NCBI RefSeq assembly: GCF_054482595.1
Contig: NZ_CM137008.1
DNA length: 64,000 nucleotides
Direction: 5' to 3' (one strand)
Part shown: positions 1-64,000 of the stretch, piece after piece
Layout: the number at the start of each line of letters is the position of its first letter
How positions within the stretch are numbered: the first letter of the stretch is position 1
The notes under the pieces: generated by a model
Told to the model about the DNA's origin: nothing
Seen by the model: only the letters and a program-made list of their open reading frames with translations
Databases searched by the model: none
Translations under genes and position numbers: made by a program

Positions 1-91
1 CAAATACTGGCCGACGGTGAAACGTCTGGATGATGTTTACGGCGACCGTAACCTGTTCTGCTCCTGCGTACCGATTAGCGAATACCAGTAA
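1..91 (+). CDS. gcvP: Glycine dehydrogenase (decarboxylating), 3' end only (partial)
   Basis: In-frame reading from position 2 ends ...DDVYGDRNLFCSCVPISEYQ* with stop at 89-91, matching the remembered GcvP C-terminus; a terminator hairpin follows. Confidence 0.75.
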   Translation, partial: KYWPTVKRLDDVYGDRNLFCSCVPISEYQ

Positions 92-113
92 TTCACTGAT
101 TCGACTATCTTCT

Positions 114-135
114 AAAGGCGCTTCGGCGCCTTTTT
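114..135 (+). terminator. Rho-independent terminator after gcvP
   Basis: GC stem ggcgc(117-121)/gcgcc(126-130) with ttcg loop, followed by a run of five T (131-135). Confidence 0.7.
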
Positions 136-220
136 AGCTTGTTAATAAAGTGCGCTTTGTGTGTTTCGGCTGAGGCGTAATATAAAATCTTGCGAGCTCA
201 ATATATTAAAAGAGTGCCAG

Positions 221-245
221 GCCTGATGAGCGTATCGCATCAGGC
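221..245. repeat. REP-like palindromic hairpin between gcvP and the 3' end of bglA
   Basis: gcctgatg-agcgtatcg-catcaggc: perfect 8-bp inverted repeat immediately downstream of the bglA stop. Confidence 0.5.
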
Positions 246-256
246 ACATCGGCTAA

Positions 257-1717
<1,461 letters not shown>

Positions 1718-1734
1718 TTACAGGAAATAGTACC

Positions 1735-2046
1735 ATGCAGCCAAACGACATCACTTTTTTTCAACGTTTCCAGGATGACATTCTGGCTGGGCGTAAAACC
1801 ATCACCATCCGCGACGAGTCTGAATCGCACTTCAAAACGGGTGATGTGCTTCGTGTCGGGCGTTTTGAAGATGACGGTTATTTTTGCACGATTGAAGTCA
1901 CCGCAACCTCAACCGTAACGCTGGATACGCTGACGGAAAAACATGCAGAGCAGGAAAATATGACCCTGACTGAACTGAAAAAGGTCATTGCCGACATCTA
2001 TCCCGGTCAGACACAGTTTTATGTGATTGAATTTAAATGTCTTTAA
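1735..2046 (+). CDS. yqfB: ASCH-domain protein YqfB
   Basis: 103-aa [33 protein letters not shown], conserved position next to bglA. Confidence 0.85.
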
Positions 2047-2206
2047 ATTGAACTCACGCCTGTTAGTTGAAATTTCGCATTTAATTTCATGATTTTTAGG
2101 AGATTAGTCTCAAATCAGAATTTATTTTAGCTAACAGGTGTTCACTGGAACTATTCTCAGTTACGCTGGAGAGGTATACATGTGCGTGTACGTTTCTCCG
2201 GAGTAA

Positions 2207-2869
<663 letters not shown>

Positions 2870-2883
2870 TGGGTATGCCTTTG

Positions 2884-2940
2884 TAGGCCTGATAAGACGC
2901 GCCAGCGTCGCATCAGGCGATAAATGCCTGATGCGACACA
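2884..2940. repeat. REP (repetitive extragenic palindrome) element
   Basis: gcctgataagacgcgccagcgtcgcatcaggc followed by a second gcctgatgcgac unit, typical enterobacterial REP sequence between convergent genes. Confidence 0.7.
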
Positions 2941-2945
2941 GAGAT

Positions 2946-3926
2946 TTACTCTTCGAGCGAATACGGCAGCGGCTCGATATGCAATGTATTCGCATCGTCA
3001 CGTACGCGGAAGATGCTGTCCGGTTCCATATCGTTATTCATCACTACCTGTACCACGACCTGACCATCTTCCAGTTTTACCGCAGCCAGCACTGTACCGG
3101 TACGACGCCAGTTCTCGCCCATTTTCAGCTCTAAGTCTTCACCAGCTTCCGGCAGTCGGCTGGCACTACCTGTCAGCAACCAGAGCGCACGTTTATTGGC
3201 ACCACGGAATTTTGCTCGCGCCACCATCTCTTGTCCGGTATAACAGCCTTTCTTAAAGCTGATACCGCCCAGCGCCTGGAGATTGGTCGCCTGTGGGATA
3301 AACTGCCCGCTGTTCGCGGCATCAATCACCGGGAAACCCGCTTCAATGTTTAATGCCAGCCACTGTTGGCTATTGTTCAGTTCCGCTTCACCGCGCAGTT
3401 TATCGGTCAGCATATTGGCAGTAGCTTCATCGGTTACGATCAGGAAACGTTCTGCCGGGTGTTCAAACCATAGCAAAGTGGTCGCGCCTTCTTTAACTAC
3501 CTGTTTTTCTCTCGAAGGTAGTTCACTAAAGAGATTGGCCAGCGCGGCGCGCGCCTGAAAACCGGCAACACCAAGCAGCACACGCTCGTCGTCTGGCGCG
3601 ATGGTCACTTTAGAGAACACCGCATATTTTTTCAGTTCAGTCAGCTGCGGTTCACGCACGCTGCGCCGTTCAATCCACGCAAAGCCATCGCCGTCGCGGA
3701 ACAGACGTAAATTGCTCCACATTTTACCTTTGGCGTCGCAATGGGCGGCGAGCAGGTGCTGATTTTCTGTCATCTGGCTGACATCTGCTGTCACCTGGCC
3801 CTGCATATATTTTTCGCTGTCCGCGCCAGTAATGGTGGCAAGCGCCCAGTCATCAAGCGTCATCAGCGTCAGCGGTAAACGGGCAGAAGCCGTAGGCTGA
3901 CGTGGAGGAAAAGGTGTAAAAGCCAT
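2946..3926 (-). CDS. ygfZ: Folate-binding tRNA-modifying protein YgfZ
   Basis: 326-aa ORF, matches remembered YgfZ; synteny with sdhE. Confidence 0.9.
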
Positions 3927-4156
3927 AATAGAGTCCTGAGTTGCTTAACGGCGTATTAATAACTAATGGTAAAAGAGCTATGAGGCAATGCAAGTGCTTT
4001 CACTACGCGATCTGTGCCTTCTGCGAGGCGACTTCCAAAAAAATGAAGCCCTTGAATTGTTGTGAATTAATTTCGCGATCGCGATTGTGTTTACTGATAT
4101 TCCCGTAAAAGAAGTCGAAAAACACGTTACAATAGCGGGGTACTGGATTTTCGTGA

Positions 4157-4823
<667 letters not shown>

Positions 4824-4862
4824 AGATGACGGCAAAGCATATGCGCTAAGCCGTCAGTGACA

Positions 4863-5384
4863 TCAGGCGTAATGCTCTGCCATTTCGTTGAGGATTTGCT
4901 CGCACCAGCTCTGAATACGCTCGTCGCTAAGGTCATACTGGTTAGTTTCATCCAGCGCCAGACCCACGAACAGTTGCCCGTCAGCAATCACCGGTTTCGG
5001 GCTGGTAAATTCATATCCTTCCGTTGGCCAGTAGCCGACGAACTTCACGCCTTTGGTAGAAAGTTTGTCATGCAGCATCCCTAGCGCATCGAGGAACCAT
5101 TCACCGTACCCGAGTTGATCGCCAAGCCCATACAGCGCAACAATTTTACCTTCGAGGTTCAGGTCGTCGAGCTGATCCCAGACGGCTTCCCAGTCTTCCT
5201 GGATTTCGCCAAAATCCCAGGTCGGGATACCCAGAATGAGCACATCGTACTGCTCCATTAATTTCGGGGAGTCGTCCTTGAGGTTATGTAAGGTCACCAG
5301 TTCTGGGCCGATAATATCGCGGATTTTTTCTGCCGCCATTTCGGTGTAACAGGTGCTGGAACCGTAAAAAAGACCCATATTCAT
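4863..5384 (-). CDS. fldB: Flavodoxin 2
   Basis: 173-aa [26 protein letters not shown], flavodoxin signature; K-12 synteny. Confidence 0.92.
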
Positions 5385-5495
5385 AACGTAAGCTTCTCGA
5401 TTCTGCTGTGGCTTTTGCGGCTAGTGTATCAGAATCGCTTTAGTCACGGCACAATAAGGCATAATGGATCAAATGAGTGACCATAAGGGGCGCAA

Positions 5496-6392
5496 GTGAA
5501 ACAGGATCTGGCACGCATCGAGCAGTTTCTTGATGCTCTGTGGCTGGAAAAAAATCTGGCTGAAAATACGTTGAACGCTTACCGTCGCGATCTGTCAATG
5601 ATGGTGGAGTGGTTGCATCACCGCGGGTTGACGTTGGCGACGGCGCAAAGTGACGATTTGCAGGCATTACTGGCAGAACGGCTGGAGGGCGGGTATAAAG
5701 CCACCAGCTCAGCGCGTTTGCTGAGTGCAGTGCGCCGATTGTTCCAGTATCTTTATCGCGAAAAGTTTCGTGAAGACGATCCCAGTGCGCATCTCGCTTC
5801 ACCGAAATTGCCCCAGCGTTTGCCAAAAGATTTAAGCGAAGCGCAGGTCGAACGTTTATTACAGGCACCATTAATTGATCAGCCACTGGAGCTACGCGAT
5901 AAAGCCATGCTTGAAGTGTTGTATGCTACCGGGCTGCGTGTCTCTGAACTGGTCGGACTGACAATGAGTGATATCAGCCTGCGTCAGGGCGTAGTGCGGG
6001 TCATTGGTAAAGGCAACAAAGAGCGCCTGGTGCCGTTAGGTGAAGAGGCGGTTTACTGGCTGGAAACCTATCTGGAACATGGGCGTCCGTGGCTGCTGAA
6101 TGGTGTGTCAATTGACGTGTTATTTCCCAGTCAGCGTGCGCAGCAGATGACGCGACAGACCTTCTGGCACCGCATTAAACATTATGCCGTGCTGGCGGGT
6201 ATCGACAGCGAAAAGCTGTCACCGCATGTGTTGCGTCACGCTTTTGCCACTCATTTATTAAATCATGGTGCGGATTTACGCGTGGTGCAGATGCTACTGG
6301 GCCACAGCGATCTTTCCACCACGCAAATTTATACGCATGTCGCTACCGAGCGTCTGCGGCAACTTCATCAACAGCATCACCCGCGGGCGTGA
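5496..6392 (+). CDS. xerD: Site-specific tyrosine recombinase XerD
   Basis: 298-aa ORF with C-terminal LRHAFATHLL...GHSDLSTTQIYTHV catalytic motifs; K-12 synteny with dsbC and recJ. Confidence 0.95.
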   Translation: MKQDLARIEQFLDALWLEKNLAENTLNAYRRDLSMMVEWLHHRGLTLATAQSDDLQALLAERLEGGYKATSSARLLSAVRRLFQYLYREKFREDDPSAHLASPKLPQRLPKDLSEAQVERLLQAPLIDQPLELRDKAMLEVLYATGLRVSELVGLTMSDISLRQGVVRVIGKGNKERLVPLGEEAVYWLETYLEHGRPWLLNGVSIDVLFPSQRAQQMTRQTFWHRIKHYAVLAGIDSEKLSPHVLRHAFATHLLNHGADLRVVQMLLGHSDLSTTQIYTHVATERLRQLHQQHHPRA

Positions 6393-6416
6393 TGTCTGAA
6401 AAGAACGGGAAGATTT

Positions 6417-7127
6417 ATGAAGAAAGGTTTTATGTTGTTTACTTTGTTAGCGGCGTTTTCAGGCTTTGCTCAGGCTGATGACGCGGCAATTCAACAAACG
6501 TTAGCCAAAATGGGCATCAAAAGCAGCGATATTCAGCCCGCGCCCGTAGCTGGCATGAAGACAGTTCTGACTAACAGCGGTGTGTTGTACATCACCGATG
6601 ATGGTAAACATATCATTCAGGGGCCAATGTATGACGTTAGCGGCACGGCTCCGGTCAATGTCACCAATAAGATGCTGTTAAAGCAGTTGAATGCGCTTGA
6701 AAAAGAGATGATCGTTTATAAAGCGCCGCAGGAAAAACACGTCATCACCGTGTTTACTGATATTACCTGTGGTTACTGCCACAAACTGCATGAGCAAATG
6801 GCAGACTACAACGCGCTGGGGATCACCGTGCGTTATCTTGCTTTCCCGCGCCAGGGGCTGGATAGCGATGCTGAGAAAGAAATGAAAGCTATCTGGTGTG
6901 CGAAAGACAAAAACAAAGCGTTTGATGATGTGATGGCAGGTAAAAGCGTCGCACCAGCCAGCTGCGACGTGGATATTGCCGACCATTACGCACTTGGCGT
7001 CCAGCTTGGCGTTAGCGGTACTCCGGCAGTTGTGCTGAGCAATGGCACACTTGTTCCGGGTTACCAGCCGCCGAAAGACATGAAAGAATTCCTCGACGAA
7101 CACCAAAAAATGACCAGCGGTAAATAA
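6417..7127 (+). CDS. dsbC: Thiol:disulfide interchange protein DsbC
   Basis: 236-aa ORF with signal peptide and CGYC active site (TDITCGYCHKL). Confidence 0.95.
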   Translation: MKKGFMLFTLLAAFSGFAQADDAAIQQTLAKMGIKSSDIQPAPVAGMKTVLTNSGVLYITDDGKHIIQGPMYDVSGTAPVNVTNKMLLKQLNALEKEMIVYKAPQEKHVITVFTDITCGYCHKLHEQMADYNALGITVRYLAFPRQGLDSDAEKEMKAIWCAKDKNKAFDDVMAGKSVAPASCDVDIADHYALGVQLGVSGTPAVVLSNGTLVPGYQPPKDMKEFLDEHQKMTSGK

Positions 7128-7132
7128 TTCGC

Positions 7133-8866
7133 GTGAAACAACAGATACAACTTCGTCGCCGTGAAGTCGATGAAACGGCAGACTTGCCCGCTGAATTGCC
7201 TCCCTTGCTGCGCCGTTTATACGCCAGCCGAGGAGTACGCAGTGCGCAAGAACTGGAACGCAGTGTTAAAGGTATGCTGCCCTGGCAGCAACTGAGCGGT
7301 GTCGAAAAGGCCGTTGAGATCCTTTACAACGCCTTTCGCGAAGGAACGCGGATTATTGTGGTCGGTGATTTCGACGCCGACGGTGCCACCAGCACGGCTC
7401 TAAGCGTGCTGGCGATGCGCTCGCTTGGTTGCAGCAATATCGACTACCTGGTACCAAACCGTTTCGAAGACGGTTACGGCTTAAGCCCGGAAGTGGTCGA
7501 TCAGGCCCATGCCCGTGGCGCGCAGTTAATTGTCACGGTGGATAACGGTATTTCCTCCCATGCGGGGGTTGAGCACGCTCGCTCGTTGGGCATCCCGGTT
7601 ATTGTTACCGATCACCATTTGCCAGGCGACACATTACCCGCAGCGGAAGCGATCATTAACCCTAACTTGCGCGACTGTAATTTCCCGTCGAAATCACTGG
7701 CAGGCGTGGGTGTGGCGTTTTATCTGATGCTGGCGCTGCGTACCTTTTTGCGCGATCAGGGCTGGTTTGATGAGCGTAACATCGCAATTCCTAACCTGGC
7801 AGAACTGCTGGATCTGGTCGCGCTGGGGACAGTGGCGGACGTCGTGCCGCTGGACGCTAATAATCGCATTCTGACCTGGCAGGGGATGAGTCGCATCCGA
7901 GCCGGAAAGTGCCGTCCGGGGATTAAAGCGCTGCTTGAAGTGGCAAACCGTGATGCACAAAAACTCGCCGCCAGCGATTTAGGTTTTGCGCTGGGGCCAC
8001 GTCTCAATGCTGCCGGACGACTGGACGATATGTCCGTCGGTGTGGCGCTGTTGTTGTGCGACAACATCGGCGAAGCGCGCGTGCTGGCAAATGAACTCGA
8101 TGCGCTAAACCAGACGCGAAAAGAGATCGAACAAGGAATGCAAATTGAAGCCCTGACCCTGTGCGAGAAACTGGAGCGCAGCCGTGACACGCTACCCGGC
8201 GGGCTGGCAATGTATCACCCCGAATGGCATCAGGGCGTTGTCGGTATTCTGGCTTCGCGCATCAAAGAGCGTTTTCACCGTCCGGTTATCGCGTTTGCGC
8301 CAGCAGGTGACGGTACGCTGAAAGGTTCCGGTCGCTCCATTCAGGGGCTGCATATGCGTGATGCGCTGGAGCGATTAGACACACTCTACCCTGGCATGAT
8401 GCTGAAGTTTGGCGGTCATGCGATGGCGGCGGGTTTGTCGCTGGAAGAGGATAAATTCAAACTCTTTCAACAACGGTTTGGCGAACTGGTTACTGAGTGG
8501 CTGGACCCTTCGCTATTGCAAGGCGAAGTGGTATCAGACGGTCCGTTAAGCCCGGCCGAAATGACCATGGAAGTGGCGCAGCTGCTGCGCGATGCTGGCC
8601 CGTGGGGGCAGATGTTCCCGGAGCCGCTGTTTGACGGTCATTTCCGTCTGCTGCAACAGCGGCTGGTGGGCGAACGTCATTTGAAGGTGATGGTCGAACC
8701 GGTCGGCGGCGGTCCACTGCTGGATGGTATTGCTTTTAATGTCGATACCGCCCTCTGGCCGGATAACGGCGTGCGTGAAGTGCAACTGGCTTATAAGCTC
8801 GATATCAACGAGTTTCGCGGCAACCGCAGCCTGCAAATTATCATCGACAATATCTGGCCAATTTAG
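7133..8866 (+). CDS. recJ: Single-stranded-DNA-specific exonuclease RecJ
   Basis: 577-aa ORF starting at a GTG codon (7133); DHH motif region VIVTDHHLP present. Confidence 0.95.
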   Translation: MKQQIQLRRREVDETADLPAELPPLLRRLYASRGVRSAQELERSVKGMLPWQQLSGVEKAVEILYNAFREGTRIIVVGDFDADGATSTALSVLAMRSLGCSNIDYLVPNRFEDGYGLSPEVVDQAHARGAQLIVTVDNGISSHAGVEHARSLGIPVIVTDHHLPGDTLPAAEAIINPNLRDCNFPSKSLAGVGVAFYLMLALRTFLRDQGWFDERNIAIPNLAELLDLVALGTVADVVPLDANNRILTWQGMSRIRAGKCRPGIKALLEVANRDAQKLAASDLGFALGPRLNAAGRLDDMSVGVALLLCDNIGEARVLANELDALNQTRKEIEQGMQIEALTLCEKLERSRDTLPGGLAMYHPEWHQGVVGILASRIKERFHRPVIAFAPAGDGTLKGSGRSIQGLHMRDALERLDTLYPGMMLKFGGHAMAAGLSLEEDKFKLFQQRFGELVTEWLDPSLLQGEVVSDGPLSPAEMTMEVAQLLRDAGPWGQMFPEPLFDGHFRLLQQRLVGERHLKVMVEPVGGGPLLDGIAFNVDTALWPDNGVREVQLAYKLDINEFRGNRSLQIIIDNIWPI

Positions 8867-8956
8867 CGTCATCTTCTCTATAAAAAAGAGCGTGGATTGG
8901 GTACAATCCCGCTCTTATCACCGCATTTTGACTAGCTCAATAAAAGAAATCAGACC

Positions 8957-10055
8957 ATGTTTGAAATTAATCCGGTAAATAATCGCATTCAGGACCTCAC
9001 GGAACGCTCCGACGTTCTTAGGGGGTATCTTTGACTACGACGCCAAGAAAGAGCGTCTGGAAGAAGTAAACGCCGAGCTGGAACAGCCGGATGTCTGGAA
9101 CGAACCCGAACGCGCACAGGCGCTGGGTAAAGAGCGTTCCTCCCTCGAAGCCGTTGTCGACACCCTCGACCAAATGAAACAGGGGCTGGAAGATGTTTCT
9201 GGTCTGCTGGAACTGGCTGTAGAAGCTGACGACGAAGAAACCTTTAACGAAGCCGTTGCTGAACTCGACGCCCTGGAAGAAAAACTGGCGCAGCTTGAGT
9301 TCCGCCGTATGTTCTCTGGCGAATATGACAGCGCCGACTGCTACCTCGATATTCAGGCGGGGTCTGGCGGTACGGAAGCACAGGACTGGGCGAGCATGCT
9401 TGAGCGTATGTATCTGCGCTGGGCAGAATCGCGTGGTTTCAAAACTGAAATCATCGAAGAGTCGGAAGGTGAAGTGGCGGGTATTAAATCCGTGACTATC
9501 AAAATCTCCGGCGATTACGCTTACGGCTGGCTGCGTACAGAAACCGGCGTTCACCGCCTGGTGCGTAAAAGCCCGTTTGACTCCGGCGGTCGTCGCCATA
9601 CGTCGTTCAGCTCCGCGTTTGTTTACCCGGAAGTCGATGACGATATTGATATCGAAATCAACCCGGCGGATCTGCGCATTGACGTTTATCGCGCGTCCGG
9701 CGCGGGCGGTCAGCACGTTAACCGTACCGAATCTGCGGTGCGTATTACTCACATCCCAACCGGGATCGTGACCCAGTGCCAGAACGACCGTTCCCAGCAC
9801 AAGAACAAAGACCAGGCCATGAAGCAGATGAAAGCGAAGCTTTATGAACTGGAGATGCAGAAGAAAAATGCCGAGAAACAGGCGATGGAAGATAACAAAT
9901 CCGACATCGGCTGGGGCAGCCAGATTCGTTCTTATGTCCTTGATGACTCCCGCATTAAAGATCTGCGCACCGGGGTAGAAACCCGCAACACGCAGGCCGT
10001 GCTGGACGGCAGCCTGGATCAATTTATCGAAGCAAGTTTGAAAGCAGGGTTATGA
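8957..10055 (+). CDS. prfB: Peptide chain release factor 2, requires programmed +1 ribosomal frameshift
   Basis: Frame 0 from ATG 8957 reads [25 protein letters not shown] then TGA at 9032-9034; the +1 frame from 9033 continues [13 protein letters not shown]... into supplied ORF 9174-10055 (SPF and GGQ motifs). Shift site CTT TGA C preceded by internal SD-like AGGGGG. Confidence 0.95.
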
Positions 10056-10064
10056 GGAACCAAC

Positions 10065-11582
10065 ATGTCTGAACAACACGCACAGGGCGCTGACGCGGTA
10101 GTCGATCTTAACAATGAACTGAAAACGCGTCGTGAGAAGCTGGCGAACCTGCGCGAGCAGGGGATTGCCTTCCCGAATGATTTCCGTCGCGATCATACCT
10201 CTGACCAATTGCACGCAGAATTCGACGGTAAAGAGAACGAAGAACTGGAAGCGCTGAACATCGAAGTCGCTGTTGCTGGCCGCATGATGACCCGCCGTAT
10301 TATGGGTAAAGCGTCTTTCGTTACCCTGCAGGATGTGGGTGGCCGCATTCAGCTGTACGTTGCCCGTGACGATCTGCCGGAAGGCGTTTACAACGAGCAG
10401 TTCAAAAAATGGGACCTCGGCGACATCCTCGGCGCGAAAGGTAAACTGTTCAAAACCAAAACCGGCGAACTGTCTATCCACTGTACCGAGTTGCGTCTGC
10501 TGACCAAAGCACTGCGTCCGCTGCCGGATAAATTCCACGGCTTGCAGGATCAGGAAGCGCGCTATCGTCAGCGTTATCTCGATCTCATCTCCAACGATGA
10601 ATCCCGCAACACCTTTAAAGTGCGCTCGCAGATCCTCTCTGGTATTCGCCAGTTCATGGTGAACCGCGGCTTTATGGAAGTTGAAACGCCGATGATGCAG
10701 GTGATCCCTGGCGGTGCCGCTGCGCGTCCGTTTATCACCCACCATAACGCGCTGGATCTCGACATGTACCTGCGTATCGCGCCGGAACTGTACCTCAAGC
10801 GTCTGGTGGTTGGTGGCTTCGAGCGTGTATTCGAAATCAACCGTAACTTCCGTAACGAAGGTATTTCCGTACGTCATAACCCAGAGTTCACCATGATGGA
10901 ACTCTATATGGCTTACGCAGATTACAAAGATCTGATCGAGCTGACCGAATCGCTGTTCCGTACTCTGGCACAGGATATTCTCGGTAAGACGGAAGTGACC
11001 TACGGCGACGTGACGCTGGATTTCGGTAAACCGTTCGAAAAACTAACCATGCGTGAAGCGATTAAGAAATATCGCCCGGAAACCGACATGGCGGATCTGG
11101 ACAACTTCGACTCTGCAAAAGCGATTGCTGAATCTATCGGTATCCACGTTGAGAAGAGCTGGGGTCTGGGCCGTATCGTTACCGAGATCTTCGAAGAAGT
11201 GGCAGAAGCACATCTGATTCAGCCAACCTTCATTACTGAATATCCGGCAGAAGTTTCTCCGCTGGCGCGTCGTAACGACGTTAACCCGGAAATCACAGAC
11301 CGCTTTGAGTTCTTCATCGGTGGTCGTGAAATCGGTAACGGCTTTAGCGAGCTGAATGACGCGGAAGATCAGGCGCAGCGCTTCCTGGATCAGGTTGCCG
11401 CGAAAGATGCAGGTGACGACGAAGCGATGTTCTACGATGAAGATTACGTCACCGCACTGGAACATGGCTTACCGCCGACAGCAGGTCTGGGGATTGGTAT
11501 CGACCGTATGGTAATGCTGTTCACCAACAGCCATACCATCCGCGACGTTATTCTGTTCCCGGCGATGCGTCCGGTGAAATAA
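10065..11582 (+). CDS. lysS: Lysine--tRNA ligase (constitutive)
   Basis: 505-aa ORF immediately downstream of prfB; class II aaRS motifs; matches remembered LysS. Confidence 0.95.
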
Positions 11583-11602
11583 GCATTACGTTATGCTCAT
11601 AA

Positions 11603-11626
11603 CCCCGGCAAATGTCGGGGTTTTTT
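11603..11626 (+). terminator. Rho-independent terminator after lysS
   Basis: ccccg-gcaaatgt-cgggg stem-loop followed by a run of six T. Confidence 0.75.
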
Positions 11627-12173
11627 ATTTAAGCTGGGTAAATGCAGATAATCGTATTCTGGCTTCGCGATTTGTCGCCTGCATCACCATCCACGGACTG
11701 AATGCCCACGGCGTGGCATCAATACCGCGTAATACATCTGCTAAATCACACCATTGATAATCCATCACTTCATCATCGTTGATCTGTAACGCACTGGTGG
11801 TGCGTGCGGCAAATACCGGACACACTTCATTTTCCACAATGCCATTCGGATCGGTGGCGCGATAGCGAAAGTCAGGATAGATAGATTCAGGAGGCGTAAT
11901 TTCCACGCCAAGCTCATAACGGCAACGGCGGATCACCGCGTCTTCGTTGCTTTCTCCCAGTTGTGGGTGCCCACAAACCGAGTTAGTCCACACGCCAGGC
12001 CATGCTTTTTTGCTCAGAGCGCGACGGGTAACTAATAATTGTCCTTTGGCATTAAACAGCCAACTGGAGAACGCGAGATGTAAGCGGGTGTCTGCCGTGT
12101 GTGCGGCATACTTTTCCAGCGTACCCGTGGGAACTCCCTGTGCATTCAATAAAATGACGTGTTCCGTTTGCAT
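11625..12173 (-). CDS. idi: Isopentenyl-diphosphate delta-isomerase
   Basis: 182-aa [28 protein letters not shown], Nudix-type IDI; K-12 synteny. Confidence 0.93.
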
Positions 12174-12422
12174 AATTTCTCACATGTAATTCTGATCACT
12201 CATCATTATAGATAATTGAAGAGTGAAATGATTAACCAAGTGAGCGTTTATCGACAACCGCCCGTTTTGAGCGGATGTCGACAGGTAAAAACCATTTAAA
12301 AAAGTAGCATCATATATTTGAAGCGACTTTCAATGGCCATTGCAACACAGTCAGAAATGACAGGAATAGAGAGAGTAAAAAGCAACAACAGACTGAATAT
12401 AGCGCGCATTAAAAAATTCATA

Positions 12423-13871
12423 TTATTCTCCATGCTCATTTTTCTTCAGCTTGCGCATCAGAAGCCACATACGTACTGTCCTGACTTTTAAATCTTTATC
12501 AGAGACGGATTCCTTCACCAGGTCAGCATGATGCTGGTAGCCATTAAAGAAGACATTCAGCACAACGGCGCTAAGGGTTGCGAGCATAATGCCGCTATGC
12601 AGCAACGGTTGCAGTACGGCCGGTAACTTAGAAAAGAAATCGTGAGAGAGCGTTGGAGTCATGCCAACGCCGAGACTGATCGCCACAATATAGAGGTTGT
12701 AACGGTTGGTGGTGTAGTTACAGCGCGACAGAATTCGAATCCCTGTCGCCAGTACCATGCCGAACATCACCAGACCAGCGCCGCCCAGCACAAATTGCGG
12801 AATGGAGGCTACCAGCACCGCCATTTTTGGCACCATGCCAAACAGGATTAATATAATTCCCGAAGAAATACACACCCAGCGGCTATGAACGCGCGTCACG
12901 CTAACCAGGCCAACGTTTTGAGAAAATGACGTGTGGGGGAAGCTGTTAAACGTGCCACCAATCATTGTCCCTACGCCATCGACACGCAGCCCGCGAATAA
13001 TATCGTGCGAAGAGAGTTTACGACCGACTATTTCACCCAGTGCCAGGAACATCCCCATCGACTCGATAAACACGATGATTAACACGGCAGTCATGGTCAG
13101 AATGGAAACGGGATCGAAAATCGGCATACCAAACGACATCGGGGTGACAATCGCAAACCACGAGGCATCATGTAGCCCGGATAAATTGACTTCATTCATC
13201 ATCCACGAAAGTAAAAAGCCAAATACAATCCCCAGTAATACGGCGACGTTGGACATAAATCCTTTCGCATAGCGAGTAATGAGCAAGATAAAAATTAAGA
13301 CGGCAAAGGAGATACCTAAATAAACGGGATTACCATATTGCGGATTCCCTTTACCTCCGGCGGCCCAGTCAATACCCACCTGAATGATGCTAAGCCCGAT
13401 AGAAGTAATAACCACACCGGTAACCAGTGGCGGGAATAAAGGCATCAAGCGACCGATAAGTGGCGCTAATAATGTGGTGATAAAACCCGCGGCGATAGTG
13501 GCACCAAATATCCCCAGCAGGCCGATATCCGGGTTCATCCCAATGGCTATCATTGGTGTTACAGCAGCAAACGTCACCGACATAATCACCGGCAGGCGGA
13601 TCCCCATAAAGCGGCCGATACCGATACATTGCAATAATGTGACGATCCCGCAGCAAAAGAGATCCGAGCTAATGAGCATCGCAATAGCTTCTTTTGAGAG
13701 GCCCAGTCGGTCACCAATCATAAGAGGAACAGCGACTGCACCTGCGTACATGACAAGGACGTGTTGCAGACCGAGTATGATCAGCTTTCCTGGTGATAAT
13801 ATGCGGTCAACCTCATCAGTTGGGCGGTCTTGCCCAGAAGATGAGGGAAGTTGGGAATCTATGGCGCTCAT
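12423..13871 (-). CDS. uacT: Urate/xanthine permease (NCS2 family)
   Basis: Supplied ORF 12423-14000; start trimmed to MSAIDSQLPSS at 13871 with upstream AGGAG; polytopic membrane protein; K-12 synteny (ygfU). Confidence 0.88.
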   Translation of the reverse strand: MSAIDSQLPSSSGQDRPTDEVDRILSPGKLIILGLQHVLVMYAGAVAVPLMIGDRLGLSKEAIAMLISSDLFCCGIVTLLQCIGIGRFMGIRLPVIMSVTFAAVTPMIAIGMNPDIGLLGIFGATIAAGFITTLLAPLIGRLMPLFPPLVTGVVITSIGLSIIQVGIDWAAGGKGNPQYGNPVYLGISFAVLIFILLITRYAKGFMSNVAVLLGIVFGFLLSWMMNEVNLSGLHDASWFAIVTPMSFGMPIFDPVSILTMTAVLIIVFIESMGMFLALGEIVGRKLSSHDIIRGLRVDGVGTMIGGTFNSFPHTSFSQNVGLVSVTRVHSRWVCISSGIILILFGMVPKMAVLVASIPQFVLGGAGLVMFGMVLATGIRILSRCNYTTNRYNLYIVAISLGVGMTPTLSHDFFSKLPAVLQPLLHSGIMLATLSAVVLNVFFNGYQHHADLVKESVSDKDLKVRTVRMWLLMRKLKKNEHGE

Positions 13872-14306
13872 CAGTGTTTCTCCTTTCGCCCGCCAGAGTA
13901 AAAAGCAACCGTTTACGTTAATGAAACTGTCTAAACACATGCTCGTGGAGTGCCAGTTTTTGCGAGGAAGGGGAGTTAGAGACAGGAATTGCGGAGGCAA
14001 TCACATAATTGTGGTTAAACCACGAAAATGAGAAGAGAACCTGACAATGGAATTATCTGTAATTTTCTCATATTGATATTTCATTAATCATTCTGGCATG
14101 TCGCACTCTCGCATTTAATCGTTTTTATCTGGATAGCGCTCTTTTGATCGGCAATGTTGAAATAATGAAAGCGGCATAGTTTGAGGGGCAATAATTTGAA
14201 CTCAGTCGCAAAATTATAATTAAAACGGTCATGCTACCTAATATATGCCCGTTTATTGCATCGCGAAATTTGAGAAGACATAACTCATTAAATGAAAGGG
14301 ATGCAA

Positions 14307-16226
14307 ATGAATAAGTTTATCGCTGCTGAAGCTGCGGAATGTATAGGCTGTCATGCTTGTGAAATTGCCTGTGCGGTGGCACACAATCAAGAAAACTGGC
14401 CGCTGAGTCACAGTGACTTTCGACCGCGTATCCACGTTGTAGGGAAAGGCCTGGCTGCGAATCCGGTGGCCTGCCATCACTGCAACAATGCCCCTTGCGT
14501 TACGGCTTGTCCGGTTAATGCTCTGACTTTCCAGTCCGATAGCGTACAACTGGACGAGCAAAAATGTATTGGTTGTAAAAGATGCGCAATCGCTTGCCCC
14601 TTTGGCGTCGTTGAGATGGTCGATACGATTGCGCTGAAATGCGACCTTTGTAACCAGCGCAGTTCCGGCACGCAAGCCTGTATTGAAGTCTGCCCAACAC
14701 AGGCGTTACGGCTGATGGACGATAAAGGGTTACAGCAGATAAAGGTGGCCCGCCAGCGCAAAACGGCAGCAGGAAAAGCGTCATCAGACGCTCAGCCATC
14801 TCGCAGTGCAGCGTTGCTCCCCGTTAACTCGCGTAAAGGCGCAGATAAAATTTCAGCGAGTGAACGGAAAACCCACTTTGGCGAAATCTATTGCGGGCTG
14901 GATCCACAACAAGCGACTTATGAGAGTGACCGCTGTGTTTATTGTGCCGAAAAAGCTAACTGCAACTGGCATTGCCCGCTGCATAACGCTATTCCGGATT
15001 ACATCCGTCTGGTACAGGAAGGAAAGATTATTGAAGCGGCAGAACTTTGCCACCAGACCAGTTCCTTACCAGAAATCTGCGGCAGGGTATGCCCACAGGA
15101 CCGTCTTTGTGAAGGCGCATGTACTTTGAAAGATCACTCTGGCGCAGTCTCTATCGGTAATCTGGAACGCTACATCACCGATACCGCGCTGGCGATGGGC
15201 TGGCGTCCCGATGTCAGCAAAGTTGTTCCCCGTATCGAGAAAGTGGCGGTGATTGGCGCTGGGCCTGCAGGGTTAGGGTGTGCTGATATTCTGGCGCGCG
15301 CAGGAGTTCAGGTCGATGTCTTTGATCGCCATCCAGAAATTGGCGGTATGCTGACTTTTGGCATTCCTCCTTTCAAACTCGATAAAACGGTATTAAGCCA
15401 GCGGCGAGAGATATTCACCGCAATGGGAATCGACTTTCATCTTAACTGTGAAATTGGCCGCGATATTACCTTTAGCGATTTAACTTCTGAATATGATGCA
15501 GTTTTCATCGGCGTGGGGACTTACGGGATGATGCGAGCTGATCTGCCGCATGAAGATGCGCCCGGTGTCATTCAGGCTCTACCGTTCTTGACTGCCCATA
15601 CCCGCCAGCTCATGGGGTTGCCGGAGTCTGAAGAGTATCCGCTGACGGACGTGGAAGGTAAGCGAGTCGTGGTATTGGGCGGTGGCGATACGACAATGGA
15701 TTGTTTGCGGACTTCCATCCGCCTCAATGCCGCCAGCGTGACCTGCGCGTATCGTCGTGATGAAGTCAGTATGCCGGGCTCGCGCAAAGAGGTGGTCAAT
15801 GCGCGCGAGGAAGGTGTCGAGTTTCAATTCAATGTTCAGCCGCAATATATCGCTTGTGACGAAGATGGGCGTTTAACTGCGGTGGGCCTGATTCGTACCG
15901 CCATGGGTGAGCCGGGGCCGGATGGTCGCCGTCGTCCTCGTCCGGTTGCGGGTTCAGAGTTTGAATTGCCCGCCGATGTTCTCATTATGGCCTTTGGTTT
16001 CCAGGCGCATGCCATGCCGTGGTTGCAGGGCAGCGGAATTAAACTCGATAAATGGGGCCTGATTCAAACCGGCGACGTTGGGTATTTACCTACCCAGACG
16101 CATCTGAAAAAAGTATTTGCTGGTGGGGATGCAGTTCATGGCGCGGATCTGGTTGTCACTGCCATGGCCGCAGGAAGGCAGGCGGCGCGCGATATGTTAA
16201 CTCTGTTTGATACGAAGGCATCGTGA
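14307..16226 (+). CDS. ygfT: Fused 4Fe-4S ferredoxin / FAD-NAD(P)-binding oxidoreductase
   Basis: Supplied ORF 14292-16226; multiple CxxCxxCxxxCP ferredoxin motifs plus [11 protein letters not shown] dinucleotide-binding motif; start taken as MNKFIAAEA (14307). Confidence 0.88.
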
Positions 16227-16714
16227 TGAAATCGTTAATTATCGTTAATCCGGCTGACTGTATTGGCTGCCGTACTTGTGAAGTGGCCTGTGTGGTCGCT
16301 CACCCTTCAGAACAAGAGTTGAATGCCGATGTCTTTTTACCCCGGCTGAAGGTACAGCGACTGGACTGCATCAGTGCGCCGGTGATGTGCCATCAGTGTG
16401 AAAACGCCCCTTGTGTTGGCGCTTGCCCCGTGGGGGCGCTGACGATGGGCGAGCAGGTGGTGCAGACCAATTCTGCCCGTTGTATTGGCTGTCAGAGTTG
16501 CGTCAGTGCGTGCCCGTTTGGAATGATCACCATTCAGTCGTTGCCGGGGGATACCCGGCAACAAATCGTGAAATGCGATCTCTGTGAACAGCGGGAAGAG
16601 GGGCCTGCCTGCGTTGAATCTTGCCCAACACAGGCGCTGCAGTTGCTTACTGAAAGAGAACTCAGGCGAGTCCGCCAGCAGCGTATTGTTGCCAGCGGTG
16701 AGAATCCTCTGTGA
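16223..16714 (+). CDS. ygfS: 4Fe-4S dicluster ferredoxin-type protein
   Basis: 163-aa ORF with four Cys clusters; overlaps the ygfT stop by 4 nt. Confidence 0.88.
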
Positions 16715-16722
16715 AAGAAATC

Positions 16723-16744
16723 TCCGCGCTGAAAGGCGCGGAGA
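16723..16744. terminator. Bidirectional terminator hairpin between ygfS and ghxQ
   Basis: ctccgcgc-tgaaag-gcgcggag perfect 8-bp inverted repeat between convergent genes. Confidence 0.6.
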
Positions 16745-16749
16745 ATCTA

Positions 16750-18117
16750 TTAGATTGCCCAACCACCCGCGTAAAATGCGACCAGTGCGGCAGTAATGAT
16801 CACCGTACCAATATTCAGCTTTTGCCATTCGCGTGCAAAGACGCGGCCTACGACCAGTGTCACAAAGCCCAGCATAATACCGGTAACGATATTACAAGTC
16901 AGAACGATGAACACGGCACACACCAGGCCAGCCATAGCGTCAATAAAATCATTGAAATCCAGCTTCGAGACGTTACTTAACATCAGCAAACCTACGTACA
17001 TCAGAGCGGGTGCAGTGGCGTAACCAGGGATCAAAAATGACAGCGGTGATAAGAACAGAATCAGCAGGAATAACGCCCCCACTACGGTTGCGGTTAACCC
17101 TGTTTTACCCCCGGCGGCGGTTCCTGCCGCTGATTCGATATAAACCGCTGCGGGCGCTGCGCCCACCAGGCCGGAGAATATTGAACTTACTGAGTCACTG
17201 GTCAGGGCTTTGCCGCCGTTGATGATCTGGTTGTCTTTATCCAACAAATTCGCCTGACCGGCGACGGCACGGATGGTGCCAGTAGCGTCGAACACTGCGG
17301 TCATCACCAATGCCAGTACACTCGGAAGTACAGTTGGCTGGAGTGCGCCCATAATATCGAGGCTGAAAATCAGAGACTTACCATCTTCGCCAGTCAGGCT
17401 TGGCATCGCCACCAGACCGTGGTATTTCACCGCTGGGTCAAAGATTAAGCCGATGATCGAAATTGCAATAATCACCAACAAGATCCCGCCGGGTACGCGA
17501 CACTTCTCCAGACCGAAGATGACCGCCAGCCCCAGCAAGCTCATCATCACCGGGAAGGAGGTAAACGCACCGAGCGCCACTGGCAAGCCTTCAATCGGGT
17601 TTTTGATAACCATTCCCACACCGTTAGCAGCAATCAGCAGCAGAAACAGCCCGATACCGATACCTGTACCGTGAGCGATCCCCATCGGTAAATTACGTAA
17701 GATCCAGGTACGCACACCGGTTACGGAAATGGCGGTGAAGATGACGCCCATCAGAAATACCGCGCCCAGTGCGACAGGAACGCTAATTTGTTGCCCGAGT
17801 ACCAGACTGAATGCGGTAAACGCCGTCAAGGAAATCGCGCAACCAATCGCCATTGGCAAATTGGCCCATAATCCCATCAGCAACGAGCCGAAGCCCGCGA
17901 CCAGACAGGTGGCAACAAACACAGCTGCGGGAGGAAAACCTGCTTTGCCCAGCATTCCCGGAACGACGATAACGGAATAAACCATGGCCAGAAAGGTCGT
18001 TAAGCCAGCCAGTACTTCCTGACGAACGGTACTGCCACGAGCGGTAATTTTAAAATAATTATCCAGCGCGCCCTGTGGCTTTGGTGCGTCCGGTGTTTGT
18101 AGGATGTCTCCAGACAT
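16750..18117 (-). CDS. ghxQ: Guanine/hypoxanthine permease (NCS2/AzgA-like)
   Basis: 455-aa polytopic membrane ORF; K-12 synteny (ygfQ). Confidence 0.88.
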
Positions 18118-18152
18118 AATGATGTCCTCACGAGGATGTAAAAGTTTTATTA

Positions 18153-19472
18153 TTAGTTGCGTTCGTACACCAGACGACCATCAACGTAGGTGCGGTAGAT
18201 CGAACGGTCATCGCCCAACGTCATCATCACGAACAATTTGTCGACTAAAGAAACAGAGTTGTCATAGCGCAGCTGCTGTAGCGGAGTGGCGGTGGGTTCC
18301 ATCACCACGAAATCAGCCTCTTTGCCAGGTAAAAAGTTGCCAATCAAATCGTCAAGGCCCAGAGATTTCGCTCCGCCGAGCGTTGCCAGGTAAAACGCTT
18401 CATATGCCGAGAGGCGATAGCCTTGTAATTGCAACACTTTGTAGGCTTCGTTCAGCGTTTGCAGCATGTTGAAAGTGGTTCCGGCACCGATATCCGTTCC
18501 CATGCCCACTTTGACTTTCTTCTGCCATGCTTTTTTCAAGTTGAATAAGCCGCTGCCGAGGTAAAGGTTGGAGGTCGGACAGAAAGCAATGCTGGATTTG
18601 GTTTCGCTGAGACGATCCCACTCTTTTTCTTCGAGATGGACGCAGTGAGCAAAGACACAGTTTTTACCGGTCAGGCCGTACTGATGGTAAACATCCAGAT
18701 AACCATCATGGTCAGGATAAAGCGATTTCACCCAGGCAATTTCATCTTTGTTTTCACAGAGATGGGTATGTACCCACGTATCCGGATATTCCTCTTTCAG
18801 GCGTTGCGCCATCGCCATCTGTTCAGGAGAAGAAGTAGGGGCGAAGCGTGGCGTAATCGCATATAGCAGACGACCATTTTTGTGCCAGCGTTCAATCAGT
18901 TCTTTGCTTTGGTGATAGCTGCTTTCGGCAGTGTCGAGCAGATAATCCGGTGCGTTACGGTCCATCATCACCTTACCGGCAATCATACGCATATTGATAT
19001 GACTGGCGGCTTCAAACAGCGCATCAACGGATTGCGGATGAACAGTGCCAAACACCAGCGCCGTGGTGGTTCCGTTACGTAAAAGCTGCTTGATGAAGAA
19101 CGCCGACATTTCGCGGGCGTACTCTAAATCCTCATAACGACGTTCAGTAGGGAAGGTGTGTTTATTCAACCACTCCAGCAATTGCTCACCATAGGCCCCC
19201 ACCATTTCACTTTGCGGATAATGGATATGTGTATCGACAAAGCCCGGTACTATCAGTTTGCCGCGATAGTCGCGCACGCGAATGGTGTCAGGAATTTGAT
19301 GCTTTCCGTTTTCCCATTCGCCAAACCATTCCACTTTTCCCTGTTTAATGAGTAATAAACCATCCTCAATAAACCGCAGCGCAGAGGCAATCTCTTCCGG
19401 GTTATCGACCGTACGGGTGACATCAATAAAACTGCCTCGTACCGCTTTTAACGTGTGTTCTCCTGACATCAT
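18153..19472 (-). CDS. guaD: Guanine deaminase
   Basis: Supplied ORF 18153-19592; start trimmed to [15 protein letters not shown] (19472); amidohydrolase HxH motif (VDTHIHYPQ). Confidence 0.92.
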
Positions 19473-19486
19473 TGACTCCTTTACTG

Positions 19487-20887
19487 TTAATCCATATCTT
19501 CCGCTGAGGTAATACCAGGCAGAACGTTTTCCTGTCGGTAGCCACCAGGGAGGATAATATTTAATAAAATCGCAGTTAACCCGCCAGCACAAATAGGGTT
19601 TTCAACTAATACATAAATAGAGGCTGGCAATATTTTAAAAATTTCGGGATCGTAGGAGACGCCAAGCCCTAAACCTAAAGAAGTGGCGACAATAAGTGTT
19701 TCACGCCGCTTTAATCCGTTGGTGATGATGATGCGAATCCCAGCGATGGCAATCATGGAAAACATCAACGTCATTGCGCCTCCCAGAACTGCCGAGGGAA
19801 TGGTCGTGAAGAAGCCGCCAATCATCGGAAATAAGCCGAGGATAACCAGCATTACCGCGATGGTTCGCCCGACATAACGTGAAGCGACGCCAGTCATCTG
19901 AATAACCCCATTATTTTGCGCAAACGTGGTTAATGGTAATGAACCAACAGCGGAGGCGATAACAGAAACCAGACCATCTGCCAGCACGCCGCCTTTCAGT
20001 CGGGACTGATACTCTTCCCCCTGAATGGGGCGGCGGGAAACCATTGCCGTGGCGGTGATATCGCCGACTGCTTCCAGCACGCTAAGCAGATAAATCGTGC
20101 CAACCACCAGGAACTGATGGAAGCTAAAACTAAAGCCGTATTTGAACGGATGTGGGATGGTGATTAACGGCAAATTGCGCATACTGCTGAAATCCACCAT
20201 GCCCAGGCATAACGATGCGATATAGCCGACACATAGCCCAATGGCGATCCCTCCCATGCGTAGCAACGGACTGCGACAGCAGTTAAAGCCGATCACCACA
20301 ATCAAAACCAATAAACCAACGCCGAGATGTTCGTAATTGCCGAACGTACCGCTGCTTTTGGCTGCAAATCCTCCACCAAAATCGATAATGCCGACTTTAA
20401 TCAGGCTTAAGCCGATCATCAGTACCACAATACCGCTGACAGTAGGCGTAATAACCCGACGTAAATAGGGCAGGATAAAAGAAGAGCCGACAACCAGAAA
20501 TGCGCCAACGAAGGAGACGCCGAGAAGCGACGACATGATTAACTCTTCGTGAAAACCGTCGCTTTTCATGCTGCTGCCCAGCGCAATCATGACCGTAACA
20601 AATGAAAAATTGACTGACTGAATTGAGAGTAGGCCAGAACCGACGATGCCGTAGCGGTTTACTTGTAACCAGGTACCAATACCAGAGGCGATCATCGCCA
20701 TAGAAACAAGATAGGCGGTTGTTTCAGCGGAAAGCTGTAAGGCCGCACCCACGATTAACGCGGGGGTTACCATCGGAACGAAAATTGCCAACAGATGGGT
20801 AATGGCACCAACGAGAGCCTGATGAAAGGGAGGGCGATCCTCCAGTTCAAATATAAGGTCAGAACCTGCATGGTTTATATCAGACAT
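19487..20887 (-). CDS. xanQ: Xanthine permease (NCS2 family)
   Basis: Supplied ORF 19487-20944; start trimmed to MSDINHAGSDLIFELEDRPP (20887). Confidence 0.9.
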   Translation of the reverse strand: MSDINHAGSDLIFELEDRPPFHQALVGAITHLLAIFVPMVTPALIVGAALQLSAETTAYLVSMAMIASGIGTWLQVNRYGIVGSGLLSIQSVNFSFVTVMIALGSSMKSDGFHEELIMSSLLGVSFVGAFLVVGSSFILPYLRRVITPTVSGIVVLMIGLSLIKVGIIDFGGGFAAKSSGTFGNYEHLGVGLLVLIVVIGFNCCRSPLLRMGGIAIGLCVGYIASLCLGMVDFSSMRNLPLITIPHPFKYGFSFSFHQFLVVGTIYLLSVLEAVGDITATAMVSRRPIQGEEYQSRLKGGVLADGLVSVIASAVGSLPLTTFAQNNGVIQMTGVASRYVGRTIAVMLVILGLFPMIGGFFTTIPSAVLGGAMTLMFSMIAIAGIRIIITNGLKRRETLIVATSLGLGLGVSYDPEIFKILPASIYVLVENPICAGGLTAILLNIILPGGYRQENVLPGITSAEDMD

Positions 20888-21051
20888 CCCTTCACTCCTT
20901 TTAAAGTAAATTTGATCATCTGAATTAGTAAAATAAATTCCCACGAATTTGGGGCGCAGGACGCCTTGAGAACGGCTTATCTCATTTTCGCAGTCACTAT
21001 TTAGTCATCGTTCAAACAGAGAAACAGGCCGCCGAAGCGGCCATTTATTAC

Positions 21052-23922
21052 TTATATTTTTTCCAGCGCGGTGAGTATTTTCTCCGGTGTGAAATGCCAT
21101 TCGCGTAACCAGATGCCGCAGGCATCGTGAATTGCGGTAGCAATCGCCGGAGCTGCGCCATTTACACCAATTTCCGAGATCGATTTCGCCCCGAACGGGC
21201 CGACTTTATCGTCGCTCGGCACCAACACAGCGCGGAAATCACGCGGAATGTCACCAATTTTCGGTGCGCCGTAACTGCGTAAATCACGCGTTAACGGGTG
21301 ACCTTCGGCGTCATAAATGATCTCTTCGCTCATACTGTGGCCGATAGCACGCAGGGTGGCACCGTAGATTTGTCCCAACGCTAACTCTGGATTGACCGGT
21401 GTACCGCAGTCCAGCAGGGCGTAGAATTTATCCAGGCGGATTTCACCCGTACGCGTGTTGACGGCAACTTCAGCGAAGTTTGCGCCATACGGGAAAGCGA
21501 AATCAGGCGTGATATAACTGCCAGTTCCCACCAGTGAACCAAAGCCGGTGCCGGTTTCGCCTTTATGGGCAATATCCCCGAAACTAACTTCGCCTTTCTT
21601 GCCGCGCACGACGCCCGGCGTTGCTAGTTGAACATCTGCCACTGGCTCACCCAACATTTGCGCGCCGTGGAACAGAATTTTCTCCCGCAGATTTTCCGCT
21701 GCCAAACGCGCCGCGTTACCCGAGAAGCAAGTACCGGACGAGGCATATGCGCCTTTATCAAACAACGCATGATCGGTATCACCGGAGATAACATGCACGT
21801 CCTGCGGTGGGCAGTGCAGCACTTCTGCTGCCAGTTTCGTCACTACAGTATCCAGACCAGTACCAATATCCGCACCGCCAGAATGAACGATAAAGGTGCC
21901 GTCCGATTCCAGTTTGATCATGCAGTTAGCCTGATCGATATCCGGGATACCCGATTTCTGCATGATAATGGCGACGCCGCGACCGATGTGCCAGTCACCA
22001 TTTTGCGGTTTCGGTGAAGACCATTGGATCATCTCGCGACCCTGACGCAGGATCTCTTCCAGTGCGCAGCTGGCGGCGGAAGGAACGGAGGTTGGCGCTT
22101 TACCTTCACCAATTGCACCGAGAATTTTCAGCTCTTGCCCTTCGTGTACCCGGTTACGTTCGATAATTTCCAGTTGGTCGATCTGTAACTGTTCAGCAAG
22201 TTCCGCTAATGCCATGGTGATAGCGAAGTTACCTTTCGGTGCGCCATAACCCTGATAAGCACCATTTGGGCAAATGTTGCTGTAGTAGGTGGTGACCTGG
22301 AAATCGACGTTATCGCACGGATATAAGGGCAGCGACAGCGCCGGTCCGTTACACGGTACGGTGAGTGAGTGGTTGCCGTAAGGGCCAGTGTTGGCGCGGA
22401 AATCCATCTTCACTGCCGTCAGGCGACCATCTTTTTTCGCTCCCAGTTTGACGGTGACTTTCGCGACGTGACGAGAGGTGTTAGCAATAAACTCTTCTTC
22501 ACGGGTGTAGCGGAACAGTACCGGACGCCCGGTCACGCAGGTTGCCCATGCGCACACTTCTTCCAGCAGGATGTCCTGTTTGGAACCAAAACCGCCGCCA
22601 ACTCGCTCTTTAATGACATGAACTTTATGCTGTTTCATGCCCACGAGGCGCGCGACCTGGCGGCGTAAGTGCCATGGTACCTGGGTGGAGGCGTGGATAA
22701 CCAGACGATCGCCATCCATGCGGGTAAAGCAGATATGTGTTTCAGTCGGGCACTGCTGCGCCTGCGTTGAGTTATAGGTTCGCTCAATGATCACATCGGC
22801 ATCGGCAAAGCCTTTGTCCATATCGCCAATATGACCATGAATACTGGCGGCGATATTTTTGCGGGGGCGAGAACCGATCGGGAAGTTAATGATCATATGC
22901 TCGCCGCGCTGGGCTGCATGGCTGTTATCGTCTTCCAGAGTATCTGGCGCACCAGCAACATACACCACCGGTTCATCGTGCACGACAGGCGCATCTTCCG
23001 CCATTGCTTCGTCGATCGACATTACCGGCTTAAGCACTTCATATTCAACGTCGATGAGCTTCAGTGCTTCGAGCGCAATTTCTTCACTTTCAGCGACGAC
23101 TGCAGCAACACGATCGCCGACGTGACGCATTTTCTTGCCGAACATACGGCGGTCAAGCGGTGACGGTTCCGGTGCGCTCTGACCACCCGGGGTATAGTAG
23201 ATATCCGGGCAATTCAGGTGAGTAATAACGTGAACGACGCCCGGTAAGGCTTCAGCTTTGCTGACATCCAGATGAGTAATCAGTGCGTGAGCGTGTGGGC
23301 TACGTAACATTTTAATGACGCAGGCGTCAGCCGTTACGCGGTCTTCAACATAGCAGGGCTTCGCCTGCACCATTTTTGCGGCATCAGTTTTAGGATAATG
23401 CTTACCAATGACTTCAAGGTCGTCACGGAAAGTCGGAGCGATATCAATGGTGGCCTGCGGATTATTTTTACGTGCAACCGCCAGTTCAATGACCTGATAG
23501 TATTGCTGCCAGCCAGCATCGCGGCTAAACAGACCTGAGAGCGAGTCGTCGATCTCTTCGCGGGTAGGTGCGGCGATGCGATCGAGAAGATCGGTGATAA
23601 TCAGAGCCGCAGCTGGATCGTTATAACCAGACTGCACCACGCCAACATCAACCATTGCCTGTTGAACCAGACTTAACTCGTTCCATTTGCCCAGAGATTC
23701 TGCGGTACGAATATCTGCCTTCTCTAACTGTGCGGCAATAAGCAAGGACGCGTTAACGATATTACCGTTAAAGATAATTGCGTCAGAACCGGCAAACCCG
23801 AAGCCATCATCACTGTTGCGTACAGAGTGCATTCCCATGTTAAACAACAGCTTTTGCACGTTTTCGCCTGGATTAACGGTTAGCTCCTGAGGCGCGCCAT
23901 TTAAAGTAAAGTGGATGATCAT
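21052..23922 (-). CDS. xdhD: Molybdopterin-dependent hydroxylase, xanthine-dehydrogenase family (fused Fe-S and Mo-binding domains)
   Basis: 956-aa ORF; matches remembered XdhD/YgfN length and position. Confidence 0.9.
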   Translation of the reverse strand: MIIHFTLNGAPQELTVNPGENVQKLLFNMGMHSVRNSDDGFGFAGSDAIIFNGNIVNASLLIAAQLEKADIRTAESLGKWNELSLVQQAMVDVGVVQSGYNDPAAALIITDLLDRIAAPTREEIDDSLSGLFSRDAGWQQYYQVIELAVARKNNPQATIDIAPTFRDDLEVIGKHYPKTDAAKMVQAKPCYVEDRVTADACVIKMLRSPHAHALITHLDVSKAEALPGVVHVITHLNCPDIYYTPGGQSAPEPSPLDRRMFGKKMRHVGDRVAAVVAESEEIALEALKLIDVEYEVLKPVMSIDEAMAEDAPVVHDEPVVYVAGAPDTLEDDNSHAAQRGEHMIINFPIGSRPRKNIAASIHGHIGDMDKGFADADVIIERTYNSTQAQQCPTETHICFTRMDGDRLVIHASTQVPWHLRRQVARLVGMKQHKVHVIKERVGGGFGSKQDILLEEVCAWATCVTGRPVLFRYTREEEFIANTSRHVAKVTVKLGAKKDGRLTAVKMDFRANTGPYGNHSLTVPCNGPALSLPLYPCDNVDFQVTTYYSNICPNGAYQGYGAPKGNFAITMALAELAEQLQIDQLEIIERNRVHEGQELKILGAIGEGKAPTSVPSAASCALEEILRQGREMIQWSSPKPQNGDWHIGRGVAIIMQKSGIPDIDQANCMIKLESDGTFIVHSGGADIGTGLDTVVTKLAAEVLHCPPQDVHVISGDTDHALFDKGAYASSGTCFSGNAARLAAENLREKILFHGAQMLGEPVADVQLATPGVVRGKKGEVSFGDIAHKGETGTGFGSLVGTGSYITPDFAFPYGANFAEVAVNTRTGEIRLDKFYALLDCGTPVNPELALGQIYGATLRAIGHSMSEEIIYDAEGHPLTRDLRSYGAPKIGDIPRDFRAVLVPSDDKVGPFGAKSISEIGVNGAAPAIATAIHDACGIWLREWHFTPEKILTALEKI

Positions 23923-24698
23923 ACGGCTTCCTCCCCAGCCTGTTGGCAGTCGGCATACAGGTCGGCTACCAGAACTCCCGTGATATAGCGTTTATAGGCC
24001 ACGCTGCCCCGCAAATCTTCCTGCGGGAAAATGGCGTTGGCGACAGCCTGTTCAAGTGCATTGCCTTCCAGATTTTGTTTTTCGACATCGTGCAGACGCA
24101 GTGCTTTACTGGCGACGCCATCCAGCGCAATTCGCATACCGTCGTGGTCTGTCATTGCAACGGCTGCCGTCACGACGGTTAAACCTGCCTGAGAACGGCT
24201 AATTTTCCGGGTCGCACAGGTGCGATACGGATCTTTAATGATAATTTCGGTTAGCAGGCGATCGCATGGGCAGGCCAGGTAGTCCTCGATTGACAGCGTT
24301 TCGCCGTTGCCAAAAACCAGTTCAGCATCCAGTGCCAGCAGGACGGGAAGCAGCACCGACTCTTCCTGGCGGGCGGCGATTTCACCACCAATGGTCGACT
24401 GATTACGAACATGGCGTGAGTAAACAAAACCGAGGGCTTCACGCAGCGCTGCAGGAATAAATCGCGCATCACGCAGTGGCTGCAAGCGAGACATTGCGCC
24501 AATCCGCAGTGCACCGTTATCCCAGTCAACCCAGTCTAGCTCCAGATCCTGTAAGGAAATGGCAATCTTTTTATCGGTACGGGTTGGTGTAGCATTGAGT
24601 TTGCTGCCCCCGGCGAACCAGACGGCTTCATCCTGGTAGCGGCGCTTCAGTTCCAGCGCCTGTTCGACAGAGTCGGGCCTGAAAAATTGTTCAATCAT
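23919..24698 (-). CDS. ygfM: FAD-binding subunit of molybdo-hydroxylase (CO dehydrogenase flavoprotein-like)
   Basis: 259-aa ORF; 4-nt overlap with the xdhD start; K-12 synteny. Confidence 0.88.
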   Translation of the reverse strand: MIEQFFRPDSVEQALELKRRYQDEAVWFAGGSKLNATPTRTDKKIAISLQDLELDWVDWDNGALRIGAMSRLQPLRDARFIPAALREALGFVYSRHVRNQSTIGGEIAARQEESVLLPVLLALDAELVFGNGETLSIEDYLACPCDRLLTEIIIKDPYRTCATRKISRSQAGLTVVTAAVAMTDHDGMRIALDGVASKALRLHDVEKQNLEGNALEQAVANAIFPQEDLRGSVAYKRYITGVLVADLYADCQQAGEEAV

Positions 24699-24748
24699 CT
24701 TCTTTCCTTATTTAACCCTCTTCCCTGCGGGAAGAGGGCATCTGTCAT

Positions 24749-26077
24749 TTATGCCAGCGCATCCATCCGACGCCACATACTGGCAGCGGCTTTTCTGGCT
24801 TGTGCATAAATGGAATCGCAATCGAAGTTAAACTGACGGTCTTCATAGACCATCACACCATTGACCATCACGCTGTGAACGCTGCCTGAGCCCATACCGA
24901 AAGCGATATGCCCGGCGATATTGTCTGCCAGCAGCGGCGTCGGCGAGTTGTAATCGCAAATGGTTAAATCAGCTTTGTAACCGGCTTCCAGAAGCCCAAA
25001 TTTCGCGCCAAAGTTGCGGCTCATCAGTTCGTTACCGTTAGTCAGGGCTTTGGCAAAACTGTCAGGCCACAGCGGACCACCCGCATCGCGATGTTTAAAG
25101 AAGGCAAATTTCATCTCTTCAAACATGTCCGAACCAATGCCGTCCGTTCCCAACGCCAGATTGCGGATGTCGCTAAGGTGATGGTTGTAGCCGACATGGT
25201 TGTTCATGTTTGAACGGGCGTTATGCACCAGGAACGCATCGCGCTGATTGAGTAGGGTGATGTCATCTTTCGACAAGTACAGCCCATGAGCGACCAGTGT
25301 TTTGCTGTCGATGAGATCGAATTGCGCCAGTCGTGCCAGCAGGTCTTTGCCGTACCAGTGGTGACTGTAGGAAACGTCGTAAAGGTCTTCCGCAGCGTGA
25401 ATATGCAAACCACGGCCTGTGGCTTTCACGGCTTCACGCAGCATCTCCAGACCGGCATCTGGCACGGTAAACGGCGCGTGAGCACCGATATGTGCTTCCA
25501 CCAGATACGGCTCGGTTGCTGCTTTCTTCGCCTCATCAATCTGACGGGCGAAGCGGATGTTTTCTTCTACACCTTCCTGCAACTCTTTGATGCCGTTGTT
25601 ACGGTCAGTAGTTTCAAAACAGGTCATCGCGCGCAGGCCAACTTTTAAAAATGCGTCGCGCAATGTGGAGAGCGACCCGCCGATATACGCCGGAGAGGCA
25701 TGGTGATCGATAACCGATGTACATCCGCTCTTAATCGCTTCCAGGGAACAAATCAGTCCGCTGTAATAGAGCGACTCTTCATCAAGGGCGCGATCGAGCC
25801 GCCACCAGAGATTTTTCAGCGTTGAGATGAAATCCGGGCAAGGGGCGATGTTTGCCATAATTCCGCGGGAAAGCCCCGAGTAAAAATGGTTGTGCGAGCA
25901 GACAATCCCTGGCATCACAATCCGGCCATGCATCTCTTTGAAGCTGGCGTCGGGGTAGCGTTGCGTCAGGGCATCGCCGATAGCGACAATCACATCGTTT
26001 TCGATGGCGATATCAACGCCTTCCTGCACTTTTGCCGGGTGTAGCTGTACCGCAGTGACATTCTTCAGAATCAACAT
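24749..26077 (-). CDS. ssnA: Amidohydrolase-family protein SsnA (chlorohydrolase / aminohydrolase-like)
   Basis: Supplied ORF 24749-26143; start trimmed to MLILKNVTAVQL (26077), giving an ATGA overlap with the ygfK stop; HxH metal-binding motif (CSHNHFYS). Confidence 0.88.
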   Translation of the reverse strand: MLILKNVTAVQLHPAKVQEGVDIAIENDVIVAIGDALTQRYPDASFKEMHGRIVMPGIVCSHNHFYSGLSRGIMANIAPCPDFISTLKNLWWRLDRALDEESLYYSGLICSLEAIKSGCTSVIDHHASPAYIGGSLSTLRDAFLKVGLRAMTCFETTDRNNGIKELQEGVEENIRFARQIDEAKKAATEPYLVEAHIGAHAPFTVPDAGLEMLREAVKATGRGLHIHAAEDLYDVSYSHHWYGKDLLARLAQFDLIDSKTLVAHGLYLSKDDITLLNQRDAFLVHNARSNMNNHVGYNHHLSDIRNLALGTDGIGSDMFEEMKFAFFKHRDAGGPLWPDSFAKALTNGNELMSRNFGAKFGLLEAGYKADLTICDYNSPTPLLADNIAGHIAFGMGSGSVHSVMVNGVMVYEDRQFNFDCDSIYAQARKAAASMWRRMDALA

Positions 26078-26079
26078 GA

Positions 26080-29000
26080 TTACACCTCCACGCGGCCCAG
26101 CAGATAATGATGATGCTGGTGGACATGGCTGATGATGCGGCACATATCGTTCAGCTCCGGTGGTACGTTGTTAAACTGACCTTTGCTGTCGATGTTTAAC
26201 ACCCAGCTTTGGTTATTCAGACGTACTCGTACCCGGCAATCTTCCACAAGGAAGCCTGGGTTGCTGCTGTTATCAAAGTCTTGCGCCAGGCTGAAGACGG
26301 TGATTTTGTCTTTGTACGGTTTACCGTTCCACGGACAGAACTGAGCGCAGTTGCCGCATTCGTTACAGTAAGCGTCGAGGTGCAGCGTCTGGAAACGGTT
26401 CTGGAAGCCTGGGACCGCAATGGAGACGTTGGCGCGGTTCGGGCAGACATCCACACACTTGCTGCAAACGTAGTTACATTCGAGGCAGCGAGCGGCTTCC
26501 TGGGCGACAAACGCGTCACGATCGTCACTGTTCACCAGCGTGATAGAGATATCGCCTTTACGTTGATAGATTTCCGCTGGATTGACGTTGTTCCAGTATT
26601 TATCGTTCTGGTGGGAACGGATATTTTCCCGACTAAGGATGGCATCGGTCGCCCGACGCGCGGTTCCGACAGCAGCGACAATGGAGGATGGTCCGCGCTG
26701 TACGTCGCCGATCATAAAGACGTCAGTCAGACGAGTTTCGCCATTATGGTCGACGTCTGGCCAGCCGTTTTTGTCCAGCGGCACGCCCATCGCATTCAGG
26801 GCTTCAGTATCCTGCTGTTCACCAATGGCGGTGATCAGGCTGTCTACAAGCAGTGTTACTGTTTCGTTGGTTTCAACCGGACGACGACGACCTTTCTCAT
26901 CCGGTTCGCCAAGCGACATAACGCGCAAGGTTAAGGTGCCATCAGCATCGAAACGTTCCGGATTGTTCAGGAAACGGAACTCCACGCCGTCGTGCAACGC
27001 TTCTTCATACTCTTCGCGCCATGCGGGCATCTCTTGCAGTGAACGACGGTAAACGATCGTTGCTTTTTCTACGCCTGGAACGCGTAACGCCGCACGAGCG
27101 CAGTCCATTGCGGTGTTACCCGCCCCGACAACGACCACATGTTTGCCCAGCTTGAGCGCTGTACCCTTGTTGTATTCACGCAGGAAGGGGAGTGATTTCC
27201 AGACATTTTGGTTGTCGCCCGCCAGTTTCACACCGCTATTTTTATCAGTGCCGGTGGCAATCAGAACATAGTGGAAGCCCTGATTTTTTAACTGTTCAAC
27301 GGTTAAATCGGGTGAGCAGCCATACTCAAATTTCACGCCGTGATCGGCAACAAAATCGATATCGTGCTGAATTAACTCTGCAGGAATACGGAACTGAGGA
27401 ATGATATTTTTCACTACGCCGCCCGCATTGGCTTCGCGTTCAAACAGCGTAACCGGATGGCCCGCTCTGGCAAGGAAGTAACCTGCAGCCAGACCCGCCG
27501 GACCTGCACCAATCACGGCAACCGGATGGCGTGAACCAGAACCGGCTGGTTTGTGCCAGCGTTGCTTATATTCATCCCAACCTTTTTCCAGCGCGACTTT
27601 TTTCAGTTCGCGGATATTCAGCGCACTGTCGTAATCCAGGCGGGTACAGTTGTATTGGCACTGGTGATCGCAAATATGACCGGTAATGGCAGGTAGGGCG
27701 TTGCGTTGGTAGATGAGTTCCAGCGCGTCGGCATAGCGGTGTTCGCCAAGCAGACGGATGTATTCCGGAATATCTTGCTTGATAGCGCAGGCAGTAACAC
27801 AGGGGGCAACGTAGCAGTCGGTCAGCGGCAGGTCTTCTGCCACTTCAATACGCTCTTCTGGCTTCCAGTGTTTCTGGGTGTATTCCATGGTTAACGCGTC
27901 TGCTGCCAGTCTGTTCAGTCGTTCGACGTCAACATGGTCAAGTCCCCAGGCGTCGGAGCCTTCCAGCTCGCGCATGCAGGCACTTAAGCGCAGATAGCCG
28001 CCAGGTTTCAGCAGATCGGTTGCCATCGTGATAGGGCGAATACCAGTATCAAAAATATCGCGGATAGTCAGCTGACTGGCACCACCGGAATAAGAAATGG
28101 GCAGTTTGCCGTCAAAGGCGCGAGAGAGAACTGCTGCAACATTGATGGAGAGCGGGAACAGTGCACGGCCTGACATATACATCTCTTCACCGGGCAGTGC
28201 GCCTTTATTGTTGATGGTGCCGAGAGTGTTAGTCAGTTTTACGCCAAAGCCGAGTGATTTTTCTTTTGCCAGTGCCATCAGGCGTTCCAGCATTTCCAGC
28301 GCTTGCGTCAGCTTGAGGTCGTGATCAAATGACTCTTCTTTTAAGCCTATGTAACCGAAACCGCAGACATCGAGGATCTCACGAACACGCGCGTACCCGA
28401 GTAAGGTCGGGTTAAGTTTGACAAAGGTGTTGAGCCCTTTTTCTTCCAGCATGTAGCGGCAAATGGCTTCGATTTCATGCGGAGGACAGCCGTGCATGGT
28501 GGAGAGGGTGACGCCCTGCACCATACTGGTGGGGATGCGAGCGGGTAAAGCTTGCAAGCTTTCGCGTTTTTCCTGCAATCCGTGGCGGGCTAAAAATGCG
28601 TCATCCTGGAGTAATTTATTCAGCGTATCGCGATATTGCGCGAATTTCGGATGGTCAGATGCGTCCATCATATTGTCGATGAACTGTTGCATCGGCGGTT
28701 GCTTAATACCTTCAAGGTTGTAACCGACGCTCATATTAAAGATGAACGATTTACCGGAATCAGAAGGCTGGAACATCGCTTCGAGAAGGTGCAGGGCAAA
28801 CCAGGCTTTGAGGTATTCATCCCAGGCTTTAAGCAGGGTAAATTCGGTAGACCATTCGGTGTTAAAACACTCGTCTTCGGCATCGATACAAGGCTTTTCC
28901 AGCTCCAGGCGGTCAAGAATTTGGACGGTTTTTAGTTCGATGAAGCGTCCGCCAGTCAGCCAGGAAGTGACAATATTTTGCGCGAGCTGCGTGTGCGGGC

Positions 29001-29178
29001 CAGCGGCAGGGCCGACGGGAGTGGCACAGGTTTCACCGAAGACGCTAACAGTTTTACCTTTTACGGGTGAGTAAAACTGTTGCTCGGGAATACCAAAGAT
29101 TGAGCGTTGTTGTTGGTATTCATCAAATATGCGCGTCAAAAGTTCCTCAAACGGAATGGGACGCATAATATCCCCCAT
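26080..29178 (-). CDS. ygfK: Large Fe-S / FAD oxidoreductase YgfK (putative selenate reductase subunit)
   Basis: 1032-aa ORF with [11 protein letters not shown] nucleotide-binding motif and C-terminal Cys clusters; K-12 synteny. Confidence 0.9.
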   Translation of the reverse strand: MGDIMRPIPFEELLTRIFDEYQQQRSIFGIPEQQFYSPVKGKTVSVFGETCATPVGPAAGPHTQLAQNIVTSWLTGGRFIELKTVQILDRLELEKPCIDAEDECFNTEWSTEFTLLKAWDEYLKAWFALHLLEAMFQPSDSGKSFIFNMSVGYNLEGIKQPPMQQFIDNMMDASDHPKFAQYRDTLNKLLQDDAFLARHGLQEKRESLQALPARIPTSMVQGVTLSTMHGCPPHEIEAICRYMLEEKGLNTFVKLNPTLLGYARVREILDVCGFGYIGLKEESFDHDLKLTQALEMLERLMALAKEKSLGFGVKLTNTLGTINNKGALPGEEMYMSGRALFPLSINVAAVLSRAFDGKLPISYSGGASQLTIRDIFDTGIRPITMATDLLKPGGYLRLSACMRELEGSDAWGLDHVDVERLNRLAADALTMEYTQKHWKPEERIEVAEDLPLTDCYVAPCVTACAIKQDIPEYIRLLGEHRYADALELIYQRNALPAITGHICDHQCQYNCTRLDYDSALNIRELKKVALEKGWDEYKQRWHKPAGSGSRHPVAVIGAGPAGLAAGYFLARAGHPVTLFEREANAGGVVKNIIPQFRIPAELIQHDIDFVADHGVKFEYGCSPDLTVEQLKNQGFHYVLIATGTDKNSGVKLAGDNQNVWKSLPFLREYNKGTALKLGKHVVVVGAGNTAMDCARAALRVPGVEKATIVYRRSLQEMPAWREEYEEALHDGVEFRFLNNPERFDADGTLTLRVMSLGEPDEKGRRRPVETNETVTLLVDSLITAIGEQQDTEALNAMGVPLDKNGWPDVDHNGETRLTDVFMIGDVQRGPSSIVAAVGTARRATDAILSRENIRSHQNDKYWNNVNPAEIYQRKGDISITLVNSDDRDAFVAQEAARCLECNYVCSKCVDVCPNRANVSIAVPGFQNRFQTLHLDAYCNECGNCAQFCPWNGKPYKDKITVFSLAQDFDNSSNPGFLVEDCRVRVRLNNQSWVLNIDSKGQFNNVPPELNDMCRIISHVHQHHHYLLGRVEV

Positions 29179-29499
29179 AACCCTCTCCTTAGCTTATACA
29201 GATATCATTGAGTGACCGGTGTTGAGAAATCCGGTGGTTTAGGGGGATAGAGCAACAATCGCACCACTCTTGCCAGGTTTGGCGGGAAATATAAAAAAAT
29301 GTGAGGCGGCTCGAAACTTAAGGGCTTTTTGTGAATGAACTCACAGGTGCCAAATGAGAATTAAAATCACTCCTGAAAATTATTATTGCCAGCCCATTTA
29401 TCACTTTTTCTCTTTTCTCAAAATCAGTGATTCCTTATCATTATGATAAAGAGTGCTGGAGGGGTTAAATATTTGAACGCAATCGTTTAACTACGTTTT

Positions 29500-30078
29500 C
29501 TAAATTTCAGTATACCTTTTCTTCGCTGTAATAAAGTCGTCCGGAGTATCAATATCTAAAATTATTTCTGCATTTTCTATTTCGACGGAATAATGATCTC
29601 CCATAAGGAGTGCCTGACGCATATTGGTGACATTGGGTCGCTGGAATGCCTGCATCAAGCATGGTTTTGACACTAAAATCGGATGGCCGGGGATGCCATT
29701 ATGGAGTGGCAGTATTGCGCCATCATTTCGTAACGACCAGATTTTTCTAAAAATATCAATGGTGAGGGTTGGCATGTCACCGTGGGTGAGAAAACAATGT
29801 TCTGTTTGCACTGCGGGTACTGCGGCCTTGACTGATGTTAGTAAACCCTGGGCATAATCTGGGTTGTGAATAATAGTGATATTACTCTGGTTCGCATAAC
29901 GTTCGTGCAGTTCATTACCACGATAGCCGGTGACTAAAATAATTCGGCTACAAAACTGCAACGCATTTTTGATACTTGTATCAAGAATTGTTCCCTGTTG
30001 CCAGGGTAACATCATTTTCCATTGCCCCATTCTTGATGATAATCCGGCAGCGGTAATTATACAGTCGATGGCTGACAT
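29500..30078 (-). CDS. mocA: Molybdenum cofactor cytidylyltransferase
   Basis: 192-aa ORF MSAIDCIITAAGLSSRMGQWKMMLPW, MobA-like nucleotidyltransferase N-terminus. Confidence 0.9.
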   Translation of the reverse strand: MSAIDCIITAAGLSSRMGQWKMMLPWQQGTILDTSIKNALQFCSRIILVTGYRGNELHERYANQSNITIIHNPDYAQGLLTSVKAAVPAVQTEHCFLTHGDMPTLTIDIFRKIWSLRNDGAILPLHNGIPGHPILVSKPCLMQAFQRPNVTNMRQALLMGDHYSVEIENAEIILDIDTPDDFITAKKRYTEI

Positions 30079-30180
30079 AGTGGCTCCATTATTTATAGGG
30101 GCTAATGACGCCTGATAATTGCGTTACTTCCTGATGGATTAAGTTGGGGGTAATTTATCCCAGAGAGGTCATAAAGACTC

Positions 30181-30951
30181 GTGAAAAGTATAGTTGACCC
30201 ATCGGCATTATTCATTGATTTAGGTGCGCAGAAACGTCCCACTGTGATTTCTGTTGTTGGTGCTGGGGGGAAAACCAGCTTGCTTTTTTGGCTGGCAGAA
30301 CTGCTCCAGACTCGCGGCAGGCGTGTGTTAATCACTACGACGACACATATGTTTATGCCAAAGTCACACTGGCCCGTGGTTTTCTGTCGTGATCCCGCCA
30401 TGCTTCCTCATGCGTCTCTTACATCCCCCATTTCATTTTGTTTTCACAGCTGGAAAGCGAACCAGGGAAAAGTGCAGGGATTTACGCCAGAAGCGATTGA
30501 TGCACTGGTGCAACGACCAGAGTGTGACGTAATTCTCATTGAAGCAGATGGCTCGCGTGGAATGCCGTTAAAAGCGCCTGATGAGCACGAACCTTGCATA
30601 CCCAAAAGCAGTTGCTGCGTGATTGCTGTGATGGGAGGACATACTTTGGGCGCGAAAGTGAGCACAGAAAATGTCCATCGCTGGTCGCAGTTTGCTGATA
30701 TTACCGGGTTAACACCTGATGCAACCTTGCAACTGAGCGATCTCGTTGCGCTGGTTCGCCACCCTCAGGGGGCGTTTAAAAACGTACCGCAAGGTTGTCG
30801 GCGAGTCTGGTTCATTAACCGTTTTTCTCAATGTGAGAATGCGATTGCACAAAGCGAGCTCCTTCAACCGCTGCAACAACATGACGTAGAGGCAATCTGG
30901 CTGGGCGATATACAAGAACATCCTGCAATCGCGCGCAGATTTGTGAATTAG
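30181..30951 (+). CDS. yqeC: Selenium-dependent molybdenum hydroxylase system protein, YqeC family
   Basis: 256-aa ORF with P-loop-like VVGAGGKTSL; K-12 synteny. Confidence 0.85.
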   Translation: MKSIVDPSALFIDLGAQKRPTVISVVGAGGKTSLLFWLAELLQTRGRRVLITTTTHMFMPKSHWPVVFCRDPAMLPHASLTSPISFCFHSWKANQGKVQGFTPEAIDALVQRPECDVILIEADGSRGMPLKAPDEHEPCIPKSSCCVIAVMGGHTLGAKVSTENVHRWSQFADITGLTPDATLQLSDLVALVRHPQGAFKNVPQGCRRVWFINRFSQCENAIAQSELLQPLQQHDVEAIWLGDIQEHPAIARRFVN

Positions 30952-30998
30952 CGGCCCGGGTATTCCGGGTTACTGAAAGGATATCCATTGAGGTTGGT

Positions 30999-32624
30999 AT
31001 GAATATTTTCACAGAGGCTGCAAAACTCGAAGAGCAAAATTGTCCGTTTGCGATGGCGCAAATTGTTGATAGCCGAGGCTCGACTCCCCGCCATTCTGCA
31101 CAAATGTTAGTGCGCGCCGATGGTTCTATCGTCGGTACAATTGGTGGCGGAATGGTTGAGCGGAAGGTGATTGAAGAGTCGCTTCAGGCATTGCAGGAAC
31201 GTAAGCCGCGATTATTCCATGGACGTATGGCTCGTAACGGTGCGGATGCTGTCGGGTCAGATTGTGGAGGTGCAATGTCAGTATTTATCAGCGTCCATGG
31301 TATGCGTCCACGTCTGGTGTTGATTGGCGCGGGGCATGTCAACCGGGCGATAGCCCAGAGTGCGGCGCTATTAGGATTTGATATTGCCGTTGCCGATATT
31401 TATCGCGAAAGCCTCAATCCTGAACTATTCCCACCATCAACCACGCTTCTCCATGCTGAGTCGTTTGGTGCGGCAGTGGAAGCACTGGATATTCGCCCTG
31501 ATAATTTTGTCCTGATTGCCACGAATAATCAGGATCGTGAAGCCCTCGACAAACTCATTGAACAGCCCATTGCATGGTTGGGGTTGCTGGCAAGTCGTCG
31601 CAAGGTTCAGCTTTTCCTGCGTCAATTGCGTGAGAAAGGCGTGGCTGAAGAACATATTGCCCGTTTACATGCGCCCGTTGGTTACAACATAGGTGCGGAA
31701 ACGCCGCAGGAGATCGCCATCAGCGTGCTGGCAGAAATATTACAGGTGAAAAATAACGCGCCGGGTGGGCTGATGATGAAACCTTCTCATCCTTCCGGAC
31801 ACCAGCTGGTGGTGATTCGCGGGGCGGGAGATATCGCCAGTGGTGTGGCGCTACGTCTGTATCATGCGGGTTTTAAAGTGATCATGCTGGAAGTGGAAAA
31901 ACCGACAGTGATTCGTTGTACCGTGGCGTTTGCCCAGGCCGTGTTCGATGGCGAAATGACGGTCGAAGGCGTCACTGCTCGCCTGGCAACCAGCTCTGCG
32001 GAAGCGATGAAACTTACCGAACGCGGATTCATCCCTGTGATGGTAGATCCCGCCTGTTCATTGCTTGATGAACTGAAACCGCTTTGCGTGGTGGACGCTA
32101 TTCTGGCGAAACAGAATTTGGGAACGCGGGCAGATATGGCACCAGTAACAATCGCGCTTGGGCCGGGCTTTACTGCTGGGAAGGATTGTCATGCGGTAAT
32201 TGAAACAAATCGCGGGCACTGGCTCGGTCAGGTGATTTACTCTGGTTGTGCGCAGGAGAATACCGGTGTTCCTGGCAATATTATGGGGCATACCACCCGA
32301 CGGGTGATCCGTGCTCCTGCTGCAGGCATTATGCGATCCAACGTGAAATTAGGCGATCTGGTGAAAGAGGGCGATGTGATTGCCTGGATTGGTGAGCATG
32401 AAATTAAAGCACCGTTGACGGGGATGGTGCGTGGCTTGTTGAACGACGGACTGGCAGTGGTCGGTGGTTTTAAAATTGGTGATATCGATCCTCGTGGTGA
32501 AACGGCTGATTTCACCAGCGTTTCTGATAAAGCCCGGGCGATTGGCGGCGGCGTACTTGAAGCGTTAATGATGTTGATGCATCAGGGCGTGAAAGCGACA
32601 AAAGAAGTGCTGGAAGTGGCTTAA
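30999..32624 (+). CDS. yqeB: XdhC/CoxI-family molybdo-enzyme maturation protein, YqeB
   Basis: 541-aa ORF; K-12 synteny. Confidence 0.85.
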   Translation: MNIFTEAAKLEEQNCPFAMAQIVDSRGSTPRHSAQMLVRADGSIVGTIGGGMVERKVIEESLQALQERKPRLFHGRMARNGADAVGSDCGGAMSVFISVHGMRPRLVLIGAGHVNRAIAQSAALLGFDIAVADIYRESLNPELFPPSTTLLHAESFGAAVEALDIRPDNFVLIATNNQDREALDKLIEQPIAWLGLLASRRKVQLFLRQLREKGVAEEHIARLHAPVGYNIGAETPQEIAISVLAEILQVKNNAPGGLMMKPSHPSGHQLVVIRGAGDIASGVALRLYHAGFKVIMLEVEKPTVIRCTVAFAQAVFDGEMTVEGVTARLATSSAEAMKLTERGFIPVMVDPACSLLDELKPLCVVDAILAKQNLGTRADMAPVTIALGPGFTAGKDCHAVIETNRGHWLGQVIYSGCAQENTGVPGNIMGHTTRRVIRAPAAGIMRSNVKLGDLVKEGDVIAWIGEHEIKAPLTGMVRGLLNDGLAVVGGFKIGDIDPRGETADFTSVSDKARAIGGGVLEALMMLMHQGVKATKEVLEVA

Positions 32625-32632
32625 ATGAAAAT

Positions 32633-32839
32633 GGCCGGATGGTATTACCCACCCGGCCTGAGACTGATGACAAACGCCAAATTGCCTGATGCGCTACGCT
32701 TATCAGGCCTACAAGTGCATTGCAATCTATTGAATTTGCGATGTTTTGTAGGGCGGATAAGGCGCTCGCGCCGCATCCGGCATCAACAAAGCGCACTTAC
32801 TTGACAATCTTTGGCCGGATGGTATTACCCACCCGGCCT
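32633..32839. repeat. BIME / REP cluster with two copies of a 27-bp palindromic unit
   Basis: ggccggatggtattacccacccggcct at 32633-32659 and 32813-32839 (direct repeat), flanking canonical REP units gcctgatgcgctacgcttatcaggcctaca and tgtagggcggataaggcgctcgcgccgcatccggca. Confidence 0.8.
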
Positions 32840-32844
32840 TTAAA

Positions 32845-33777
32845 TTACTGACAAATCACCGTTCCTGTTTTGCCTTCAATCCCTTCTTTCGCTTTGCTCA
32901 ATACGGTAATTAGTGCTTCACGACCTGCACGAGAGCGAGCAAACGAGGCGGCAGCTTCCACTTTAGGCAGCATAGAACCTTTCGCAAAATGACCTTCTTC
33001 GATAAAGCGTTCAGCATCACTTAATGACAGGCGATCGAGCCACTGTTCATTCTCTTTACCGAAGTTAATGGCCACTTTTTCTACCGCAGTCAGAATGATC
33101 AGCATATCGGCATCAATCATTTCTGCTAAACGGGCGCTGGCCCAGTCTTTATCGATAACCGCACTGGCACCACGCAGGTGGTTACCTTCACGAATAACAG
33201 GGATACCACCACCGCCAACGGTAATCACTACCTGGCCTGCTTCTACCAACGCTTTGACCGTTTCTTTTTCAATGATATCAACCGGTTTTGGCGAGGCAAC
33301 AACACGGCGATAGCCGCGACCAGCATCTTCTTTCAGAGTGTAACCCTGTTTTGTCAGTTGCTCTGCTTCTTGCTCGGTAAAGAACGAACCGATCGGCTTG
33401 GTCGGGTTGAGGAATGCCGGGTCGTTAGCATCGACTTCGACCTGGGTAACCAGCGTTGCTACAGGTTTATTAATGCCACGAGAAAGCAGTTCTTCTCTTA
33501 ATGCGTTTTGTAGATCGTAACCAATATAACCCTGGCTTAAGGCAACACAGACAGACATCGGCAGCATTGGCGAGTGTGCTTCAGTTTTTGCGGCAGCTTC
33601 AAAGGCCTGGTTAATCATGCCCACCTGTGGCCCGTTACCGTGAGTGACGATGACCTCATGTCCCTGGGCAATTAAATCAACAATTGCCTGAGAAGTAATT
33701 TTTACCGCTTTCATTTGCCCGGCCAGATCATCGCCCAGCGCATTCCCGCCCAGGGCGAGAACAATTTTCTTACTCAT
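32845..33777 (-). CDS. yqeA: Carbamate kinase-like protein
   Basis: 310-aa ORF MSKKIVLALGGNAL...; amino-acid kinase family N-terminus. Confidence 0.9.
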   Translation of the reverse strand: MSKKIVLALGGNALGDDLAGQMKAVKITSQAIVDLIAQGHEVIVTHGNGPQVGMINQAFEAAAKTEAHSPMLPMSVCVALSQGYIGYDLQNALREELLSRGINKPVATLVTQVEVDANDPAFLNPTKPIGSFFTEQEAEQLTKQGYTLKEDAGRGYRRVVASPKPVDIIEKETVKALVEAGQVVITVGGGGIPVIREGNHLRGASAVIDKDWASARLAEMIDADMLIILTAVEKVAINFGKENEQWLDRLSLSDAERFIEEGHFAKGSMLPKVEAAASFARSRAGREALITVLSKAKEGIEGKTGTVICQ

Positions 33778-33824
33778 TTTTCCTCACTCATCATTCTTGA
33801 TTGTGTATAGATCCCTGGCAGTGG

Positions 33825-35210
33825 TTAGAGCACGGGAGGGACAAACGGTTTGCGTCGCAGGAAACGACCTCGCCCGGCTTTGCCTGTAAAGGTGCCGTCA
33901 CAGAAAATCGTTTCACCACGGGATAAGGTTCTGACAATCGCGCCCTGACAGGTAAAACCCTCCCATGGCGAGTAGTCGGCGTTGTCGTGGAGATGGCGAT
34001 GCTGAATTTGTTGGCTCTGACGTGGGTCGATAATCACCACGTCGCCGTCGGAACCGTGCGCTAATAATCCTTTTTGCGGCCACAGGCCAAACAGCCTGGC
34101 GGGCATTGCGCTGGTTAATTCAACAAAGCGTTCCGGTGTTATACGTCCCGTCATCACGCCACTGGAAAACAGTAACTGCATGCGGTTTTCCACACCGGGT
34201 AAGCCATTTGGGCAGCGACTGAAATCGCCTTTAGAAATTTGCAGGCGTTGAGCCATCGAGAAGGTGCAGTGATCGGTTGCCACCACGTCAATCGCACCAT
34301 CGCTGATGCCACACCACAGTTTGTCCTGCTCGCGTACGTTACGCAGCGGTGGGCTAAGAATGAACTTTATGCCATCTTCTGTATCGTAACTGCGTTCGTC
34401 CAACAGGAGATATTGTGGGCAGGTTTCAACCCAGACTGGCTGGTGATTCGCACGGGCAAGCCGCAGATAATCCAGACCTAAGCCGTTAGACAGGTGCACG
34501 ATATAGAGCGGGGCGTTACCGGCAATTTGTGCCAGGTTAATCATGCGGGCGATGGCTTCCGCTTCGCATTCCAGAGGGCGACTCAAGGCGTGATAGCGCG
34601 GCGCGGTTAACCCTGCGGCGATAAACTCCGCCCGCTTGCTGGCGATAGCCGCATCATTTTCCGGGTGCACGGTGGTCAGCGCGCCGGATTCATGCAGACG
34701 GCGTAATGCCTGCAAAACCTCGTCATCGTTGAGTTTGTATTGATAGGTTAAATAGAGTTTAAAACTGCTCAACCCTTCCTCGACCATCATAGGGATTTCG
34801 TCGAGGATGGCGTGATTAATGTGCTGGATCACACCATGAAAGCTGTAGTCGATGACCGCCTTATGGGCGGCATAGCCACGATAAACCTCCAGTTGATGGC
34901 GTAACCGACAGCCGTTTGGGCCAAATCCCATATGGTCAATAATGGTTGTTGTACCGCCACACGCAGCTGCGCGGGTACCGGTAAAAAAATCATCACAACT
35001 GCGCGCGATGCCGACATCAATATTGAAATGCGTATGGACATCCACGCCGCCAGGGAAAACGTAACAGCCAGTGGCATCAATTTCTTCATACGGGAGCTGC
35101 GGCGAAATATTGTTGCCCAACTGGCGAACAATCCCGCTTTCAATCAGCAAATCCTGTTTGGCTTGTCCATCTGCGTTAACGACAGTGCCGTTTTTGATCA
35201 ATACGCGCAT
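33825..35210 (-). CDS. hyuA: D-phenylhydantoinase / dihydropyrimidinase-type cyclic amidohydrolase
   Basis: Supplied ORF 33825-35222; start trimmed to MRVLIKNGTVV; GGVDVHTHF metal-binding motif. Confidence 0.9.
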   Translation of the reverse strand: MRVLIKNGTVVNADGQAKQDLLIESGIVRQLGNNISPQLPYEEIDATGCYVFPGGVDVHTHFNIDVGIARSCDDFFTGTRAAACGGTTTIIDHMGFGPNGCRLRHQLEVYRGYAAHKAVIDYSFHGVIQHINHAILDEIPMMVEEGLSSFKLYLTYQYKLNDDEVLQALRRLHESGALTTVHPENDAAIASKRAEFIAAGLTAPRYHALSRPLECEAEAIARMINLAQIAGNAPLYIVHLSNGLGLDYLRLARANHQPVWVETCPQYLLLDERSYDTEDGIKFILSPPLRNVREQDKLWCGISDGAIDVVATDHCTFSMAQRLQISKGDFSRCPNGLPGVENRMQLLFSSGVMTGRITPERFVELTSAMPARLFGLWPQKGLLAHGSDGDVVIIDPRQSQQIQHRHLHDNADYSPWEGFTCQGAIVRTLSRGETIFCDGTFTGKAGRGRFLRRKPFVPPVL

Positions 35211-35262
35211 AGCAAACTCCAAAAACCCTCCGGCGAACCGGAGGGGAATAAGTGAAGAGTAA

Positions 35263-36474
35263 TTATTCGGTTGCCAGCCAGCTTAACGGGATTGCAGCGT
35301 ACATCGCGGCACAGGTCACCAGGTGAGATTTCCAGGTTTTTTCGTTAGGTGCATGCGCTTCAGGTTCTTTACCCGGGCCAAAGCCGATCACCGGAATGCC
35401 GTGACGGCCCATGATAGATACGCCGTTAGTTGAGAAGGTCCACTTATCAACAACCGGCGCTTTGCCAAACAGCCCTTCGTAGGCATTCACCAGTGCTTTA
35501 ACGGTGAAGTGATCTTCTTCCACTTTCCAGGTCGGGAAGTAGCATTCGGTTGGGTAAACCAGGCCAGTCCAGGACGGACGGTCGTAGTTGTACATAGAAA
35601 CAACCGCGTTAGCTTTCTGTACTGCAGGCAGGGCGCGGATTTCGTCCAGCGCGCCTTCCCAGGTTTCGCCCCAGGTCAGACGGCGGTCAATAGAGACGGC
35701 GCAGCTATCTGCTACAGCGCAACGGCTTGGGGATGTGAAGAAGATTTCAGAAACGGTGAGGGTGCCTTTGCCGAGGAATTCGTCATAACCCAGACGTTGG
35801 GAGAGTTCTTGTAATTCGCCAAGAATCGGACCCATTTTGAAAATGGCGTTGTCACCGCGTTCTGGCGCAGAACCGTGGCAGCTAACACCCTGAACATCAA
35901 TACGAATTTCCATACGACCGCGCTGACCACGGTATACCTGGCAGTCGGTTGGTTCGGTACTGACCACAAATTCCGGGCGAATGCCGGATTGTTCAATAAT
36001 GTACTGCCAGCACAGACCGTCGCAGTCTTCTTCCTGCACAGTACCGGTAACCAGCAGGGTATATTCATCTTCCAGACCGAGGTCTTTAATGATTTTACCG
36101 GCATAAACCATAGATGCCATGCCGCCTTCCTGGTCGGAAGTACCGCGACCACCGATCAGCTCATCAGTTTCCATGCCTTCGTACGGATCGAAGTCCCAGT
36201 TTTTGATGTTGCCAATGCCGACGGTATCGATATGAGCGTCCATTGCCACCAGACGCGGGCCGTGGCCGATATAACCGAGAACGTTGCCCATCGGGTCGAT
36301 TTCAACTTTATCGAAGCCGACTTTTTCCATCTCTTCTTTAATACGATGTACTACGCGTTTCTCGTCGCAGCTTTCACTGGGAATAGCAACCATGTCGCGC
36401 AGGAAGCGAGTCATATCCGCCTGGTAATCTTTTGCTTTTTCAAGAATCAGTTTGAATGGAATATTCTTAGCCAT
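35263..36474 (-). CDS. ygeY: M20-family peptidase / deacylase YgeY
   Basis: 403-aa ORF; K-12 synteny. Confidence 0.88.
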
Positions 36475-36531
36475 TATTTTTCTCCAGATTTTTTACTCCC
36501 CGTTTTGCAGGGAGCAGTTCCAATAGGGTGA

Positions 36532-37728
36532 TTAAGGTGCTACAGCGTGTTTGCCTTCCCAGACAACTTCGCGGTAGTGCTTCACGTCGGTGTCGCCTTC
36601 GGTGCTGATAACCAGCACCACGGCATCTTTGTTCAGCGCCAGTTTTTCCATCAGGCTTTGACGTTGCGGGTGATAATGAACCGCCGCGAGAACGCCCAAA
36701 CCGACAGCGCCGGATTCACCGGAGATAATGCGCGGGTCGTTGCCGTACGGATTACCCAGCACGCGCATACCTAATGCGGCAACGCTGTCCTGGCAGGAGA
36801 TGAATTGGGTGGCGCAGTTACGTAGGATTTCCCAGCCCAGCGGGTTAGGTTCGCCACAGGCCAGGCCCGCCATGATGGTGGCCATATCACCGCCAACGTT
36901 GACGATGTCGCCTTTGACGCCGGAGCGATAAATACAGTCAGCTTTGTCAGGTTCAACAATAATGCTGTGCAGATTTTGCGGGCTATAGACGTCGACCAGA
37001 TAACCCAGCACACCACCGGCCATTGCTCCGACACCGGCTTGCAGCAGAACGTGCGTCGGGGTTACGCCCATTTCACGCATTTGCTCGACGGCTTCATCTG
37101 CCAGGGTTGCGTAGCCTTGCATGATCCAGGTTGGGATTTTGGTGTAACCTTCCCATGCCGTGTCCTGTACCACTTCCCAGCCGTGCTGCTGCGCGTGTTG
37201 CATGGTCAGGCGAACGGTATCGTCATAGTTCATATCCGTGACGATGCACTCGGCACCGAGGTTCAGAATGGCGTCAACGCGTTCCTGAGCAGAACCTTTC
37301 GGCATGTAAATCACCGCATTCTGTCCGAGTTGCTGCGCTGCCCACGCCACACCGCGCCCGTGGTTGCCGTCGGTGGTGGTCGCGAAAGTCATTTTTTCGC
37401 CGATGGCATTTTTCAGGTGCTCAAATGACAGCGTTTCGATATCAAGATGATATTTTTCACACAATAATTGAGCGATAGCGTACGCACCGCCGAGCATTTT
37501 GAAGGCGTTCAGACCGAATCGTTTTGATTCGTCTTTGACAAGAATTTTCTTCACACCAAAAAGGTTTGCGAGATCGTCCAGCGCACAAAGCGGTGTTGGG
37601 CGATAACCAGCTATTTTCTGGTGGAACTGGCGCGCCAGTTTGGCCTGGCTTTGCGAAAAGAGCGGTGATGTTTCGCCGTTGAAAAATTTGTTATCGGCGA
37701 TATCAATCTTCAATGAGAAAACGGACAT
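36532..37728 (-). CDS. ygeX: 2,3-diaminopropionate ammonia-lyase (PLP-dependent)
   Basis: 398-aa ORF; K-12 synteny (ygeX/dpaL). Confidence 0.9.
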   Translation of the reverse strand: MSVFSLKIDIADNKFFNGETSPLFSQSQAKLARQFHQKIAGYRPTPLCALDDLANLFGVKKILVKDESKRFGLNAFKMLGGAYAIAQLLCEKYHLDIETLSFEHLKNAIGEKMTFATTTDGNHGRGVAWAAQQLGQNAVIYMPKGSAQERVDAILNLGAECIVTDMNYDDTVRLTMQHAQQHGWEVVQDTAWEGYTKIPTWIMQGYATLADEAVEQMREMGVTPTHVLLQAGVGAMAGGVLGYLVDVYSPQNLHSIIVEPDKADCIYRSGVKGDIVNVGGDMATIMAGLACGEPNPLGWEILRNCATQFISCQDSVAALGMRVLGNPYGNDPRIISGESGAVGLGVLAAVHYHPQRQSLMEKLALNKDAVVLVISTEGDTDVKHYREVVWEGKHAVAP

Positions 37729-37785
37729 ATCCTATCCTTTTGGCCTCTGGAAATAGAGGGCCGACCAGCTGATCGGCCCGAGGGG

Positions 37786-38976
37786 TTATTTCACGCGTTC
37801 TTGCGCTTCTTTCAGCAGTTGCTCGAGCAGTGCACCTGGTTTGGCGTATTTACGGGACAGGATCATCGCGGCGATGATATAAGGCTTCCAGCTGGCTTCT
37901 TTGTAGGTAGCGATACGGTATTTTTCGAATACGCCTTCAGTCACTTCACCTTCTTTACAGGATACGCCGCTGATATCAGCTGGCAGGCAGTGCATGTACA
38001 GGGCTTCGCCATCACGGGTCAGTTCCATCATCTCTTCAGTACAATGCCAGTCTTTGTGTTGCGCGTTCTGTGCCAGACACTGTTTTTCCAGTGCTTTTAA
38101 GCCTTCGTGATCGTTCGCACGCAGCAATTCAGTACGCTCTTCCATCACTTTGTAAGGTGCCCATGACTTCGGATAAACGATGTCTGCGTCTTTGAAGGCT
38201 TCTTCCATGCTGGTGACCTGACGGAAGCTACCGCCGGAGGCTTTAGCATTGTTTTTAGCGACTTCAACGACATCCGGGATCAGGTCGTAGCCTTCCGGAT
38301 GGGCCAGGGTGACATCCATACCGAAGCGAGTCATCAGACCGATGATGCCTTGTGGTACAGAGAGCGGTTTGCCATAGCTTGGGGAGTAGGCCCAGGTCAT
38401 GGCGATTTTTTTACCTTTCAGGTTTTCCAGTGAACCAAAGTGTTCACGTAACCATGCCAGGTCAGCCATTGACTGAGTCGGGTGGTCAATATCGCATTGC
38501 AGGTTCACTAAAGCCGGACGTTGCGGCAGCACACCCTGCTTGTAACCGTCATCAAGTGCAGCGCCAACTTCACGCATATAGGCGTTGCCTGCGCCCAGAT
38601 ACATATCGTCGCGAATACCAATAGCGTCGGCGCAGAAGGAGATCATATTGGCGGTTTCACGCACGGTTTCGCCGTGAGCGATTTGTGATTTGCCTTCGTC
38701 GAGATCTTGCTGTGCAAGGCCGAGCAGGTTAAGCGCGGAAGCATAAGAGAAGCGGGTACGGGTGGAGTTGTCGCGGAATACGGAAATACCTAATCCACTA
38801 TTAAAGACTTTGGTTGAGATGTTTTCAGCACGCAGTGCTTTTAATGCTGCGGCAACGTCCAGTACTTGTTTCAGTTCATCTGGCGTCTGTTCCCACGTTA
38901 ACAAAAAATCTTTCTCGTGAAGGTGAGAAGTCAGCGAATTGATATCCTTAATCAGCTCATTAACAGTTTTCATCAT
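37786..38976 (-). CDS. ygeW: Carbamoyltransferase (ATCase/OTCase-family) YgeW
   Basis: 396-aa ORF with STRTR carbamoyl-phosphate-binding motif (DNSTRTRFS). Confidence 0.9.
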   Translation of the reverse strand: MMKTVNELIKDINSLTSHLHEKDFLLTWEQTPDELKQVLDVAAALKALRAENISTKVFNSGLGISVFRDNSTRTRFSYASALNLLGLAQQDLDEGKSQIAHGETVRETANMISFCADAIGIRDDMYLGAGNAYMREVGAALDDGYKQGVLPQRPALVNLQCDIDHPTQSMADLAWLREHFGSLENLKGKKIAMTWAYSPSYGKPLSVPQGIIGLMTRFGMDVTLAHPEGYDLIPDVVEVAKNNAKASGGSFRQVTSMEEAFKDADIVYPKSWAPYKVMEERTELLRANDHEGLKALEKQCLAQNAQHKDWHCTEEMMELTRDGEALYMHCLPADISGVSCKEGEVTEGVFEKYRIATYKEASWKPYIIAAMILSRKYAKPGALLEQLLKEAQERVK

Positions 38977-39451
38977 AAAGTCCCGGTAGTGGAATGACAG
39001 GCAAAGTGGTTTATTTCACTGTGACTTGCCAAAGTGATTGGTGTTTTCACAGCTATACCTGGGACTAACAATAAGTGTGCCAGAATTATCCACGGGGCTG
39101 CAAAAGACTAATTTGACGGATAATGTGTGGGGTTGATCACAAATTGATGCCAGCTTCCGGTTGTTTGTAAAATACGAAAACGTTTGGCTTTTTTTATCGC
39201 GTTATTTATTTGCTGCTAAGTATCAGAAATAAGATAAAGGGACAGGCGATCTCTCTTCAGTTTGATAAACTCACCGCCGTAATTCTCATATTGATATAGA
39301 AATGTGATATCTCTTCCATAATTTTATTAGAAAGTGATAAAAATCTTATGTTTTTATCAAAGCCAATTTCGCCTGAGTTAATATCATCATGATCTGTGAA
39401 CCATCAACGTCTTCAATGATCGACTTTTAAGTAAGTCTGGAAGGTAAAGCT

Positions 39452-41230
39452 ATGGAGCTTGCTACTACGCAGTCAGTATTGATGCAAATTCAACCGACAA
39501 TTCAGCGTTTTGCCAGAATGCTTGCCAGCGTTTTGCAGCTTGAGGTTGAGATCGTTGATGAAAACTTGTGTCGCGTCGCCGGAACTGGCGCGTATGGGAA
39601 GTTTCTTGGTCGCCAGTTGAGCGGCAACTCACGCCTGCTCCGCCACGTCCTGGAAACGAAAACTGAAAAAGTTGTGACACAGTCTCGCTTCGATCCCCTT
39701 TGCGAAGGTTGCGATAGTAAAGAAAATTGCCGCGAAAAAGCATTTCTGGGTACGCCTGTCATTTTACAGGATCGTTGTGTTGGGGTGATAAGTTTGATTG
39801 CCGTTACCCACGAGCAACAAGAGCATATCAGTGATAATTTACGCGAATTTTCTGATTATGTTCGTCATATATCCACCATTTTTGTTTCGAAACTTCTGGA
39901 GGATCAGGGGCCAGGAGATAACATCAGTAAAATATTCGCGACCATGATCGATAATATGGATCAGGGCGTATTAGTTGTAGATGACGAAAATCGGGTTCAG
40001 TTTGTTAATCAGACTGCCTTAAAAACACTTGGTGTTGTGCAAAATAATATTATTGGGAAACCTATCCGTTTCAGACCATTAACATTTGAGAGTAATTTTA
40101 CCCATGGACATATGCAGCATATTGTTTCGTGGGACGATAAAAGTGAATTAATCATTGGTCAATTGCATAACATTCAGGGCCGACAATTATTTTTAATGGC
40201 GTTTCACCAATCGCATACCAGTTTTTCTGTAGCAAATGCACCTGATGAACCGCATATTGAACAATTGGTTGGCGAGTGCCGTGTTATGCGGCAATTAAAA
40301 CGACTCATTAGCCGTATTGCACCCAGCCCATCCAGCGTTATGGTGGTTGGTGAAAGCGGCACGGGTAAAGAAGTTGTCGCCCGTGCAATCCATAAGTTGA
40401 GCGGAAGACGGAATAAACCCTTTATTGCTATCAACTGTGCCGCGATTCCGGAGCAGCTTCTGGAGAGCGAACTGTTCGGTTATGTTAAAGGCGCATTTAC
40501 TGGCGCTTCTGCCAACGGTAAAACAGGGTTGATTCAGGCGGCGAATACGGGCACGCTGTTTCTCGATGAAATAGGTGATATGCCATTAATGTTGCAGGCT
40601 AAATTACTGCGCGCTATTGAGGCACGTGAAATTCTGCCGATTGGTGCCAGTAGCCCAATACAAGTCGACATTCGCATCATTTCTGCAACTAACCAGAATT
40701 TGGCCCAGTTCATTGCCGAAGGTAAATTCCGCGAAGATCTCTTCTACCGACTTAATGTTATCCCGATAACTCTGCCACCGCTGCGTGAACGTCAGGAAGA
40801 TATTGAACTACTGGTGCATTACTTTTTACATCTGCATACCCGTCGTCTGGGATCGGTTTATCCTGGCATTGCTCCCGATGTCGTCGAAATATTGCGTAAG
40901 CATCGTTGGCCCGGAAACCTGCGCGAGTTAAGCAATTTGATGGAATATCTGGTTAACGTTGTTCCTTCAGGTGAAGTTATCGACAGCACGCTCTTGCCGC
41001 CAAATCTGCTGAATAATGGCACAACGGAGCAAAGTGATGTAACAGAGGTCACTGAGGCACACCTGTCACTCGATGATGCGGGCGGCACGGCGCTGGAGGA
41101 GATGGAAAAGCAAATGATCCGCGAGGCGCTTTCACGTCATAACAGCAAGAAGCAAGTTGCTGATGAACTGGGCATCGGCATTGCTACGCTCTATCGCAAG
41201 ATTAAGAAATATGAGTTGTTAAACACATAA
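39452..41230 (+). CDS. ygeV: Sigma-54-dependent transcriptional activator
   Basis: 592-aa ORF with AAA+ sigma-54 interaction domain (GESGTGKE Walker A, GAFTGA motif) and C-terminal HTH; divergent from ygeW. Confidence 0.93.
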   Translation: MELATTQSVLMQIQPTIQRFARMLASVLQLEVEIVDENLCRVAGTGAYGKFLGRQLSGNSRLLRHVLETKTEKVVTQSRFDPLCEGCDSKENCREKAFLGTPVILQDRCVGVISLIAVTHEQQEHISDNLREFSDYVRHISTIFVSKLLEDQGPGDNISKIFATMIDNMDQGVLVVDDENRVQFVNQTALKTLGVVQNNIIGKPIRFRPLTFESNFTHGHMQHIVSWDDKSELIIGQLHNIQGRQLFLMAFHQSHTSFSVANAPDEPHIEQLVGECRVMRQLKRLISRIAPSPSSVMVVGESGTGKEVVARAIHKLSGRRNKPFIAINCAAIPEQLLESELFGYVKGAFTGASANGKTGLIQAANTGTLFLDEIGDMPLMLQAKLLRAIEAREILPIGASSPIQVDIRIISATNQNLAQFIAEGKFREDLFYRLNVIPITLPPLRERQEDIELLVHYFLHLHTRRLGSVYPGIAPDVVEILRKHRWPGNLRELSNLMEYLVNVVPSGEVIDSTLLPPNLLNNGTTEQSDVTEVTEAHLSLDDAGGTALEEMEKQMIREALSRHNSKKQVADELGIGIATLYRKIKKYELLNT

Positions 41231-41240
41231 CCTCAGTGAA

Positions 41241-41262
41241 TCCGGCCTGAATTCAGGCCGGA
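41241..41262. terminator. Bidirectional terminator hairpin between ygeV and xdhC
   Basis: tccggcctgaa/ttcaggccgga perfect 11-bp palindrome between convergent genes, followed by a T-rich tract. Confidence 0.65.
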
Positions 41263-41269
41263 TATCCTT

Positions 41270-41749
41270 TTACTTCGTTTTCTCGCAATCCAGAACTGTA
41301 TTTACAATCATCTGATACCCCGTGCAGCGACAAAGATTTCCCGCCAGTCCGCGACGAATTTCCGTAATGGTTAATGGCTTCTCGCGTGGTTTCGCCAGCA
41401 TTGCCGTGGTAGCCATAATCAGGCCAGGCGTACAAAACCCGCACTGCACTGCGCCGGATTTCGCATAAGCCTGCTGAACATGAGAAAGTTTTCCGCCTTT
41501 CGCTTCACCTTCCAGCGTGCGGATCTCTTTTCCTTCAGCCCAGGCGGCAAGGTATAAGCAACTGTCTATTGCTGTGCCGTCGACCAGCACCGTACAGGCA
41601 CCACATTCACCCACGCAGCACCCTTGTTTGACACTTAGCAGTCCTTGTTCGCGGAGTAATTCCGAGAGCGGCGTGCCTGGTGCGGCATGAAGCTGAAAAG
41701 GCATCCCGTTAATGGTGCATTCGATGGTAATTGTTTCGCTGTGATTCAT
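41270..41749 (-). CDS. xdhC: Xanthine dehydrogenase Fe-S (2Fe-2S) subunit
   Basis: 159-aa ORF with CxxGxCGxC and CGFC cysteine motifs. Confidence 0.93.
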
Positions 41750-42624
41750 TGCAATTTTCCCCCCGCCGCGGCGACGGCTTCGCTAATCACTTTTTTGGTC
41801 ATCGTCTGGATGAGATGCAGACGAAACTCTTTACTGGCCCGCCATGAAGAACGCGGGGCGACATCTTGCAGGACAGATTCGCTGATAGCTTCCAGCGTTT
41901 GCAGGTTTAATGGCGCATTTTGTGCAGTATGTTCGGCATGTTGGCAGCGAATCGGCGTTGGCGCGGCAACACCAAATGCCAGGCGTAATTCGCTGAAATT
42001 GCCGTTATCCAGTCGGCAATGTGCGGCACAGCCAATCGTTGAAATATCCATTGCGTCGCGCATGGCATATTTAAAATGCGCGCTGCCCACGTGTTCTTTC
42101 GGCTGGGGCGGAAAATGAAAGGCGACAAGGATTTCGTCATGCTCAAGAGACACTTTGCCCGGCCCGGTGTGAAAGCCATTAATCGGGACGAAACGAACAC
42201 TGCGTGGGGAGTGGATCTCCAGTTTCGCGTCATAAATGAGCGTTGGCGTGGCAGAATCTGCGCTGGTGGCACCGTTGCAAATATTTCCACCGTAGGTAGC
42301 GACGTTACGGATCTGCGGTCCAGCAATGGACGAGGCCGCAGCACATAACGCCGGGAGATGACGTTGAGTTATAGGATCTTCTATTAGCTGGGTAAATGTC
42401 GTTGCAGAGCCGATACGTAGCGAGCCATCTTCCGCCAGCGTAATTCCCCGCAGCTCCGCCAGATTATGAATATCAACAATATGGCGATAACGGTCATTGT
42501 GATGGTGGAGCTGAATCAGTACGTCAGTGCCACCGGCGAGCAGTTTGGCCTGCGGGTTGTCAGCCAGCAGGTTGATGGCATCGGCAAGGGTTGCTGCGCG
42601 ATGGTAAGAAGCAAAATCAAACAT
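41746..42624 (-). CDS. xdhB: Xanthine dehydrogenase FAD-binding subunit
   Basis: 292-aa ORF; 4-nt overlap with xdhC; K-12 synteny. Confidence 0.93.
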
Positions 42625-42634
42625 GATGTTATCC

Positions 42635-44893
42635 TCAAATCAATCCTGCCAGATGAAACTCTTCATATAACCGTTTTGGCGTCAGCGGCAGTGTATTGAT
42701 TGCAACACCGGTAGCCATCTTCACCGCGTTACGAATAGCTGCGGCAACAGGAATTATTGGTGGCTCACCCAGTGACTTATGTCCGTATGCGGATTGCGGC
42801 TCATTGATTTCGACGAACGCGCTTTCCAGTTGTGGCAGATCCGGCATGGTCGGCATTTTGTAATCCAGCAGATTGGGGTTACGGACCACGCCGCTTTTCG
42901 CATCGATGATCATCTCTTCAAATAGCGCCCAGCCAATGCCCATTCCCATTCCGCCGTGTACCTGACCTTCTGCCAGCAGCGGATTTAGAATATGCCCCGA
43001 ATCATGAACGTTGAGGATGCGGTTGATGGTGACTTTGCACAGCGCAATATCGACCGTCAGATCAACAAAGGTACAGCCGAACGCCGGTGGGTTAGTGGTG
43101 GTTTTGATGGAGCTTTCAGCAGAGAGCTGCCCGCCGCGTTCAGGGTGGTAGAAAGCGTCCATCGCCAAATCTTTTAACGACATTAACGGCTCTTCCGGTC
43201 GTTCAACCAGCACGATATGGCCTTTTATCAGGGTCAGATTCATCTCTGACTGATGTAGCATGACTGCGGCGTGAGCGATGATTTTCTCTTTTAATAACAG
43301 TGCCGCACTGCGCAGCGCAGGCGCAGCAACATAGCTCTGACGTGAGGCAAATGCGCCGGGATCGAATGGCGTAACGTCGGTATCTTGTGTTGAAATAACG
43401 CGAACGTCGCTGACCGGAACCCCCACGGTTTCTGCCACCATTTGCGAGAAGACGGTGTCGGCACCCTGACCGATTTCCGTCGCGCCGCTTTGCACGTTGA
43501 TGGTTCCATCCTGATTCATCAGAAGGCGCGCGCCTGCTATTTCTACGCCGACAGGCCAGGTATTAGAGGTGTAGCTAAAACAGGCGACGCCAACGCCGCG
43601 GCGTAAATTGCCTTGCTGGTTCTGGCATTCTGCACGGCGTTTTTCCCATTCAAAGATTTTCCGGCCTTTTTCAAGACACTCCGGCAACCCTGCGCTGTAA
43701 ATACGTTTGCCCGTGAGCGGATTAGCATCTCCTTCGCGGGCGGCGTTGCGTAAACGAATTTCAACAGGATCAATACCTAACGCTGTCGCGGCGTCATCAA
43801 GCATAGACTCAACGGCAAATACGACTTGTGGCGCGCCATAACCACGCATCGCACCAGCCGAGGGGAGGTTGGTATAGCAGGTCTTTGAACTGTAAGCGTA
43901 GGCACAACGAGGATAAAGGTAAGCGACTTTATTCCCCCCCGCAGAAGCGATGGAGTGCCCGTGAGATGCATAAGCGCCGGTGTTAGACAGAACATCCAGA
44001 CTATAACCTTTCAATGTTCCGTCGCGGTTCACGCCCATTTGCCCGTCAATAGTAAAAGCGTGGCGGGTACGGGTTGCGAGGAAACACTCTTCACGGCTAA
44101 GGGAAACTTTCACCGGAATGCCGCCAAGCTTGCTGGTCAGGAATGCCGCCATTGGCTCTTCCAGTACATCCTGTTTATTACCAAAACCGCCACCGACAAA
44201 TGGTTTGATGACTCGTACGCATGACCAGGGAATATCCAGCGCCTGACCAACCACGCGGCGAACAATGTGCGGGATCTGGGTGCTGGAAACGATGGTAATT
44301 CGCGAGTCATCCTCCATCCACGCCAGCGATGTTACGCTTTCCATGTGACAATGTTGAATAACGGGAGTCTGATAGTGCCCCTGTACCTGGTAGTCGGCGG
44401 CATCGATTGTTTGTTGGACATTGCCCGTCGACATCGTGCTTTGTTTCAGTAAATTGCCGCCGTTATGGATTGGTGCAGCGTCCTCTGCCAGCGCCGCTTC
44501 TGGCGTGGTGATAACGGGTAATTCTTGCCACTCAATGCTGACCAATTGCGCCGCTTTTTCTGCCGTGAGTTCATCGCGGGCCACGACGATGGCAACGGCG
44601 TCACCATGATGACGAACATGGCGAGTTAGCAGTGCGCGATCGGCGGTATCGCGCTTGTTTTCGTCAAGTGTCCATGCATGCCCAGCTGTAGCGAATGGGA
44701 TATCAGGCACATCTTCCCAGGTAAAAATCGCCAGTACGCCTGGTAAACTTCTGGCTTGTTCATCATTAATACTTACGGCATAACCATGTGCGATAGGGCT
44801 ACGTACATATTTCGCATAACACATGCCCGCCATAACATAATCGTCAGTATATCGTGCCCGCCCGGTGACCTTAGCAATGGCATCAACGCGCAT
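42635..44893 (-). CDS. xdhA: Xanthine dehydrogenase molybdenum-binding subunit
   Basis: Supplied ORF 42635-44932; start trimmed to MRVDAIAKVTGRARYTDDY (752 aa). Confidence 0.93.
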   Translation of the reverse strand: MRVDAIAKVTGRARYTDDYVMAGMCYAKYVRSPIAHGYAVSINDEQARSLPGVLAIFTWEDVPDIPFATAGHAWTLDENKRDTADRALLTRHVRHHGDAVAIVVARDELTAEKAAQLVSIEWQELPVITTPEAALAEDAAPIHNGGNLLKQSTMSTGNVQQTIDAADYQVQGHYQTPVIQHCHMESVTSLAWMEDDSRITIVSSTQIPHIVRRVVGQALDIPWSCVRVIKPFVGGGFGNKQDVLEEPMAAFLTSKLGGIPVKVSLSREECFLATRTRHAFTIDGQMGVNRDGTLKGYSLDVLSNTGAYASHGHSIASAGGNKVAYLYPRCAYAYSSKTCYTNLPSAGAMRGYGAPQVVFAVESMLDDAATALGIDPVEIRLRNAAREGDANPLTGKRIYSAGLPECLEKGRKIFEWEKRRAECQNQQGNLRRGVGVACFSYTSNTWPVGVEIAGARLLMNQDGTINVQSGATEIGQGADTVFSQMVAETVGVPVSDVRVISTQDTDVTPFDPGAFASRQSYVAAPALRSAALLLKEKIIAHAAVMLHQSEMNLTLIKGHIVLVERPEEPLMSLKDLAMDAFYHPERGGQLSAESSIKTTTNPPAFGCTFVDLTVDIALCKVTINRILNVHDSGHILNPLLAEGQVHGGMGMGIGWALFEEMIIDAKSGVVRNPNLLDYKMPTMPDLPQLESAFVEINEPQSAYGHKSLGEPPIIPVAAAIRNAVKMATGVAINTLPLTPKRLYEEFHLAGLI

Positions 44894-45347
44894 GCATGAT
44901 TCACCCGTAGCGGTTGCTTCCCGCGCTTCCATAGAAATCCCCTCGATTTGAACATTTGGTTCTTATGGCAAAGATTTAGTCTAAGCAGGCAAGATTTACG
45001 CCAGAAACGACGATAAGCGTTAGGGGAGGAAGGAAGTGTGATGACGTTAAAAAAACACAGATATGATACGAAACAGGACTCTGAATAGGGGCAGTGATAC
45101 GTATCAATATGAGTGGCGATAAAATCAATGTGATAAATTGGGATTATTACGCATCAGGATGGGAAATAGGGTAAAAAAGTCAGGAAATTCGATACCTCTA
45201 CAGTGAATATTTTGCTGATGATACTTCCCTTTGCCAAATGAAATTAACCTCTTTCTCTATTACCGCGTTTTTCCAGAAGCAAGAGATTGGGTATCAAGAG
45301 GCTGGCTGCTATGATATGGCGTCTTGTTTTTTAAGCGAGGAAAGATT

Positions 45348-46103
45348 TTGAGTGCGGGACGCCTGAATAAAAAATCTCTGGGTATCGTGATGTTGTTATC
45401 GGTTGGACTGCTTTTGGTGGGCTGTTCGGGTAGCAAATCATCCGATACAGGAACGTATTCCGGCTCCGTTTACACCGTGAAACGGGGGGATACGCTATAT
45501 CGTATTTCGCGCACCACGGGAACCAGCGTAAAAGAGCTGGCGCGACTGAACGGCATTTCCCCCCCTTACACCATTGAAGTTGGTCAGAAACTAAAACTGG
45601 GTGGGGCGAAAAGTAGCAGTAGTACACGTAAATCAACCGCCAAATCAACGACCAAAACCGCATCGGTTACACCGTCATCAGCGGTACCGAAATCTTCCTG
45701 GCCGCCAGTAGGGCAACGTTGTTGGTTATGGCCAACGACAGGGAAAGTTATCATGCCGTATTCGACAGCAGATGGCGGCAATAAAGGGATTGATATCTCA
45801 GCTCCACGGGGTACACCTATTTACGCCGCGGGTGCAGGAAAGGTGGTGTATGTGGGCAACCAGCTGCGTGGCTACGGTAATCTCATCATGATTAAACACA
45901 GTGAAGATTACATTACGGCTTACGCCCATAATGACACGATGCTGGTAAATAATGGGCAAAGCGTGAAGGCTGGGCAAAAAATCGCCACCATGGGGAGCAC
46001 GGATGCGGCATCTGTTCGCCTGCATTTCCAGATTCGTTACCGTGCAACGGCAATTGATCCGCTACGTTACTTGCCGCCGCAGGGCAGCAAGCCAAAATGC
46101 TGA
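45348..46103 (+). CDS. ygeR: LysM / M23-peptidase-family lipoprotein (amidase activator)
   Basis: Supplied ORF 45324-46103; probable TTG start at 45348 (LSAGRLNKKSLGIVMLLSVGLLLVGCSG lipobox), LysM and C-terminal M23-like domain. Confidence 0.88.
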   Translation: MSAGRLNKKSLGIVMLLSVGLLLVGCSGSKSSDTGTYSGSVYTVKRGDTLYRISRTTGTSVKELARLNGISPPYTIEVGQKLKLGGAKSSSSTRKSTAKSTTKTASVTPSSAVPKSSWPPVGQRCWLWPTTGKVIMPYSTADGGNKGIDISAPRGTPIYAAGAGKVVYVGNQLRGYGNLIMIKHSEDYITAYAHNDTMLVNNGQSVKAGQKIATMGSTDAASVRLHFQIRYRATAIDPLRYLPPQGSKPKC

Positions 46104-46136
46104 TGGCGAATTAATCAGCAGTCAGCAGCGCGGCAC

Positions 46137-46164
46137 TTGCTAAGGAGAGCGTAAGGTTTATAAT
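46137..46164 (+). promoter_or_regulatory. Candidate sigma-70 promoter of glyU
   Basis: TTGCTA (46137-46142), 16-nt spacer, TATAAT (46159-46164), about 18 nt upstream of the mature tRNA 5' end. Confidence 0.55.
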
Positions 46165-46181
46165 GCCTTACGCATCTCGAA

Positions 46182-46255
46182 GCGGGCGTAGTTCAATGGT
46201 AGAACGAGAGCTTCCCAAGCTCTATACGAGGGTTCGATTCCCTTCGCCCGCTCCA
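46182..46255 (+). tRNA. glyU: tRNA-Gly (anticodon CCC)
   Basis: 74 nt: 7-bp acceptor stem GCGGGCG/CGCCCGC, anticodon loop CTTCCCAAG, T-loop GGTTCGATTCC, 3' CCA encoded. Confidence 0.95.
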
Positions 46256-46344
46256 AAACTTCCCTAACGTATTCATTCCACTATCTTTTTCTAAACTATA
46301 CGTGACGGCGCTCGTGATCCTCCTACAAAGGGGTCATACAGCCG

Positions 46345-48288
46345 ATGTCGCAGCGTGATAATCTCTATCGCCGTCCAAGTGGTATCTATGTTCTTCGGAT
46401 CACTGTTCCGGTTCGTTATCGCGCCCTTATAGGGCAGCGTGAAATTCATGCATCTACCCGCACAACCCACCTTGCAAATGCCAGAGCTATTGCCGCGTGT
46501 TTGCTGGAGAAGTGGTATGCGTCTCTGGAAGAGTTCAGGCAAGTGGATAAAGAGAAGATCAGGGGCAATGCCCCATTGTTGACTGGCGCTGGCAAAATCA
46601 GCCTGGCGTTGTTTTGCGATTCATTTGGGGTTGGGGTTGAGACTGTCGTCCAGCATCTTCTGGCAGACAATGTGCCGCTGTATGCCCTTGTGTCGAACCA
46701 GCGTGGCTTTTTGATTGATGATTTCAGCACTCTTGAGCGTGATCCTGATACGCATGGGTTCGTTTTGACTAATATTGCGTATGACGGTGCTGAGGCTGCG
46801 GTGAACGGCTATATGCAGCTTTACCAGCCTCAGTTTGCCCTTGTTGAATTGCTGAACGGGCGAGAGGTTGAGGTTACGGCATTCAGGGCTAACAACGGCA
46901 ACCCTCTTTCCCTCTGGTTGTTGGATTTACCCGGGGTGACGCTGAATGCAAGTTCTTTGTTCATCAACAACGTGCAGGCTGAAAAACTGCGTTACGTCTG
47001 GGATAGCGCGCTTGCAGCATCGGAACCGACATCAACCACCCCACCAAAAGCGCCGACAGCGGCGCTTCCTGCGGCCGCTACTATCAACCCGTATTGTAAT
47101 CCGATGCATGCAAGCATGACGGTTTCAGCAGTTCTGGAAGAGTTTCTGGCCTATAAAAATACGGGTGATATCAAGTTAGCCAGTGAGGGGAAAATTCGTT
47201 CCAGAATCGAGCACTTTACGGAGATTATGGGTGATATGTCCTTAGGTGAGCTGGATCGTGAGGTCGTGAAGGATTACGTCAGTAGAATGCAGAAAATGCC
47301 CGGCAATCTGTATTTGATGCGGCGGAAATACAAGATTTCCGACACGCGAATGTTGATCGAAAGGGCGCTGGCTGATGGTCAGCCGGTAATGAGCCGGGAT
47401 GCGATTGGCAGGCATATTGAGTCACTGGGTTCGATGTTCAAATGGGCCAAGAAGGTGCGTTACCTGCTTGATAATCCAGCCGAGAATGTGCTCGCTCAGC
47501 GCCGCGTGATGGTGCGTGAGCAGGATCGCCGAGATCTCTTCACCGAGGATGAACTATTGCGTATTTTCTCTGCTGACTGGTTCAAAACTGGTGCCGGAAC
47601 ACCTAACCAATACGGACGTTACACGAGCTTTCGCCCGTTTCACTACTGGTTGCCCCTACTGGCATTATATGTGGGCGGGCGCATCAATGAGCTTTGCCAG
47701 CTTTATCTGGCGGACATTCGCGTGGATAAAAACGGTGTTGCCTATATTGATTTTAATCTTGATGCACCGGATAAGATGATGGATGAAGAGGCACTAGCCG
47801 GTGGCGATAAATCCTTGAAAACGGTGAATGCTATCCGTCAGGTTCCCCTACATCCACGACTGATCGAACTAGGGCTACTTGAGTATGTGGATGCGTTGAA
47901 AGCTGCCGGGTATGATCGTCTTTTCCCTGAGTTGAAGCATAATAAAATCAAAGGATATCGTGCCGCCGCCTCAAAATGGTTTAACGAAAACTACTTTGGC
48001 AAAGTCCTCGGTTTTACCCGTGACGGTAAGAAAACGTTCCATTCGCTGCGGCATACTTTCATCAACGCTGTTGACAAGTATGAGACCAACGAACGCACGA
48101 TTGCGCAGCTTGTTGGACATGTCCGGGGCAGCACTACTGCGATGACAACCTATCGTAAGGATGCTGATGTGGGAGAGCAATTGGACGTGATTTCGCAGCT
48201 TTGCTACAACTTGCCTGATATTGCGCAATTCGACTCGCAAGCGGGTATCAAGGCGGTCAGTGACGCACGGCGCAGACATAAATCGTGA
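46345..48288 (+). CDS. Tyrosine site-specific integrase with a long N-terminal extension (647 aa)
   Basis: Starts 90 bp after glyU; C-terminal region carries HSLRHTF and GHVRGSTTAMTTYRKD (catalytic His-x-x-Arg and Tyr motifs). Confidence 0.85.
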   Translation: MSQRDNLYRRPSGIYVLRITVPVRYRALIGQREIHASTRTTHLANARAIAACLLEKWYASLEEFRQVDKEKIRGNAPLLTGAGKISLALFCDSFGVGVETVVQHLLADNVPLYALVSNQRGFLIDDFSTLERDPDTHGFVLTNIAYDGAEAAVNGYMQLYQPQFALVELLNGREVEVTAFRANNGNPLSLWLLDLPGVTLNASSLFINNVQAEKLRYVWDSALAASEPTSTTPPKAPTAALPAAATINPYCNPMHASMTVSAVLEEFLAYKNTGDIKLASEGKIRSRIEHFTEIMGDMSLGELDREVVKDYVSRMQKMPGNLYLMRRKYKISDTRMLIERALADGQPVMSRDAIGRHIESLGSMFKWAKKVRYLLDNPAENVLAQRRVMVREQDRRDLFTEDELLRIFSADWFKTGAGTPNQYGRYTSFRPFHYWLPLLALYVGGRINELCQLYLADIRVDKNGVAYIDFNLDAPDKMMDEEALAGGDKSLKTVNAIRQVPLHPRLIELGLLEYVDALKAAGYDRLFPELKHNKIKGYRAAASKWFNENYFGKVLGFTRDGKKTFHSLRHTFINAVDKYETNERTIAQLVGHVRGSTTAMTTYRKDADVGEQLDVISQLCYNLPDIAQFDSQAGIKAVSDARRRHKS

Positions 48289-48461
48289 GATGTGCCAAAC
48301 GCGCCAGGAAGCTCTATGGCGCGTTTTTTATCAAGGGTAGTGGAAATCATGGTGCGGAATTTGCGGCGCTTTCGTAGCTCGACTGGCGCAGCTAGATGAA
48401 TCAGATGTAACCTTCAACAAGCAGCCTCTTTCGCAATATTTAAACAACTAGCGGAGTATGG

Positions 48462-48677
48462 ATGTTAATGGCGACCTACAGACAAATTGCCGATGATGTT
48501 AAATCCCGAACGGGGAGAACAGTCAAAACATGTTGGATAGCGCATGTTAAGTCATTGCATGGGCTAACCCGCCGCGTATCTCCAAACCGCATTAGCACCG
48601 AAAGCCGTGTTTATCCTTGCCCTGATAAATGGGTTGCGGAGATCGAGCAATCAATGAGAAATCTGGGCGAGCTTTAG
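48462..48677 (+). CDS. Small DNA-binding protein, possibly AlpA/excisionase-like
   Basis: 71-aa ORF downstream of the integrase; C-terminal KWVAEIEQSM resembles the AlpA-family W-x-x-E-I motif; weak assignment. Confidence 0.35.
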   Translation: MLMATYRQIADDVKSRTGRTVKTCWIAHVKSLHGLTRRVSPNRISTESRVYPCPDKWVAEIEQSMRNLGEL

Positions 48678-49035
48678 CTCTTTACTGCGCCGCTTAACTT
48701 TTGAGTCTGTTTGGCTCTATAAGGACTGTCTCGCCGCCACGGAAATTTTCGGACGCAATGCCTGAGAGGGAGCTTCCAAACCTAGGACTTCCACTTTCCC
48801 GCACCCAACTTATCCGGCTGCTTTTAACCGCGAACACGTTGAAGGTTAACAACGTTTAGTTCATGTCTGACTGAAAGGAACGGCCACCGACAAACACCGT
48901 TAGAGAAGGTATGTAAGCTGATAGTTGAGTTGCTATATATACAGTTATTAAGAGAACTGCACCCAGACCAGCAGGAATGCAGCTTCTTTCCTGCTGATTG
49001 TCACTTTTTTCTGGAATAAGGGAACGAGCGGTAGT

Positions 49036-50052
49036 TCAAACGTGGAGACGACGTAAGGCGCCCTTGACGGCGTTTTGCAGATCGCTAACAACCGCCAGAT
49101 GAGAGCTTTCTTTCCGCAGACGCTTGTCACCGTTGACCATCATCCAGCTACGTTTATCCCTACGCCCGATGTTATTGAATGAATGCAAGCCGCGCTCGGC
49201 TGTTGCGTCGTTCACCCTACGAACTGCGTTGATAGCGGTAAACCTGAACATATCACCGTTAGCCATCATTTCAGGCTCGATTGGTTTGCGAAATTTGAAC
49301 AGGTGAGCGAGGGTTTCAAATCGAAAGTGTTGTATGTCGTTAAGGCGGTTAAGAGAGTAGTGAGTGAGCACAGCACCTTTTAACGTGACTTCAACACGAG
49401 CGCGTTGCTTTTCTACAGGTAGTTTCTGACCGTCGTCAGTGCATTTGTGGTAGACATGCCACGAGATCTTGTCCCACTTGTTACCCGTTCTCAGGTTCCA
49501 TTCAGGATTGATACGAACATCCTGAACATCAAGGAAAACATTTTGTCGAGTTACGGGATTGTATTGTCGGGCTTTGGTTCCCGGACTGAACAGGGAACTT
49601 TGAAGCCGATAGGTCATCGCATTTGTAGCGGTAATCGACCGGGCTTTGTGCCAGAAATCGCAGAAGACTTCGACCCCCACAATTTGCGGCTCGTAAGCAA
49701 ATGGGAAACGATTTTGTAATTGGTCGAGGGCGGCTTCCAACTTCCCGTTATGGTTTGCTAGTAGATCGCGAAAGCGAATCCGAAAAACGTTGTTAGTGTT
49801 GCTTATGATGGGCTTTACCCAAGGTTTGACGTAGTTACCGGGACGGTGTTCGCACGATGCCAATTTTGAGATACGTAGACCGCAGGGTTCAACCCAGAGT
49901 TTTAATCCGGTGATTTTAAGTAATTCTTCCTGAACATAGCGATGCTGGGTCAGTCTAGATAAGCTGATCGTTATGTCCAGCCAGTCGATCCCGGCTGAGA
50001 CTTTAAAGAATTTGCGGTCTGCTTCGGCAGCTTTGCATTCTCGACTCTTCAT
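49036..50052 (-). CDS. Hypothetical protein, possibly YagK/YfjJ-like (inovirus Gp2-type replication-associated)
   Basis: 338-aa ORF; N-terminal GIDWLDITIS motif and placement beside integrase/AlpA-like genes as in CP4-57-type elements; assignment from memory only. Confidence 0.4.
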   Translation of the reverse strand: MKSRECKAAEADRKFFKVSAGIDWLDITISLSRLTQHRYVQEELLKITGLKLWVEPCGLRISKLASCEHRPGNYVKPWVKPIISNTNNVFRIRFRDLLANHNGKLEAALDQLQNRFPFAYEPQIVGVEVFCDFWHKARSITATNAMTYRLQSSLFSPGTKARQYNPVTRQNVFLDVQDVRINPEWNLRTGNKWDKISWHVYHKCTDDGQKLPVEKQRARVEVTLKGAVLTHYSLNRLNDIQHFRFETLAHLFKFRKPIEPEMMANGDMFRFTAINAVRRVNDATAERGLHSFNNIGRRDKRSWMMVNGDKRLRKESSHLAVVSDLQNAVKGALRRLHV

Positions 50053-50173
50053 AGTGTGGCCTTATTGAACGGAATCTCAAACTGCCATCAGGGTAATTCG
50101 AACTGAGCAGGTTTGAGAGCATTCGAGCAAGGTAGCATAACAATTTTAAGATAAAAACCTTACTTATCAACTA

Positions 50174-50198
50174 ACTGCGTTCATATTCTGAACGCAGT
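50174..50198. promoter_or_regulatory. Perfect 10-bp inverted repeat (candidate operator) in divergent intergenic region
   Basis: actgcgttca-tattc-tgaacgcagt between the YfjJ-like gene and the serine recombinase gene. Confidence 0.4.
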
Positions 50199-50355
50199 AG
50201 TCGTTGTTAACTTAAAGGCATGAGAACACTGTCGTTTTTCATATACAAAGGGTGCTTCGGCTCACCTGTAGCGATTCAGAGAAAGCACATGGTGCTATCT
50301 GGTAAAGCCGTCAGCCAGCCTAATATGTCTTACCACTTTTGAGCGCCAACAAACG

Positions 50356-50457
50356 ACCGTTTTCTGGCACCTTTCGATCGCACACTTTCACACTGTTGGA
50401 AAATTAGCCTTGGCTTTTCTGGCAGGCCATCCTAAGTTGACACCGTTTTCTGGCAGG
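50356..50457 (+). repeat. Three direct repeats of TTTTCTGGCA upstream of the serine recombinase gene
   Basis: ccgttttctggcac (50358-50370), gcttttctggcagg (50413-50426), ccgttttctggcagg (50444-50457); 20-125 bp upstream of the recombinase start. Confidence 0.45.
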
Positions 50458-50477
50458 GGCCGGAAGAGGAGATGACT

Positions 50478-51041
50478 ATGGCGATTTTTGGCTACGGGCG
50501 CGTTTCGACATCGCAGCAGGATACTGAGAACCAGCGTTTGGAACTTGAGCAAGCTGGATGGACTTTCGACTTTTGGTTTACTGATGTTGTTAGCGGGAAG
50601 GTTCCTGCGCTGCAACGCAAAGCGTTTTCCGAAATGCTCAGCAAAATCCGCGATGGTGAAACGCTGGTTGTTGCCAAACTCGACCGACTGGGACGCGATG
50701 CGATTGATGTTCTCCAGACTGTCAGGGCGATGGCCGAGCGTAATATCAAGGTCATTGTCCACCAGCTTGGCACAACGGATCTCTCCTCTGCTGCCGGTAA
50801 ACTTCTGTTGTCGATGCTGTCAGCAGTTGCGGAGATGGAACGTGACCTACTGATTGAGAGGACCCATGCGGGTTTGTTGCGGGCAAAAGCTGAAGGCAAG
50901 AAGCTGGGAAGACCGTCGAAAATCGCCCCAGAAGTCCATAGGCTGATTATTGAGAAAAAGAATAATGGAGCCAGTGTCAGCGCACTAGCGAGGGAGTATG
51001 GCGTTTCCAGAGCGACTATAGCTGCACTATTAGATTATTAG
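50478..51041 (+). CDS. Serine recombinase (resolvase / DNA-invertase family)
   Basis: Supplied ORF 50472-51041; N-terminal GYGRVSTSQQ catalytic-Ser motif, KLDRLGRD, C-terminal HTH; second ATG at 50478 has better SD spacing. Confidence 0.88.
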   Translation: MAIFGYGRVSTSQQDTENQRLELEQAGWTFDFWFTDVVSGKVPALQRKAFSEMLSKIRDGETLVVAKLDRLGRDAIDVLQTVRAMAERNIKVIVHQLGTTDLSSAAGKLLLSMLSAVAEMERDLLIERTHAGLLRAKAEGKKLGRPSKIAPEVHRLIIEKKNNGASVSALAREYGVSRATIAALLDY

Positions 51042-51127
51042 CAATTTAGATTTTTATTACAACTTCTGAATGGCAAGAGTGCTAATCTTGGAGAGTAAAA
51101 GCCCCCAAATGGGGGCTAAGTTAATAA

Positions 51128-52903
51128 CTAATAATGGACGTTTGCGATGAATTGAGGGAGAAGTTCTTTAAAATCATCTCTATACATATCCATATCACTC
51201 TGGAAACGAGAGATTATTTCTGTAATTTCTTTGCTTTTGGATAATCTTCCTGCTGTAGCTGGTTCTAACAGTGCAGATCTTGTTAATACCCTTTTTATTA
51301 CAGGGATCCATAACTCCTTCGCATTTTCTCTATTGACGCCATCTTTGAAGGATAATGAATATTTATTAGGTATCGCTGAACCTAATATTATTTCCAATAT
51401 GCTTGCTATAGCATGAATCATTAACAGTGATACGCCAGGTTGGGTCAATAGCTTATGTTTAATAGTATCTATTTCAGGAAGCTGGTTATGCCTAAATTGT
51501 TCATTAAAATCCGATTTTATCTGGCTTATAGCTTCATTTAAAGAATAGACAAAGATAATATGACCTAGAGTAATTGTATCATCAAAAGCCTTTTTATAGA
51601 GATCCTCATCATCCCAAATATCTTTTTTTCGATGATATGCACTTGTAGGATGAGCATGAAAAGCGATCAGGATTTGTGCAACTGTATCCGTTGGTAATAA
51701 AATTCTTTTTTGAGCCGGAGTTAACACTTGGCGAAGGCCACCTGTATATAAAGCTTCCTTATTTTTCTCGAAATCCTTTCTTAATCTTTTTTGTATAGAA
51801 TCACTGGAGCGAAAATCTGAGCGCAAGACCTTGTTTTGTGAATTATTCGCTAGAGTGATTTCATTAATTAGTTCGGGATTATTAACTCTTATGAACCTAA
51901 TTGCAACTCTTAGCGTATCATCTGGATCTTTCCCTAAATTTGAAATACTACCAGTAGTTTGAGCACCATTGACAATAGAAATACCAGTAACACTTTTAAT
52001 TTGACCGAGTGTTTTGGATTCGTCAATGAAATCAATTTCAAAATCATGGACTAAGGCAGTGATTCCGTTATTAAATACAAAGAAATTTCCTGGGTGTGTT
52101 TTAGCCGTGTTTTGTATTTCATTATTTATTGAGAGGTCTTTTTTATTACTTCCTAAATAAGACCTTACATTAGCGCTGAATAGTTTATCTTCACCGTAGC
52201 TATTATATAGTTCTTTAATAAATTTCCCTGGCATAAGGGTAGAAAATGAGGCCCAGTTTTCATTAGAGTTTTGATAAAAGCCATGCATACCAGTCAGCGA
52301 TATTTTATCTGATATCAAAATTGGACTGTGTTGAGAGTTATATAATTCATCAAGTGAACTTAAACCCATTTGCTTGGAGCTTATTCTCAGGTTATCAATA
52401 TGATAAATTGAGTTTAATTTGTCCATAATTGAACGCCCAATCGAATGTAAAGGTTTCTCACATTCTGGTGTTTCAGGGCAGTTATGAACAAACCATACAT
52501 TTATTTTCTCAATTTCATTATTTCTTAAAGCATCTCTTGCATCTTTTACCTGATCCCTTATCCTCAGAGGTATATTCTCTATATCAGCGGAAAGCAACGC
52601 GGTTTCTGCATAAGCTGTTTCTTGGGCCTTAGACGGCTTGGCCCCTTGAGGTCGAAATATAGTAGATTGATAAGATTGTATAAGATATATTTGTTTGCTT
52701 TCTCTATCGGTCATTAATATGTCTATATTTTCATCATCTCCCCCTTCAGTTATTATGTCGGGAGCTATCAATTCAATGCTGTCTATATTGTTATGTAACT
52801 CTATTGCATATAATGCACAATTTAAATTACCATATTTTTCTAGATCTTTTCTCTGTTGCAATGCTGACCAGAAAGAACTATCTGAAAGCTGTGTATATGT
52901 CAT
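51128..52903 (-). CDS. Hypothetical 591-aa protein, candidate abortive-infection (AIPR-like) phage-defence protein
   Basis: Long uninterrupted ORF in a visibly AT-rich segment with A/T-rich codon usage unlike flanking core genes; no Walker A motif; family assignment by size/context only. Confidence 0.6.
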   Translation of the reverse strand: MTYTQLSDSSFWSALQQRKDLEKYGNLNCALYAIELHNNIDSIELIAPDIITEGGDDENIDILMTDRESKQIYLIQSYQSTIFRPQGAKPSKAQETAYAETALLSADIENIPLRIRDQVKDARDALRNNEIEKINVWFVHNCPETPECEKPLHSIGRSIMDKLNSIYHIDNLRISSKQMGLSSLDELYNSQHSPILISDKISLTGMHGFYQNSNENWASFSTLMPGKFIKELYNSYGEDKLFSANVRSYLGSNKKDLSINNEIQNTAKTHPGNFFVFNNGITALVHDFEIDFIDESKTLGQIKSVTGISIVNGAQTTGSISNLGKDPDDTLRVAIRFIRVNNPELINEITLANNSQNKVLRSDFRSSDSIQKRLRKDFEKNKEALYTGGLRQVLTPAQKRILLPTDTVAQILIAFHAHPTSAYHRKKDIWDDEDLYKKAFDDTITLGHIIFVYSLNEAISQIKSDFNEQFRHNQLPEIDTIKHKLLTQPGVSLLMIHAIASILEIILGSAIPNKYSLSFKDGVNRENAKELWIPVIKRVLTRSALLEPATAGRLSKSKEITEIISRFQSDMDMYRDDFKELLPQFIANVHY

Positions 52904-53053
52904 GATAAAACCCTTTTTATTAATATGTAAATTTTATCTCATTCTATCTAAAATCATTTTTTTATATCTAATGATATAACATTAAATGTATGTGAAATAT
53001 TTAATGGTATCTGCTATGCCTTTGTTTATTAAAGCACAGTCTTCAAATCAGGG

Positions 53054-53161
53054 TCAACCAAACCACAGTATATTATATCCAACTATTGGATGTCGGTAAG
53101 CGACTAAGGCTAGTTGAGGTAACACATAAATAATACAATACCTTAGGGTATTGAGTTTCAT
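53054..53161 (-). CDS. Possible small ORF (35 aa, hydrophobic) with strong Shine-Dalgarno
   Basis: Minus-strand GAAGGAGGGACAGG-ATG...TGA encoding [35 protein letters not shown]; lies between IS2 and the 591-aa gene; several rare codons, so may be non-coding. Confidence 0.2.
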
Positions 53162-53289
53162 CCTGTCCCTCCTTCTACGAACGTATCCACGCAGCGACTA
53201 GACTGGCCCCCTGAATCTCCAGACAACCAATATCACTTATTTAAGTGATAGTCTTAATACTAGTTTTTAGACTAGTCATTGGAGAGCAG

Positions 53290-53655
53290 ATGATTGATGT
53301 CTTAGGACCGGAGAAACGCAGACGGCGTACTACACAGGAAAAGATCGCTATTGTTCAGCAGAGTTTTGAACCGGGAATGACAGTCTCCCTTGTTGCCCGG
53401 CAACACGGTGTGGCAGCCAGCCAGTTATTTCTCTGGCGCAAGCAATACCAGGAGGGAAGTCTTACTGCTGTGGCCGCAGGAGAACAGGTCGTTCCTGCCT
53501 CTGAACTTGCTGCCGCCATGAAGCAGATTAAAGAACTCCAGCGCCTGCTCGGCAAAAAAACGATGGAAAATGAACTCCTTAAAGAAGCCGTTGAATACGG
53601 GCGTGCAAAAAAGTGGATAGCGCACGCGCCCTTATTGCCCGGGGATGGGGAGTAA
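53290..53655 (+). CDS. insC: IS2 transposase OrfA
   Basis: [41 protein letters not shown], matches remembered IS2 InsC. Confidence 0.95.
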
Positions 53656-54518
53656 GCTTAGTCAGCCGTTGTCTCCGGGTGTCGCGTGCGCAGTTGCACG
53701 TCATTCTCAGACGAACCGATGACTGGAAAGATGGTCGCCGCAGCCGTCACTCAGATGATACGGATGTGCTTCTCCGTATACACCATGTTATCGGAGAGCT
53801 GCCCACATATGGTTATCGTCGGGTATGGGCGCTGCTTCGCAGACAGGCCGAACTTGATGGTATGCCTGCGATCAATGCCAAACGTATTTACCGGATCATG
53901 CGCCAGAATGCGCTGTTGCTTGAGCGAAAACCCGCTGTACCGCCATCGAAACGGGCACATACCGGCAGAGTGGCTGTGAAAGAAAGTAATCAGCGATGGT
54001 GCTCTGACGGGTTCGAGTTCCGCTGTGATAACGGAGAAAAACTGCGAGTCACGTTCGCGCTGGACTGCTGTGACCGTGAGGCACTGCACTGGGCGGTCAC
54101 TACGGGCGGCTTCAACAGTGAAACAGTACAGGACGTCATGCTGGGAGCGGTGGAACGCCGTTTCGGCAACGAGCTTCCGGCGTCTCCAGTAGAGTGGCTG
54201 ACGGATAATGGTTCATGCTACCGGGCTAATGAAACACGGCAGTTTGCCCGGATGTTGGGGCTTGAACCGAAGAACACGGCGGTGCGGAGTCCGGAGAGTA
54301 ACGGCATAGCAGAGAGCTTCGTGAAAACGATAAAGCGTGACTACATCAGTGTCATGCCCAAACCAGACGGGTTAACGGCAGCAAAGAACCTTGCAGAGGC
54401 ATTCGAGCATTATAACGAATGGCATCCGCATAGTGCACTGGGTTATCGCTCGCCACGGGAATATCTACGGCAGCAAGCCAGTAATGGGTTAAGTGATAAC
54501 AGGTGTCTGGAAATATAG
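53613..54518 (+). CDS. insD: IS2 transposase OrfB (DDE integrase domain)
   Basis: 301-aa ORF overlapping insC in the -1 frame, matches remembered IS2 InsD. Confidence 0.95.
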
Positions 54519-54640
54519 GGGCAAATCCAGCGACTTCTTGAGCTTCGCCTGAAAAATTTGAAACCATGCGCTTGATGAGAATTGCATCTAGGTTACATTT
54601 GTGGGAACAGATCGTTGCTAGGGTAGCTATAAAATAAAAA

Positions 54641-55393
54641 TTATAATTTATTCATGCAGTTAGTGTAAATGAATGCCGCTGAAACCTGAGCATCTTGCTT
54701 GGGGTGTTCATATACATAGTCAACGAAGGTTTTATAGAGCGCAATCATCTGGGGTGTGACTTCGGACTTGCCATTCATATTATCGAGACGCTGATAATAG
54801 TCTGCTTTGGTCATTCCTCCGTTTCGGCCTTTGGTTACGTTTGCGGTGAATTGTGCTATACCCATACACATTTGATCTTTATGGTTATTCGTTTTATCCG
54901 GGTGAAGAGCACCTTCCAACACTTTATCACCGCTGATGGCATGTTGCGCCCACGCTGAATTGTTGGCGATAAACTTTTTGGAGCCGGTGGCAATACCGTA
55001 TTCGATGCGAATGCCATTATCGTGATAGCTACCGTCAGCATCTTTAGTCGCTAACTTTAGAGATATGCGGCAACCGGGGAGCGTTTTGTGTTCTTGCACC
55101 GAAGCAATAACGGTGTCTGTATCGCAATCAGCAAAGCTGTATGTGGGATTAACATAGGTATTCGTTTTGAGTAGTAACCCGGTTAAGCCGTTTTTATAGC
55201 CTTTTGCCGGTAGGGTTTTAAAGGCGTTACGGTCGCCATCCTTAATCGCTTCCCGAAACTGATCCATCCCAATGCGGATTGCCAGTTGATCGATGCTCTC
55301 GGCTGCATATGATGCAGATGATGTAGCGATTAATATGATGCTCAGCAAAAACTTGGCTGGAAAAACGGGTTTAATAATTCGTGTTTGTGACAT
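54641..55393 (-). CDS. Secreted protein of unknown function (signal peptide)
   Basis: Supplied ORF 54641-55492; probable start MSQTRIIKPVFPAKFLLSIILIATSSASYAAE (55393) with AAGGA SD; predicted signal peptide cleavage near SYA-AE; several Cys. Confidence 0.6.
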   Translation of the reverse strand: MSQTRIIKPVFPAKFLLSIILIATSSASYAAESIDQLAIRIGMDQFREAIKDGDRNAFKTLPAKGYKNGLTGLLLKTNTYVNPTYSFADCDTDTVIASVQEHKTLPGCRISLKLATKDADGSYHDNGIRIEYGIATGSKKFIANNSAWAQHAISGDKVLEGALHPDKTNNHKDQMCMGIAQFTANVTKGRNGGMTKADYYQRLDNMNGKSEVTPQMIALYKTFVDYVYEHPKQDAQVSAAFIYTNCMNKL

Positions 55394-55510
55394 GTTGTTA
55401 TCCTTCAGAATCCACCCCTGCGGTGATTTTAATCGCATGATAACGCTTTGATTCAAAATGTCACTATTGGAGCGTGGCTCTTTAGTGGACATCTAATCAA
55501 ATTCAGGAGG

Positions 55511-55975
55511 ATGAAAAAGACCCTTCGATTTTTATTTGGACAACGTGTTAAGGCTCTACGTATAGCCGCCGGAATGAGCCAGGAAGCGTTTGCTGATCGG
55601 TGTGGATTTGCGCGTAGCTATATGAGCCGCATTGAACGTGGTTGCTCTAACGCGTCTCTTGATGCGATTGAGGTATTGGCTGAAGCTTTAAGTGTTGAGC
55701 CTTGGCAATTGTTAGCGTCCGATTCTTCCGAAGATAGCGCCCCGGAATTGTTGGTTCCATACGCGGCCGATGGCTCGTGCTTTCATCCCGGACTAGCGAG
55801 CACGCGCGATGGTTCGTTTGGTGTAGGTGATAAAGCCGCTCAGAAGCGTTTTGGCTCGTTTTTAGAAGCATTAGAGTATCTACGTAACATGAAGACAGCA
55901 AAATGGCGCAGACCCAATTCTAGCGGCAACTGGGGTATCGTATCAGCGGTTCGTTGGGACAAGCTGAGAAAGTAG
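55511..55975 (+). CDS. HTH (XRE-family) transcriptional regulator with C-terminal domain of unknown function
   Basis: Supplied ORF 55448-55975; start at 55511 (AGGAGG + ATG); N-terminal LRIAAGMSQEAFADRCGFARSYMSRIERG helix-turn-helix; about 80-aa uncharacterised C-terminal extension. Confidence 0.75.
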   Translation: MKKTLRFLFGQRVKALRIAAGMSQEAFADRCGFARSYMSRIERGCSNASLDAIEVLAEALSVEPWQLLASDSSEDSAPELLVPYAADGSCFHPGLASTRDGSFGVGDKAAQKRFGSFLEALEYLRNMKTAKWRRPNSSGNWGIVSAVRWDKLRK

Positions 55976-56150
55976 CTCAGGTGTAAGTTTCAGATTTTAA
56001 ATTACTGAATAAATAAACAGCTACCACATGAGGTGAATGGCCGCACGTTTTATCTGGCACTGATAACTATCAGCATTCCTAAAACACCAAAATACGGGTG
56101 CGTTACGTAGGCGTTACAGTGGCGTTTCACTTCAGCAATGGAGAGTGCTT

Positions 56151-57023
56151 TTGAAAAATAATCATTTGATATCATATGGTTTCCTAACCTCGCTGAGTGA
56201 TATTGAATTACTGTCGCTTCACTCCGAAATTTTAACGCAGTTGCGTTTTAGAGGTGTCATTCGCACCAAGAATAATCCTGTTGGTGACTATGCTGAATGG
56301 CTGGTTTCTAATGCACTGGGTATGACTCTTCTCAGTAATTCGTCGGCGGGTGCTGATGCCATTGATGCTGATGGCCTGAAAGTGCAGATCAAAGCTAGGA
56401 GAGTTACGCCGGATAATCCTTCCCGGCAGCTTAGTGCCTTGCGTAACTATGAGGCAGCCGAATTTGATTATTTAATCGCGGTTATTTTCGATGAGACTTA
56501 CAACATTCTTGATGCTTACAAAATCCCACATGAAGTAATACGAGATTATGCACGGCATAGTGACCACGTTAACGCACATATCGTTAACCTCAAGGGCGCG
56601 ATTCTTACTGATCCCCGAGTTAGTTCCATCAAAGAAGACTTGATTGTCAGGAGTTCGGCTTCAGTCAATGAAGCGGCTATGCAAACCCTTCCACCCGAAC
56701 CTATGGAAGAGGTTTTGAATCAACCAGAGAAGATAACGAGTAGTGTTACCTTGGTCAGCCTCCTTAAGGCTATCGGGATGGAGTGCTTTGTAAACTACTA
56801 CCATCATTTTGCCGATTCAAATTTATCAAGCGCTGATATCATTGAGCAAATGCACTCACGTGAGGGTTACACAGAGAAAAGTTGCCGGGGCCGTCTCAGT
56901 AAAGCGCGAAAAGTGATCAGGGATGGTTTAAGTATTGAGGCTTTGACGTTGATCGCTGACTCTGGGCGAATACAAGATTCTGTCAGAAGTGACGCGCTAA
57001 AACTTATCAGCGTTCTGGAGTGA
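56151..57023 (+). CDS. Hypothetical protein with Mrr-like (PD-(D/E)xK) nuclease motif
   Basis: Supplied ORF 56145-57023 (GTG); TTG at 56151 has GGAGAG SD; residues about 47-87 GDYAEWLVSNALGMTLLSNSSAGADAIDADGLKVQIKARRV fit the Mrr-cat pattern (Asp cluster then Q-x-K); C-terminal about 150 aa unassigned. Confidence 0.6.
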   Translation: MKNNHLISYGFLTSLSDIELLSLHSEILTQLRFRGVIRTKNNPVGDYAEWLVSNALGMTLLSNSSAGADAIDADGLKVQIKARRVTPDNPSRQLSALRNYEAAEFDYLIAVIFDETYNILDAYKIPHEVIRDYARHSDHVNAHIVNLKGAILTDPRVSSIKEDLIVRSSASVNEAAMQTLPPEPMEEVLNQPEKITSSVTLVSLLKAIGMECFVNYYHHFADSNLSSADIIEQMHSREGYTEKSCRGRLSKARKVIRDGLSIEALTLIADSGRIQDSVRSDALKLISVLE

Positions 57024-57076
57024 AGCGGTTTGCAAAACGTTGTAGTTCCTCCTACAAAACCCTCCTACAATGCACC

Positions 57077-57539
57077 GGTAATGACTCCAACTTATTGATA
57101 GTGTTTTATGTTCAGATAATGCCCGATGACTTTGTCATGCAGCTCCACCGATTTTGAGAACGACAGCGACTTCCGTCCCAGCCGTGCCAGGTGCTGCCTC
57201 AGATTCAGGTTATGCCGCTCAATTCGCTGCGTATATCGCTTGCTGATTACGTGCAGCTTTCCCTTCAGGCGGGATTCATACAGCGGCCAGCCATCCGTCA
57301 TCCATATCACCACGTCAAAGGGTGACAGCAGGCTCATAAGACGCCCCAGCGTCGCCATAGTGCGTTCACCGAATACGTGCGCAACAACCGTCTTCCGGAG
57401 CCTGTCATACGCGTAAAACAGCCAGCGCTGGCGCGATTTAGCCCCGACGTATCCCCACTGTTCGTCCATTTCCGCGCAGACGATGACGTCACTGCCCGGC
57501 TGTATGCGCGAGGTTACCGACTGCGGCCTGAGTTTTTTA
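57077..57539 (-). mobile_element. IS1 remnant (about 463 bp, truncated by IS26)
   Basis: Begins with IS1 terminal repeat GGTAATGACTCCAACTTATTGATAGTG; encodes the C-terminal part of InsB (supplied ORF 57092-57586); IS1 sequence stops at the IS26 end. Confidence 0.9.
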
Positions 57540-58359
57540 GGCACTGTTGCAAAGTTAGCGATGAGGCAGCCTTTTGTCTTATTCAAAGGCCTTACATTTC
57601 AAAAACTCTGCTTACCAGGCGCATTTCGCCCAGGGGATCACCATAATAAAATGCTGAGGCCTGGCCTTTGCGTAGTGCACGCATCACCTCAATACCTTTG
57701 ATGGTGGCGTAAGCCGTCTTCATGGATTTAAATCCCAGCGTGGCGCCGATTATCCGTTTCAGTTTGCCATGATCGCATTCAATCACGTTGTTCCGGTACT
57801 TAATCTGTCGGTGTTCAACGTCAGACGGGCACCGGCCTTCGCGTTTGAGCAGAGCAAGCGCGCGACCATAGGCGGGCGCTTTATCCGTGTTGATGAATCG
57901 CGGGATCTGCCACTTCTTCACGTTGTTGAGGATTTTACCCAGAAACCGGTATGCAGCTTTGCTGTTACGACGGGAGGAGAGATAAAAATCGACAGTGCGG
58001 CCCCGGCTGTCGACGGCCCGGTACAGATACGCCCAGCGGCCATTGACCTTCACGTAGGTTTCATCCATGTGCCACGGGCAAAGATCGGAAGGGTTACGCC
58101 AGTACCAGCGCAGCCGTTTTTCCATTTCAGGCGCATAACGCTGAACCCAGCGGTAAATCGTGGAGTGATCGACATTCACTCCGCGTTCAGCCAGCATCTC
58201 CTGCAGCTCACGGTAACTGATGCCGTATTTGCAGTACCAGCGTACGGCCCACAGAATGATGTCACGCTGAAAATGCCGGCCTTTGAATGGGTTCATGTGC
58301 AGCTCCATCAGCAAAAGGGGATGATAAGTTTATCACCACCGACTATTTGCAACAGTGCC
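57540..58359 (-). mobile_element. IS26 (IS6 family), copy 1
   Basis: 820 bp bounded by GGCACTGTTGCAAA terminal inverted repeats (57540 and 58346-58359); carries tnp26. Confidence 0.95.
57592..58296 (-). CDS. tnpA: IS26 transposase Tnp26
   Basis: Supplied ORF 57592-58314; start [31 protein letters not shown] (234 aa). Confidence 0.95.
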
Positions 58360-58461
58360 TCCTTTTTGATAATCTCATGACCAAAATCCCTTAACGTGAG
58401 TTTTCGTTCCACTGAGCGTCAGACCCCGTATAGTGTTTTGCAGTTTAGAGGAGATATCGCG

Positions 58462-59322
58462 ATGCATACGCGGAAGGCAATAACGGAGGCGCTTCAAAAA
58501 CTCGGAGTCCAAACCGGTGACCTCTTGATGGTGCATGCCTCACTTAAAGCGATTGGTCCGGTCGAAGGAGGAGCGGAGACGGTCGTTGCCGCGTTACGCT
58601 CCGCGGTTGGGCCGACTGGCACTGTGATGGGATACGCGTCGTGGGACCGATCACCCTACGAGGAGACTCTGAATGGCGCTCGGCTGGATGACGAAGCCCG
58701 CCGTACCTGGCTGCCGTTCGATCCCGCAACAGCCGGGACTTACCGTGGGTTCGGCCTGCTGAATCAATTTCTGGTTCAAGCCCCCGGCGCGCGGCGCAGC
58801 GCGCACCCCGATGCATCGATGGTCGCGGTTGGTCCGCTGGCTGAAACGCTGACGGAGCCTCACGAACTCGGTCACGCCTTGGGGGAAGGATCGCCCGTCG
58901 AGCGGTTCGTTCGCCTTGGCGGGAAGGCCCTGCTGTTGGGTGCGCCGCTAAACTCCGTTACCGCATTGCACTACGCCGAGGCGGTTGCCGATATCCCCAA
59001 CAAACGGTGGGTGACGTATGAGATGCCGATGCTTGGAAGAGACGGTGAAGTCGCCTGGAAAACGGCATCGGATTACGATTCAAACGGCATTCTCGATTGC
59101 TTTGCTATCGAAGGAAAGCCGGATGCGGTTGAAACTATAGCAAATGCTTACGTGAAGCTCGGTCGCCATCGAGAAGGTGTCGTGGGCTTTGCTCAGTGCT
59201 ACCTGTTCGACGCGCAGGACATCGTGACGTTCGGCGTCACCTATCTTGAGAAGCATTTCGGAACCACTCCGATCGTGCCTCCGCACGAGGCCGTCGAGCG
59301 CTCTTGCGAGCCTTCAGGTTAG
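58462..59322 (+). CDS. aac(3)-II: Aminoglycoside N(3)-acetyltransferase, AAC(3)-II type (gentamicin/tobramycin resistance)
   Basis: Supplied ORF 58396-59322; from MHTRKAITEALQKLGVQTGDLLMVHASLKAIGPVEGG matches remembered AAC(3)-IIa/IId (286 aa); sub-variant not resolvable by eye. Confidence 0.9.
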   Translation: MHTRKAITEALQKLGVQTGDLLMVHASLKAIGPVEGGAETVVAALRSAVGPTGTVMGYASWDRSPYEETLNGARLDDEARRTWLPFDPATAGTYRGFGLLNQFLVQAPGARRSAHPDASMVAVGPLAETLTEPHELGHALGEGSPVERFVRLGGKALLLGAPLNSVTALHYAEAVADIPNKRWVTYEMPMLGRDGEVAWKTASDYDSNGILDCFAIEGKPDAVETIANAYVKLGRHREGVVGFAQCYLFDAQDIVTFGVTYLEKHFGTTPIVPPHEAVERSCEPSG

Positions 59323-59334
59323 AGGCCGTCGACA

Positions 59335-59547
59335 ATGATAATCTGGATCAACGGACCTTTCGGCGCCGGAAAGACGACGCTCGCTAAGCGGCTGCGCGAT
59401 CGGCGTTCCAAATCGCTGATCTTTGACCCCGAGGAAATCGGGTTCGTGGTGAAAGAAACGGTCCCCATGCCAGCGAGCGGAGACTATCAGGATCTCCCCT
59501 TGTGGAGGGGACTTACGATCGCGGCGGTCAGGGAGATTCGAAGGAAT
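59335..59547 (+). pseudogene. tmrB: Truncated tunicamycin-resistance gene tmrB (5' part only, cut by IS26)
   Basis: MIIWINGPFGAGKTTLAKRL P-loop N-terminus; reading frame runs into the IS26 terminal repeat at 59548. Confidence 0.8.
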
Positions 59548-60367
59548 GGCACTGTTGCAAATAGTCGGTGGTGATAAACTTATCATCCCCTTTTGCTGAT
59601 GGAGCTGCACATGAACCCATTCAAAGGCCGGCATTTTCAGCGTGACATCATTCTGTGGGCCGTACGCTGGTACTGCAAATACGGCATCAGTTACCGTGAG
59701 CTGCAGGAGATGCTGGCTGAACGCGGAGTGAATGTCGATCACTCCACGATTTACCGCTGGGTTCAGCGTTATGCGCCTGAAATGGAAAAACGGCTGCGCT
59801 GGTACTGGCGTAACCCTTCCGATCTTTGCCCGTGGCACATGGATGAAACCTACGTGAAGGTCAATGGCCGCTGGGCGTATCTGTACCGGGCCGTCGACAG
59901 CCGGGGCCGCACTGTCGATTTTTATCTCTCCTCCCGTCGTAACAGCAAAGCTGCATACCGGTTTCTGGGTAAAATCCTCAACAACGTGAAGAAGTGGCAG
60001 ATCCCGCGATTCATCAACACGGATAAAGCGCCCGCCTATGGTCGCGCGCTTGCTCTGCTCAAACGCGAAGGCCGGTGCCCGTCTGACGTTGAACACCGAC
60101 AGATTAAGTACCGGAACAACGTGATTGAATGCGATCATGGCAAACTGAAACGGATAATCGGCGCCACGCTGGGATTTAAATCCATGAAGACGGCTTACGC
60201 CACCATCAAAGGTATTGAGGTGATGCGTGCACTACGCAAAGGCCAGGCCTCAGCATTTTATTATGGTGATCCCCTGGGCGAAATGCGCCTGGTAAGCAGA
60301 GTTTTTGAAATGTAAGGCCTTTGAATAAGACAAAAGGCTGCCTCATCGCTAACTTTGCAACAGTGCC
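59548..60367 (+). mobile_element. IS26 (IS6 family), copy 2, inverted relative to copy 1
   Basis: 820 bp bounded by GGCACTGTTGCAAA repeats (59548 and 60354-60367); transposase protein identical to copy 1. Confidence 0.95.
59611..60315 (+). CDS. tnpA: IS26 transposase Tnp26
   Basis: Supplied ORF 59593-60315, same protein as 57592-58296 on the opposite strand. Confidence 0.95.
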   Translation: MNPFKGRHFQRDIILWAVRWYCKYGISYRELQEMLAERGVNVDHSTIYRWVQRYAPEMEKRLRWYWRNPSDLCPWHMDETYVKVNGRWAYLYRAVDSRGRTVDFYLSSRRNSKAAYRFLGKILNNVKKWQIPRFINTDKAPAYGRALALLKREGRCPSDVEHRQIKYRNNVIECDHGKLKRIIGATLGFKSMKTAYATIKGIEVMRALRKGQASAFYYGDPLGEMRLVSRVFEM

Positions 60368-60436
60368 GGATTGAATATAACCGACGTGACTGTTACATTT
60401 AGGTGGCTAAACCCGTCAAGCCCTCAGGAGTGAATC

Positions 60437-61342
60437 ATGACCGTAGTCACGACCGCCGATACCTCCCAACTGTACGCACTTGCAGCCCGACATGGGCTCA
60501 AGCTCCATGGCCCGCTGACTGTCAATGAGCTTGGGCTCGACTATAGGATCGTGATCGCCACCGTCGACGATGGACGTCGGTGGGTGCTGCGCATCCCGCG
60601 CCGAGCCGAGGTAAGCGCGAAGGTCGAACCAGAGGCGCGGGTGCTGGCAATGCTCAAGAATCGCCTGCCGTTCGCGGTGCCGGACTGGCGCGTGGCCAAC
60701 GCCGAGCTCGTTGCCTATCCCATGCTCGAAGACTCGACTGCGATGGTCATCCAGCCTGGTTCGTCCACGCCCGACTGGGTCGTGCCGCAGGACTCGGAGG
60801 TCTTCGCGGAGAGCTTCGCGACCGCGCTCGCCGCCCTGCATGCCGTCCCCATTTCCGCCGCCGTGGATGCGGGGATGCTCATCCGTACACCGACGCAGGC
60901 CCGTCAGAAGGTGGCCGACGACGTTGACCGCGTCCGACGCGAGTTCGTGGTGAACGACAAGCGCCTCCACCGGTGGCAGCGCTGGCTCGACGACGATTCG
61001 TCGTGGCCAGATTTCTCCGTGGTGGTGCATGGCGATCTCTACGTGGGCCATGTGCTCATCGACAACACGGAGCGCGTCAGCGGGATGATCGACTGGAGCG
61101 AGGCCCGCGTTGATGACCCTGCCATCGACATGGCCGCGCACCTTATGGTCTTTGGTGAAGAGGGGCTCGCGAAGCTCCTCCTCACGTATGAAGCGGCCGG
61201 TGGCCGGGTGTGGCCGCGGCTCGCCCACCACATCGCGGAGCGCCTTGCGTTCGGGGCGGTCACCTACGCACTCTTCGCCCTCGACTCGGGTAACGAAGAG
61301 TACCTCGCTGCGGCGAAGGCGCAGCTCGCCGCAGCGGAATGA
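60437..61342 (+). CDS. mph(A): Macrolide 2'-phosphotransferase Mph(A)
   Basis: 301-aa ORF MTVVTTADTSQLYALAARHGLKLHGPLTVNELGLDYRIV matches remembered Mph(A); high-GC segment. Confidence 0.93.
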   Translation: MTVVTTADTSQLYALAARHGLKLHGPLTVNELGLDYRIVIATVDDGRRWVLRIPRRAEVSAKVEPEARVLAMLKNRLPFAVPDWRVANAELVAYPMLEDSTAMVIQPGSSTPDWVVPQDSEVFAESFATALAALHAVPISAAVDAGMLIRTPTQARQKVADDVDRVRREFVVNDKRLHRWQRWLDDDSSWPDFSVVVHGDLYVGHVLIDNTERVSGMIDWSEARVDDPAIDMAAHLMVFGEEGLAKLLLTYEAAGGRVWPRLAHHIAERLAFGAVTYALFALDSGNEEYLAAAKAQLAAAE

Positions 61343-62577
61343 GCGAACGTCGATATAGCCCGCTCGCGACGCTGTTCGCGGCGACCTTTCTCTTCCGGAT
61401 CGGCAACGCGGTGGCGGCCCTCGCGCTTCCATGGTTCGTCCTGTCTCATACAAAGAGCGCGGCCTGGGCGGGCGCCACGGCCGCTAGCAGCGTCATCGCG
61501 ACCATCATCGGCGCGTGGGTTGGTGGTGGCCTCGTCGATCGGTTCGGGCGCGCGCCCGTCGCATTGATCTCGGGTGTGGTGGGCGGCGTGGCCATGGCGA
61601 GCATCCCACTGCTCGATGCCGTTGGCGCCCTCTCGAACACTGGGCTGATCGCTTGCGTGGTGCTCGGTGCCGCGTTCGACGCACCCGGTATGGCCGCGCA
61701 GGACAGTGAGCTGCCCAAACTCGGCCACGTCGCCGGGCTCTCCGTTGAGCGCGTCTCGTCACTGAAAGCGGTGATCGGGAACGTCGCGATTCTAGGTGGC
61801 CCGGCCCTTGGGGGGGCCGCAATCGGCCTGCTTGGCGCTGCGCCAACGCTCGGGCTGACGGCGTTCTGCTCCGTCCTTGCAGGTCTGCTCGGCGCGTGGG
61901 TGCTTCCCGCGCGTGCCGCTCGGACGATGACCACGACGGCGACTCTCTCCATGCGCGCCGGCGTCGCTTTTCTCTGGAGCGAACCCCTGCTGCGCCCTCT
62001 CTTTGGTATAGTGATGATCTTCGTGGGCATCGTTGGCGCCAACGGCAGCGTCATCATGCCTGCGCTGTTTGTAGATGCAGGACGCCAAGTAGCAGAGCTC
62101 GGGCTGTTCTCCTCAATGATGGGGGCTGGTGGTCTCCTTGGCATTGCCATTCATGCGTCGGTCGGCGCCCGGATATCAGCGCAGAACTGGCTGGCGGTGG
62201 CATTTTGTGGCTCTGCGGTGGGCTCGCTTCTGCTTTCACAGTTGCCAGGCGTGCCGGTGCTGATGTTGTTGGGCGCGCTCGTGGGACTGCTGACCGGCTC
62301 AGTCTCTCCCATTCTCAACGCTGCCATCTACAACCGCACGCCGCCAGAACTTCTCGGCCGGGTACTCGGCACGGTCTCGGCGGTGATGCTGTCAGCCTCG
62401 CCCATGGTTATGCTTGCGGCCGGCGCGTTTGTCGACCTTGCTGGTCCGCTCCCTGGCCTCGTTGTATCGGCCGTGTTTGCGGGGCTCGTGGCTCTACTCT
62501 CGCTCCGTCTTCAATTTGCTACAATGGCGGCGGCAGCCACAGCCTCCGCCCCAACCCATACAGAAGGTGAACACTGA
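61339..62577 (+). CDS. mrx(A): MFS-type hydrophobic protein Mrx(A)
   Basis: 412-aa polytopic membrane ORF overlapping the mph(A) stop by 4 nt, as in the mph(A) operon. Confidence 0.88.
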   Translation: MSERRYSPLATLFAATFLFRIGNAVAALALPWFVLSHTKSAAWAGATAASSVIATIIGAWVGGGLVDRFGRAPVALISGVVGGVAMASIPLLDAVGALSNTGLIACVVLGAAFDAPGMAAQDSELPKLGHVAGLSVERVSSLKAVIGNVAILGGPALGGAAIGLLGAAPTLGLTAFCSVLAGLLGAWVLPARAARTMTTTATLSMRAGVAFLWSEPLLRPLFGIVMIFVGIVGANGSVIMPALFVDAGRQVAELGLFSSMMGAGGLLGIAIHASVGARISAQNWLAVAFCGSAVGSLLLSQLPGVPVLMLLGALVGLLTGSVSPILNAAIYNRTPPELLGRVLGTVSAVMLSASPMVMLAAGAFVDLAGPLPGLVVSAVFAGLVALLSLRLQFATMAAAATASAPTHTEGEH

Positions 62578-63161
62578 TGCCCCGCCCCAAGCTCAAGTCC
62601 GATGACGAGGTACTCGAGGCCGCCACCGTAGTGCTGAAGCGTTGCGGTCCCATAGAGTTCACGCTCAGCGGAGTAGCAAAGGAGGTGGGGCTCTCCCGCG
62701 CAGCGTTAATCCAGCGCTTCACCAACCGCGATACGCTGCTGGTGAGGATGATGGAGCGCGGCGTCGAGCAGGTGCGGCATTACCTGAATGCGATACCGAT
62801 AGGCGCAGGGCCGCAAGGGCTCTGGGAATTTTTGCAGGTGCTCGTTCGGAGCATGAACACTCGCAACGACTTCTCGGTGAACTATCTCATCTCCTGGTAC
62901 GAGCTCCAGGTGCCGGAGCTACGCACGCTTGCGATCCAGCGGAACCGCGCGGTGGTGGAGGGGATCCGCAAGCGACTGCCCCCAGGTGCTCCTGCGGCAG
63001 CTGAGTTGCTCCTGCACTCGGTCATCGCTGGCGCGACGATGCAGTGGGCCGTCGATCCGGATGGTGAGCTAGCTGATCATGTGCTGGCTCAGATCGCTGC
63101 CATCCTGTGTTTAATGTTTCCCGAACACGACGATTTCCAACTCCTCCAGGCACATGCGTAA
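62577..63161 (+). CDS. mphR(A): TetR-family repressor MphR(A)
   Basis: 194-aa ORF with N-terminal TetR HTH (FTLSGVAKEVGLSRAALIQRFTNRDTLL); start overlaps the mrx stop. Confidence 0.9.
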   Translation: MPRPKLKSDDEVLEAATVVLKRCGPIEFTLSGVAKEVGLSRAALIQRFTNRDTLLVRMMERGVEQVRHYLNAIPIGAGPQGLWEFLQVLVRSMNTRNDFSVNYLISWYELQVPELRTLAIQRNRAVVEGIRKRLPPGAPAAAELLLHSVIAGATMQWAVDPDGELADHVLAQIAAILCLMFPEHDDFQLLQAHA

Positions 63162-63599
63162 ACGGAGGTGTGCAGAGTCCCTGCGGCAGGCGACGAACAC
63201 GACCGTCGTCGATTAGTACCGGTACGGTCGGTGGTATCGAAGTCTTGATCACCACTCAGGTCTACGGCTTACAAATGGTGACCATCCCGATACTTGCGTC
63301 AGAGCACCGGGCCGATTCTTTGACAGTGAATCACTCCCGTAAGGTTGTGCCGGTGTGGGTGTCCCGGGTCGAGACGATACTCCGCCAATGCGCCCAGCAA
63401 ACAACCTGGCCATCGCAGGTGGTGGGGAGCGGTGTGGCGGATGAGTTGGACAAGTTGGTGTAGCAGCACGAGCACGGCGAGATAACATCGCAGGAGTTCG
63501 ACATGCTCAAGAGACAGCTGATTGCGAATCGCGATGCAGATTCATAACCCGATTGCGGGTTGGCTTCACTCCACCATCACCGAGCAGACTAGCACGGCG

Positions 63600-64000
63600 G
63601 GCTCTGTTGCAAAGATTGGCGGCAGTCAGAGGTAGGCTGTCGCTCTGCGCCGATCAGGCGGCTGCTGCGAAATGGTGGTTGAGCATGCCCATGGCCTCCG
63701 TCAGCGCCGAGGGCCCAATGCCAAAAGCTCTCTCCACAAGGCGCACCTCGCCCCTGATGCCGGGCTGCAGGCACCAGGGGCGAGCCTGTCCTTTGCGCAG
63801 GGCTCGCATGACTTCGAATCCCTTGATCGTGGCATAGGCCGTGGGGATCGATTTGAAACCGCGCACCGGCTTGATCAGTATCTTGAGCTTTCCGTGATCG
63901 GCCTCGATCACGTTATTGAGATACTTCACCTGCCGGTGGGCCGTCTCCCGGTCCAGCTTTCCTTCGCGCTTCAATTCGGTGATCGCTGCACCATAGCTCG
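63600..64000 (-). mobile_element. IS6100 (IS6 family), partial; continues beyond window end
   Basis: Terminal repeat GGCTCTGTTGCAAAGATTGGCGGCAGTCAGAGG at 63600; minus-strand transposase ORF with stop at 63654 and still open at 64000 (IS6-family transposase C-terminus). Confidence 0.85.

Follow-up and report, generated by a model that had tools for sequence, protein, structure and literature searches.

A putative Rep_trans-type nickase and an adjacent candidate nick site in small tRNA-associated islands of Proteobacteria

Background

Which kind of mobile element is made up by a tyrosine integrase gene, a small open reading frame (ORF) and an ORF for a 338-aa protein, and could these genes allow it to replicate or move? 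Many small islands of Enterobacteria and Burkholderia encode an integrase, yet no gene that can be recognised as serving replication or transfer, and how such islands spread is an open question (PMC5704250, PMC11389934). One such island is located in the 64-kb stretch of DNA analysed here (hereafter, the window). The first-pass annotation of the window tentatively took the small ORF for an AlpA-like protein and the 338-aa ORF for a YagK/YfjJ-type protein, parts of a CP4-57/P4-type backbone that would constitute an excision/replication module.

The island in the window

The ORFs lie in an island of about 10 kb at the 3' end of the tRNA-Gly(CCC) gene glyU (46182..46255, plus strand; ARAGORN and Rfam), the integration target; the tRNA was the only Rfam match. 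The left attachment repeat (46238-46256, plus strand) is the tRNA 3' end, TTCCCTTCGCCCGCTCCAA, and was recognised by the recurrence of direct repeats in relatives: in L001 and L023-L025, this sequence (18-19 bp) is found again at a distance of 8.8-10.1 kb downstream. Within the window, a search for another copy of the tRNA 3' end (attR) was negative. The integrase (647 aa; 46345..48288, plus strand) contains an N-terminal DUF6538 domain (Pfam, 1.9e-9) together with Phage_integrase (4.6e-8), and matches PHROG 1, integrase (2.9e-35). Directly 3' of its stop codon, an inverted-repeat scan detected a terminator-like hairpin (48297..48332, plus strand), in which 10 perfectly paired bp enclose a loop of 10 nt and a T run follows, and which a simple terminator scan missed because the loop exceeds the limit of that scan.

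Upstream of the gene for the 338-aa Rep-like protein, only the 3' end of a DUF1643 gene is left (50207..50305, minus strand); PGAP annotates it as a pseudogene in the identical island of THO-010, and tblastn detects such remnants. The gene is intact in related elements (in L007, 155 aa, PF07799 at 1.5e-41), and the remnant is common to several island variants that keep both att repeats. Divergently from the Rep operon, a gene encodes a small serine recombinase (189 aa; 50472..51041, plus strand) that is related to resolvases and invertases (Pfam Resolvase, 3.7e-36; PHROG DNA invertase, 8.8e-58). Just upstream of the recombinase gene, a repeat scan found three direct copies of TTTTCTGGCA (50356..50457, plus strand), conserved in L007 and L013, which might function as a res site or as an operator.

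The cargo (51128..57023), delineated by domain matches and annotation, includes, on the minus strand at 51128-52903, a gene of the AIPR/AbiU-like kind with a GC content of 0.33. IS2 is inserted at about 53245-54518, and the other genes code for a 283-aa protein, an HTH protein similar to C proteins (55448-55975) and a DUF6998 protein that resembles a methyl-directed restriction enzyme (56145-57023). Only 53 bp beyond the DUF6998 gene, and short of the position of attR in THO-010, the island is interrupted by what we read as a truncated IS1 end (57077..57539), an assignment supported by the IS1B annotation under a database match; alignment to THO-010 and the IS26 terminal repeats indicate that it is cut by an IS26 starting at 57540. 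Thus, attR is missing from the window because the IS1/IS26 junction replaces the right end of the island. Given the loss of this end to the IS1/IS26 resistance region and the decay of the DUF1643 gene to a remnant, the copy of the island in the window may no longer move as a unit. The THO-010 island is identical to that in the window in the integrase, the Rep-like protein, the recombinase and the candidate origin described below, and has kept both att repeats, as have the islands of ABWA45 and 15A.

A putative Rep_trans nickase

Both ORFs of the first-pass annotation are present, but the 338-aa ORF (49036..50052) is encoded on the minus strand, so that the integrase gene and the small ORF point towards it rather than in its direction, and the small ORF most likely encodes 69 aa, not 71. 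Judging from their families of homologues (957 and 83 cluster representatives, respectively) and from the excess of synonymous changes in the 69-aa gene, these are genuine genes and not chance ORFs. For the 338-aa family, there are 80 close cluster representatives, and an exhaustive profile search yielded 957 at E<=0.001. The N-terminal sequence GIDWLDITIS, to which attention had been drawn at the outset, is indeed there, at residues 21-30, and recurs as a genuine motif of the family, with D23 invariant and W24 conserved in at least 90% of the family alignment.

The window protein itself has no match in Pfam, NCBIfam, PADLOC or PHROGs. Among 67 diverse relatives, Rep_trans (PF02486) was the only recurring Pfam match (19 of the 67 at E<=0.1; best, 3.1e-7), with bit scores of 14-19.5 in three inspected relatives, under the gathering score of 29.6. 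The broad family profile had a single sequence match in the PDB, RepSTK1 (E 0.56), and the close-family profile produced nothing relevant in the same kind of search. In hhalign comparisons, the family aligned weakly with RepC of pT181, at E 0.006, and at 0.0018 when a deepened Rep_trans profile was used (probability 6-15%); the deepening helped little because the RepC homologues among the matches listed were all at least 81% identical.

The RepSTK1 alignment and the RepC comparisons agree on one residue mapping, under which x-x-Y201-x-K203 of the family aligns to R-x-Y-x-K, including the catalytic tyrosine, R219-x-E221 aligns to R-x-E, and N186/R188/G190 align to T-x-Y-x-G. Accordingly, Y201, K203, R219 and E221 correspond to Y179/K181/R194/E196 of RepSTK1 and to Y191/K193/R212/E214 of RepC; the roles of these residues in Rep_trans Reps are taken from PMC4797284. 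By our reading of the motif spacing, E128-x-A-x-D132 corresponds to D-x-A-x-D. All 55 clade members share D23, E128, D132, Y201, K203, R217, R219 and E221. Tyr201 is the putative nucleophile, and E128, D132, K203, R217, R219 and E221 make up a conserved acidic/basic cluster. Thus, the catalytic signature of Rep_trans is present with some substitutions: canonical D142 is Glu (family position 128), R189 is Gln or His (family position 199), and Y178 is Arg. In the alignment of the wider superfamily, the tyrosine column contains Met or Gln in 18 of the 67 sequences.

The predicted structure has the crescent-shaped catalytic fold of the RepDE/RepSTK1 type. In the model, no HTH precedes the catalytic sheet, which starts from residue 16, and helices make up most of the last 110 residues. 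A structural comparison also gave weak matches to proteins of Inoviridae (E 8e-5 to 2e-4), with low TM-scores of 0.26-0.38. Taken together, conservation, residue mapping and predicted fold suggest that the 338-aa protein belongs to the non-HUH Rep_trans lineage and is a replication-initiator-type enzyme, that is, a putative nickase of either the rolling-circle initiator or the relaxase type.

A promoter-like site, TTGATA-16-TAAAAT (50143..50170, minus strand), is located ~90 nt upstream of the Rep start and is identified by consensus match only (10 of 12 positions). Abutting its -35 hexamer, a repeat scan and locus comparison identified a perfect 10-bp inverted repeat, ACTGCGTTCA-N5-TGAACGCAGT (50174..50198), which six loci share without a mismatch. 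L023 and L024 have a degraded form of it, and there is no covariation support for the repeat because the changes in these two loci are not compensated. We rejected this repeat as an origin on account of its uncompensated decay and its position against the promoter-like site, and treat it as a possible operator.

A conserved motif next to the Rep-like gene

The sequence 3' of the Rep-like gene contains CTTAATAACT (48943..48952, minus strand), an instance of the motif C[CT]TA[AT]TAACT and its sole match in the window, where 0.25 matches would be expected. In all 20 of the 20 Rep-bearing loci compared, including that in the window, this motif occurs a single time, 78-93 nt beyond the stop codon of the Rep-like gene and on the same strand as that gene, and the linkage holds down to 40% identity of the Rep-like proteins and across five different integration targets. 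The origin of pT181, used for comparison, reads CTACTCTAATAGCCGG, and its nick region has CTAATA(A/G)C in common with the family motif. Rep_trans double-strand origins and MOBT oriT sites share a CT'AA nick core (PMC9371924), which is also found in the family motif, except that L018 and L020 read CTAT instead of CTAA. C[CT]TA[AT]TAACT is probably the site cut by the Rep-like protein, a candidate assignment that is based on this linkage and on the likeness to characterised origins.

Between the Rep stop codon and the candidate nick site, there is an inverted repeat, CAGCAGGAA/TTCCTGCTG (48969..48996; folding z -2.3), and hairpins of another sequence occupy the same position in two Burkholderia loci, L004 and L021 (z -2.4 and -2.2). 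A conserved hairpin beside the motif was nevertheless rejected as a family feature because folding is significant in just 3 of 11 loci, and weak or absent in the other eight; among the loci compared, the motif itself is not consistently inside a hairpin loop. The alignment of loci also revealed a conserved A6 tract with GTGACAA, 26-38 nt after the Rep stop codon (48998..49010, minus strand). Of 13 aligned loci, 9 contain the form G[TG]GACAA, which bears a putative likeness to the consensus of the MOBT bind site, 'TGTCAC' (PMC9371924).

The 69-aa protein

The small ORF most likely starts at 48468 (48468..48677, plus strand), which is preferred because all 56 of the 56 aligned homologues begin with MATY or MxTY, and conservation does not extend to the ATG further upstream, at 48462. 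Comparison of island variants shows 12-17 synonymous against 3-8 non-synonymous codon changes in this gene. The only useful profile match of the product, a conserved small protein, was PHROG 27283, of unknown function (9e-19), and the protein is predicted to be basic, with three helices in a helix-turn-helix-like arrangement. The gene is ~270 bp from the candidate origin, and 7 loci (the window, L001, L013, L014 and L023-L025) have it in this interval between integrase and candidate origin. The protein is 90-97% identical even where the Rep-like proteins are only 46%, and the integrases 39%, identical. The gene nevertheless belongs to the variable part of the island, and has no fixed gene partner; among the loci examined, L007 lacks it, as does every member from Burkholderia or Pseudomonas.

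The element family

The conserved core, consisting of a tRNA or tmRNA gene, a DUF6538 integrase, a Rep-like gene and a serine recombinase, is found in islands of 5-10 kb in Beta- and Gammaproteobacteria. This order is retained in L003, L004, L007, L013-L021, L023-L025 and L035, with the integrase homologue adjoining the tRNA or tmRNA in L004, L014-L019 and L021. In every complete element examined, including that of the distant clade L035, the serine recombinase is paired with the Rep-like gene; enterobacterial members additionally encode a DUF1643 protein. A 164-aa protein of Burkholderia was considered as a divergent DUF1643 and rejected, as no similarity was found. In five relatives (L001, L023-L025 and L004), direct repeats of 18-19 bp bound the islands, as expected of integrative elements targeting tRNA or tmRNA genes, and the window keeps the left repeat only. 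Most of the 5-kb core is present in only 16 of 5,426 complete E. coli genomes. A DNA search of a phage collection gave no match and a scan of viral contigs only a single locus, so that a prophage origin is unsupported.

A model of an excisable, self-replicating island and its alternatives

We propose, with a probability of about 0.55, that an integrase of the DUF6538 type, a Rep_trans nickase and a serine recombinase jointly define an island that replicates by the rolling-circle mechanism. Under this model, the integrase would excise the island as a circle via the tRNA-derived direct repeats. The Rep-like protein would then bind its own origin just 3' of its gene and nick the Rep-coding strand within C[CT]TA[AT]TAACT (48943-48952 in the window; the predicted cut is inside CT^TAATAAC of the minus strand), with Tyr201 as the nucleophile and with E128, D132 and E221 holding a divalent metal. 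The free 3'-OH would prime rolling-circle replication of the excised circle, giving rise to a plasmid-like episome, multimers of which the serine recombinase would resolve at a site in its own upstream region. The displaced single strand could also serve for transfer by a helper element.

The first-pass reading of the locus, a CP4-57/P4-type backbone with an excision regulator of the AlpA family and a large protein of the YagK/YfjJ (inovirus Gp2-type) family, does agree with the location of the small ORF after the integrase, with its size and basic charge, which suit a small DNA-binding protein, and with the fact that the 338-aa protein, like the Gp2-type proteins, is functionally related to rolling-circle initiators. 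We nevertheless consider it extremely improbable. The small ORF has no match in Pfam, NCBIfam or PADLOC at E<=1, and its 57-sequence family alignment gives an hhalign probability of 0.1% against AlpA of E. coli K-12, a protein that itself scores 6.9e-24 on PF05930; the AlpA-like C-terminal motif could not be substantiated either. Similarly, the 338-aa protein lacks a profile match to the YagK/YfjJ family and reaches an hhalign probability of 0.06% against K-12 YfjJ, which scores 1.1e-63 on PF11726. The integrase differs in its domain make-up, too, combining DUF6538 with Phage_integrase and lacking the Arm-DNA-bind_3 and Phage_int_M domains of IntA, in which all three P4-type domains were strongly matched. 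What survives of the excision/replication module is an integrative element around the integrase and a large protein of the replication-initiator type, whereas an excisionase role of the small ORF is unsupported because it belongs to a variable part of the island and its family occurs elsewhere without an integrase as partner. It is also distinctly unlikely, in our view, that the 69-aa protein is a directionality factor or an origin accessory outside the AlpA family, similar to excisionases or relaxosome factors: its location between integrase and candidate origin, its retained identity, its predicted helix-turn-helix-like form and one relative that adjoins another integrase would fit, but the protein is missing from the members listed above, and the family also has lone genes elsewhere: among the head genes of a prophage, next to MazEF, next to a gene for restriction-modification, and in chromosomal surroundings of an ordinary kind.

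Another alternative is that the Rep-like protein is mainly a conjugative, MOBT-like relaxase, the motif 3' of its gene an oriT, and the island an integrative and mobilizable element (IME) that depends on the mating machinery of a plasmid or ICE in the same cell. Rep_trans relatives are relaxases of ICEs and IMEs of Firmicutes with the same CT'AA nick core, the elements described here are small and carry an integrase with no transfer genes of their own, and fragments with Rep and the motif adjoin mobI/mobH regions on large plasmids. However, these plasmid copies are IS1-flanked fragments; the N-terminal HTH that MOBT relaxases need is missing from the model; MOBT relaxases have been reported from Firmicutes only, together with FtsK/TcpA-like coupling proteins, and a coupling protein is encoded in none of the loci; and the co-conserved resolvase is better suited to plasmid-like maintenance. 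We therefore regard this alternative as unlikely. Quite possible, although somewhat short of even odds, is that in this particular genome the module is an inactive relic, with intact genes in an island unable to excise or replicate as a unit. The missing attR, the resistance region cutting the island, the DUF1643 remnant, the IS2 in the cargo and the rarity of the core among E. coli genomes are all compatible with decay. Conversely, the window shares with THO-010, which has two att repeats, identical and undamaged versions of the integrase, Rep, the recombinase and the candidate origin; attR could be located past the end of the window, and the DUF1643 remnant also occurs in variants with both repeats.

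Implications

The present analysis identifies a widespread unannotated family (957 cluster representatives) as putative Rep_trans-like nickases, attaches to each gene a specific 10-nt candidate cutting site, and names a conserved core of three enzymes, an integrase, a putative nickase and a putative resolvase. Islands of 'hypothetical proteins' thereby become a testable model, and annotation pipelines could recognise them. The island in the window carries abortive-infection and restriction-like cargo and was the landing site of an IS26 resistance region; hence, the family matters for the mobility of defence genes as well as of resistance genes. A bolder reading, which we put forward tentatively and consider to be on the unlikely side, is that these islands are the first family of Rep_trans/MOBT-type 'hitcher' elements in Proteobacteria, such that small islands at tRNA genes, in many cases with anti-phage cargo, would be excised and, with their own unannotated nickase and CT'AA-type origin, produce single-stranded copies for export by a helper, either a conjugative plasmid or a filamentous phage. 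If true, this would provide a concrete transfer mechanism for small islands whose mobility is so far unexplained.

Comparison with known systems

Apart from the weak structural matches to Inoviridae proteins, a connection to the Phage_CRI- and Rep_trans-type Reps of filamentous phages and of phage satellites is suggested by the Rep_trans-like motifs that Carr et al. noted in the Phage_Cri family. Unlike filamentous phages, however, the loci contain no coat, assembly or Zot-like genes, and have their own tyrosine integrase and tRNA targets. CP4-57/P4-like elements (IntA, AlpA, YfjJ) are likewise small islands at tRNA or tmRNA genes with anti-phage cargo, in which an integrase is followed by small genes and a rolling-circle-initiator-like protein. 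None of these three marker families is present here, and YfjJ matches the Pfam families YagK_YfjJ_C and REP_ORF2-G2P (replication-associated protein ORF2/G2P), whereas the 338-aa protein is apparently of the Rep_trans type.

The Reps of the pT181 family (RepC, RepD, RepSTK1; PF02486) have the same arrangement of Tyr-x-Lys, Arg-x-Glu and acidic x-A-x-D as the 338-aa family, and, in plasmid Reps, the DNA-binding domain is known from the literature to be C-terminal; this origin-binding region of the pT181 family corresponds to the part of the 338-aa protein that is predicted to be helical. The nick regions share CTAATA(A/G)C, too. In addition to the absence of a Pfam match for the window protein and the substitutions of D142, R189 and Y178, the differences are that the candidate origin is 3' of the gene here and not inside its 5' part, that the host is proteobacterial, and that the gene resides on an integrating island with a tyrosine integrase and not on a small plasmid.

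From the MOBT relaxases (ICESt3/Tn916/ICEBs1), which need an N-terminal HTH domain for oriT binding (PMC9371924), the 338-aa protein differs in that its first conserved strand (IDWLD) begins, in the model, from residue 16, leaving no such domain. The elements also belong to Proteobacteria and not to Firmicutes; TcpA/FtsK-like coupling protein and type IV secretion genes were not found within their 5-10 kb, and the partners of the Rep-like gene are instead a small serine recombinase and, in Enterobacteria, also DUF1643. In general organisation, the MOBT systems and the streptococcal Rep_trans IMEs similarly combine a Rep_trans-type enzyme with a tyrosine integrase on an integrated element, their cis-acting site has a CT'AA-type core as in the family described here, and, for these MOBT/Rep_trans relatives, a dual role in replication and transfer is documented (PMC9371924 among other sources).

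Gene content of the locus

The window represents E. coli chromosomal DNA, with xdhA, actS and tRNA-Gly(CCC) (46182-46255) in this order. Directly 3' of the tRNA gene, the plus strand encodes a 647-aa tyrosine integrase (46345-48288) and then a small ORF (48462/48468-48677); these are followed by the 338-aa Rep-like ORF (49036-50052, minus), what remains of a DUF1643 gene (99 bp) and the gene for a 189-aa serine recombinase (50472-51041, plus), beyond which the cargo genes are located. The two ORFs that the first-pass annotation placed after the integrase are both genuine genes; the 338-aa one, however, is on the minus strand, and the small one encodes 69 amino acids rather than 71, given that its homologues (83 representatives, nearly all of 68-72 aa) start with MATY, which sets the start codon at 48468.

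The same annotation had compared the small ORF with AlpA and the 338-aa protein with YagK/YfjJ, and proposed a CP4-57/P4-type backbone; these labels are not supported. Neither protein had a Pfam or NCBIfam match at E<=1, whereas the genuine CP4-57 proteins of E. coli K-12, used as positive controls, were recognized (AlpA against PF05930, 6.9e-24; YfjJ against PF11726, 1.1e-63), and profile comparison of the family alignments with the control proteins gave probabilities of 0.1% at most. The integrase of the window contains DUF6538 and Phage_integrase domains, unlike the control IntA, which consists of Arm-DNA-bind_3, Phage_int_M and Phage_integrase.

The Rep-like protein

For the 338-aa protein, 80 close cluster representatives were found, in Enterobacteria, Pseudomonas and Burkholderia, and an exhaustive search yielded 957 representatives at E<=0.001. 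The residues conserved in this family, D23 in IDWLD, E128/D132 in IEVxCDF, Y201-x-K203 and R217-A-R219-x-E221, suggested a rolling-circle initiator of the Rep_trans type. Rep_trans (PF02486) was the sole recurring Pfam match in a set of 67 diverse sequences from the wider family (19 of the 67, best 3.1e-7), and the matches inspected in relatives fell under Pfam's cut-off. RepSTK1 was the only match of a broad-family profile to PDB sequences (E 0.56), and hhalign comparison of the family with pT181 RepC gave E 0.006, or 0.0018 using a shallow RepC alignment. These individually weak results give one common residue mapping, in which Y201/K203 align with the catalytic Y179/K181 of RepSTK1 and Y191/K193 of RepC, R219/E221 with R194/E196 and R212/E214, respectively, and N186/R188/G190 with the T-x-Y-x-G strand; the roles of the active-site residues in Rep_trans have been described by Carr et al. 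2016 (PMC4797284). The mapped positions do not vary across a 55-sequence clade, and AlphaFold modelling with 55 homologues gave a confident structure (pLDDT 86.6, pTM 0.83). Compared with the canonical Rep_trans family, this family carries E instead of D at position 128, R instead of Y at 188, and Q or H instead of R at 199. From the shared mapping, the model and the sub-threshold matches, we conclude that this protein is most likely a divergent member of the Rep_trans superfamily, with the active site apparently kept, that lies below the Pfam family threshold.

In the alignment of the 67 diverse members, the Tyr201 column contains Y in 49 sequences, M in 14 and Q in 4, with the remaining active-site residues invariant; the 18 sequences with M or Q could represent an inactive or differently wired subgroup, or else an alignment artefact. 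In L032 (2729-9793), a distant 399-aa relative of the Rep-like protein adjoins an imuA/imuB/dnaE2-like mutagenesis cassette.

A candidate nick site downstream of the Rep-like gene

A search for short words common to the non-coding DNA around the Rep-like gene and distant loci identified the motif C[CT]TA[AT]TAACT, which has a single match in the 64 kb of the window (48943-48952, minus strand), against 0.25 expected. The other 19 loci with a clade member likewise contain one match each, in every case on the Rep strand, 78-93 nt past the stop codon, and the motif is retained at Rep identities as low as 40-48%, where the flanking DNA cannot be aligned. It is found across elements with five targets (tRNA-Gly, Leu, Thr, Met, and tmRNA) and thus tracks the Rep gene rather than integrase specificity. 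The more distant clade of L035-L037 has the motif inside the 3' end of the Rep-like gene. The 13 fetched loci without a match include every locus lacking a Rep-like gene except pT181, where the one match, on the opposite strand within mobV, is probably due to chance.

Within the motif lies the CT'AA core that, according to Laroussi et al. 2022 (PMC9371924), MOBT oriT nic sites have in common with Rep_trans origins; the motif also has CTAATA(A/G)C in common with the nick region of pT181, CTACTCTAATAGCCGG. From this resemblance and the conservation, we infer that it is a putative nick site. An A6 tract and G[TG]GACAA lie upstream on the same strand. In some clades, there is also an upstream hairpin, with a stem sequence that differs among clades; it was significant in only 3 of 11 loci and was dropped as a family feature. 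Next to the 399-aa relative, the motif occurs 52 nt past the stop codon, on the opposite strand.

The element family

The same genes were found in 12 independent loci, from Citrobacter, Phytobacter, Enterobacter, Serratia, Pseudomonas, Burkholderia, Paraburkholderia, Parasulfuritortus and Azonexus. Across these loci, the DUF6538 integrase gene adjoins a tRNA or tmRNA gene and the Rep-like gene is preceded by one or two small genes (DUF1643 in Enterobacteria, genes for 164-aa and 115-aa proteins elsewhere), with the serine recombinase gene divergent from this operon. In L004 (6328-8906) and L018 (7505-10930), but in none of the other loci, the recombinase-Rep block is flipped with respect to the integrase and att site. 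The trio of resolvase, Rep and integrase recurs in a distant relative (P0184). In Burkholderia-type elements (L004, 6999-7158; also L014, L016, L017, L019 and L021), the recombinase gene has upstream of it a conserved but imperfect palindrome (such as GGCCTCAC-N18-GTGAGGCC; conserved core, ACGAACGTTTAATGTGAGG), which could be a recombination or operator site.

In E. coli strains THO-010, ET745, ABWA45 and 15A, islands of 8.8-10.1 kb are bounded by 18-19-bp repeats of the tRNA-Gly 3' end, and the variants differ in cargo at three places; a minimal element in Burkholderia vietnamiensis comprises six genes in ~5 kb between 19-bp tmRNA repeats. The 5-kb core is mostly present in only 16 of 5,426 complete E. 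coli genomes. About 30 plasmids of E. coli, Salmonella, Shigella and Klebsiella carry IS1-flanked fragments that keep the Rep-like gene with its 3' motif. On plasmids typed IncHI1B/MOBH (L002, L005 and L006), the fragment borders a mobI/mobH region, and two copies (L002 and L005) have retained the serine recombinase together with an intact DUF1643 gene.

The island in the window matches that of THO-010 until 53 bp beyond the DUF6998 gene, where it gives way to a truncated IS1 followed by a resistance region bounded by IS26; the copy is truncated, and the right-hand att repeat was not found in the window. The region that takes the place of the right end (57077-64000) consists of the IS1 end (57077-57539), IS26 (57540-58359), aac(3)-II (58396-59322), a second IS26 (59548-60367), mph(A) (60437-61342), an mrx-like MFS gene (61339-62577), an mphR-like ORF of 194 aa (62577-63161) and the end of a third IS26 (63600). 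An IS2 copy (53245-54518; TnpB against PRK09409, 3.7e-214) between the AIPR gene and a 283-aa gene is missing from the otherwise identical THO-010 island. In Santai (O157:H16; NZ_CP007592.1) and SM107 (NZ_CP130667.1), window segments 46100-51100 and 52800-57540 match opposite strands, which points to an inversion with respect to the window, probably between copies of IS elements.

Judging by its gene content, the cargo (51128-57023) resembles anti-phage defence, with an AIPR/AbiU-like gene of low GC content (0.33; PADLOC AbiU, 1.7e-29) and a C-protein-like HTH gene followed by the gene for the DUF6998 protein, which matches methyl-directed type II restriction enzymes (5.3e-70).

The 69-aa gene is real but accessory. 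Island variants differ in it by 12-17 synonymous and 3-8 non-synonymous codon changes. In seven enterobacterial loci, it is convergent with Rep, at a distance of ~270 bp from the putative nick site, and its product there remains 90-97% identical even where Rep falls to 46%; L007 lacks it, as do all of the Burkholderia and Pseudomonas elements examined. Elsewhere, the family occurs at the edge of another island, next to MazEF or a type IIG restriction-modification gene, as a lone gene between Providencia prophage head genes and in plain chromosomal settings. Given this distribution, an excisionase role finds no support; a DNA-binding role is plausible.

Proposed mode of replication and comparison with known systems

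Based on the sequence comparisons and the structural model, we favor the interpretation of the island as an integrative episome. The integrase would excise the island as a circle, the Rep-like enzyme would nick the adjacent motif, allowing rolling-circle replication to begin, and the small serine recombinase would resolve multimers, for which the three TTTTCTGGCA repeats upstream of its own gene are possible sites. The catalytic steps are likewise proposed from sequence and structure prediction. Replication is favored over a purely relaxase role by the plasmid-Rep-like architecture, with no N-terminal HTH and with a helical C-terminal region, by the constant linkage between the resolvase and Rep genes, and by the lack of an encoded coupling protein. 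Mobilization is a less likely role, and the protein may also serve both functions, as in Tn916 and ICEBs1.

In the literature searched, we found no mention of DUF6538, and GI-glyU is merely named in the list of one preprint. Rep_trans enzymes on integrated elements are already known and, in the literature examined, have been described only from Firmicutes; the present island family differs in host phylum. Compared with MOBT relaxases, the island protein lacks the MOBT HTH, and, unlike the known Rep_trans enzymes, its sequence has no profile match. The island family also differs from the known Rep_trans systems in the position of the putative origin and in the partner genes.

Follow-up and report, generated by a model that had tools for sequence, protein, structure and literature searches.

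The stretch of DNA analysed here, 64,000 nucleotides of contig NZ_CM137008.1 (RefSeq assembly GCF_054482595.1) and hereafter called the window, carries a tRNA-integrated island in which a small serine recombinase gene lies between two cargo slots (Table 1). The left end of the island is formed by the 3' end of a tRNA-Gly gene and a tyrosine integrase. The 19-bp attL repeat at this tRNA is found again at the right island end in two related loci (L001 and L018), and the window has no second copy of it, i.e., attR is missing. The preliminary description of the window had considered that the recombinase mobilises the element. This was not borne out, because the 647-aa tyrosine integrase at tRNA-Gly and the 19-bp attL/attR repeat explain integration without the recombinase. 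The ORF in cargo slot 1 has ~90% identical DNA on plasmids, where it also lies beside DUF1643. The divergent DUF1643 gene itself is reduced to a remnant that has lost ~390 bp relative to intact alleles, as seen in two-piece alignments to loci with the intact 468-nt gene. A literature search on 'DUF1643' returned incidental annotation mentions only. On its other side the recombinase gene is convergent, as had been proposed, with the 591-aa ORF of slot 2, from which it is separated by a gap of 86 bp. Related islands have other genes in slot 2. The right-hand module of the island spans 55511..57023 on the plus strand. The island contains no recognised replication gene. Across eight chromosomal loci no tnpA was annotated or visible within the island, and no flanking inverted repeats were found. 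Islands of this family are ~7-11 kb in size, are located at tRNA-Gly (glyU) or tRNA-Leu, and carry largely defence-type cargo. They are present in ~13% of complete E. coli genomes (about one in seven or eight), and O157:H7 and Nissle 1917 are among the carriers.

Table 1. Features of the island and of the recombinase locus, in window coordinates.
Feature	Coordinates	Strand	Description	Basis
Island left end	46238..48288	+	attL = 3' end of tRNA-Gly(CCC) (TTCCCTTCGCCCGCTCCAA, 46238-46256), plus integrase	tRNA scan, Pfam
Tyrosine integrase	46345-48288	+	647 aa	Pfam DUF6538 + Phage_integrase
Cargo slot 1	49036..50052	-	338-aa ORF	no Pfam or PADLOC match
Remnant of divergent DUF1643 gene	50207..50305	-	pseudogene	RefSeq pseudogene in identical locus
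Predicted res site I (crossover)	50344..50369	+	CGCCAACAAACG-AC-CGTTTTCTGGCA; 26 bp, 12-2-12	dyad scan
Predicted res site II (accessory)	50394..50424	+	TGTTGGAAAA-TTAGCCTTGGC-TTTTCTGGCA; 31 bp	dyad scan
Putative recombinase promoter	50410..50438	+	-35 TTGGCT 50410-15, 17-bp spacer, -10 TAAGTT 50433-38	read from sequence
Predicted res site III (accessory)	50434..50455	+	AAGTTGACA-CC-GTTTTCTGGCA	motif search
Small serine recombinase gene	50478..51041	+	187 aa	ORF list, Pfam, alignment, RefSeq, dN/dS
G+C-rich hairpin between convergent recombinase and AIPR genes	51100..51117		terminator-like on minus strand	
Cargo slot 2	51128..52903	-	AIPR / AbiU-like defence candidate, 591 aa	Pfam AIPR 4.1e-34; PADLOC AbiU 1.7e-29
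XRE/C-protein-like HTH (right-hand module)	55511-55975	+		PADLOC Control_protein 2.8e-18; RefSeq name
DUF6998 protein	56145-57023	+	N-terminus similar to methyl-directed restriction enzymes	PADLOC mREase_II 5.3e-70; RefSeq name

The recombinase gene encodes an unremarkable member of an enzyme class that is well understood. The first ATG of its open reading frame is at 50472 (ORF 50472-51041, plus strand), which gives an alternative protein of 189 aa. In strain THO-010, whose locus is 100% identical, RefSeq places the start at the second ATG, which is window position 50478 and yields 187 aa. This start fits an AGGAG at 50464-50468 and is the sole ATG retained in plasmid alleles. Pfam assigns residues 5-144 to the Resolvase N-terminal domain (PF00239, E=3.7e-36), and residues 146-183 match HTH_7 at 23.4 bits, slightly below the cut-off of 23.8 bits. 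The gamma-delta and Tn3 resolvases align with the recombinase end to end (95.7 and 90.2 bits, respectively), and these alignments extend through residue 184-185 and include the DNA-binding domain. The catalytic residues are kept, and R8, S10 and D69/R70/R73 align with R8, S10 and D67/R68/R71 of gamma-delta resolvase. The gene thus encodes what the preliminary description took it for, a serine recombinase of ~190 aa, and the intact protein unites the two features of the family, a Ser/Arg catalytic domain and a C-terminal HTH in a total length of ~180-200 aa. The ORF is unbroken and all catalytic residues are present in nine of nine E. coli alleles examined. Its dN/dS of 0.08-0.15 against island and plasmid alleles indicates purifying selection. 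On the evidence as a whole, the recombinase is probably catalytically competent and of the resolvase type. NCBIfam gave sub-threshold matches only, to Mpi (98.9 bits against a cut-off of 272), XisF and Ccr, which are uninformative for the subfamily. No PADLOC model matches the recombinase, and a literature search found no paper on the recombinase of this island. The plasmid record OZ023075.1 wrongly names its 186-aa recombinase homologue 'tnpA: Tn3 family transposase'.

Directly upstream of the gene, dyad scans and a motif search predict three subsites that resemble a res site and that the recombinase would bind. Site I, the candidate crossover site, has its centre AC at 50356-50357. It holds the only AAAC[CG]NN[CG]GTTT core within the 64-kb window. 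Site II is the top long-spacer dyad of the entire window, with a score of 20/20. The halves of site III resemble a direct repeat, of which the right half is a perfect copy of the motif and the left half is a putative binding half-site. The motif (C/G)TTTTCTGGCA has three copies in the 100 bp upstream of the gene, where ~1.5 are expected per 64 kb. The entire window has five perfect half-site matches, of which four fall at 50360-50446. The left halves of sites I, II and III are imperfect in the window allele. A promoter may overlap sites II and III (Table 1); its -10 hexamer is TATTTT in most alleles, and a strict consensus promoter scan did not report it.

The same three-subsite layout recurs upstream of homologues with 71% (L019), 63% (L006), 55% (L007) and 50% identity (L008), and it is kept in five further lineages. 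Site I is the same 26-bp 12-2-12 dyad upstream of the L019, L007 and L008 homologues and a 25-bp version of it in L006. Site II is 31-32 bp long across the homologues, and the half-site pair of site III has an equivalent in all four loci. From the left end of site I to that of site II it is 50 bp in the window, in L006 and in L007, and 40 bp in L008, which is shorter by about one helical turn. The preliminary description had left it undecided whether the recombinase resolves or mobilises the element or controls an invertible segment. Resolution is the option favoured by a res-like site whose predicted three-subsite layout is conserved down to 50% identity, and neither mobilisation nor inversion held up.

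The gene and its upstream site probably form a res-resolvase cassette of ~700 bp (50344-51041). Of eight other E. coli alleles compared, seven are 88-91% identical in the res region, and the O111 allele is 78.5% identical there. The gene is less conserved at its third codon positions, with 66-79% identity. Among the islands compared, conservation on the left starts at the outer edge of site I, and on the right it stops at the stop codon of the recombinase. The left neighbours in the loci compared are deleted, cut by IS26, or swapped for a NUDIX gene or another ORF. The cassette is a constant core with a variable cargo slot on each side. Related blocks on plasmids carry it without an integrase. 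The alleles on these plasmids, among which are IncF plasmids, are 88-100% identical to the island copies, and the protein WP_001549652.1 is common to the H9Ecoli chromosome and the plasmid pRes13.

Variable DNA within a few bases of both cassette ends, together with identical or near-identical cassettes on islands and plasmids such as the H9Ecoli and pRes13 pair, would also suit a module-exchange hub. In such a hub, the cargo slots would arise from res x res exchange of islands with plasmids, or from capture by transposons that target res. Mosaic formation at res sites is well known in Tn3-family transposons. A resolvase crossover would place homology breakpoints at the site I centre; we looked for them there and found them at the outer edge of the site, and resolvase-mediated exchange is not claimed. 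The O111 and ET745 loci have the same left half-site with different flanks. The right slot starts past the stop codon, in a place without a site. Resolvases disfavour intermolecular reactions, and neither tni-type nor Tn3-type transposition genes are found nearby. A role as an exchange hub is highly improbable.

Does the recombinase flip a DNA segment? A cis-acting invertase like Hin, Gin or Pin could invert an adjacent segment, for example the promoter of the AIPR gene or of neighbouring cargo, and the size class, the domain pair, the position beside a defence gene and the sub-threshold Mpi invertase family match, which is the best one in NCBIfam, are all in keeping with this. The preliminary description had seen no invertible promoter flanked by inverted repeats and had proposed a systematic search within about 3 kb. 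We ran this search over 46000-58500, and it returned no pair of recombination sites. Apart from the terminal repeats of IS2 (53208-53239 and 54490-54521), it yielded nothing beyond pairs at chance level (15-26 nt, 73-100% complementarity, mostly intragenic), and all of these were rejected as recombination sites. A degenerate dyad scan found no second site-I-like dyad and no second res in 64 kb. When 5,426 genomes were searched by BLAST with the 38-bp site I region, an approach that a strongly diverged partner would escape, site I was at one place per genome in 736 of the 738 E. coli genomes that carry it. The earlier observation therefore holds under computation by repeat search, dyad scan and BLAST.

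The loci themselves agree with this result. Collinearity holds for all 14 near-identical loci and for each relative sampled. The sole inversion seen, in strains Santai and SM107, has one end within the AIPR gene, which it splits, and the other at the DUF6998 gene. Two IS1 copies in opposite orientation bound it, and it is credited to IS1 and not to the recombinase for that reason. The space between the recombinase gene and the stop codon of the AIPR gene is only the 86-bp gap, with a hairpin inside. Additionally, Gin and PinE are 36% identical to the recombinase and belong to another clade. Control of an invertible segment, as entertained in the preliminary description, is not supported, given the missing inverted partner site, the single-copy site I, the collinear loci and the IS1 boundaries of the only inversion. 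The cis-acting invertase is already largely refuted and scarcely credible.

A small neighbour-joining tree of 13 sequences places the recombinase in its own clade (98% bootstrap) together with plasmid resolvases and PinR/PinQ-like proteins. This clade is separate from the Gin/Pin invertases and from the Tn3/gamma-delta/Tn21-type resolvases. A firm placement with transposon resolvases, which the preliminary description had named as evidence against its proposal, did not literally emerge, as the recombinase belongs to a third clade; nor does it fall among the Gin/Pin invertases. It is 33-34% identical to the Tn3, gamma-delta and Tn21-type resolvases, 36% to Gin and PinE, and 43% to the PinR/PinQ-like protein of phage 2H10. 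The homologues at 50-64% identity are stand-alone plasmid genes with no transposase annotated in the flanks fetched. Among them, the pSCD homologue of Sulfuricella (64% identity) lies between toxin-antitoxin genes. The region upstream of the 2H10 PinR-like gene, aligned by eye, resembles a degenerate form of the res of the Citrobacter plasmid homologue.

The clade shared with the 2H10 protein raises another reading, in which the recombinase is a trans-acting invertase of the PinQ/PinR kind that works as part of defence on hix/gix/pix-like sites elsewhere, such as prophage tail-fibre segments. According to one study, PinQ promotes in trans the inversion of the e14 P segment, and its overproduction raises this inversion and blocks adsorption of phage T2 (PMC12529663). 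In the same study the P segment is locked in pinE mutants, and therefore direct catalysis by PinQ is not established (PMC12529663). The identity criterion for PinQ was >90% (PMC12529663), as against 43% between the recombinase and the 2H10 PinR/Q-like protein. Site I does look like pix/gix sites, with its 26-bp 12-2-12 arrangement and inner AAAAC(C/G)-NN-(C/G)GTTTT core, and the island holds many defence-type genes. Yet the helix-turn-helix residues are VSRAT in the recombinase and TSRQT in PinR/Q, and the 2H10 protein has Cys-Asn in place of the catalytic Arg-Asp, and the recombinase has an intact Arg where the Cys stands. No other site in the window has the core motif, and the gene has a conserved three-subsite res of its own. 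Accessory sites such as II and III typify systems that are selective for resolution, as in Tn3/gamma-delta. We regard a PinQ/PinR-like invertase as quite unlikely here. More broadly, it is improbable that the cassette is an active part of defence-island function, be it through PinQ-like rearrangement on phage attack or as a hub for swapping cargo.

A further reading is that the cassette is a decaying relic of plasmid origin, whose protein is purposeless or does no more than regulate transcription at the divergent promoter region. Each chromosome has one res, the divergent partner DUF1643 is already destroyed in this lineage, and the island copy in the window is probably immobile because attR is missing. 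Purifying selection acts on the gene despite the single res in the chromosomal island, and the ORF is intact with its catalytic residues in every E. coli allele examined. Repression alone would need no Ser/Arg active site, and the crossover site I is as conserved as the promoter-proximal sites. For these reasons we consider a relic or pure repressor unlikely, although not to the degree of the alternatives that involve invertases or exchange.

As a whole, the evidence is best explained by an enzyme of the resolvase type that, with its own res, forms the core of a family of tRNA islands and does not control an invertible segment, and we hold this explanation to be probable. The computed evidence comprises the domains and catalytic residues, the arrangement and conservation of the sites, purifying selection, the single copy and collinearity; DNA binding at the predicted sites, resolution, autoregulation and a biological role are inferred. 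By analogy with Tn3/gamma-delta resolvase, this role is likely the resolution of multimers or cointegrates, combined with autoregulation. Recombinase dimers would bind the three subsites, and two directly repeated res sites on the same supercoiled molecule would synapse. The DNA would be cut at the centre of site I and the strands exchanged by rotation, so that a dimer or cointegrate would give two monomers. Occupancy of sites II and III, over the putative promoter, may repress both the recombinase gene and the divergent gene. With one res in the chromosome, the recombinase has no recombination partner there. In the chromosome it might at most regulate its own gene, until the module comes to lie on a multimerised circular replicon, which could be a plasmid or possibly the excised island.

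A phase-variable switch beside a defence gene was a tempting idea, and being unsupported it is now removed. It is replaced by an anatomy that can be tested, namely a 26-bp crossover site and two accessory sites within a cassette of ~700 bp. How 'integrase-only' defence islands move is unclear in the literature, and the occurrence of the same cassette on plasmids links these islands to plasmid-type modules. Moreover, PinR and PinQ, recently proposed as defence invertases, sit in a clade whose other members have resolvase-type res sites, and this bears on how the PinQ claim is read.

The island can be compared to the 'integrase-only' defence islands of E. coli, which are likewise small and tRNA-integrated, carry defence cargo and integrase or recombinase genes, and have no recognised transfer genes (Hochhauser et al. 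2023, PMC10121019). In pipolins, small resolvase-like serine recombinases accompany a separate integrase and have been interpreted as handling circular forms (PMC11551731); unlike pipolins, the island has no piPolB. Neither of these two papers describes the cassette or its res site. The Hin/Gin/Cin/Pin invertases are of the same superfamily and size class as the recombinase, and share the 26-bp 12-2-12 crossover site and its AAAAC(C/G)-NN-(C/G)GTTTT core. They differ in clade and in identity (36%); the cassette has accessory sites II and III, and no inverted partner site, invertible segment or inversion polymorphism was found for it. PinR and PinQ of the Rac and Qin prophages (PMC12529663) belong to the same clade (98%) at 43% identity. 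The recombinase departs from them in the sequence of its recognition helix, in having its own intact res and in keeping the Arg that is Cys in the PinR-like protein.

The TnpR resolvases of Tn3 and gamma-delta (Tn1000) have the same size and the same combination of a Ser-nucleophile catalytic domain and a C-terminal HTH. Their three sites, too, lie directly upstream, between divergent genes, and the crossover site is the one farthest from the gene. The centres of sites I and II are ~52 bp apart here and ~53 bp apart in gamma-delta. Site I differs, being 26 bp (12-2-12) with an AC or AA centre where that of Tn3/gamma-delta is 28 bp with an AT centre, and site III here resembles a direct repeat of half-sites. 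The recombinase stands at 33-34% identity to these resolvases and in a separate clade. Unlike Tn3-family elements, it is accompanied by no transposase and no terminal inverted repeats; its partner gene is DUF1643 and its host is a tRNA-integrated island. Comparison with plasmid multimer resolution draws on uncharacterised homologues, with RK2 ParA and R46 Per left out. These homologues, from Sulfuricella pSCD, a Citrobacter pco plasmid and an Eleftheria plasmid, are represented here as putative stand-alone multimer-resolution resolvases. The copy in the window differs from them in being chromosomal and having one res, and it shares with them the clade (50-63% identity), the three-subsite res layout and the half-site family TGYYRGAAA.

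The small serine recombinase encoded at 50478-51041 (+) belongs to an ordinary enzyme class and to an uncharacterised clade, and it has a well-defined cognate site. The feature is real; the idea that it works an invertible switch is not supported. In the RefSeq annotation of the identical locus of E. coli THO-010, translation starts at the second ATG of the open reading frame, window position 50478, which gives 187 aa. An AGGAG lies 9 nt before this ATG, and plasmid alleles keep it as their sole start ATG. By Pfam it has a Resolvase catalytic domain (3.7e-36) and HTH_7 (23.4 bits, slightly below the 23.8-bit cut-off). Residues 1-184 align with gamma-delta resolvase (95.7 bits) and Tn3 resolvase (90.2 bits), the alignment to Gin is confined to the catalytic domain (78 bits), and the catalytic residues of gamma-delta resolvase have their counterparts in R8, S10 and D69/R70/R73. 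These domains and alignments bear out the preliminary description of a serine recombinase with a C-terminal HTH, and the gene is indeed convergent with the 591-aa ORF, an AbiU-like defence candidate (AIPR gene). The 186-aa recombinase of plasmid pF1200-2 (OZ023075.1, 8004-8564) is wrongly labelled 'tnpA: Tn3 family transposase'.

Three direct copies of (C/G)TTTTCTGGCA lie upstream of the gene at 50359, 50414 and 50445, with about 1.5 matches expected per 64 kb, and a three-subsite res is predicted here (see table). Predicted site II is the top long-spacer dyad of the whole window (20/20), and of the window's five perfect matches to the half-site consensus, four fall within res. The same layout recurs upstream of the 71% homologue in MT836560.1 (TGCCACAATACG-AC-CGTTTTCTGGCA, then TGACAGGAAAATAGCCTTGGCTTTTCTGACA), the 63% homologue on Sulfuricella plasmid pSCD, the 55% homologue on an Eleftheria plasmid (TGTCAGAAAAGG-AA-CGGTTTCCGACA) and the 50% homologue on a Citrobacter pco plasmid (TGTACGAAATCG-AA-CGGTTTCGTACA). 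From left end to left end, sites I and II lie 50 bp apart in the first three of these lineages; in Citrobacter the distance is 40 bp, shorter by about one turn of the helix. The helix-turn-helix tracks the half-site, VSRAT occurring with TG(C/T)(C/T)(A/G)GAAA and TSRQT with TGTACGAAA. A promoter overlapping sites II and III is plausible (-35 TTGGCT, 50410-15; -10 TAAGTT, 50433-38); the putative -10 is TATTTT in most alleles, and a strict consensus scan did not return this promoter.

It is the architecture of this predicted region that decides between invertase and resolvase. Both options had been entertained for the enzyme; the three-subsite res favours resolution, whereas phylogeny by itself falls short of a firm placement among transposon resolvases. 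A small neighbour-joining tree of 13 sequences (200 bootstraps; without Hin, Cin, ParA, Per, TniR, Sin and beta recombinase) comprised three island alleles including the window copy, one IncF plasmid allele, three remoter plasmid homologues, and as references Gin (phage Mu), PinE (K-12 e14), a PinR/Q-like protein (phage 2H10), TnAs3 TnpR, and gamma-delta and Tn3 resolvase, the last two from PDB alignments. In it the query groups with the plasmid homologues and the PinR/Q-like protein in a clade (98% support) that excludes Gin/PinE as well as Tn3, gamma-delta and TnAs3. Identity to the query is 87-91% for the island and IncF plasmid alleles, 63, 55 and 50% for the distant plasmid homologues, 43% for the PinR-like protein, 36% for Gin and PinE and 33-34% for Tn3-type resolvases.

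PinQ of the Qin prophage is reported to raise inversion of the e14 P segment in trans, so blocking T2 adsorption, and pinE mutants are reported to be fixed in one orientation (PMC12529663, 2025). The query might likewise be a trans-acting, PinQ-like invertase that acts on sites elsewhere. In favour of such a role are the presence of PinR/Q in its clade and the invertase sites pix (CTCTCGAAAACC-TT-GGTTTGGGAGAA) and gix, which resemble query site I in their 26-bp 12-2-12 geometry and inner core. We consider it unlikely, however, as identity to the PinR-like protein is so low, the recognition helices differ, and the query retains a complete predicted res with accessory sites, which impose resolution selectivity in characterised systems. 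It also counts against this role that the 'DNA invertase' gene of the PinR/PinQ-like type in lambdoid phage 2H10 (NC_049950.1, 1250-2082) has a degenerate res-like region only, and that its protein carries Cys-Asn in place of the catalytic Arg-Asp (KLDRLGCN, against KLDRLGRD in resolvases). By eye, the sequence upstream of this phage gene can be aligned with the res of the Citrobacter plasmid homologue, with a degenerate site I on the phage side. Both the Cys-Asn and the degenerate site I bear on how the reported inversion activity of PinQ is to be interpreted.

The proposal that the recombinase controls an invertible segment fared worse. No invertible promoter flanked by inverted repeats had been obvious, and a computed search agrees: in 46000-58500 there are no flanking inverted-repeat pairs beyond chance except the IS2 ends. 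The window holds no second site-I-like or site-II-like dyad, and a single copy of the core AAAC[CG]NN[CG]GTTT is present in 64 kb. In 736 of 738 genomes the 38-bp site I region maps to a single place, and in 14 of 14 near-identical strains it does so exactly once. In assembled genomes, a weaker test than reads, a 4.3-kb query (338-aa ORF, recombinase and AIPR) was collinear across every near-identical genome, and so was a 4-kb minimal-island query across a spread sample of the family. Collinear assemblies and the missing partner site thus argue strongly against an invertible segment. The only inversion found, at 10547-15351 in E. coli O157:H16 Santai (NZ_CP007592.1) and also in SM107, runs from inside the AIPR gene, left in two pieces, to the DUF6998 gene. 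It was rejected as a product of the recombinase; its ends are two oppositely oriented IS1 copies.

The window is E. coli chromosome, with xdhCBA and actS (ygeR) followed by tRNA-Gly(CCC) at 46182-46255, and the recombinase island is inserted at the 3' end of this tRNA gene. In THO-010, whose otherwise identical island lacks IS2, and in the related-island strain H9Ecoli, the right end repeats the 19 bp of attL. In the window the right end is cut at 57077 by a partial IS1 (57077-57539) and IS26 (57540-58359), and no attR is present; a chromosomal resistance region follows this first IS26 (within 57077-64000). The conserved right-hand pair of HTH and DUF6998 genes (55511-57023) resembles a controlled restriction module. 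Its HTH protein hits R-M control (C) proteins (2.8e-18), and PADLOC 'Type II methyl-directed restriction enzyme' is matched by the first 155 residues of the DUF6998 protein (5.3e-70). Elsewhere in the island family this last gene is replaced by a different one. The 338-aa ORF (no family match) always adjoins DUF1643 (window 49036-50305; pF1200-2, 6173-7812; locus L009, 5130-6637), which in this strain has shrunk to a 99-nt remnant. Plasmid copies of the ORF lie near mobI/TraI-domain genes, which suggests that it and DUF1643 are a plasmid-derived module.

Features of the island and adjoining resistance region (window positions)
Feature	Position	Strand	Remarks
attL, TTCCCTTCGCCCGCTCCAA	46238-46256		19 bp; island left end
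Tyrosine integrase	46345-48288		647 aa; first gene of island
Small ORF			between integrase and 338-aa ORF
338-aa ORF	49036-50052	-	function unassigned
DUF1643 gene remnant	about 50207-50305		~390 bp deleted; followed by recombinase, AIPR gene, IS2
Predicted res site I, CGCCAACAAACG-AC-CGTTTTCTGGCA	50344-50369		26 bp, 12-2-12; dyad reading
Predicted res site II, TGTTGGAAAA-TTAGCCTTGGC-TTTTCTGGCA	50394-50424		31 bp; dyad reading
Predicted res site III, AAGTTGACA-CC-GTTTTCTGGCA	50434-50455		halves resemble direct repeat
Recombinase ORF	50472-51041	+	first ATG at 50472
Hairpin	51100-51117		in 86-bp spacer between recombinase and AIPR gene
AIPR gene	51128-52903	-	591 aa; AIPR by Pfam, AbiU-like by PADLOC
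IS2	53208-54521		terminal inverted repeats; between AIPR and exported-protein genes
Exported-protein gene	54641-55492	-	
C-protein-like HTH	55511-55975		
DUF6998 protein	56145-57023		N-terminus matches methyl-directed restriction enzymes
AAC(3)-II-like gene	58396-59322		identity by reading translation
Second IS26	about 59593-60315		identity by reading translation
mph(A)-like gene	60437-61342		identity by reading translation
mrx-like gene	61339-62577		identity by reading translation
mphR-like gene	62577-63161		identity by reading translation
IS6-family transposase fragment	63654-63974		identity by reading translation

The eight chromosomal loci examined lie at glyU or at tRNA-Leu beside ahr/yjgR and include O157 strains, O111:H21, ECONIH5, ET745, PapM and H9Ecoli. 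Order and orientation are the same in all: tRNA(+), integrase(+), cargo 1, DUF1643(-), recombinase(+), cargo 2, HTH(+), last gene. Cargo 1 differs (338-aa ORF, AAA ATPase, NIPSNAP, DUF4160), as does cargo 2 (AIPR, 438-aa ORF, 165-aa ORF or none), and DNA homology between the window and these loci stops at the recombinase stop codon and restarts at the exported-protein or HTH genes. The recombinase is a fixed core of the island family. Of 5,426 complete E. coli genomes, 721 contain its DNA (14 at 99% identity or more); related modules occur in 879 genomes, Nissle 1917 and many O157:H7 strains among them. An integrase-less version of the block occurs on plasmids such as pF1200-2, where it adjoins mobI/traI-type genes, and pRes13, which has allele WP_001549652.1 in common with the H9Ecoli chromosome. 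MT836560.1, a 9.7-kb contig (9,704 bp) from a human faecal virome deposited as 'UNVERIFIED Bacteriophage sp.', has an integrase of 665 aa, a recombinase of 196 aa (71% identical to the query) with the same res, the HTH regulator and unrelated cargo. We rejected it as a phage, since this gene content marks it as a member of the island family that turned up in a virus-enriched sample.

Across nine E. coli alleles, identity of the res region to the window is 88-91%, with 78.5% in one allele, and third codon positions of the gene are just 66-79% identical across the same alleles; dN/dS of the gene is 0.08-0.15. Conservation starts at most about 3 bp from the outer edge of site I even where the left neighbour is altered by a 390-bp deletion (window), IS26 truncation (pRes13), a NUDIX gene (O111:H21) or another ORF (ET745). 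Gene and res thus behave as one ~700-bp unit under purifying selection.

By analogy with Tn3 and gamma-delta resolvases, recombinase dimers would bind predicted sites I to III, two directly repeated res on one molecule would synapse, and cutting at the site I centre (50356/57) with rotation strand exchange would yield two monomers; occupancy of sites II and III would repress the recombinase gene. The chromosome has one res, so the recombinase has no partner there; purifying selection nonetheless continues to act on the gene in chromosomal islands. Selection on it probably reflects a role played while the module resides on a plasmid, or possibly in an excised circular island, where the recombinase would resolve multimers or cointegrates. 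Small tRNA-integrated defence islands of E. coli have been labelled 'integrase-only' (PMC10121019), and for pipolins a similar part in resolution has been suggested for their resolvase-like genes (PMC11551731).

What the first reader, a model, noticed from the sequence alone, without database searches (positions are those of the whole stretch)
51128..52903. AT-rich 591-aa ORF beside recombinases: candidate abortive-infection (AIPR-like) defence gene
The longest island ORF lies in a segment whose base composition is visibly more A/T-rich than everything around it, with codon usage dominated by A/T-ending codons. It has no Walker A motif and no family I recognise with certainty; its size, composition and position beside integrase/recombinase/IS genes match single-gene Abi-type proteins (AIPR family is my best guess). 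Compositional foreignness suggests recent horizontal acquisition and possible H-NS silencing.
Basis: inference. Interest (0 to 1): 0.7.

Follow-up and report, generated by a model that had tools for sequence, protein, structure and literature searches.

The report
AIPR/AbiU-type single-gene phage-defence candidate

Summary
The ORF is real: window 51128-52903, minus strand, 591 aa. It is a strong compositional outlier (GC 34%, GC3 0.26, against 0.57 +/- 0.07 for the other long ORFs).

The protein hits Pfam AIPR (E=8e-34), PADLOC AbiU (2e-29) and PHROG 1841 "Abi alpha-like" (6e-93). RefSeq already labels the identical protein "AIPR family protein".

The gene is rare, in 14 of 5,426 complete E. 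coli genomes. It lies in a roughly 10-kb island at tRNA-Gly(CCC), next to a C-protein/methyl-directed restriction-enzyme pair. Relatives in five other genera are solitary inserts or sit in the P2-prophage defence hotspot, so it works as a single-gene cassette.

One new detail: this clade has Y/F in place of the nuclease's canonical lysine and carries an invariant lysine 14 residues later.

Defence is inferred, not shown. A distant E. coli AIPR tested by Rousset et al. was not among their validated systems. Verdict: new member of a known kind, low to moderate interest.

The parts
51128..52903 (-). AIPR/AbiU1-family gene, 591 codons plus a TAG stop
   Evidence: ORF list and translation. Pfam AIPR E=8e-34, PADLOC AbiU E=1.7e-29, PHROG 1841 E=6e-93. 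100% identical to RefSeq WP_021557170.1 'AIPR family protein'. pN 0.067 against pS 0.77 versus the Pantoea homologue indicates purifying selection.
52334..52786 (-). Residues about 40-190: PD-(D/E)xK-like (FokI/Mrr-type) nuclease fold. G54, D57, D61, Q76 and H140 are invariant across the six-sequence family sample. The canonical lysine position (78) is Tyr, and K92 is invariant in this clade.
51704..52183 (-). Residues about 241-400: the AIPR core (Pfam PF10592 begins at residue 242), weakly ParB/sulfiredoxin-like. Clade-invariant (43-sequence alignment): N245, R247, NNG 278-280, VNGAQ-TG 311-318 (T316 nearly invariant), R336, N354, Q356, N357, D363. Most of these also hold across the wider family sample.
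51131..51703 (-). Residues 401-591: all-helical C-terminal region. A conserved patch (H416, Y423, K426, W430, H448) is followed by the most variable part of the protein (456-591).
   Evidence: Model secondary structure. No fold match above noise. Mean identity 35% for residues 456-591 against 55-57% for 241-455.
51100..51117 (-). Terminator-like GC-rich hairpin with a T-run, 11 nt after the stop codon
   Evidence: Consensus scan, confirmed by reading the sequence. This is a consensus match only.
52904..53198 (-). The 295 bp of native, very AT-rich upstream DNA that remain. It carries promoter-like sites (52970-52941 and 53096-53067) and a terminator-like hairpin (53153-53136) that would insulate the gene from upstream transcription.
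   Evidence: Upstream sequence is not conserved among genera. The promoter assignments are consensus matches only.
53199..54529 (+). Context, not part of the gene: IS2 (1,331 bp, insC/insD) with a 5-bp target duplication GCGAC (53194-53198 and 54530-54534). It is inserted 295 bp upstream of the AIPR start codon and is absent from the 11 complete genomes that carry the intact gene.
   Evidence: BLAST of the window against strain THO-010, ORF translations, and the junction sequences.

Best explanation
This is an intact, self-contained, horizontally acquired gene for an AIPR/AbiU1-family protein, and most likely a single-gene anti-phage defence protein.

Shown here:
- Family membership.
- An independent transcription-unit layout, with its own AT-rich upstream region and a terminator-like hairpin (consensus matches only).
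- Mobility as a lone cassette.
- Purifying selection.
- A three-part predicted architecture: an N-terminal PD-(D/E)xK-type (FokI/Mrr-like) nuclease fold, a conserved Asn/Gln-rich AIPR core with a weak ParB/sulfiredoxin-like fold, and a variable helical C-terminal region.

Inferred mechanism: the variable C-terminal region and/or the ParB-like core senses a feature of infection, such as a phage protein, phage or modified DNA, or a nucleotide. This licenses the N-terminal nuclease to cut or nick DNA, which blocks early phage gene expression. That would fit the delayed phage transcription reported for Lactococcus AbiU1. It is the same logic as the ParB-like-plus-nuclease enzymes GmrSD/BrxU/SspE.

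In this clade the nuclease's usual QxK lysine is replaced by Tyr/Phe. An invariant Lys 14 residues later (K92, in an 'NKA' motif) probably takes its place. Whether the outcome is abortive (host death) or direct protection is unknown.
For: Family: Pfam AIPR E=8e-34, PADLOC AbiU E=1.7e-29, PHROG 1841 E=6e-93, and RefSeq annotation of the identical protein.

Single-gene cassette: homologues at 53-87% identity in Pantoea, Pectobacterium, Rheinheimera and Aeromonas share no neighbours with it.

Defence context:
- The Rahnella (66% identity) and Klebsiella-phage (35%) copies lie between the P2 replication gene A and the portal gene. That region is the P2 'old/tin' defence hotspot by my own knowledge of the P2 map, and Rousset et al. 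list AIPR cargo in P2 and P4 loci.
- In the window, the island also carries a PADLOC 'Control_protein' HTH (3e-18) and a methyl-directed type II restriction enzyme (5e-70).
- The literature links AIPR to R-M loci.

Selection: pN 0.067 against pS 0.77.

Active site: G54, D57, D61, Q76 and H140 are invariant down to 21% identity. All 46 proteins of this clade have Qx[Y/F] plus the NKA lysine. About 86 of the aligned representatives of the other branch have QxK, and only 4 of them have a lysine at the position-92 equivalent.

Phenotype of the founding member: AbiU1 alone gives a 10- to 100-fold drop in plaquing and delays phage transcription (review PMC13064643).

Analogy: SspE couples GTP hydrolysis to DNA cleavage, and DndB-like ParB folds bind ATP/GTP.
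Against: - No experiment exists for this protein or its clade.
- A distant E. coli P4-hotspot AIPR (QxK type, 23% identity over the 399 residues of its sequence held in the supplement) was tested against eight coliphages. It is listed only among 'additional tested systems', not the validated ones.
- AbiU1 protection in Lactococcus was modest.
- The canonical catalytic lysine is missing and the second acidic position is Gln, so the nuclease could be inactive.
- 3 of the 14 E. coli copies are truncated, one of them shown to be split by an IS1-bounded inversion. The gene is therefore dispensable.
Confidence: 0.6

Rival explanations
1. The protein defends, or otherwise acts, without cutting DNA. 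The nuclease-like domain is a degenerate DNA-binding module. The protein binds phage or foreign DNA through its ParB-like core and blocks or delays transcription, behaving more like DndB/KorB-type ParB-fold regulators than like a restriction enzyme.
For: The canonical lysine is absent (Y78) and the second metal-ligand position is Gln, not Asp/Glu. The phenotype reported for AbiU1 is delayed transcription rather than DNA degradation. KorB, a ParB-fold repressor, is among the top structural hits, and DndB is a ParB-like repressor.
Against: D57, D61, Q76 and H140 are invariant down to 21% identity, and the K78/K92 positions swap in a perfectly correlated way. That pattern is what a maintained catalytic site looks like. 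Most of the family keeps a QxK motif.
Confidence: 0.2
2. It is not primarily anti-phage. It serves the mobile elements that carry it, for example through exclusion of competing elements or plasmids, addiction, or regulation of a DNA-modification system. Alternatively, in this strain it is a silent H-NS-repressed passenger.
For: The gene is carried by prophages, plasmids and islands. A tested E. coli AIPR was not among the validated defence systems. Extreme AT-richness is typical of H-NS targets (established knowledge, not tested here). The gene is dispensable: 3 of 14 copies are truncated.
Against: Placement in the P2/P4 hotspots is itself the signature of anti-phage cargo. AbiU1 does protect Lactococcus. 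Strong purifying selection holds across genera. No modification enzyme is linked to it in six different genomic contexts.
Confidence: 0.15
3. It is a HEPN-type RNase toxin. Makarova et al. [quoted passage not shown]
For: The statement appears in PMC3506569.
Against: There is no Rx4-6H motif anywhere in the protein. The best structural matches of the full-length model are restriction-endonuclease cores. HEPN proteins (Csm6/Csx1) appear only at Foldseek probabilities of 0.02-0.03. Later literature assigns HEPN to AbiU2, not AbiU1.
Confidence: 0.03

Closest known systems
AbiU1 (AbiUi) of Lactococcus lactis, founding member of the AIPR family (Dai et al. 2001, as summarised in PMC13064643)
   Same: Both match the AbiU family profile (PADLOC AbiU E=1.7e-29). 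Both are single genes. An N-terminal nuclease-like fold matching FokI is reported for AbiUi and found here.
   Different: The relationship is distant, and the AbiU profile covers only residues 39-467 of this protein. This clade has Qx[Y/F] plus a downstream NKA lysine, whereas the Enterococcus-type (Gram-positive) branch has QxK. I could not obtain the AbiU1 sequence, so its motif type was not checked. There is no AbiU2-like HEPN gene next to this one. No phenotype is known here.
AIPR single-gene cargo of E. coli P4 and P2 hotspots (pFR77 from strain E1167; Rousset et al. 2022, PMC9122126)
   Same: Same host species and the same Pfam family. Profile-profile probability is 99.3% over 302 aligned columns. 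It is also mobile single-gene cargo.
   Different: Only 23% identity over the 399 residues of its sequence held in the supplement. It has the canonical 'VQSKW' lysine and is carried by a P4 satellite rather than a tRNA-Gly island. It was tested and is not listed among the validated systems.
MzaE, the AIPR component of the five-gene MZA system
   Same: They share the AIPR core (NCBIfam NF041935 and PADLOC MzaE match residues about 217-375).
   Different: The score is 55.6 bits against a curated cutoff of 1050. Only the core aligns. None of the annotated neighbours in the island is named as an Mza component, and five homologue contexts share no neighbours with the island.
ParB-fold-plus-nuclease defence enzymes: GmrSD/BrxU and SspE (DUF262 + DUF1524), and the DndB/DGQHR proteins
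   Different: The domain order is reversed and the nuclease is PD-(D/E)xK-like rather than HNH. There is no Pfam DUF262 or DndB hit. The motif is NGAQT instead of DGQ(Q/H)R. NTP binding is untested.

Membership tests
AIPR (Pfam PF10592) | Significant match to the family HMM over most of the model | tested here: met
   E=8.1e-34, 118 bits, model positions 1-274 of 308, residues 242-491. All 43 aligned homologues also match.
AbiU (PADLOC defence type; DefenseFinder lists the same type) | Match to the AbiU protein model, as a one-gene system | tested here: met
   PADLOC PDLC02357 E=1.7e-29, profile positions 56-456 of 537. No conserved partner gene across six contexts. PADLOC's and DefenseFinder's own system-level cutoffs were not run.
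AbiU / abortive infection | Reduces phage plaquing, with infected cells dying or phage transcription delayed | not testable with these tools
   Phenotype is known only for Lactococcus AbiU1. A distant E. coli AIPR was not among the validated systems.
PD-(D/E)xK nuclease superfamily (N-terminal domain) | Restriction-endonuclease-like core fold | tested here: met
PD-(D/E)xK nuclease superfamily (N-terminal domain) | Catalytic D...(D/E)xK triad | tested here: inconclusive
   D57 and D61 are present and invariant. The second position is Q76 and the lysine position is Y78. A clade-invariant K92 may substitute, and it swaps with K78 in a perfectly correlated way. Its position in the 3-D active site was not checked.
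ParB/sulfiredoxin fold (AIPR core) | ParB-N-like fold with a nucleotide-binding GxxR / DGQ(Q/H)R motif | tested here: inconclusive
MzaE (MZA system) | Score above the NCBIfam equivalog cutoff, with MzaABCD neighbours | tested here: not met
   55.6 bits against a cutoff of 1050. None of the annotated island neighbours is named as an Mza component, and five homologue contexts share no neighbours with the island.
HEPN RNases | Rx4-6H motif in a four-helix domain | tested here: not met
   The motif is absent. There is no credible HEPN structural hit.
P-loop NTPase Abi proteins (AbiL/Old, KAP and similar) | Walker A motif | tested here: not met
   No [AG]x4GK[ST] motif in the protein.
GmrSD/DUF262 type IV restriction enzymes | Pfam DUF262 plus a DUF1524 HNH domain | tested here: not met
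   AIPR is the only Pfam hit. BrxU is a weak structural match only.

The most novel reading that the evidence does not exclude
The roughly 590-aa 'Qx[Y/F] + NKA' proteins, to which this gene belongs, may form a mechanistically distinct AIPR subfamily. In them the catalytic lysine of the PD-(D/E)xK site would have moved to the helix after strand beta-3. The nuclease would be gated by a non-canonical ParB-fold core (NGAQT, no arginine) that acts as a nucleotide- or DNA-sensing switch. That would be a defence enzyme architecture with no solved or biochemically studied example. A second oddity is that the lineage stays at 32-37% GC in hosts of 44-65% GC even though synonymous sites are saturated. 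This hints at selection for AT-richness, for example H-NS-type silencing used as the off-switch.
Probability: 0.3. Interest if true: 0.45.

Novelty: new member of a known kind. Interest (0 to 1): 0.25.

Why it matters
AIPR/AbiU is one of the more widespread single-gene 'defence' families. There are 4,644 clusters at 50% identity with E<=0.001, and the family is common cargo of P2/P4 hotspots, plasmids and islands. In the solved structures and the paper library searched here it has no solved structure and no biochemistry, and only one modest phenotype from 2001.

This E. coli copy is an intact, easily cloned representative in a genetically tractable host. The domain map and the candidate active-site residues given here (D57, D61, Q76, K92; N312/Q315) make the mechanism directly testable.

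For annotating this window it adds little, because RefSeq already names the gene. It does show that the glyU island is a small defence island (AIPR plus a C-protein/methyl-directed restriction enzyme) lying beside a chromosomal antibiotic-resistance module.

Tried and rejected
- Sequence search of the PDB with the protein and with a 43-sequence profile: no relative found.
- HEPN reading (Makarova 2012): rejected, because there is no Rx4-6H motif and no HEPN fold match.
- MzaE membership: rejected, at 55.6 bits against a cutoff of 1050.
- Two-gene system with the upstream 250/283-aa hypothetical protein or with the adjacent serine recombinase: rejected. Neither recurs next to homologues in five other genera, and a hairpin plus IS2 separates the upstream gene.
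- Conserved upstream non-coding element (leader, antitoxin RNA): the upstream regions of six genera do not align.
- att-site search: only a 12-nt exact repeat TCCTCCTACAAA at 46318 and 57047, close to the island's two ends. Not pursued.
- dN/dS proper: synonymous sites are saturated in nearly all pairs, so only pN/pS is reported.
- Dai et al. 2001 could not be read because it is not held. AbiU1 facts come from the 2026 review.

Full report
**1. Observation**

The ORF list gives an ATG-initiated frame of 591 aa at 51128..52903 on the minus strand, exactly as reported. The 1-kb composition profile drops from about 0.49 GC to 0.347 and 0.323 over 51-53 kb.

The ORF has GC 0.341, and GC1/2/3 of 0.43/0.34/0.26. 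The 33 other ATG-initiated frames of at least 250 codons in the window, a few of which overlap one another, have GC3 of 0.570 +/- 0.074 with a minimum of 0.44. The gene is therefore about 4 sd out. 74% of its codons end in A or T, and there is no Walker A motif. The AT-rich block spans roughly 51000-53200, that is, the gene plus its own flanks.

The only slip is that the 647-aa integrase, not this ORF, is the longest in the island.

**2. Identity**

- Pfam-A gives a single hit: AIPR PF10592, E=8.1e-34, residues 242-491.
- PADLOC gives AbiU at E=1.7e-29 over residues 39-467, and a core-only match to MzaE.
- NCBIfam gives only MzaE, at 55.6 bits against a curated cutoff of 1050, so the protein is not MzaE.
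- PHROGs gives phrog_1841 'Abi alpha-like abortive infection mechanism', E=6e-93, nearly end to end.
- In the collection of complete E. coli genomes the gene is 100% identical to WP_021557170.1, which is annotated 'AIPR family protein'.

**3. Genomic setting**

The window is E. coli chromosome. The gene lies in a roughly 10-kb island inserted next to tRNA-Gly(CCC) (46182-46255), between actS/xdhABC and the ETT2 type III secretion remnant.

The island contains, in order:
- a 647-aa tyrosine integrase
- a 338-aa hypothetical protein
- a DUF1643 remnant
- a serine recombinase of the invertase type, convergent with the AIPR gene
- the AIPR gene
- a hypothetical protein of 250/283 aa
- an HTH protein matching R-M 'control protein' models (E=3e-18)
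- a 'DUF6998' protein matching PADLOC's methyl-directed type II restriction-enzyme model over its whole length (E=5e-70)

The island is thus a small defence island.

Only 14 of 5,426 complete genomes carry the AIPR gene. Eleven have it intact and three truncated. In strain Santai an IS1-bounded inversion splits it. A related island at about 85% identity in strain ET745 lacks both the AIPR gene and the restriction-enzyme gene.

In this window an IS2 (53199-54529, target duplication GCGAC) has inserted 295 bp upstream of the start codon. It is absent from the other carriers. The promoter-like sites, and a hairpin that would stop read-through, all lie between IS2 and the gene. A terminator-like hairpin follows the stop codon. 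The gene therefore looks like its own transcription unit that IS2 leaves undisturbed. This is inference, because these are consensus matches only.

**4. Relatives and mobility**

The word-indexed search found 1,364 relatives, and the top 120 are all about 590 aa and AIPR-only. An exhaustive search with a distant member found 4,644 clusters at 50% identity with E<=0.001.

Homologues of 53-87% identity in Pantoea, Pectobacterium, Rheinheimera and Aeromonas are each a lone gene. Each has a few hundred bases of non-coding flank and sits between unrelated housekeeping genes. The upstream regions do not align with one another.

The Rahnella copy (66%) and a Klebsiella Peduoviridae phage copy (35%) sit between the replication gene A and the portal gene. 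By my own knowledge of the P2 map this is the old/tin defence hotspot. Rousset et al. list AIPR cargo in both P2 and P4 loci. Plasmids of many genera also carry AIPR genes.

All these copies keep GC of 32-37% (GC3 0.23-0.29) in hosts of 44-65% GC, even though synonymous sites are saturated. Nonsynonymous divergence is low: pN is 0.067 against pS of 0.77 for E. coli versus Pantoea. So this is a real gene under purifying selection, moving as a single-gene cassette. Its AT-richness is a lasting property of the lineage and not just a mark of recent arrival.

**5. Architecture**

An AlphaFold2 model built on 43 homologues has mean pLDDT 86.

- *C-terminal region.* The helical C-terminus has no match. 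Residues 456-591 are the most variable part, at 35% mean identity against 55-57% for residues 241-455.
- *HEPN.* There is no Rx4-6H motif, so the statement in the 2012 paper that AIPR proteins have an N-terminal HEPN domain does not hold for this protein.
- *Solved structures.* No solved structure is related by sequence.

**6. Active-site detail (new here)**

Across AIPR proteins down to 21% identity, G54, D57, D61, Q76 and H140 are invariant. The position that should hold the lysine of the (D/E/Q)xK motif behaves differently in the two branches.

| Group | Motif at residues 76-78 | Position 92 |
|---|---|---|
| Enterococcus-type branch and the E. coli P4 protein | QxK, in about 86 of the aligned representatives | Lysine in only 4 of them |
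| This protein's clade (43 + 3 sequences) | Qx[Y/F], in 46 of 46 | Invariant Lys in an 'NKA' motif, in 46 of 46 |

This clean either/or pattern suggests a relocated catalytic lysine rather than a dead enzyme. It is still an inference, because I could not inspect the model coordinates.

**7. Mechanism**

The best-supported reading is a single-polypeptide sensor-effector. The variable C-terminal region and/or the ParB-like core would detect infection and license the nuclease to act on DNA.

This would account for the delayed phage transcription and the modest 10- to 100-fold protection reported for Lactococcus AbiU1. It parallels GmrSD/BrxU/SspE, where a ParB-fold NTPase gates a fused nuclease. 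The steps from sensing onward are inferred.

There are several caveats:
- The core motif is NGAQT, not DGQ(Q/H)R, so NTP use is uncertain.
- The nuclease triad is non-canonical.
- A distant single-gene AIPR from an E. coli P4 satellite, cloned with its native promoter by Rousset et al. and challenged with eight coliphages, appears only in their Table S2B ('additional tested systems') and not among the validated ones.

**8. Comparison, novelty and score**

The gene meets the profile tests for AIPR and AbiU. It fails those for MzaE, HEPN, P-loop and DUF262. The PD-(D/E)xK fold is met, but the catalytic triad and the ParB nucleotide motif are inconclusive.

It is a new, uncharacterised member of a known and already-annotated kind, with a clade-specific active-site rearrangement as the only fresh point. 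A specialist would not be surprised by it. Its value is as a tractable entry point to a very common but mechanistically unstudied family. Interest is 0.25.

The most novel reading not excluded is a distinct 'relocated-lysine' AIPR subfamily with a non-canonical ParB-fold switch. I give that about 0.3 probability and an interest of about 0.45 if true.

Noticed in passing
window 55448-55975 (+) and 56145-57023 (+): An HTH protein matches R-M 'control protein' models (E=3e-18). It is followed by a 292-aa protein that RefSeq calls DUF6998, which matches PADLOC's methyl-directed type II restriction-enzyme model over the full profile (E=5e-70). This looks like a C-protein-controlled modification-dependent restriction enzyme in the same island, and RefSeq does not annotate it as such.
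   Followed up: partly
window 53199-54529: A fresh IS2 insertion (1,331 bp, 5-bp duplication GCGAC) lies 295 bp upstream of the AIPR start. It is absent from the 11 complete E. coli genomes that carry the intact gene, and it separates the AIPR gene from the upstream hypothetical gene.
   Followed up: yes
window about 57077-64000: Directly after the island the window leaves the THO-010 arrangement. It carries an IS1 transposase fragment and then a high-GC resistance module: aac(3)-IId, mph(A) and mrx(A). In other E. coli records this module lies among IS26/IS6100 elements and is often on plasmids. Here the resistance region is integrated in the chromosome beside the defence island. Strain SM107 has the same module about 10 kb from its truncated AIPR copy.
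   Followed up: partly
window 46318-46340 and 57047-57069: A direct repeat with a 12-nt exact core, TCCTCCTACAAA, lies close to the island's two ends: between the tRNA-Gly gene and the integrase start, and just after the DUF6998 gene. These may be att sites of the island.
   Followed up: no
L002, L006, L007, L008, L011 (AIPR homologues in other genera): The AIPR gene keeps GC of 32-37% and GC3 of 0.23-0.29 in hosts whose flanking DNA is 44-65% GC, although synonymous sites between the copies are saturated. AT-richness therefore seems to be maintained in this gene lineage rather than being a transient mark of transfer.
   Followed up: partly
L018 (E. coli ET745) and L019 (E. coli Santai): A related glyU island in ET745 lacks the AIPR and restriction-enzyme genes and carries a TPR protein, a NIPSNAP protein and other genes instead. 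In Santai an IS1-bounded inversion splits the AIPR gene. The island's cargo is variable and the AIPR gene is dispensable.
   Followed up: partly
window 46345-48288 (+): The island's integrase is unusually long, at 647 aa. Only its C-terminal part (about residues 343-616) resembles tyrosine recombinases, and then weakly (XerD model E=6e-5). The N-terminal roughly 340 residues are unassigned.
   Followed up: no
window 54641-55492 (-): A hypothetical protein of 250 aa (RefSeq start) or 283 aa (longest ORF) has a hydrophobic, signal-peptide-like N-terminal stretch. It has no hit in PADLOC or NCBIfam. It lies upstream of the AIPR gene on the same strand but is not conserved next to AIPR homologues elsewhere.
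   Followed up: partly

Follow-up and report, generated by a model that had tools for sequence, protein, structure and literature searches.

The 64,000-nucleotide stretch of DNA analyzed here (contig NZ_CM137008.1 of the NCBI RefSeq assembly GCF_054482595.1), to which we refer as the window, carries a copy of the insertion element IS2 between two genes that are both read on the minus strand (Table 1). The element sits in a 401-bp spacer, of which 106 bp separate it from the stop codon of the upstream gene and 295 bp from the start of a gene for a 591-aa protein of the AIPR family. The original prediction, made from the sequence alone, had described an IS2 copy that separates a gene for a secreted protein from the 591-aa gene, with 295 bp between the element and the start codon of the latter (position 52903) and 37 bp between the element and that of a possible 35-aa ORF (position 53161); both the placement and the distances were borne out by our analysis. 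The upstream gene, 283 codons long when read from its first ATG, is called by PGAP as a 250-aa protein in a genome that lacks IS2 at this site, and this call corresponds to positions 54641..55393 of the window. By inspection, its product carries a Sec-type signal sequence, MSQTRIIKPVFPAKFLLSIILIATSSASYA/AE, with a hydrophobic core on the Kyte-Doolittle scale, and homologues with 82-88% nucleotide identity are present in 238 other genomes.

The 591-aa protein matches the Pfam family AIPR (PF10592) over residues 242-491 with a score of 119.1 bits (gathering threshold, 25; E = 4.1e-34) and the PADLOC model for AbiU over residues 39-467 (E = 1.7e-29). It is 100% identical to the protein cluster P0001, and its gene is annotated as 'AIPR family protein' in the genomes whose spacer is free of IS2. 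The lactococcal AbiUi protein confers phage resistance alone and looks nuclease-like (PMC13064643). Like AbiU (AbiUi) of Lactococcus lactis, the E. coli protein is a single large polypeptide of about 590 aa that is matched by the AIPR/AbiU models; unlike its lactococcal counterpart, it is encoded without an AbiUii-like partner. We regard it as a putative abortive-infection protein and as a member of a known defense family. Orthologues were collected from nine loci with 66-87% identity, found in Pantoea, Lonsdalea, Rahnella, MobA-type elements and P2-like prophages. These genes are solitary and occupy positions typical of defense cargo, namely in a P2-like prophage and in mobilisable elements, and several of them lie only 140-150 bp behind a co-oriented gene.

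The wider setting is best seen in the IS2-free E. coli strain XH990, in which the genes follow in the order xdhCBA, actS, tRNA-Gly, a 647-aa integrase, a 338-aa hypothetical protein, a resolvase-type recombinase, the AIPR family protein (591 aa), a 250-aa hypothetical protein, an HTH protein, a DUF6998 protein and the ETT2 type III secretion genes. IS2 has inserted into the cargo slot of a small integrative island, which is located at tRNA-Gly and adjoins ETT2. The SpLE5 island of the O157:H7 strain Sakai possesses the same scaffold (resolvase, cargo, a protein of about 250 aa and an HTH protein) with other cargo genes. Related islands lose their homology two codons ahead of the end of the 250-aa gene's reading frame (its stop codon), and the AIPR gene, along with the 401-bp spacer upstream of it, is thus the variable cargo of an island family. 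Other mobile elements have left their traces in the vicinity: a truncated IS1 lies 2.5 kb to the right of IS2, where it abuts an IS26 and a resistance cluster, about 10 kb of the ETT2 region of XH990 are missing, and in two of 13 other carriers of the island an IS1-mediated inversion splits the AIPR gene.

Table 1. Features of the IS2-containing spacer and its flanking genes, with positions in the 64-kb window.
Feature	Position	Strand	Basis or remark
AIPR-family/AbiU-like abortive-infection gene (putative), intact, 591 aa	51128..52903	-	Pfam AIPR, PADLOC AbiU
AIPR-proximal part of the 401-bp spacer, 295 bp, 32% G+C	52904..53198	-	
35-aa ORF, putative	53054..53161	-	AGGAGG at 53173..53168, with a gap of six bases to the ATG
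Target-site duplication, left copy GCGAC	53194..53198	.	one GCGAC in the empty site
IS2, complete, IS3 family	53199..54529	+	1331 bp; 95.6% identical to K-12 IS2A
IRL, 42-bp left inverted repeat, 5'-TA start	53199..53240	+	alignment of both IS2 ends; faces the AIPR gene
orfA, 121 aa	53290..53655	+	Pfam HTH_Tnp_1; identical to K-12 InsC1
A6G (AAAAAAG), predicted programmed -1 frameshift site for the OrfAB transposase	53607..53613	+	sequence; PMC3299598
orfB, 301 aa, -1 frame relative to orfA	53613..54518	+	Pfam HTH_21, rve, rve_3
IRR, 41-bp right inverted repeat, CA-3' end	54489..54529	+	carries the outward -35 element; directed at the 3' end of the 283-aa gene and not at the AIPR gene
Target-site duplication, right copy GCGAC	54530..54534	.	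one GCGAC in the empty site
Distal 106 bp of the 401-bp spacer, cut off from the AIPR gene by IS2	54535..54640	-	
Promoter-like site TTTACA-18-TATAAT, 11 of 12	54669..54640	-	consensus match only
Upstream gene, 283-aa ORF from the first ATG	54641..55492	-	no Pfam family
Junction 30-mers of the IS2 insertion			TATCCACGCAGCGACTAGACTGGCCCCCTG and GGGGCAAATCCAGCGACTTCTTGAGCTTCG

The element starts with TAGACTGGCCCCC and ends with GGGGCAAATCCA (in a longer readout, TAGACTGGCCCCCTGAATCTCC and GGAAATATAGGGGCAAATCCA), and it aligns end to end with IS2A of E. coli K-12 MG1655 (NC_000913, 381260-382590) with 59 substitutions and without a single indel. It shares with IS2A the length, the imperfect ends of 42 and 41 bp, the OrfA protein, the length of OrfB and a 5-bp target duplication. 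An alignment of its two ends to each other extends over about 42 bp, includes one gap and identifies them as imperfect inverted repeats; the first bases are TAGACTGG in IRL and TGGATTTG in the reverse complement of IRR. The OrfB protein differs from K-12 InsD1 at 10 residues (291/301 identical). The starts of orfA and orfB lie at 1 and 0 modulo 3, respectively, and the A6G motif occupies the same position as in IS2A. These properties correspond to the described architecture of IS2, with an IRL of 42 bp, an IRR of 41 bp and an A6G frameshift window (PMC3299598). A length of about 1.33 kb, an identity of at least 95%, ends of 42 and 41 bp, two overlapping ORFs, the A6G motif and a 5-bp duplication were all found, and the element can be assigned to IS2 by each of these sequence-level criteria. 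The original prediction of an intact IS2 accordingly holds for the full 1331 bp, both inverted repeats, orfA, the A6G site and orfB.

Nucleotide identity of at least 95% is the convention by which ISfinder delimits isoforms, and the 95.6% of the copy studied here comes close to this threshold. Copies that are 100% identical to it reside in many E. coli chromosomes and plasmids. Considering the best place in each of 7,738 records, matches of at least 99% identity occur in 383 records and those of 95-99% in 6,589, which places our copy in the less common, minority one of two IS2 sequence types. A weak inward promoter, PIRL, has been located just inside IRL, and the region of this end that is bound by OrfA comprises residues 39-48 (PMC3299598). 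Within this OrfA-binding region, just inside IRL, our copy differs from K-12 IS2A by carrying TT instead of AA at positions 42-43. All parts of the element that can be read from the sequence are intact, and identical copies are found at many sites in many genomes; these are indirect signs that the element may be competent for transposition (minicircle formation and production of OrfAB).

How this copy of IS2 came to lie in the spacer can be read from genomes that lack it. An empty-site query was built from 800 bp of flanking DNA on either side of IS2, joined by one GCGAC, and was compared with all complete RefSeq genomes of E. coli. Ten complete genomes contain it uninterrupted with 100% identity over 1600 bp, an eleventh is 99.9% identical, and two more are 100% identical over 95% of the query. 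Besides XH990, the strains TUM18780 and APEC37 are examples of relatives with an empty site. Short-read assemblies from the Logan collection that encode an identical 591-aa protein likewise possess the empty 401-bp spacer. A query in which IS2 was kept, on the other hand, was found in none of the 5,426 complete E. coli genomes, none of which covers more than 55% of it. Strain XH990 and the window differ by one mismatch over 12.8 kb on the left side of IS2 and by 0 mismatches over 2.5 kb on its right side. Since the empty site is identical in ten genomes and the occupied site was found in 0 of 5,426, the insertion is a simple, recent and strain-specific transposition that is young relative to the divergence of the compared strains. 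The 5-bp direct repeat (a match that would arise by chance with a probability of about 1/1024) is a true target duplication, since the empty site carries exactly one GCGAC.

Given the IS-rich surroundings, with the truncated IS1 and the IS26 2.5 kb away, a resistance region, the missing part of ETT2, and the inversion by IS1 of part of the same island in two other strains, one might alternatively suspect that IS2 marks a rearrangement junction, i.e., the end of a composite transposon or the scar of an IS-mediated deletion or inversion, next to which GCGAC would be repeated by coincidence. We attach next to no probability to such an origin. In IS2-free genomes, the two flanks follow each other without a break, collinear and with 100% identity, and exactly one GCGAC is present at the join; no deletion or inversion tied to the insertion was detected in the comparison of the flanks with these genomes, and the window contains only a single IS2. 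The composite-transposon or rearrangement reading was consequently dropped on the evidence of the empty site. A perfect 5-bp direct repeat and a simple, recent transposition had both been proposed originally, with the comparison to IS2-free versions of the island as a check; this comparison uncovered a pre-existing unit with contiguous flanks, rather than unrelated sequence, and supports both proposals through the single GCGAC of the empty site and the identity of the collinear islands across it.

A simple IS2 insertion into the spacer whose most likely effect is the insulation of the AIPR gene is the explanation of the locus as a whole in which we place considerable confidence. The transposase gene of IS2 is on the plus strand and both neighboring genes are on the minus strand. 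The outward -35 element of IS2 that has been used to activate ampC (Jaurin and Normark, 1983), acrEF and neoR via hybrid promoters resides in IRR, as reviewed in PMC9330008. The copy studied here resembles these cases in that it is also intergenic and upstream of a gene. In the hybrid-promoter cases, however, IRR abuts a resident -10 element and reads into the gene (PMC9330008), whereas here it is IRL that faces the AIPR gene, while IRR is antisense to the upstream gene, whose 3' end it faces, and neither junction is predicted to form a hybrid promoter. With the transposase oriented against its neighbors and with IRL on the side of the AIPR gene, IS2 cannot donate its outward -35 element to this gene.

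In a promoter scan based on matches to the consensus, scored out of 12, no promoter-like site was found across either IS2 junction when the occupied locus was compared with the empty one, nor, on the minus strand, across the IRL junction or within 150 bp of IRL. Compared with the empty locus, the occupied one has gained a single promoter-like site, which lies deep within the element. Moreover, wild-type IS3-family ends that had been chosen for a mutational promoter screen, among them the right end of IS2, were without detectable promoter activity (PMC12095673). Since IRR faces away and no promoter-like site spans the junctions, hybrid-promoter activation of the AIPR gene by IS2 is unlikely.

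Insertions of IS elements upstream of the bgl operon are able to break up H-NS-type silencing. The spacer and the AIPR gene, with 32% and 34% G+C, respectively, are DNA of the type bound by H-NS, into which IS2 brings 1.3 kb of 53% G+C, so that an increase in AIPR expression could also be envisioned by this route; binding of H-NS at the spacer, however, is pure conjecture. Whether by an outward or hybrid promoter or by a disturbance of silencing, we consider it improbable that IS2 raises the expression of the AIPR gene, and activation would be the least likely of the outcomes for this gene.

On the far side of IS2, the promoter-like site TTTACA-18-TATAAT, which overlaps the upstream gene's stop codon, is directed toward IS2 and the AIPR gene. 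No other site with at least 11 of 12 matches is present on either strand of the entire 64-kb window, and a site of this quality is present in 4% of the shuffles of the local 601-bp region. In related islands, its -35 element lies within conserved coding sequence and its -10 element is absent, so that the complete site is specific to the cargo described here; that it might be a conserved feature of the scaffold was ruled out, only the -35 element being conserved. With IS2 in place, this site is cut off from the AIPR gene as well as from the 35-aa ORF.

In the empty site, the stretch from the stop codon of the upstream gene to the AIPR gene holds no convincing terminator, the spacer RNA does not fold more stably than shuffled sequences (z = 0.54), and a scan of the empty spacer with Rfam gave no match. 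An attenuator or a riboswitch in the spacer was dropped from consideration because of this z-score. As there is neither a convincing terminator nor structure beyond chance in the empty site, read-through from the upstream gene is conceivable. The promoter scan returned no promoter-like site on the plus strand of the spacer.

The orientation of the present IS2 would be the polar one of the gal studies. IS2 is the source of a succession of Rho-dependent terminators in the classical polar insertion galEP3 (PMC3737525). As in the gal operon, the element is here placed between one or more putative promoters and a downstream gene, and a loss of read-through would be expected; unlike in galEP3, candidate promoters are also present downstream of the element. 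The single intact copy moved by the standard pathway of IS2: the OrfAB transposase, made by a -1 frameshift at the A6G site, copies out the element as a minicircle, which is then pasted into the target, here the AT-rich 401-bp spacer, under formation of the 5-bp target duplication. Transcription coming from the upstream gene and from the 54669..54640 site would since then have to cross 1.3 kb of antisense IS2, within which it is expected to stop, and the AIPR gene and the 35-aa ORF would be left to rely on any weak promoters in the remaining 295 bp. An altered promoter context of the AIPR gene and of the 35-aa ORF, which the original prediction had called probable, is plausible.

Transcription of the AIPR gene from a promoter of its own within the remaining 295 bp would render IS2 without consequence for either of its neighbors, a state of affairs to which we assign a probability slightly short of even. 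The AIPR ORF is untouched by IS2 and intact, and three minus-strand sites with 9-10 of 12 matches (53096..53067, 52970..52941 and 52931..52902) are preserved between the element and the ATG. One of them, 52970..52941, reads TAGATA-18-TAGAAT and would give rise to a leader of about 30 nt. These proximal sites are weak, however, and their number is at the level of chance in such AT-rich DNA; the scan found 6-7 sites where 3.3-4.0 are expected, about as many as shuffles give, and one of the AIPR-proximal sites overlaps the start codon. A weak hairpin followed by a T-rich run is situated at 53153..53136, on the AIPR side of IS2.

A comparison of the spacer within E. coli is uninformative on this point, since it is identical or 99.8% identical in all of the 13 carriers, and a search of plasmid sequences with the 401-bp spacer (blastn in distant mode) gave no match. 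Orthologues with 83-87% identity in MobA elements and a P2-like prophage are preceded by only about 140-150 bp of upstream DNA, which is itself unrelated. No promoter, leader or small ORF is conserved upstream of the nine AIPR orthologues, where similarity is lacking as far as the ribosome-binding site. Because this DNA bears no relationship to the E. coli spacer and is in several cases merely 140-150 bp long, the comparison argues that far-upstream DNA is not an obligatory part of the AIPR gene. Given these short and unrelated upstream regions, the promoter may quite possibly be proximal, which would make the insertion neutral. The orthologues also follow a co-oriented upstream gene, however, so that read-through may drive their expression as well, and read-through-driven expression would be equally compatible with the comparison. 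In our reading, IS2 would act as an insulator, and the outcome for AIPR expression would lie anywhere from neutral to a moderate reduction.

The 35-aa ORF on the AIPR side of the element deserves separate consideration. In the empty site, it would begin about 125 nt downstream of the 54669..54640 promoter-like site, with the IS2 insertion point exactly between the two, and it is the only place on either strand of the 64-kb window at which AGGAGG is followed by an ATG at a distance of 5-9 nucleotides. That such a strong start signal and an 11-of-12 site flank the insertion point is a noticeable coincidence. The gene finders used for the assemblies nevertheless did not call the ORF, and the peptide is only moderately hydrophobic. 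No homologue of the ORF is found upstream of the nine AIPR orthologues, and tblastn searches of plasmids and phages with the peptide returned matches at the level of chance only (E >= 3). Neither an Rfam-type partner nor an antisense promoter-like site was found for it. Its interpretation as a type I toxin or a leader peptide was not supported, as it showed no conservation and no antisense RNA or attenuator partner. As a gene, the putative 35-aa ORF is unproven, and the evidence against it is the stronger.

From these observations, a more far-reaching scenario could be constructed, in which IS2 acts as a natural knock-down that uncouples the AbiU-like gene and a 35-aa leader or regulatory peptide from the promoter that drives them, thereby relieving the cell of the cost of a toxic defense gene. 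Such an event would parallel the IS1 inversion that splits the AIPR gene in two of the 13 other carriers. We judge this scenario to have only a slim chance of being correct. Selection for the silencing of the AIPR gene is a possible reading that the data do not require.

Taken for itself, the insertion holds nothing new: a known element has carried out an ordinary IS2 event next to a gene from a known defense family. It is a textbook example of a clean insertion for which the empty allele is at hand, of little importance beyond this particular strain, for which, or for the clone to which it belongs, it could serve as a marker. Insulation of the AIPR gene by IS2, if true, would be one more instance of a mobile element that tunes a costly phage-defense gene. 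More useful is the context in which the insertion occurred, i.e., small tRNA-linked islands with a fixed scaffold made up of a resolvase, cargo, a secreted protein and an HTH protein, whose cargo varies with the lineage of E. coli and here consists of an AbiU-like gene.

The 401-bp spacer into which IS2 inserted carries two signals that each occur once in the 64-kb window, namely an AGGAGG-N5-9-ATG arrangement and a sigma-70 consensus match of at least 11/12. They share a strand, with a spacing of about 125 nt at the empty site; in the window, IS2 separates them. Near its left end, the inserted copy differs from the reference copy: IS2 positions 36-53 read ATCACTTATTTAAGTGAT in the window versus ATCACTTAAATAAGTGAT in K-12 IS2A. 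These reads are reverse complements of each other; the arms of a near-palindrome have therefore been retained while its center was flipped. The near-palindrome overlaps the OrfA-binding residues reported at IS2 positions 39-48 (PMC3299598).

IS2 is not the only insertion sequence to have affected this locus. Santai and SM107, which are two of the 13 other carriers, have an AIPR gene broken into pieces of 432 and 144 amino acids by an inversion with an IS1 copy at each end. Its break is marked by a 9-bp overlap, the signature of intramolecular IS1 transposition, and a second insertion sequence has therefore struck the defense gene independently.

Right of the island follows a chromosomal resistance region, which starts with a truncated IS1 directly after the DUF6998 gene. 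About 10 kb of strain XH990 (15343-25414 of its locus, L001), comprising a GH15 gene, a ghoT-like gene and ETT2 sctC to sctN, are missing from the window. This loss is consistent with an IS1-adjacent deletion.

Features discussed in the text (window positions unless stated otherwise)
Feature	Position	Strand	Remark
Island scaffold	50472-55975
AIPR-splitting inversion	L002 (E. coli O157:H16 Santai) 2496-7890		corresponds to window ~52474-52482
9-bp overlap	52474-52482
AGGAGG of start signal	53168-53173	minus
Variant IS2 stretch	53234-53251
Sigma-70 match	54640-54669	minus
HTH protein	55448-55975
DUF6998 protein	56145-57023
Truncated IS1	57077-57539		463 bp
Resistance region	57077-63161
IS26-type transposase	57592-58314	minus	next after truncated IS1
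aac(3)-type aminoglycoside acetyltransferase	58396-59322		after IS26-type transposase
APH/MFS/TetR trio	60437-63161		resembles mph(A)-mrx-mphR

The same island may hold a second defense gene pair, as judged from profile matches of two adjoining gene products: the HTH protein scores against 'control protein' models of restriction-modification systems at E = 3e-18, and the DUF6998 protein against the PADLOC model of a type II methyl-directed restriction enzyme at E = 5e-70.

Close AIPR orthologues (66-85% identity; loci L010, L011, L012 and L016) either directly follow a P2-type tail-fiber gene, lie between gpA and portal genes of P2-like type, or, on RepL-type elements, come after a gene for a MobA relaxase. 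The AIPR gene moves on its own, in cassette form, with various types of mobile element. The island scaffold, in turn, recurs in islands of 238 other E. coli genomes, exemplified by Sakai SpLE5 and strain SY3626 (L018 and L019), and consists of resolvase, cargo, signal-peptide protein of about 250 amino acids and HTH regulator; homology stops in the 250-aa gene, two codons short of its stop codon. Unrelated genes occupy the cargo slot in these 238 genomes, and the slot looks like a cargo, perhaps defense, hotspot of a family of small integrative elements.

Follow-up and report, generated by a model that had tools for sequence, protein, structure and literature searches.

A chromosomal genomic island of Escherichia coli ends at an IS1 sequence, and this IS1 in turn stops inside insB at the very base where an IS26 begins. 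The question raised by the locus is how the join came about: by entry of an IS26-bounded resistance region into an IS1 already present in the island (the nested insertion of the first-pass annotation, which had the region enter or rearrange there later), or by a rearrangement within DNA that was already there. The window, i.e. the whole 64,000-nucleotide stretch analyzed (contig NZ_CM137008.1 of assembly GCF_054482595.1), is E. coli chromosome and runs through xdhCBA, actS, and tRNA-Gly(CCC) at 46182-46255 into the island. Genes of the island include an integrase, a serine recombinase, an AIPR-family gene, an HTH gene, and a DUF6998 gene. The island measures ~9.6 kb in relatives and ~10.9 kb here, an IS2 included. 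A non-E. coli origin of the left flank was considered and discarded, as 11 complete E. coli genomes carry the island at 100% identity. Its right end (56145-57076) is 100% identical to the corresponding sequences of THO-010, XH990, SM107, and Santai, and IS1 sequence begins 53 bp past the stop codon of the DUF6998 gene. The features around the junction are collected in Table 1.

Table 1. Features at and around the IS1/IS26 junction, in window coordinates.
Feature	Position	Strand	Details
Right end of the tRNA-Gly(CCC) island	56145-57076	+	DUF6998 gene 56145-57023, plus 53 bp to IS1
IS1 remnant	57077-57539	-	463 bp: IRR 57077-57099 and 3' part of insB'
Presumed 8-bp IS26 target GTTTTTTA	57532-57539		Last 8 bp of the remnant; complement TAAAAAAC
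Chimeric ORF, 164 aa	57092-57586	-	Starts in the IS26 end and runs into insB'
IS26 copy 1, complete, 820 bp	57540-58359	-	tnp26 57592-58296; perfect 14-bp repeats
Resistance segment	58360-59547	+	68-bp remnant; aac(3)-IId 58462-59322; truncated ORF 59335-59547
IS26 copy 2, complete	59548-60367	+	tnp26 59611-60315; inverted relative to copy 1
mph(A)-mrx(A)-mphR(A) macrolide resistance module	60437-63161	+	ORFs; annotated in SM107
IS6100, start only, running off the window end	63600-64000	-	Repeat GGCTCTGTTGCAAA at 63600; collinear with IS6100 of SM107

Read directly, the IS1 sequence starts with its IRR, GGTAATGACTCCAACTTATTGAT, at 57077 and ends with CCTGAGTTTTTTA at 57539. The repeat of ~23 bp is exact and has this single match in the window, with none expected by chance. 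Counted from the IRR, the remnant is identical at 463 of 463 positions to positions 1-463 of an annotated 768-bp IS1 (locus L001), and the same 463/463 identity holds against the IS1 at the equivalent site in Santai and in SM107, making three full-length copies in all. The remnant is matched at ≥99% identity by 7,602 E. coli records; copies annotated as IS1A or IS1B are alike over these 463 bp, and the remnant fits either isoform. In the standard numbering of IS1, positions 1-463 from the IRR correspond to nt 306-768. Hence, nt 306-768 are kept, while nt 1-305 are gone together with the IRL, the promoter, and most of insA, which spans nt 56-331 (PMC12428005). Past position 463, intact IS1 reads AAATGGCGG whereas the window reads GGCACTGTTGC, which makes the breakpoint unambiguous. 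No 20-mer of IS1 nt 464-768 (from the IRR) occurs anywhere in the window. The reading of this sequence in the first-pass annotation, as IS1 running from its terminal repeat through the 3' part of insB and stopping where the IS26 repeat starts, thus holds to the base; the end that it gave, 57540, is the first base of IS26. The alignment to a reference IS1, which it had named as a check, sets the breakpoint at position 463 and rules out that the sequence is unrelated to IS1.

The remnant does not have the make-up of a complete IS1, i.e. 768 bp, both repeats, insA, and the A6C frameshift that gives InsAB'. As the IRL, the promoter, and most of insA are missing, it produces no transposase of its own, and judged from its sequence, it is functionally dead and not an active IS1. 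A by-product of the IS1/IS26 join is the 164-aa chimeric ORF. The Pfam family PF03400 (DDE_Tnp_IS1) matches this junction-spanning ORF, most of which is insB' sequence, and it is among the genes called on another plasmid contig with the identical junction. Since gene callers report it in public assemblies, it could pass for a genuine IS1 transposase gene.

The IS26 terminal repeat GGCACTGTTGCAAA begins at 57540, directly after IS1 position 463. The window contains four exact matches to this repeat, compared with 0.03 expected by chance. A further match with one mismatch, at 42268, lies inside a chromosomal ORF (41746-42624, which is xdhB in THO-010) and was rejected as a chance hit. IS26 copy 1 has the known features of the element, namely a length of 820 bp, perfect 14-bp repeats, and a 234-aa Tnp26 whose translation starts MNPFKGRHF; it is identical to copy 2 and 100% identical to the annotated IS26 of SM107. 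Neither copy is flanked by an 8-bp duplication: copy 1 lies between GTTTTTTA and TCCTTTTT, and copy 2 between GAAGGAAT and GGATTGAA. Nor does a second junction of GTTTTTTA with IS26, on either side of the element, occur within the window. The missing duplication is no argument against the identity of IS26 because it is expected after intramolecular events. When IS26 transposes replicatively within one molecule, the outcome in cis is a deletion and that in trans an inversion, the latter creating a further IS26 copy in inverted orientation together with inverted duplications (He et al., 2015, PMC4471558; PMC7986276), and the absence of an 8-bp duplication on both copies is consistent with such events. 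The aac(3)-IId gene is flanked by inverted, not direct, IS26 copies, and does not have the arrangement of a pseudo-compound transposon or translocatable unit.

To the right of the junction, the entire 6,461 bp of 57540-64000 correspond at 100% identity to SM107 (locus L006, 3122-9582), but lie there in the opposite orientation. To the left, the 2,539 bp of 55001-57539 are 100% identical to SM107 as well. Because both sides are identical to SM107, the join of IS1 to IS26 is the sole new junction. Within the resistance segment, the 68 bp at 58360-58427 match the sequence immediately 3' of blaTEM-1 in XH990 and are, we assume, of the Tn2/Tn3 type. The truncated ORF is presumably tmrB-like. The aac(3)-IId gene was called from its annotation on identical DNA in SM107 and XH990 and from the window translation. 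Megablast of 56400-58700 combined with short junction probes, run against 5,426 complete E. coli genomes and 72,556 plasmids, returned no genome having both the window flank and the IS1/IS26 junction. Exact-protein look-up of the two possible junction-spanning ORFs returned unrelated contexts only, and look-up of the DUF6998 protein over 23 contigs returned only the IS1-free state or IS1 at other positions.

Several features of the island stand apart from the junction. A complete IS2 of 1,331 bp occupies 53199-54529, between the AIPR gene and the next island gene, and is flanked by the 5-bp duplication GCGAC (53194-53198 and 54530-54534). It is missing at this site in all relatives examined; in one of them (L020), it is the AIPR gene that contains an IS3-family element, which is probably IS2. 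The cargo at 46345-57023 appears to be defence-related, with the AIPR-family protein, the serine recombinase, an XRE-type HTH regulator, and the DUF6998 protein; the AIPR-family protein shows a weak match to MzaE of the MZA anti-phage system, and two ORFs of the cargo have no family match. A pair of HTH and DUF6998 genes 98% identical to that of the island lies between inverted IS1 copies on plasmid pEF7-17-58_3 (L025, 1872-5079), and the IS1-flanked pair is also found on ~28 further plasmids, of colicin-type and other types. IS1 appears to have mobilised this two-gene module, which might be a defence or addiction pair.

The state of the locus without IS1 is seen in THO-010 and XH990, where the island sequence continues from ATGCACC at the junction point with AAGTTTTTGTT into attR, ygeQ, a glycoside-hydrolase gene, and the ETT2 type III secretion locus. 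The attR site is an 18-bp repeat of the tRNA-Gly 3' end; it lies 55 bp past the junction point in THO-010 (L002, 23796-23813) and was not found in the window. At a distance of 10 kb further on, XH990 carries an IS1-bounded multidrug-resistance region of ~28.5 kb (L004, 13068-41576) in the ETT2 gene eivJ. The region is bordered by a perfect 9-bp direct duplication, AGACTCAGG, and thus inserted as a unit using its IS1 ends. It holds three IS26 copies and the blocks IS26-aac(3)-IId-IS26 and IS26-mph(A)-mrx-mphR-IS6100. No relevant publication describing the ETT2 resistance region emerged from a literature search.

SM107 has the same right boundary as XH990, with an IS1 remnant followed by AGACTCAGGATAGCC in eivJ, but the 10,072 bp that separate the island point from the eivJ point in XH990 are missing. 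Like attR, ~10 kb of ETT2 sequence are absent from the window, among them the glycoside hydrolase gene, a GhoT-like toxin gene, sctC to sctN, and part of eivJ. Both Santai and SM107 carry a full 768-bp IS1 with its IRR at exactly the island flank nucleotide of the window. Hence, the IS1 was whole at this place before it was joined to IS26. In SM107, the IS26 end equivalent to 57540 adjoins a truncated chrA, and the aac(3)-IId and mph(A) blocks of SM107, like those of XH990, point in the reverse direction to those of the window.

Santai and SM107 also have two inverted full-length IS1 copies bracketing a flipped island segment (L005 and L006, 16243-21045) that extends from part of the AIPR gene through DUF6998. 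The pair is accompanied by an inverted 9-bp duplication, CAGGGCAGT and ACTGCCCTG, whose target is in the AIPR gene at window position 52474-52482. The flip is a textbook IS1 intramolecular inversion that split the AIPR gene. The junctions of the island flank with the IRR and of the IRL with catA1 were both preserved through this inversion and thus predate it. As the AIPR gene is intact in the window, the window lineage branched off before the inversion. Separately, XH990 (L004, 13840-20390) and SM107 (L024, 175-6725) share the class 1 integron segment intI1-dfrA12-aadA2-qacEdelta1-sul1-part of chrA at 100% identity but in opposite orientations, a further case of IS26-associated flipping in the shared resistance region.

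The relatives bear on the order of events that the first-pass annotation had proposed. Its view that an intact IS1 came first and was cut by IS26 later agrees with the full IS1 at the same flank nucleotide in Santai and SM107. The IS1 was, however, not an earlier, lone resident of the island but the edge of the resistance region, as XH990 and SM107 demonstrate. The later entry of an IS26-bounded region finds no support in the same two genomes: IS26 and the modules with aac(3)-IId and mph(A) were already part of their region, and the IS26 event in the window is thus an internal rearrangement rather than a new entry.

We favour, at about even confidence, a history in which the remnant derives from the IS1 at the left border of a large, IS1-flanked multidrug-resistance region resembling Tn2670, and in which part of this region was inverted by intramolecular IS26 transposition. 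The ancestral layout is one that we infer from the sequences of the relatives. The history would begin with the state still visible in XH990, in which the IS1-bounded region inserted as a unit into eivJ. Subsequently, ~10 kb including attR would have been lost, either by IS1 adjacent deletion or by recombination between two IS1 copies, two routes that give an identical product and are inseparable by sequence; this would have placed the IRR end of IS1 within the island, 55 bp short of its right end. The last step would be particular to this genome: a resident IS26, the copy adjoining the truncated chrA in SM107, would have transposed intramolecularly into the 8-bp target GTTTTTTA within IS1. 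Transposition in trans would duplicate IS26 and invert all DNA between IS26 and the target, so that the block IS26-aac(3)-IId-IS26-mph(A)-mrx-mphR-IS6100 would be turned round and abut IS1 position 463. The 305 bp of IS1 beyond this position would then lie inverted ~13.4 kb downstream, ~7 kb past the window, ending with TAAAAAAC by the second IS26; specifically, IS1 standard nt 1-313 would end with CGCCATTTAAAAAAC followed by GGCACTGTTGCAAA beside that copy. The order of events would accordingly be the IS1-bounded region first, the loss of ETT2 sequence and attR next, and the IS26 rearrangement last.

Other routes to the same junction have to be weighed against this inversion. A true nested insertion, in which cointegrate formation brought an IS26-bounded or translocatable unit of another replicon into the intact IS1, starts from a sound premise, since an intact IS1 was once present at the site, and IS26 inserting between molecules does make 8-bp duplications (PMC4471558). 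It would leave IS1(1-463)-IS26...IS26-IS1(456-768) with a direct 8-bp duplication and a second edge at which IS26 is followed by GTTTTTTAAATGGCGG. What the window holds is different: the 6.4 kb visible beyond the junction contain neither the duplication nor a second part of IS1, the two IS26 copies are mutually inverted and hence not the required pair, and the 6,461 bp on the right are 100% identical to DNA already in the resistance region of SM107. The term nested insertion used in the first-pass annotation is thus not borne out, since the window shows neither an 8-bp duplication nor any further piece of IS1, and we regard such an insertion as improbable. We think it similarly doubtful that a ready-made junction, for example from an IncF plasmid, was copied in by homologous recombination via the resident IS1 and another shared sequence, e.g. 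IS26. The identical junction does exist with other IS1 flanks in pTE_T100_1 and in the plasmid contig CAXVGT010000004.1, but the IS26 copies of these two records differ from that of the window by 3 and 1 SNPs, respectively, whereas copy 1 of the window is identical to its own copy 2 and to the IS26 of SM107. Moreover, among 72,556 plasmids the junction turned up once, and among 5,426 complete E. coli genomes not at all, so that it counts as rare; its occurrence at the same nucleotide with a reversed IS26 indicates that the site can be struck independently.

A deletion in cis is a stronger contender, though we hold it only tentatively. The block would have been flipped beforehand by recombination between inverted IS26 copies, after which the IS26 left of aac(3)-IId would have attacked GTTTTTTA; the 5' part of IS1, catA1, and the Tn21-type tnpA/tnpR might then have been removed as a circle. 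An IS26 lacking the duplication, with no further IS1 piece in the window, is exactly the signature that such a deletion leaves (PMC4471558; PMC7986276), and XH990 is without catA1 and Tn21-type tnpA/tnpR beside its left IS1, so material has been lost there. The deletion, however, takes two events from the SM107 or XH990 orientation as against one for the inversion, and passes through a hypothetical intermediate. A single in-trans event by the chrA-adjacent IS26 turns an SM107-type layout into that of the window exactly, and the deletion needs the extra step. This counting of steps is weak evidence, because IS26-rich regions rearrange often, as the integron segment inverted between XH990 and SM107 illustrates.

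The breakpoint itself recurs elsewhere. Junctions of IS1 position 463 with IS26 are present in pTE_T100_1 (NZ_MW574940.1) and CAXVGT010000004.1 and, with IS26 reversed, in CABFXE010000001.1 and LXMX01000022.1. In these public records neither the exact breakpoint nor the sequence of the 463-bp IS1 remnant deviates from the window, while the left flanks of IS1 and the genes beyond IS26 are others, and IS26 differs by 1-3 SNPs or is reversed. Of the instances with a reversed IS26, one lies on a 5.4-Mb chromosome. Since the junction occurs with IS26 in both orientations, at least two independent events hit one nucleotide. The junction of pYLMB51b, considered as a further instance, was rejected because it breaks 2 bp earlier. 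Over the window target (57532-57539) and the loci L003, L007, L008, L009, L010, L011, L012, and L013, IS26 breakpoints fall at IS1 positions 461, 463 (both orientations), 465, and 466. All of them are within the A6C frameshift tract of IS1, and they represent five or more unrelated contexts on plasmids and chromosomes.

The complement of the target, TAAAAAAC, holds the only A6C motif of IS1 (standard nt 307-313), which is the programmed-frameshift motif of the element (PMC12428005). Probes at three positions only gave five records with four distinct breakpoints for the A6C tract, none for a mock position at 300, and two for an A/T-rich position at 551. These counts are suggestive of a mild preference of IS26 for the A/T tract, in numbers too small to claim a hot spot. 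It is possible, albeit doubtful, that the IS1 A6C tract (TAAAAAAC, standard nt 306-313) is a preferred target of IS26. If so, IS26 would repeatedly cut IS1 between its repressor and catalytic parts and leave an IRR-insB' stub fused to IS26.

The IS1-bounded region is of the type that we take to be named after Tn2670 or the R100 r-determinant (IS1-catA1-Tn21-IS1). Santai and SM107 resemble Tn2670 in having IS1 followed by catA1, Tn21-type tnpA/tnpR, a class 1 integron with dfrA12-aadA2, sul1, chrA, IS6100, and mph(A), and XH990 resembles it in having IS1 sequence at both ends together with the 9-bp duplication. Different from Tn2670, the region is chromosomal here (in ETT2 or at the tRNA-Gly island) and heavily remodelled by IS26; the left IS1 of the window is cut to 463 bp, and the right end, beyond the window, is seen in relatives only. 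Adjacent deletion and inversion mediated by IS1 were reportedly described by Turlan and Chandler in 1995, a study cited in PMC7986276. The present locus is like the former in that an IRR end sits at a new chromosomal point with ~10 kb lost, and the inverted IS1 copies with an inverted 9-bp duplication around the flipped segment of Santai and SM107 are like the latter. The junction itself agrees with the IS26 events in He et al. (2015, mBio, PMC4471558) and in the review of the IS6 family (PMC7986276) in that an IS26 end abuts a truncated mobile element in the absence of an 8-bp duplication, and the inversion of neighbouring resistance modules relative to related genomes is a likeness to IS26 intramolecular transposition. 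It differs from the published cases in that the element cut is IS1 and not the hot-spot Tn3-family element ISSwi1, and in that one of the two junctions is visible, so the cis or trans subtype is not callable from the window.

Taken as a whole, the junction is no new kind of element. It lies where a multidrug-resistance region of the chromosome has its left edge and is the sort of scar that IS26 reshuffling ordinarily leaves. The join of IS1 position 463 to IS26 is already known, being present in public records, and it leaves the knowledge of IS1 or IS26 unchanged. At this site, it is a unique marker of this genome's version of the resistance region common to XH990, SM107, and Santai, and serves as a lineage marker and for ordering the events by which the chromosomal resistance region was built. 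With its dead IS1 stub, this end of the region is immobile by its own transposase. With attR lost, the tRNA-Gly island is probably no longer excisable, and both it and the resistance region are probably fixed in the chromosome.
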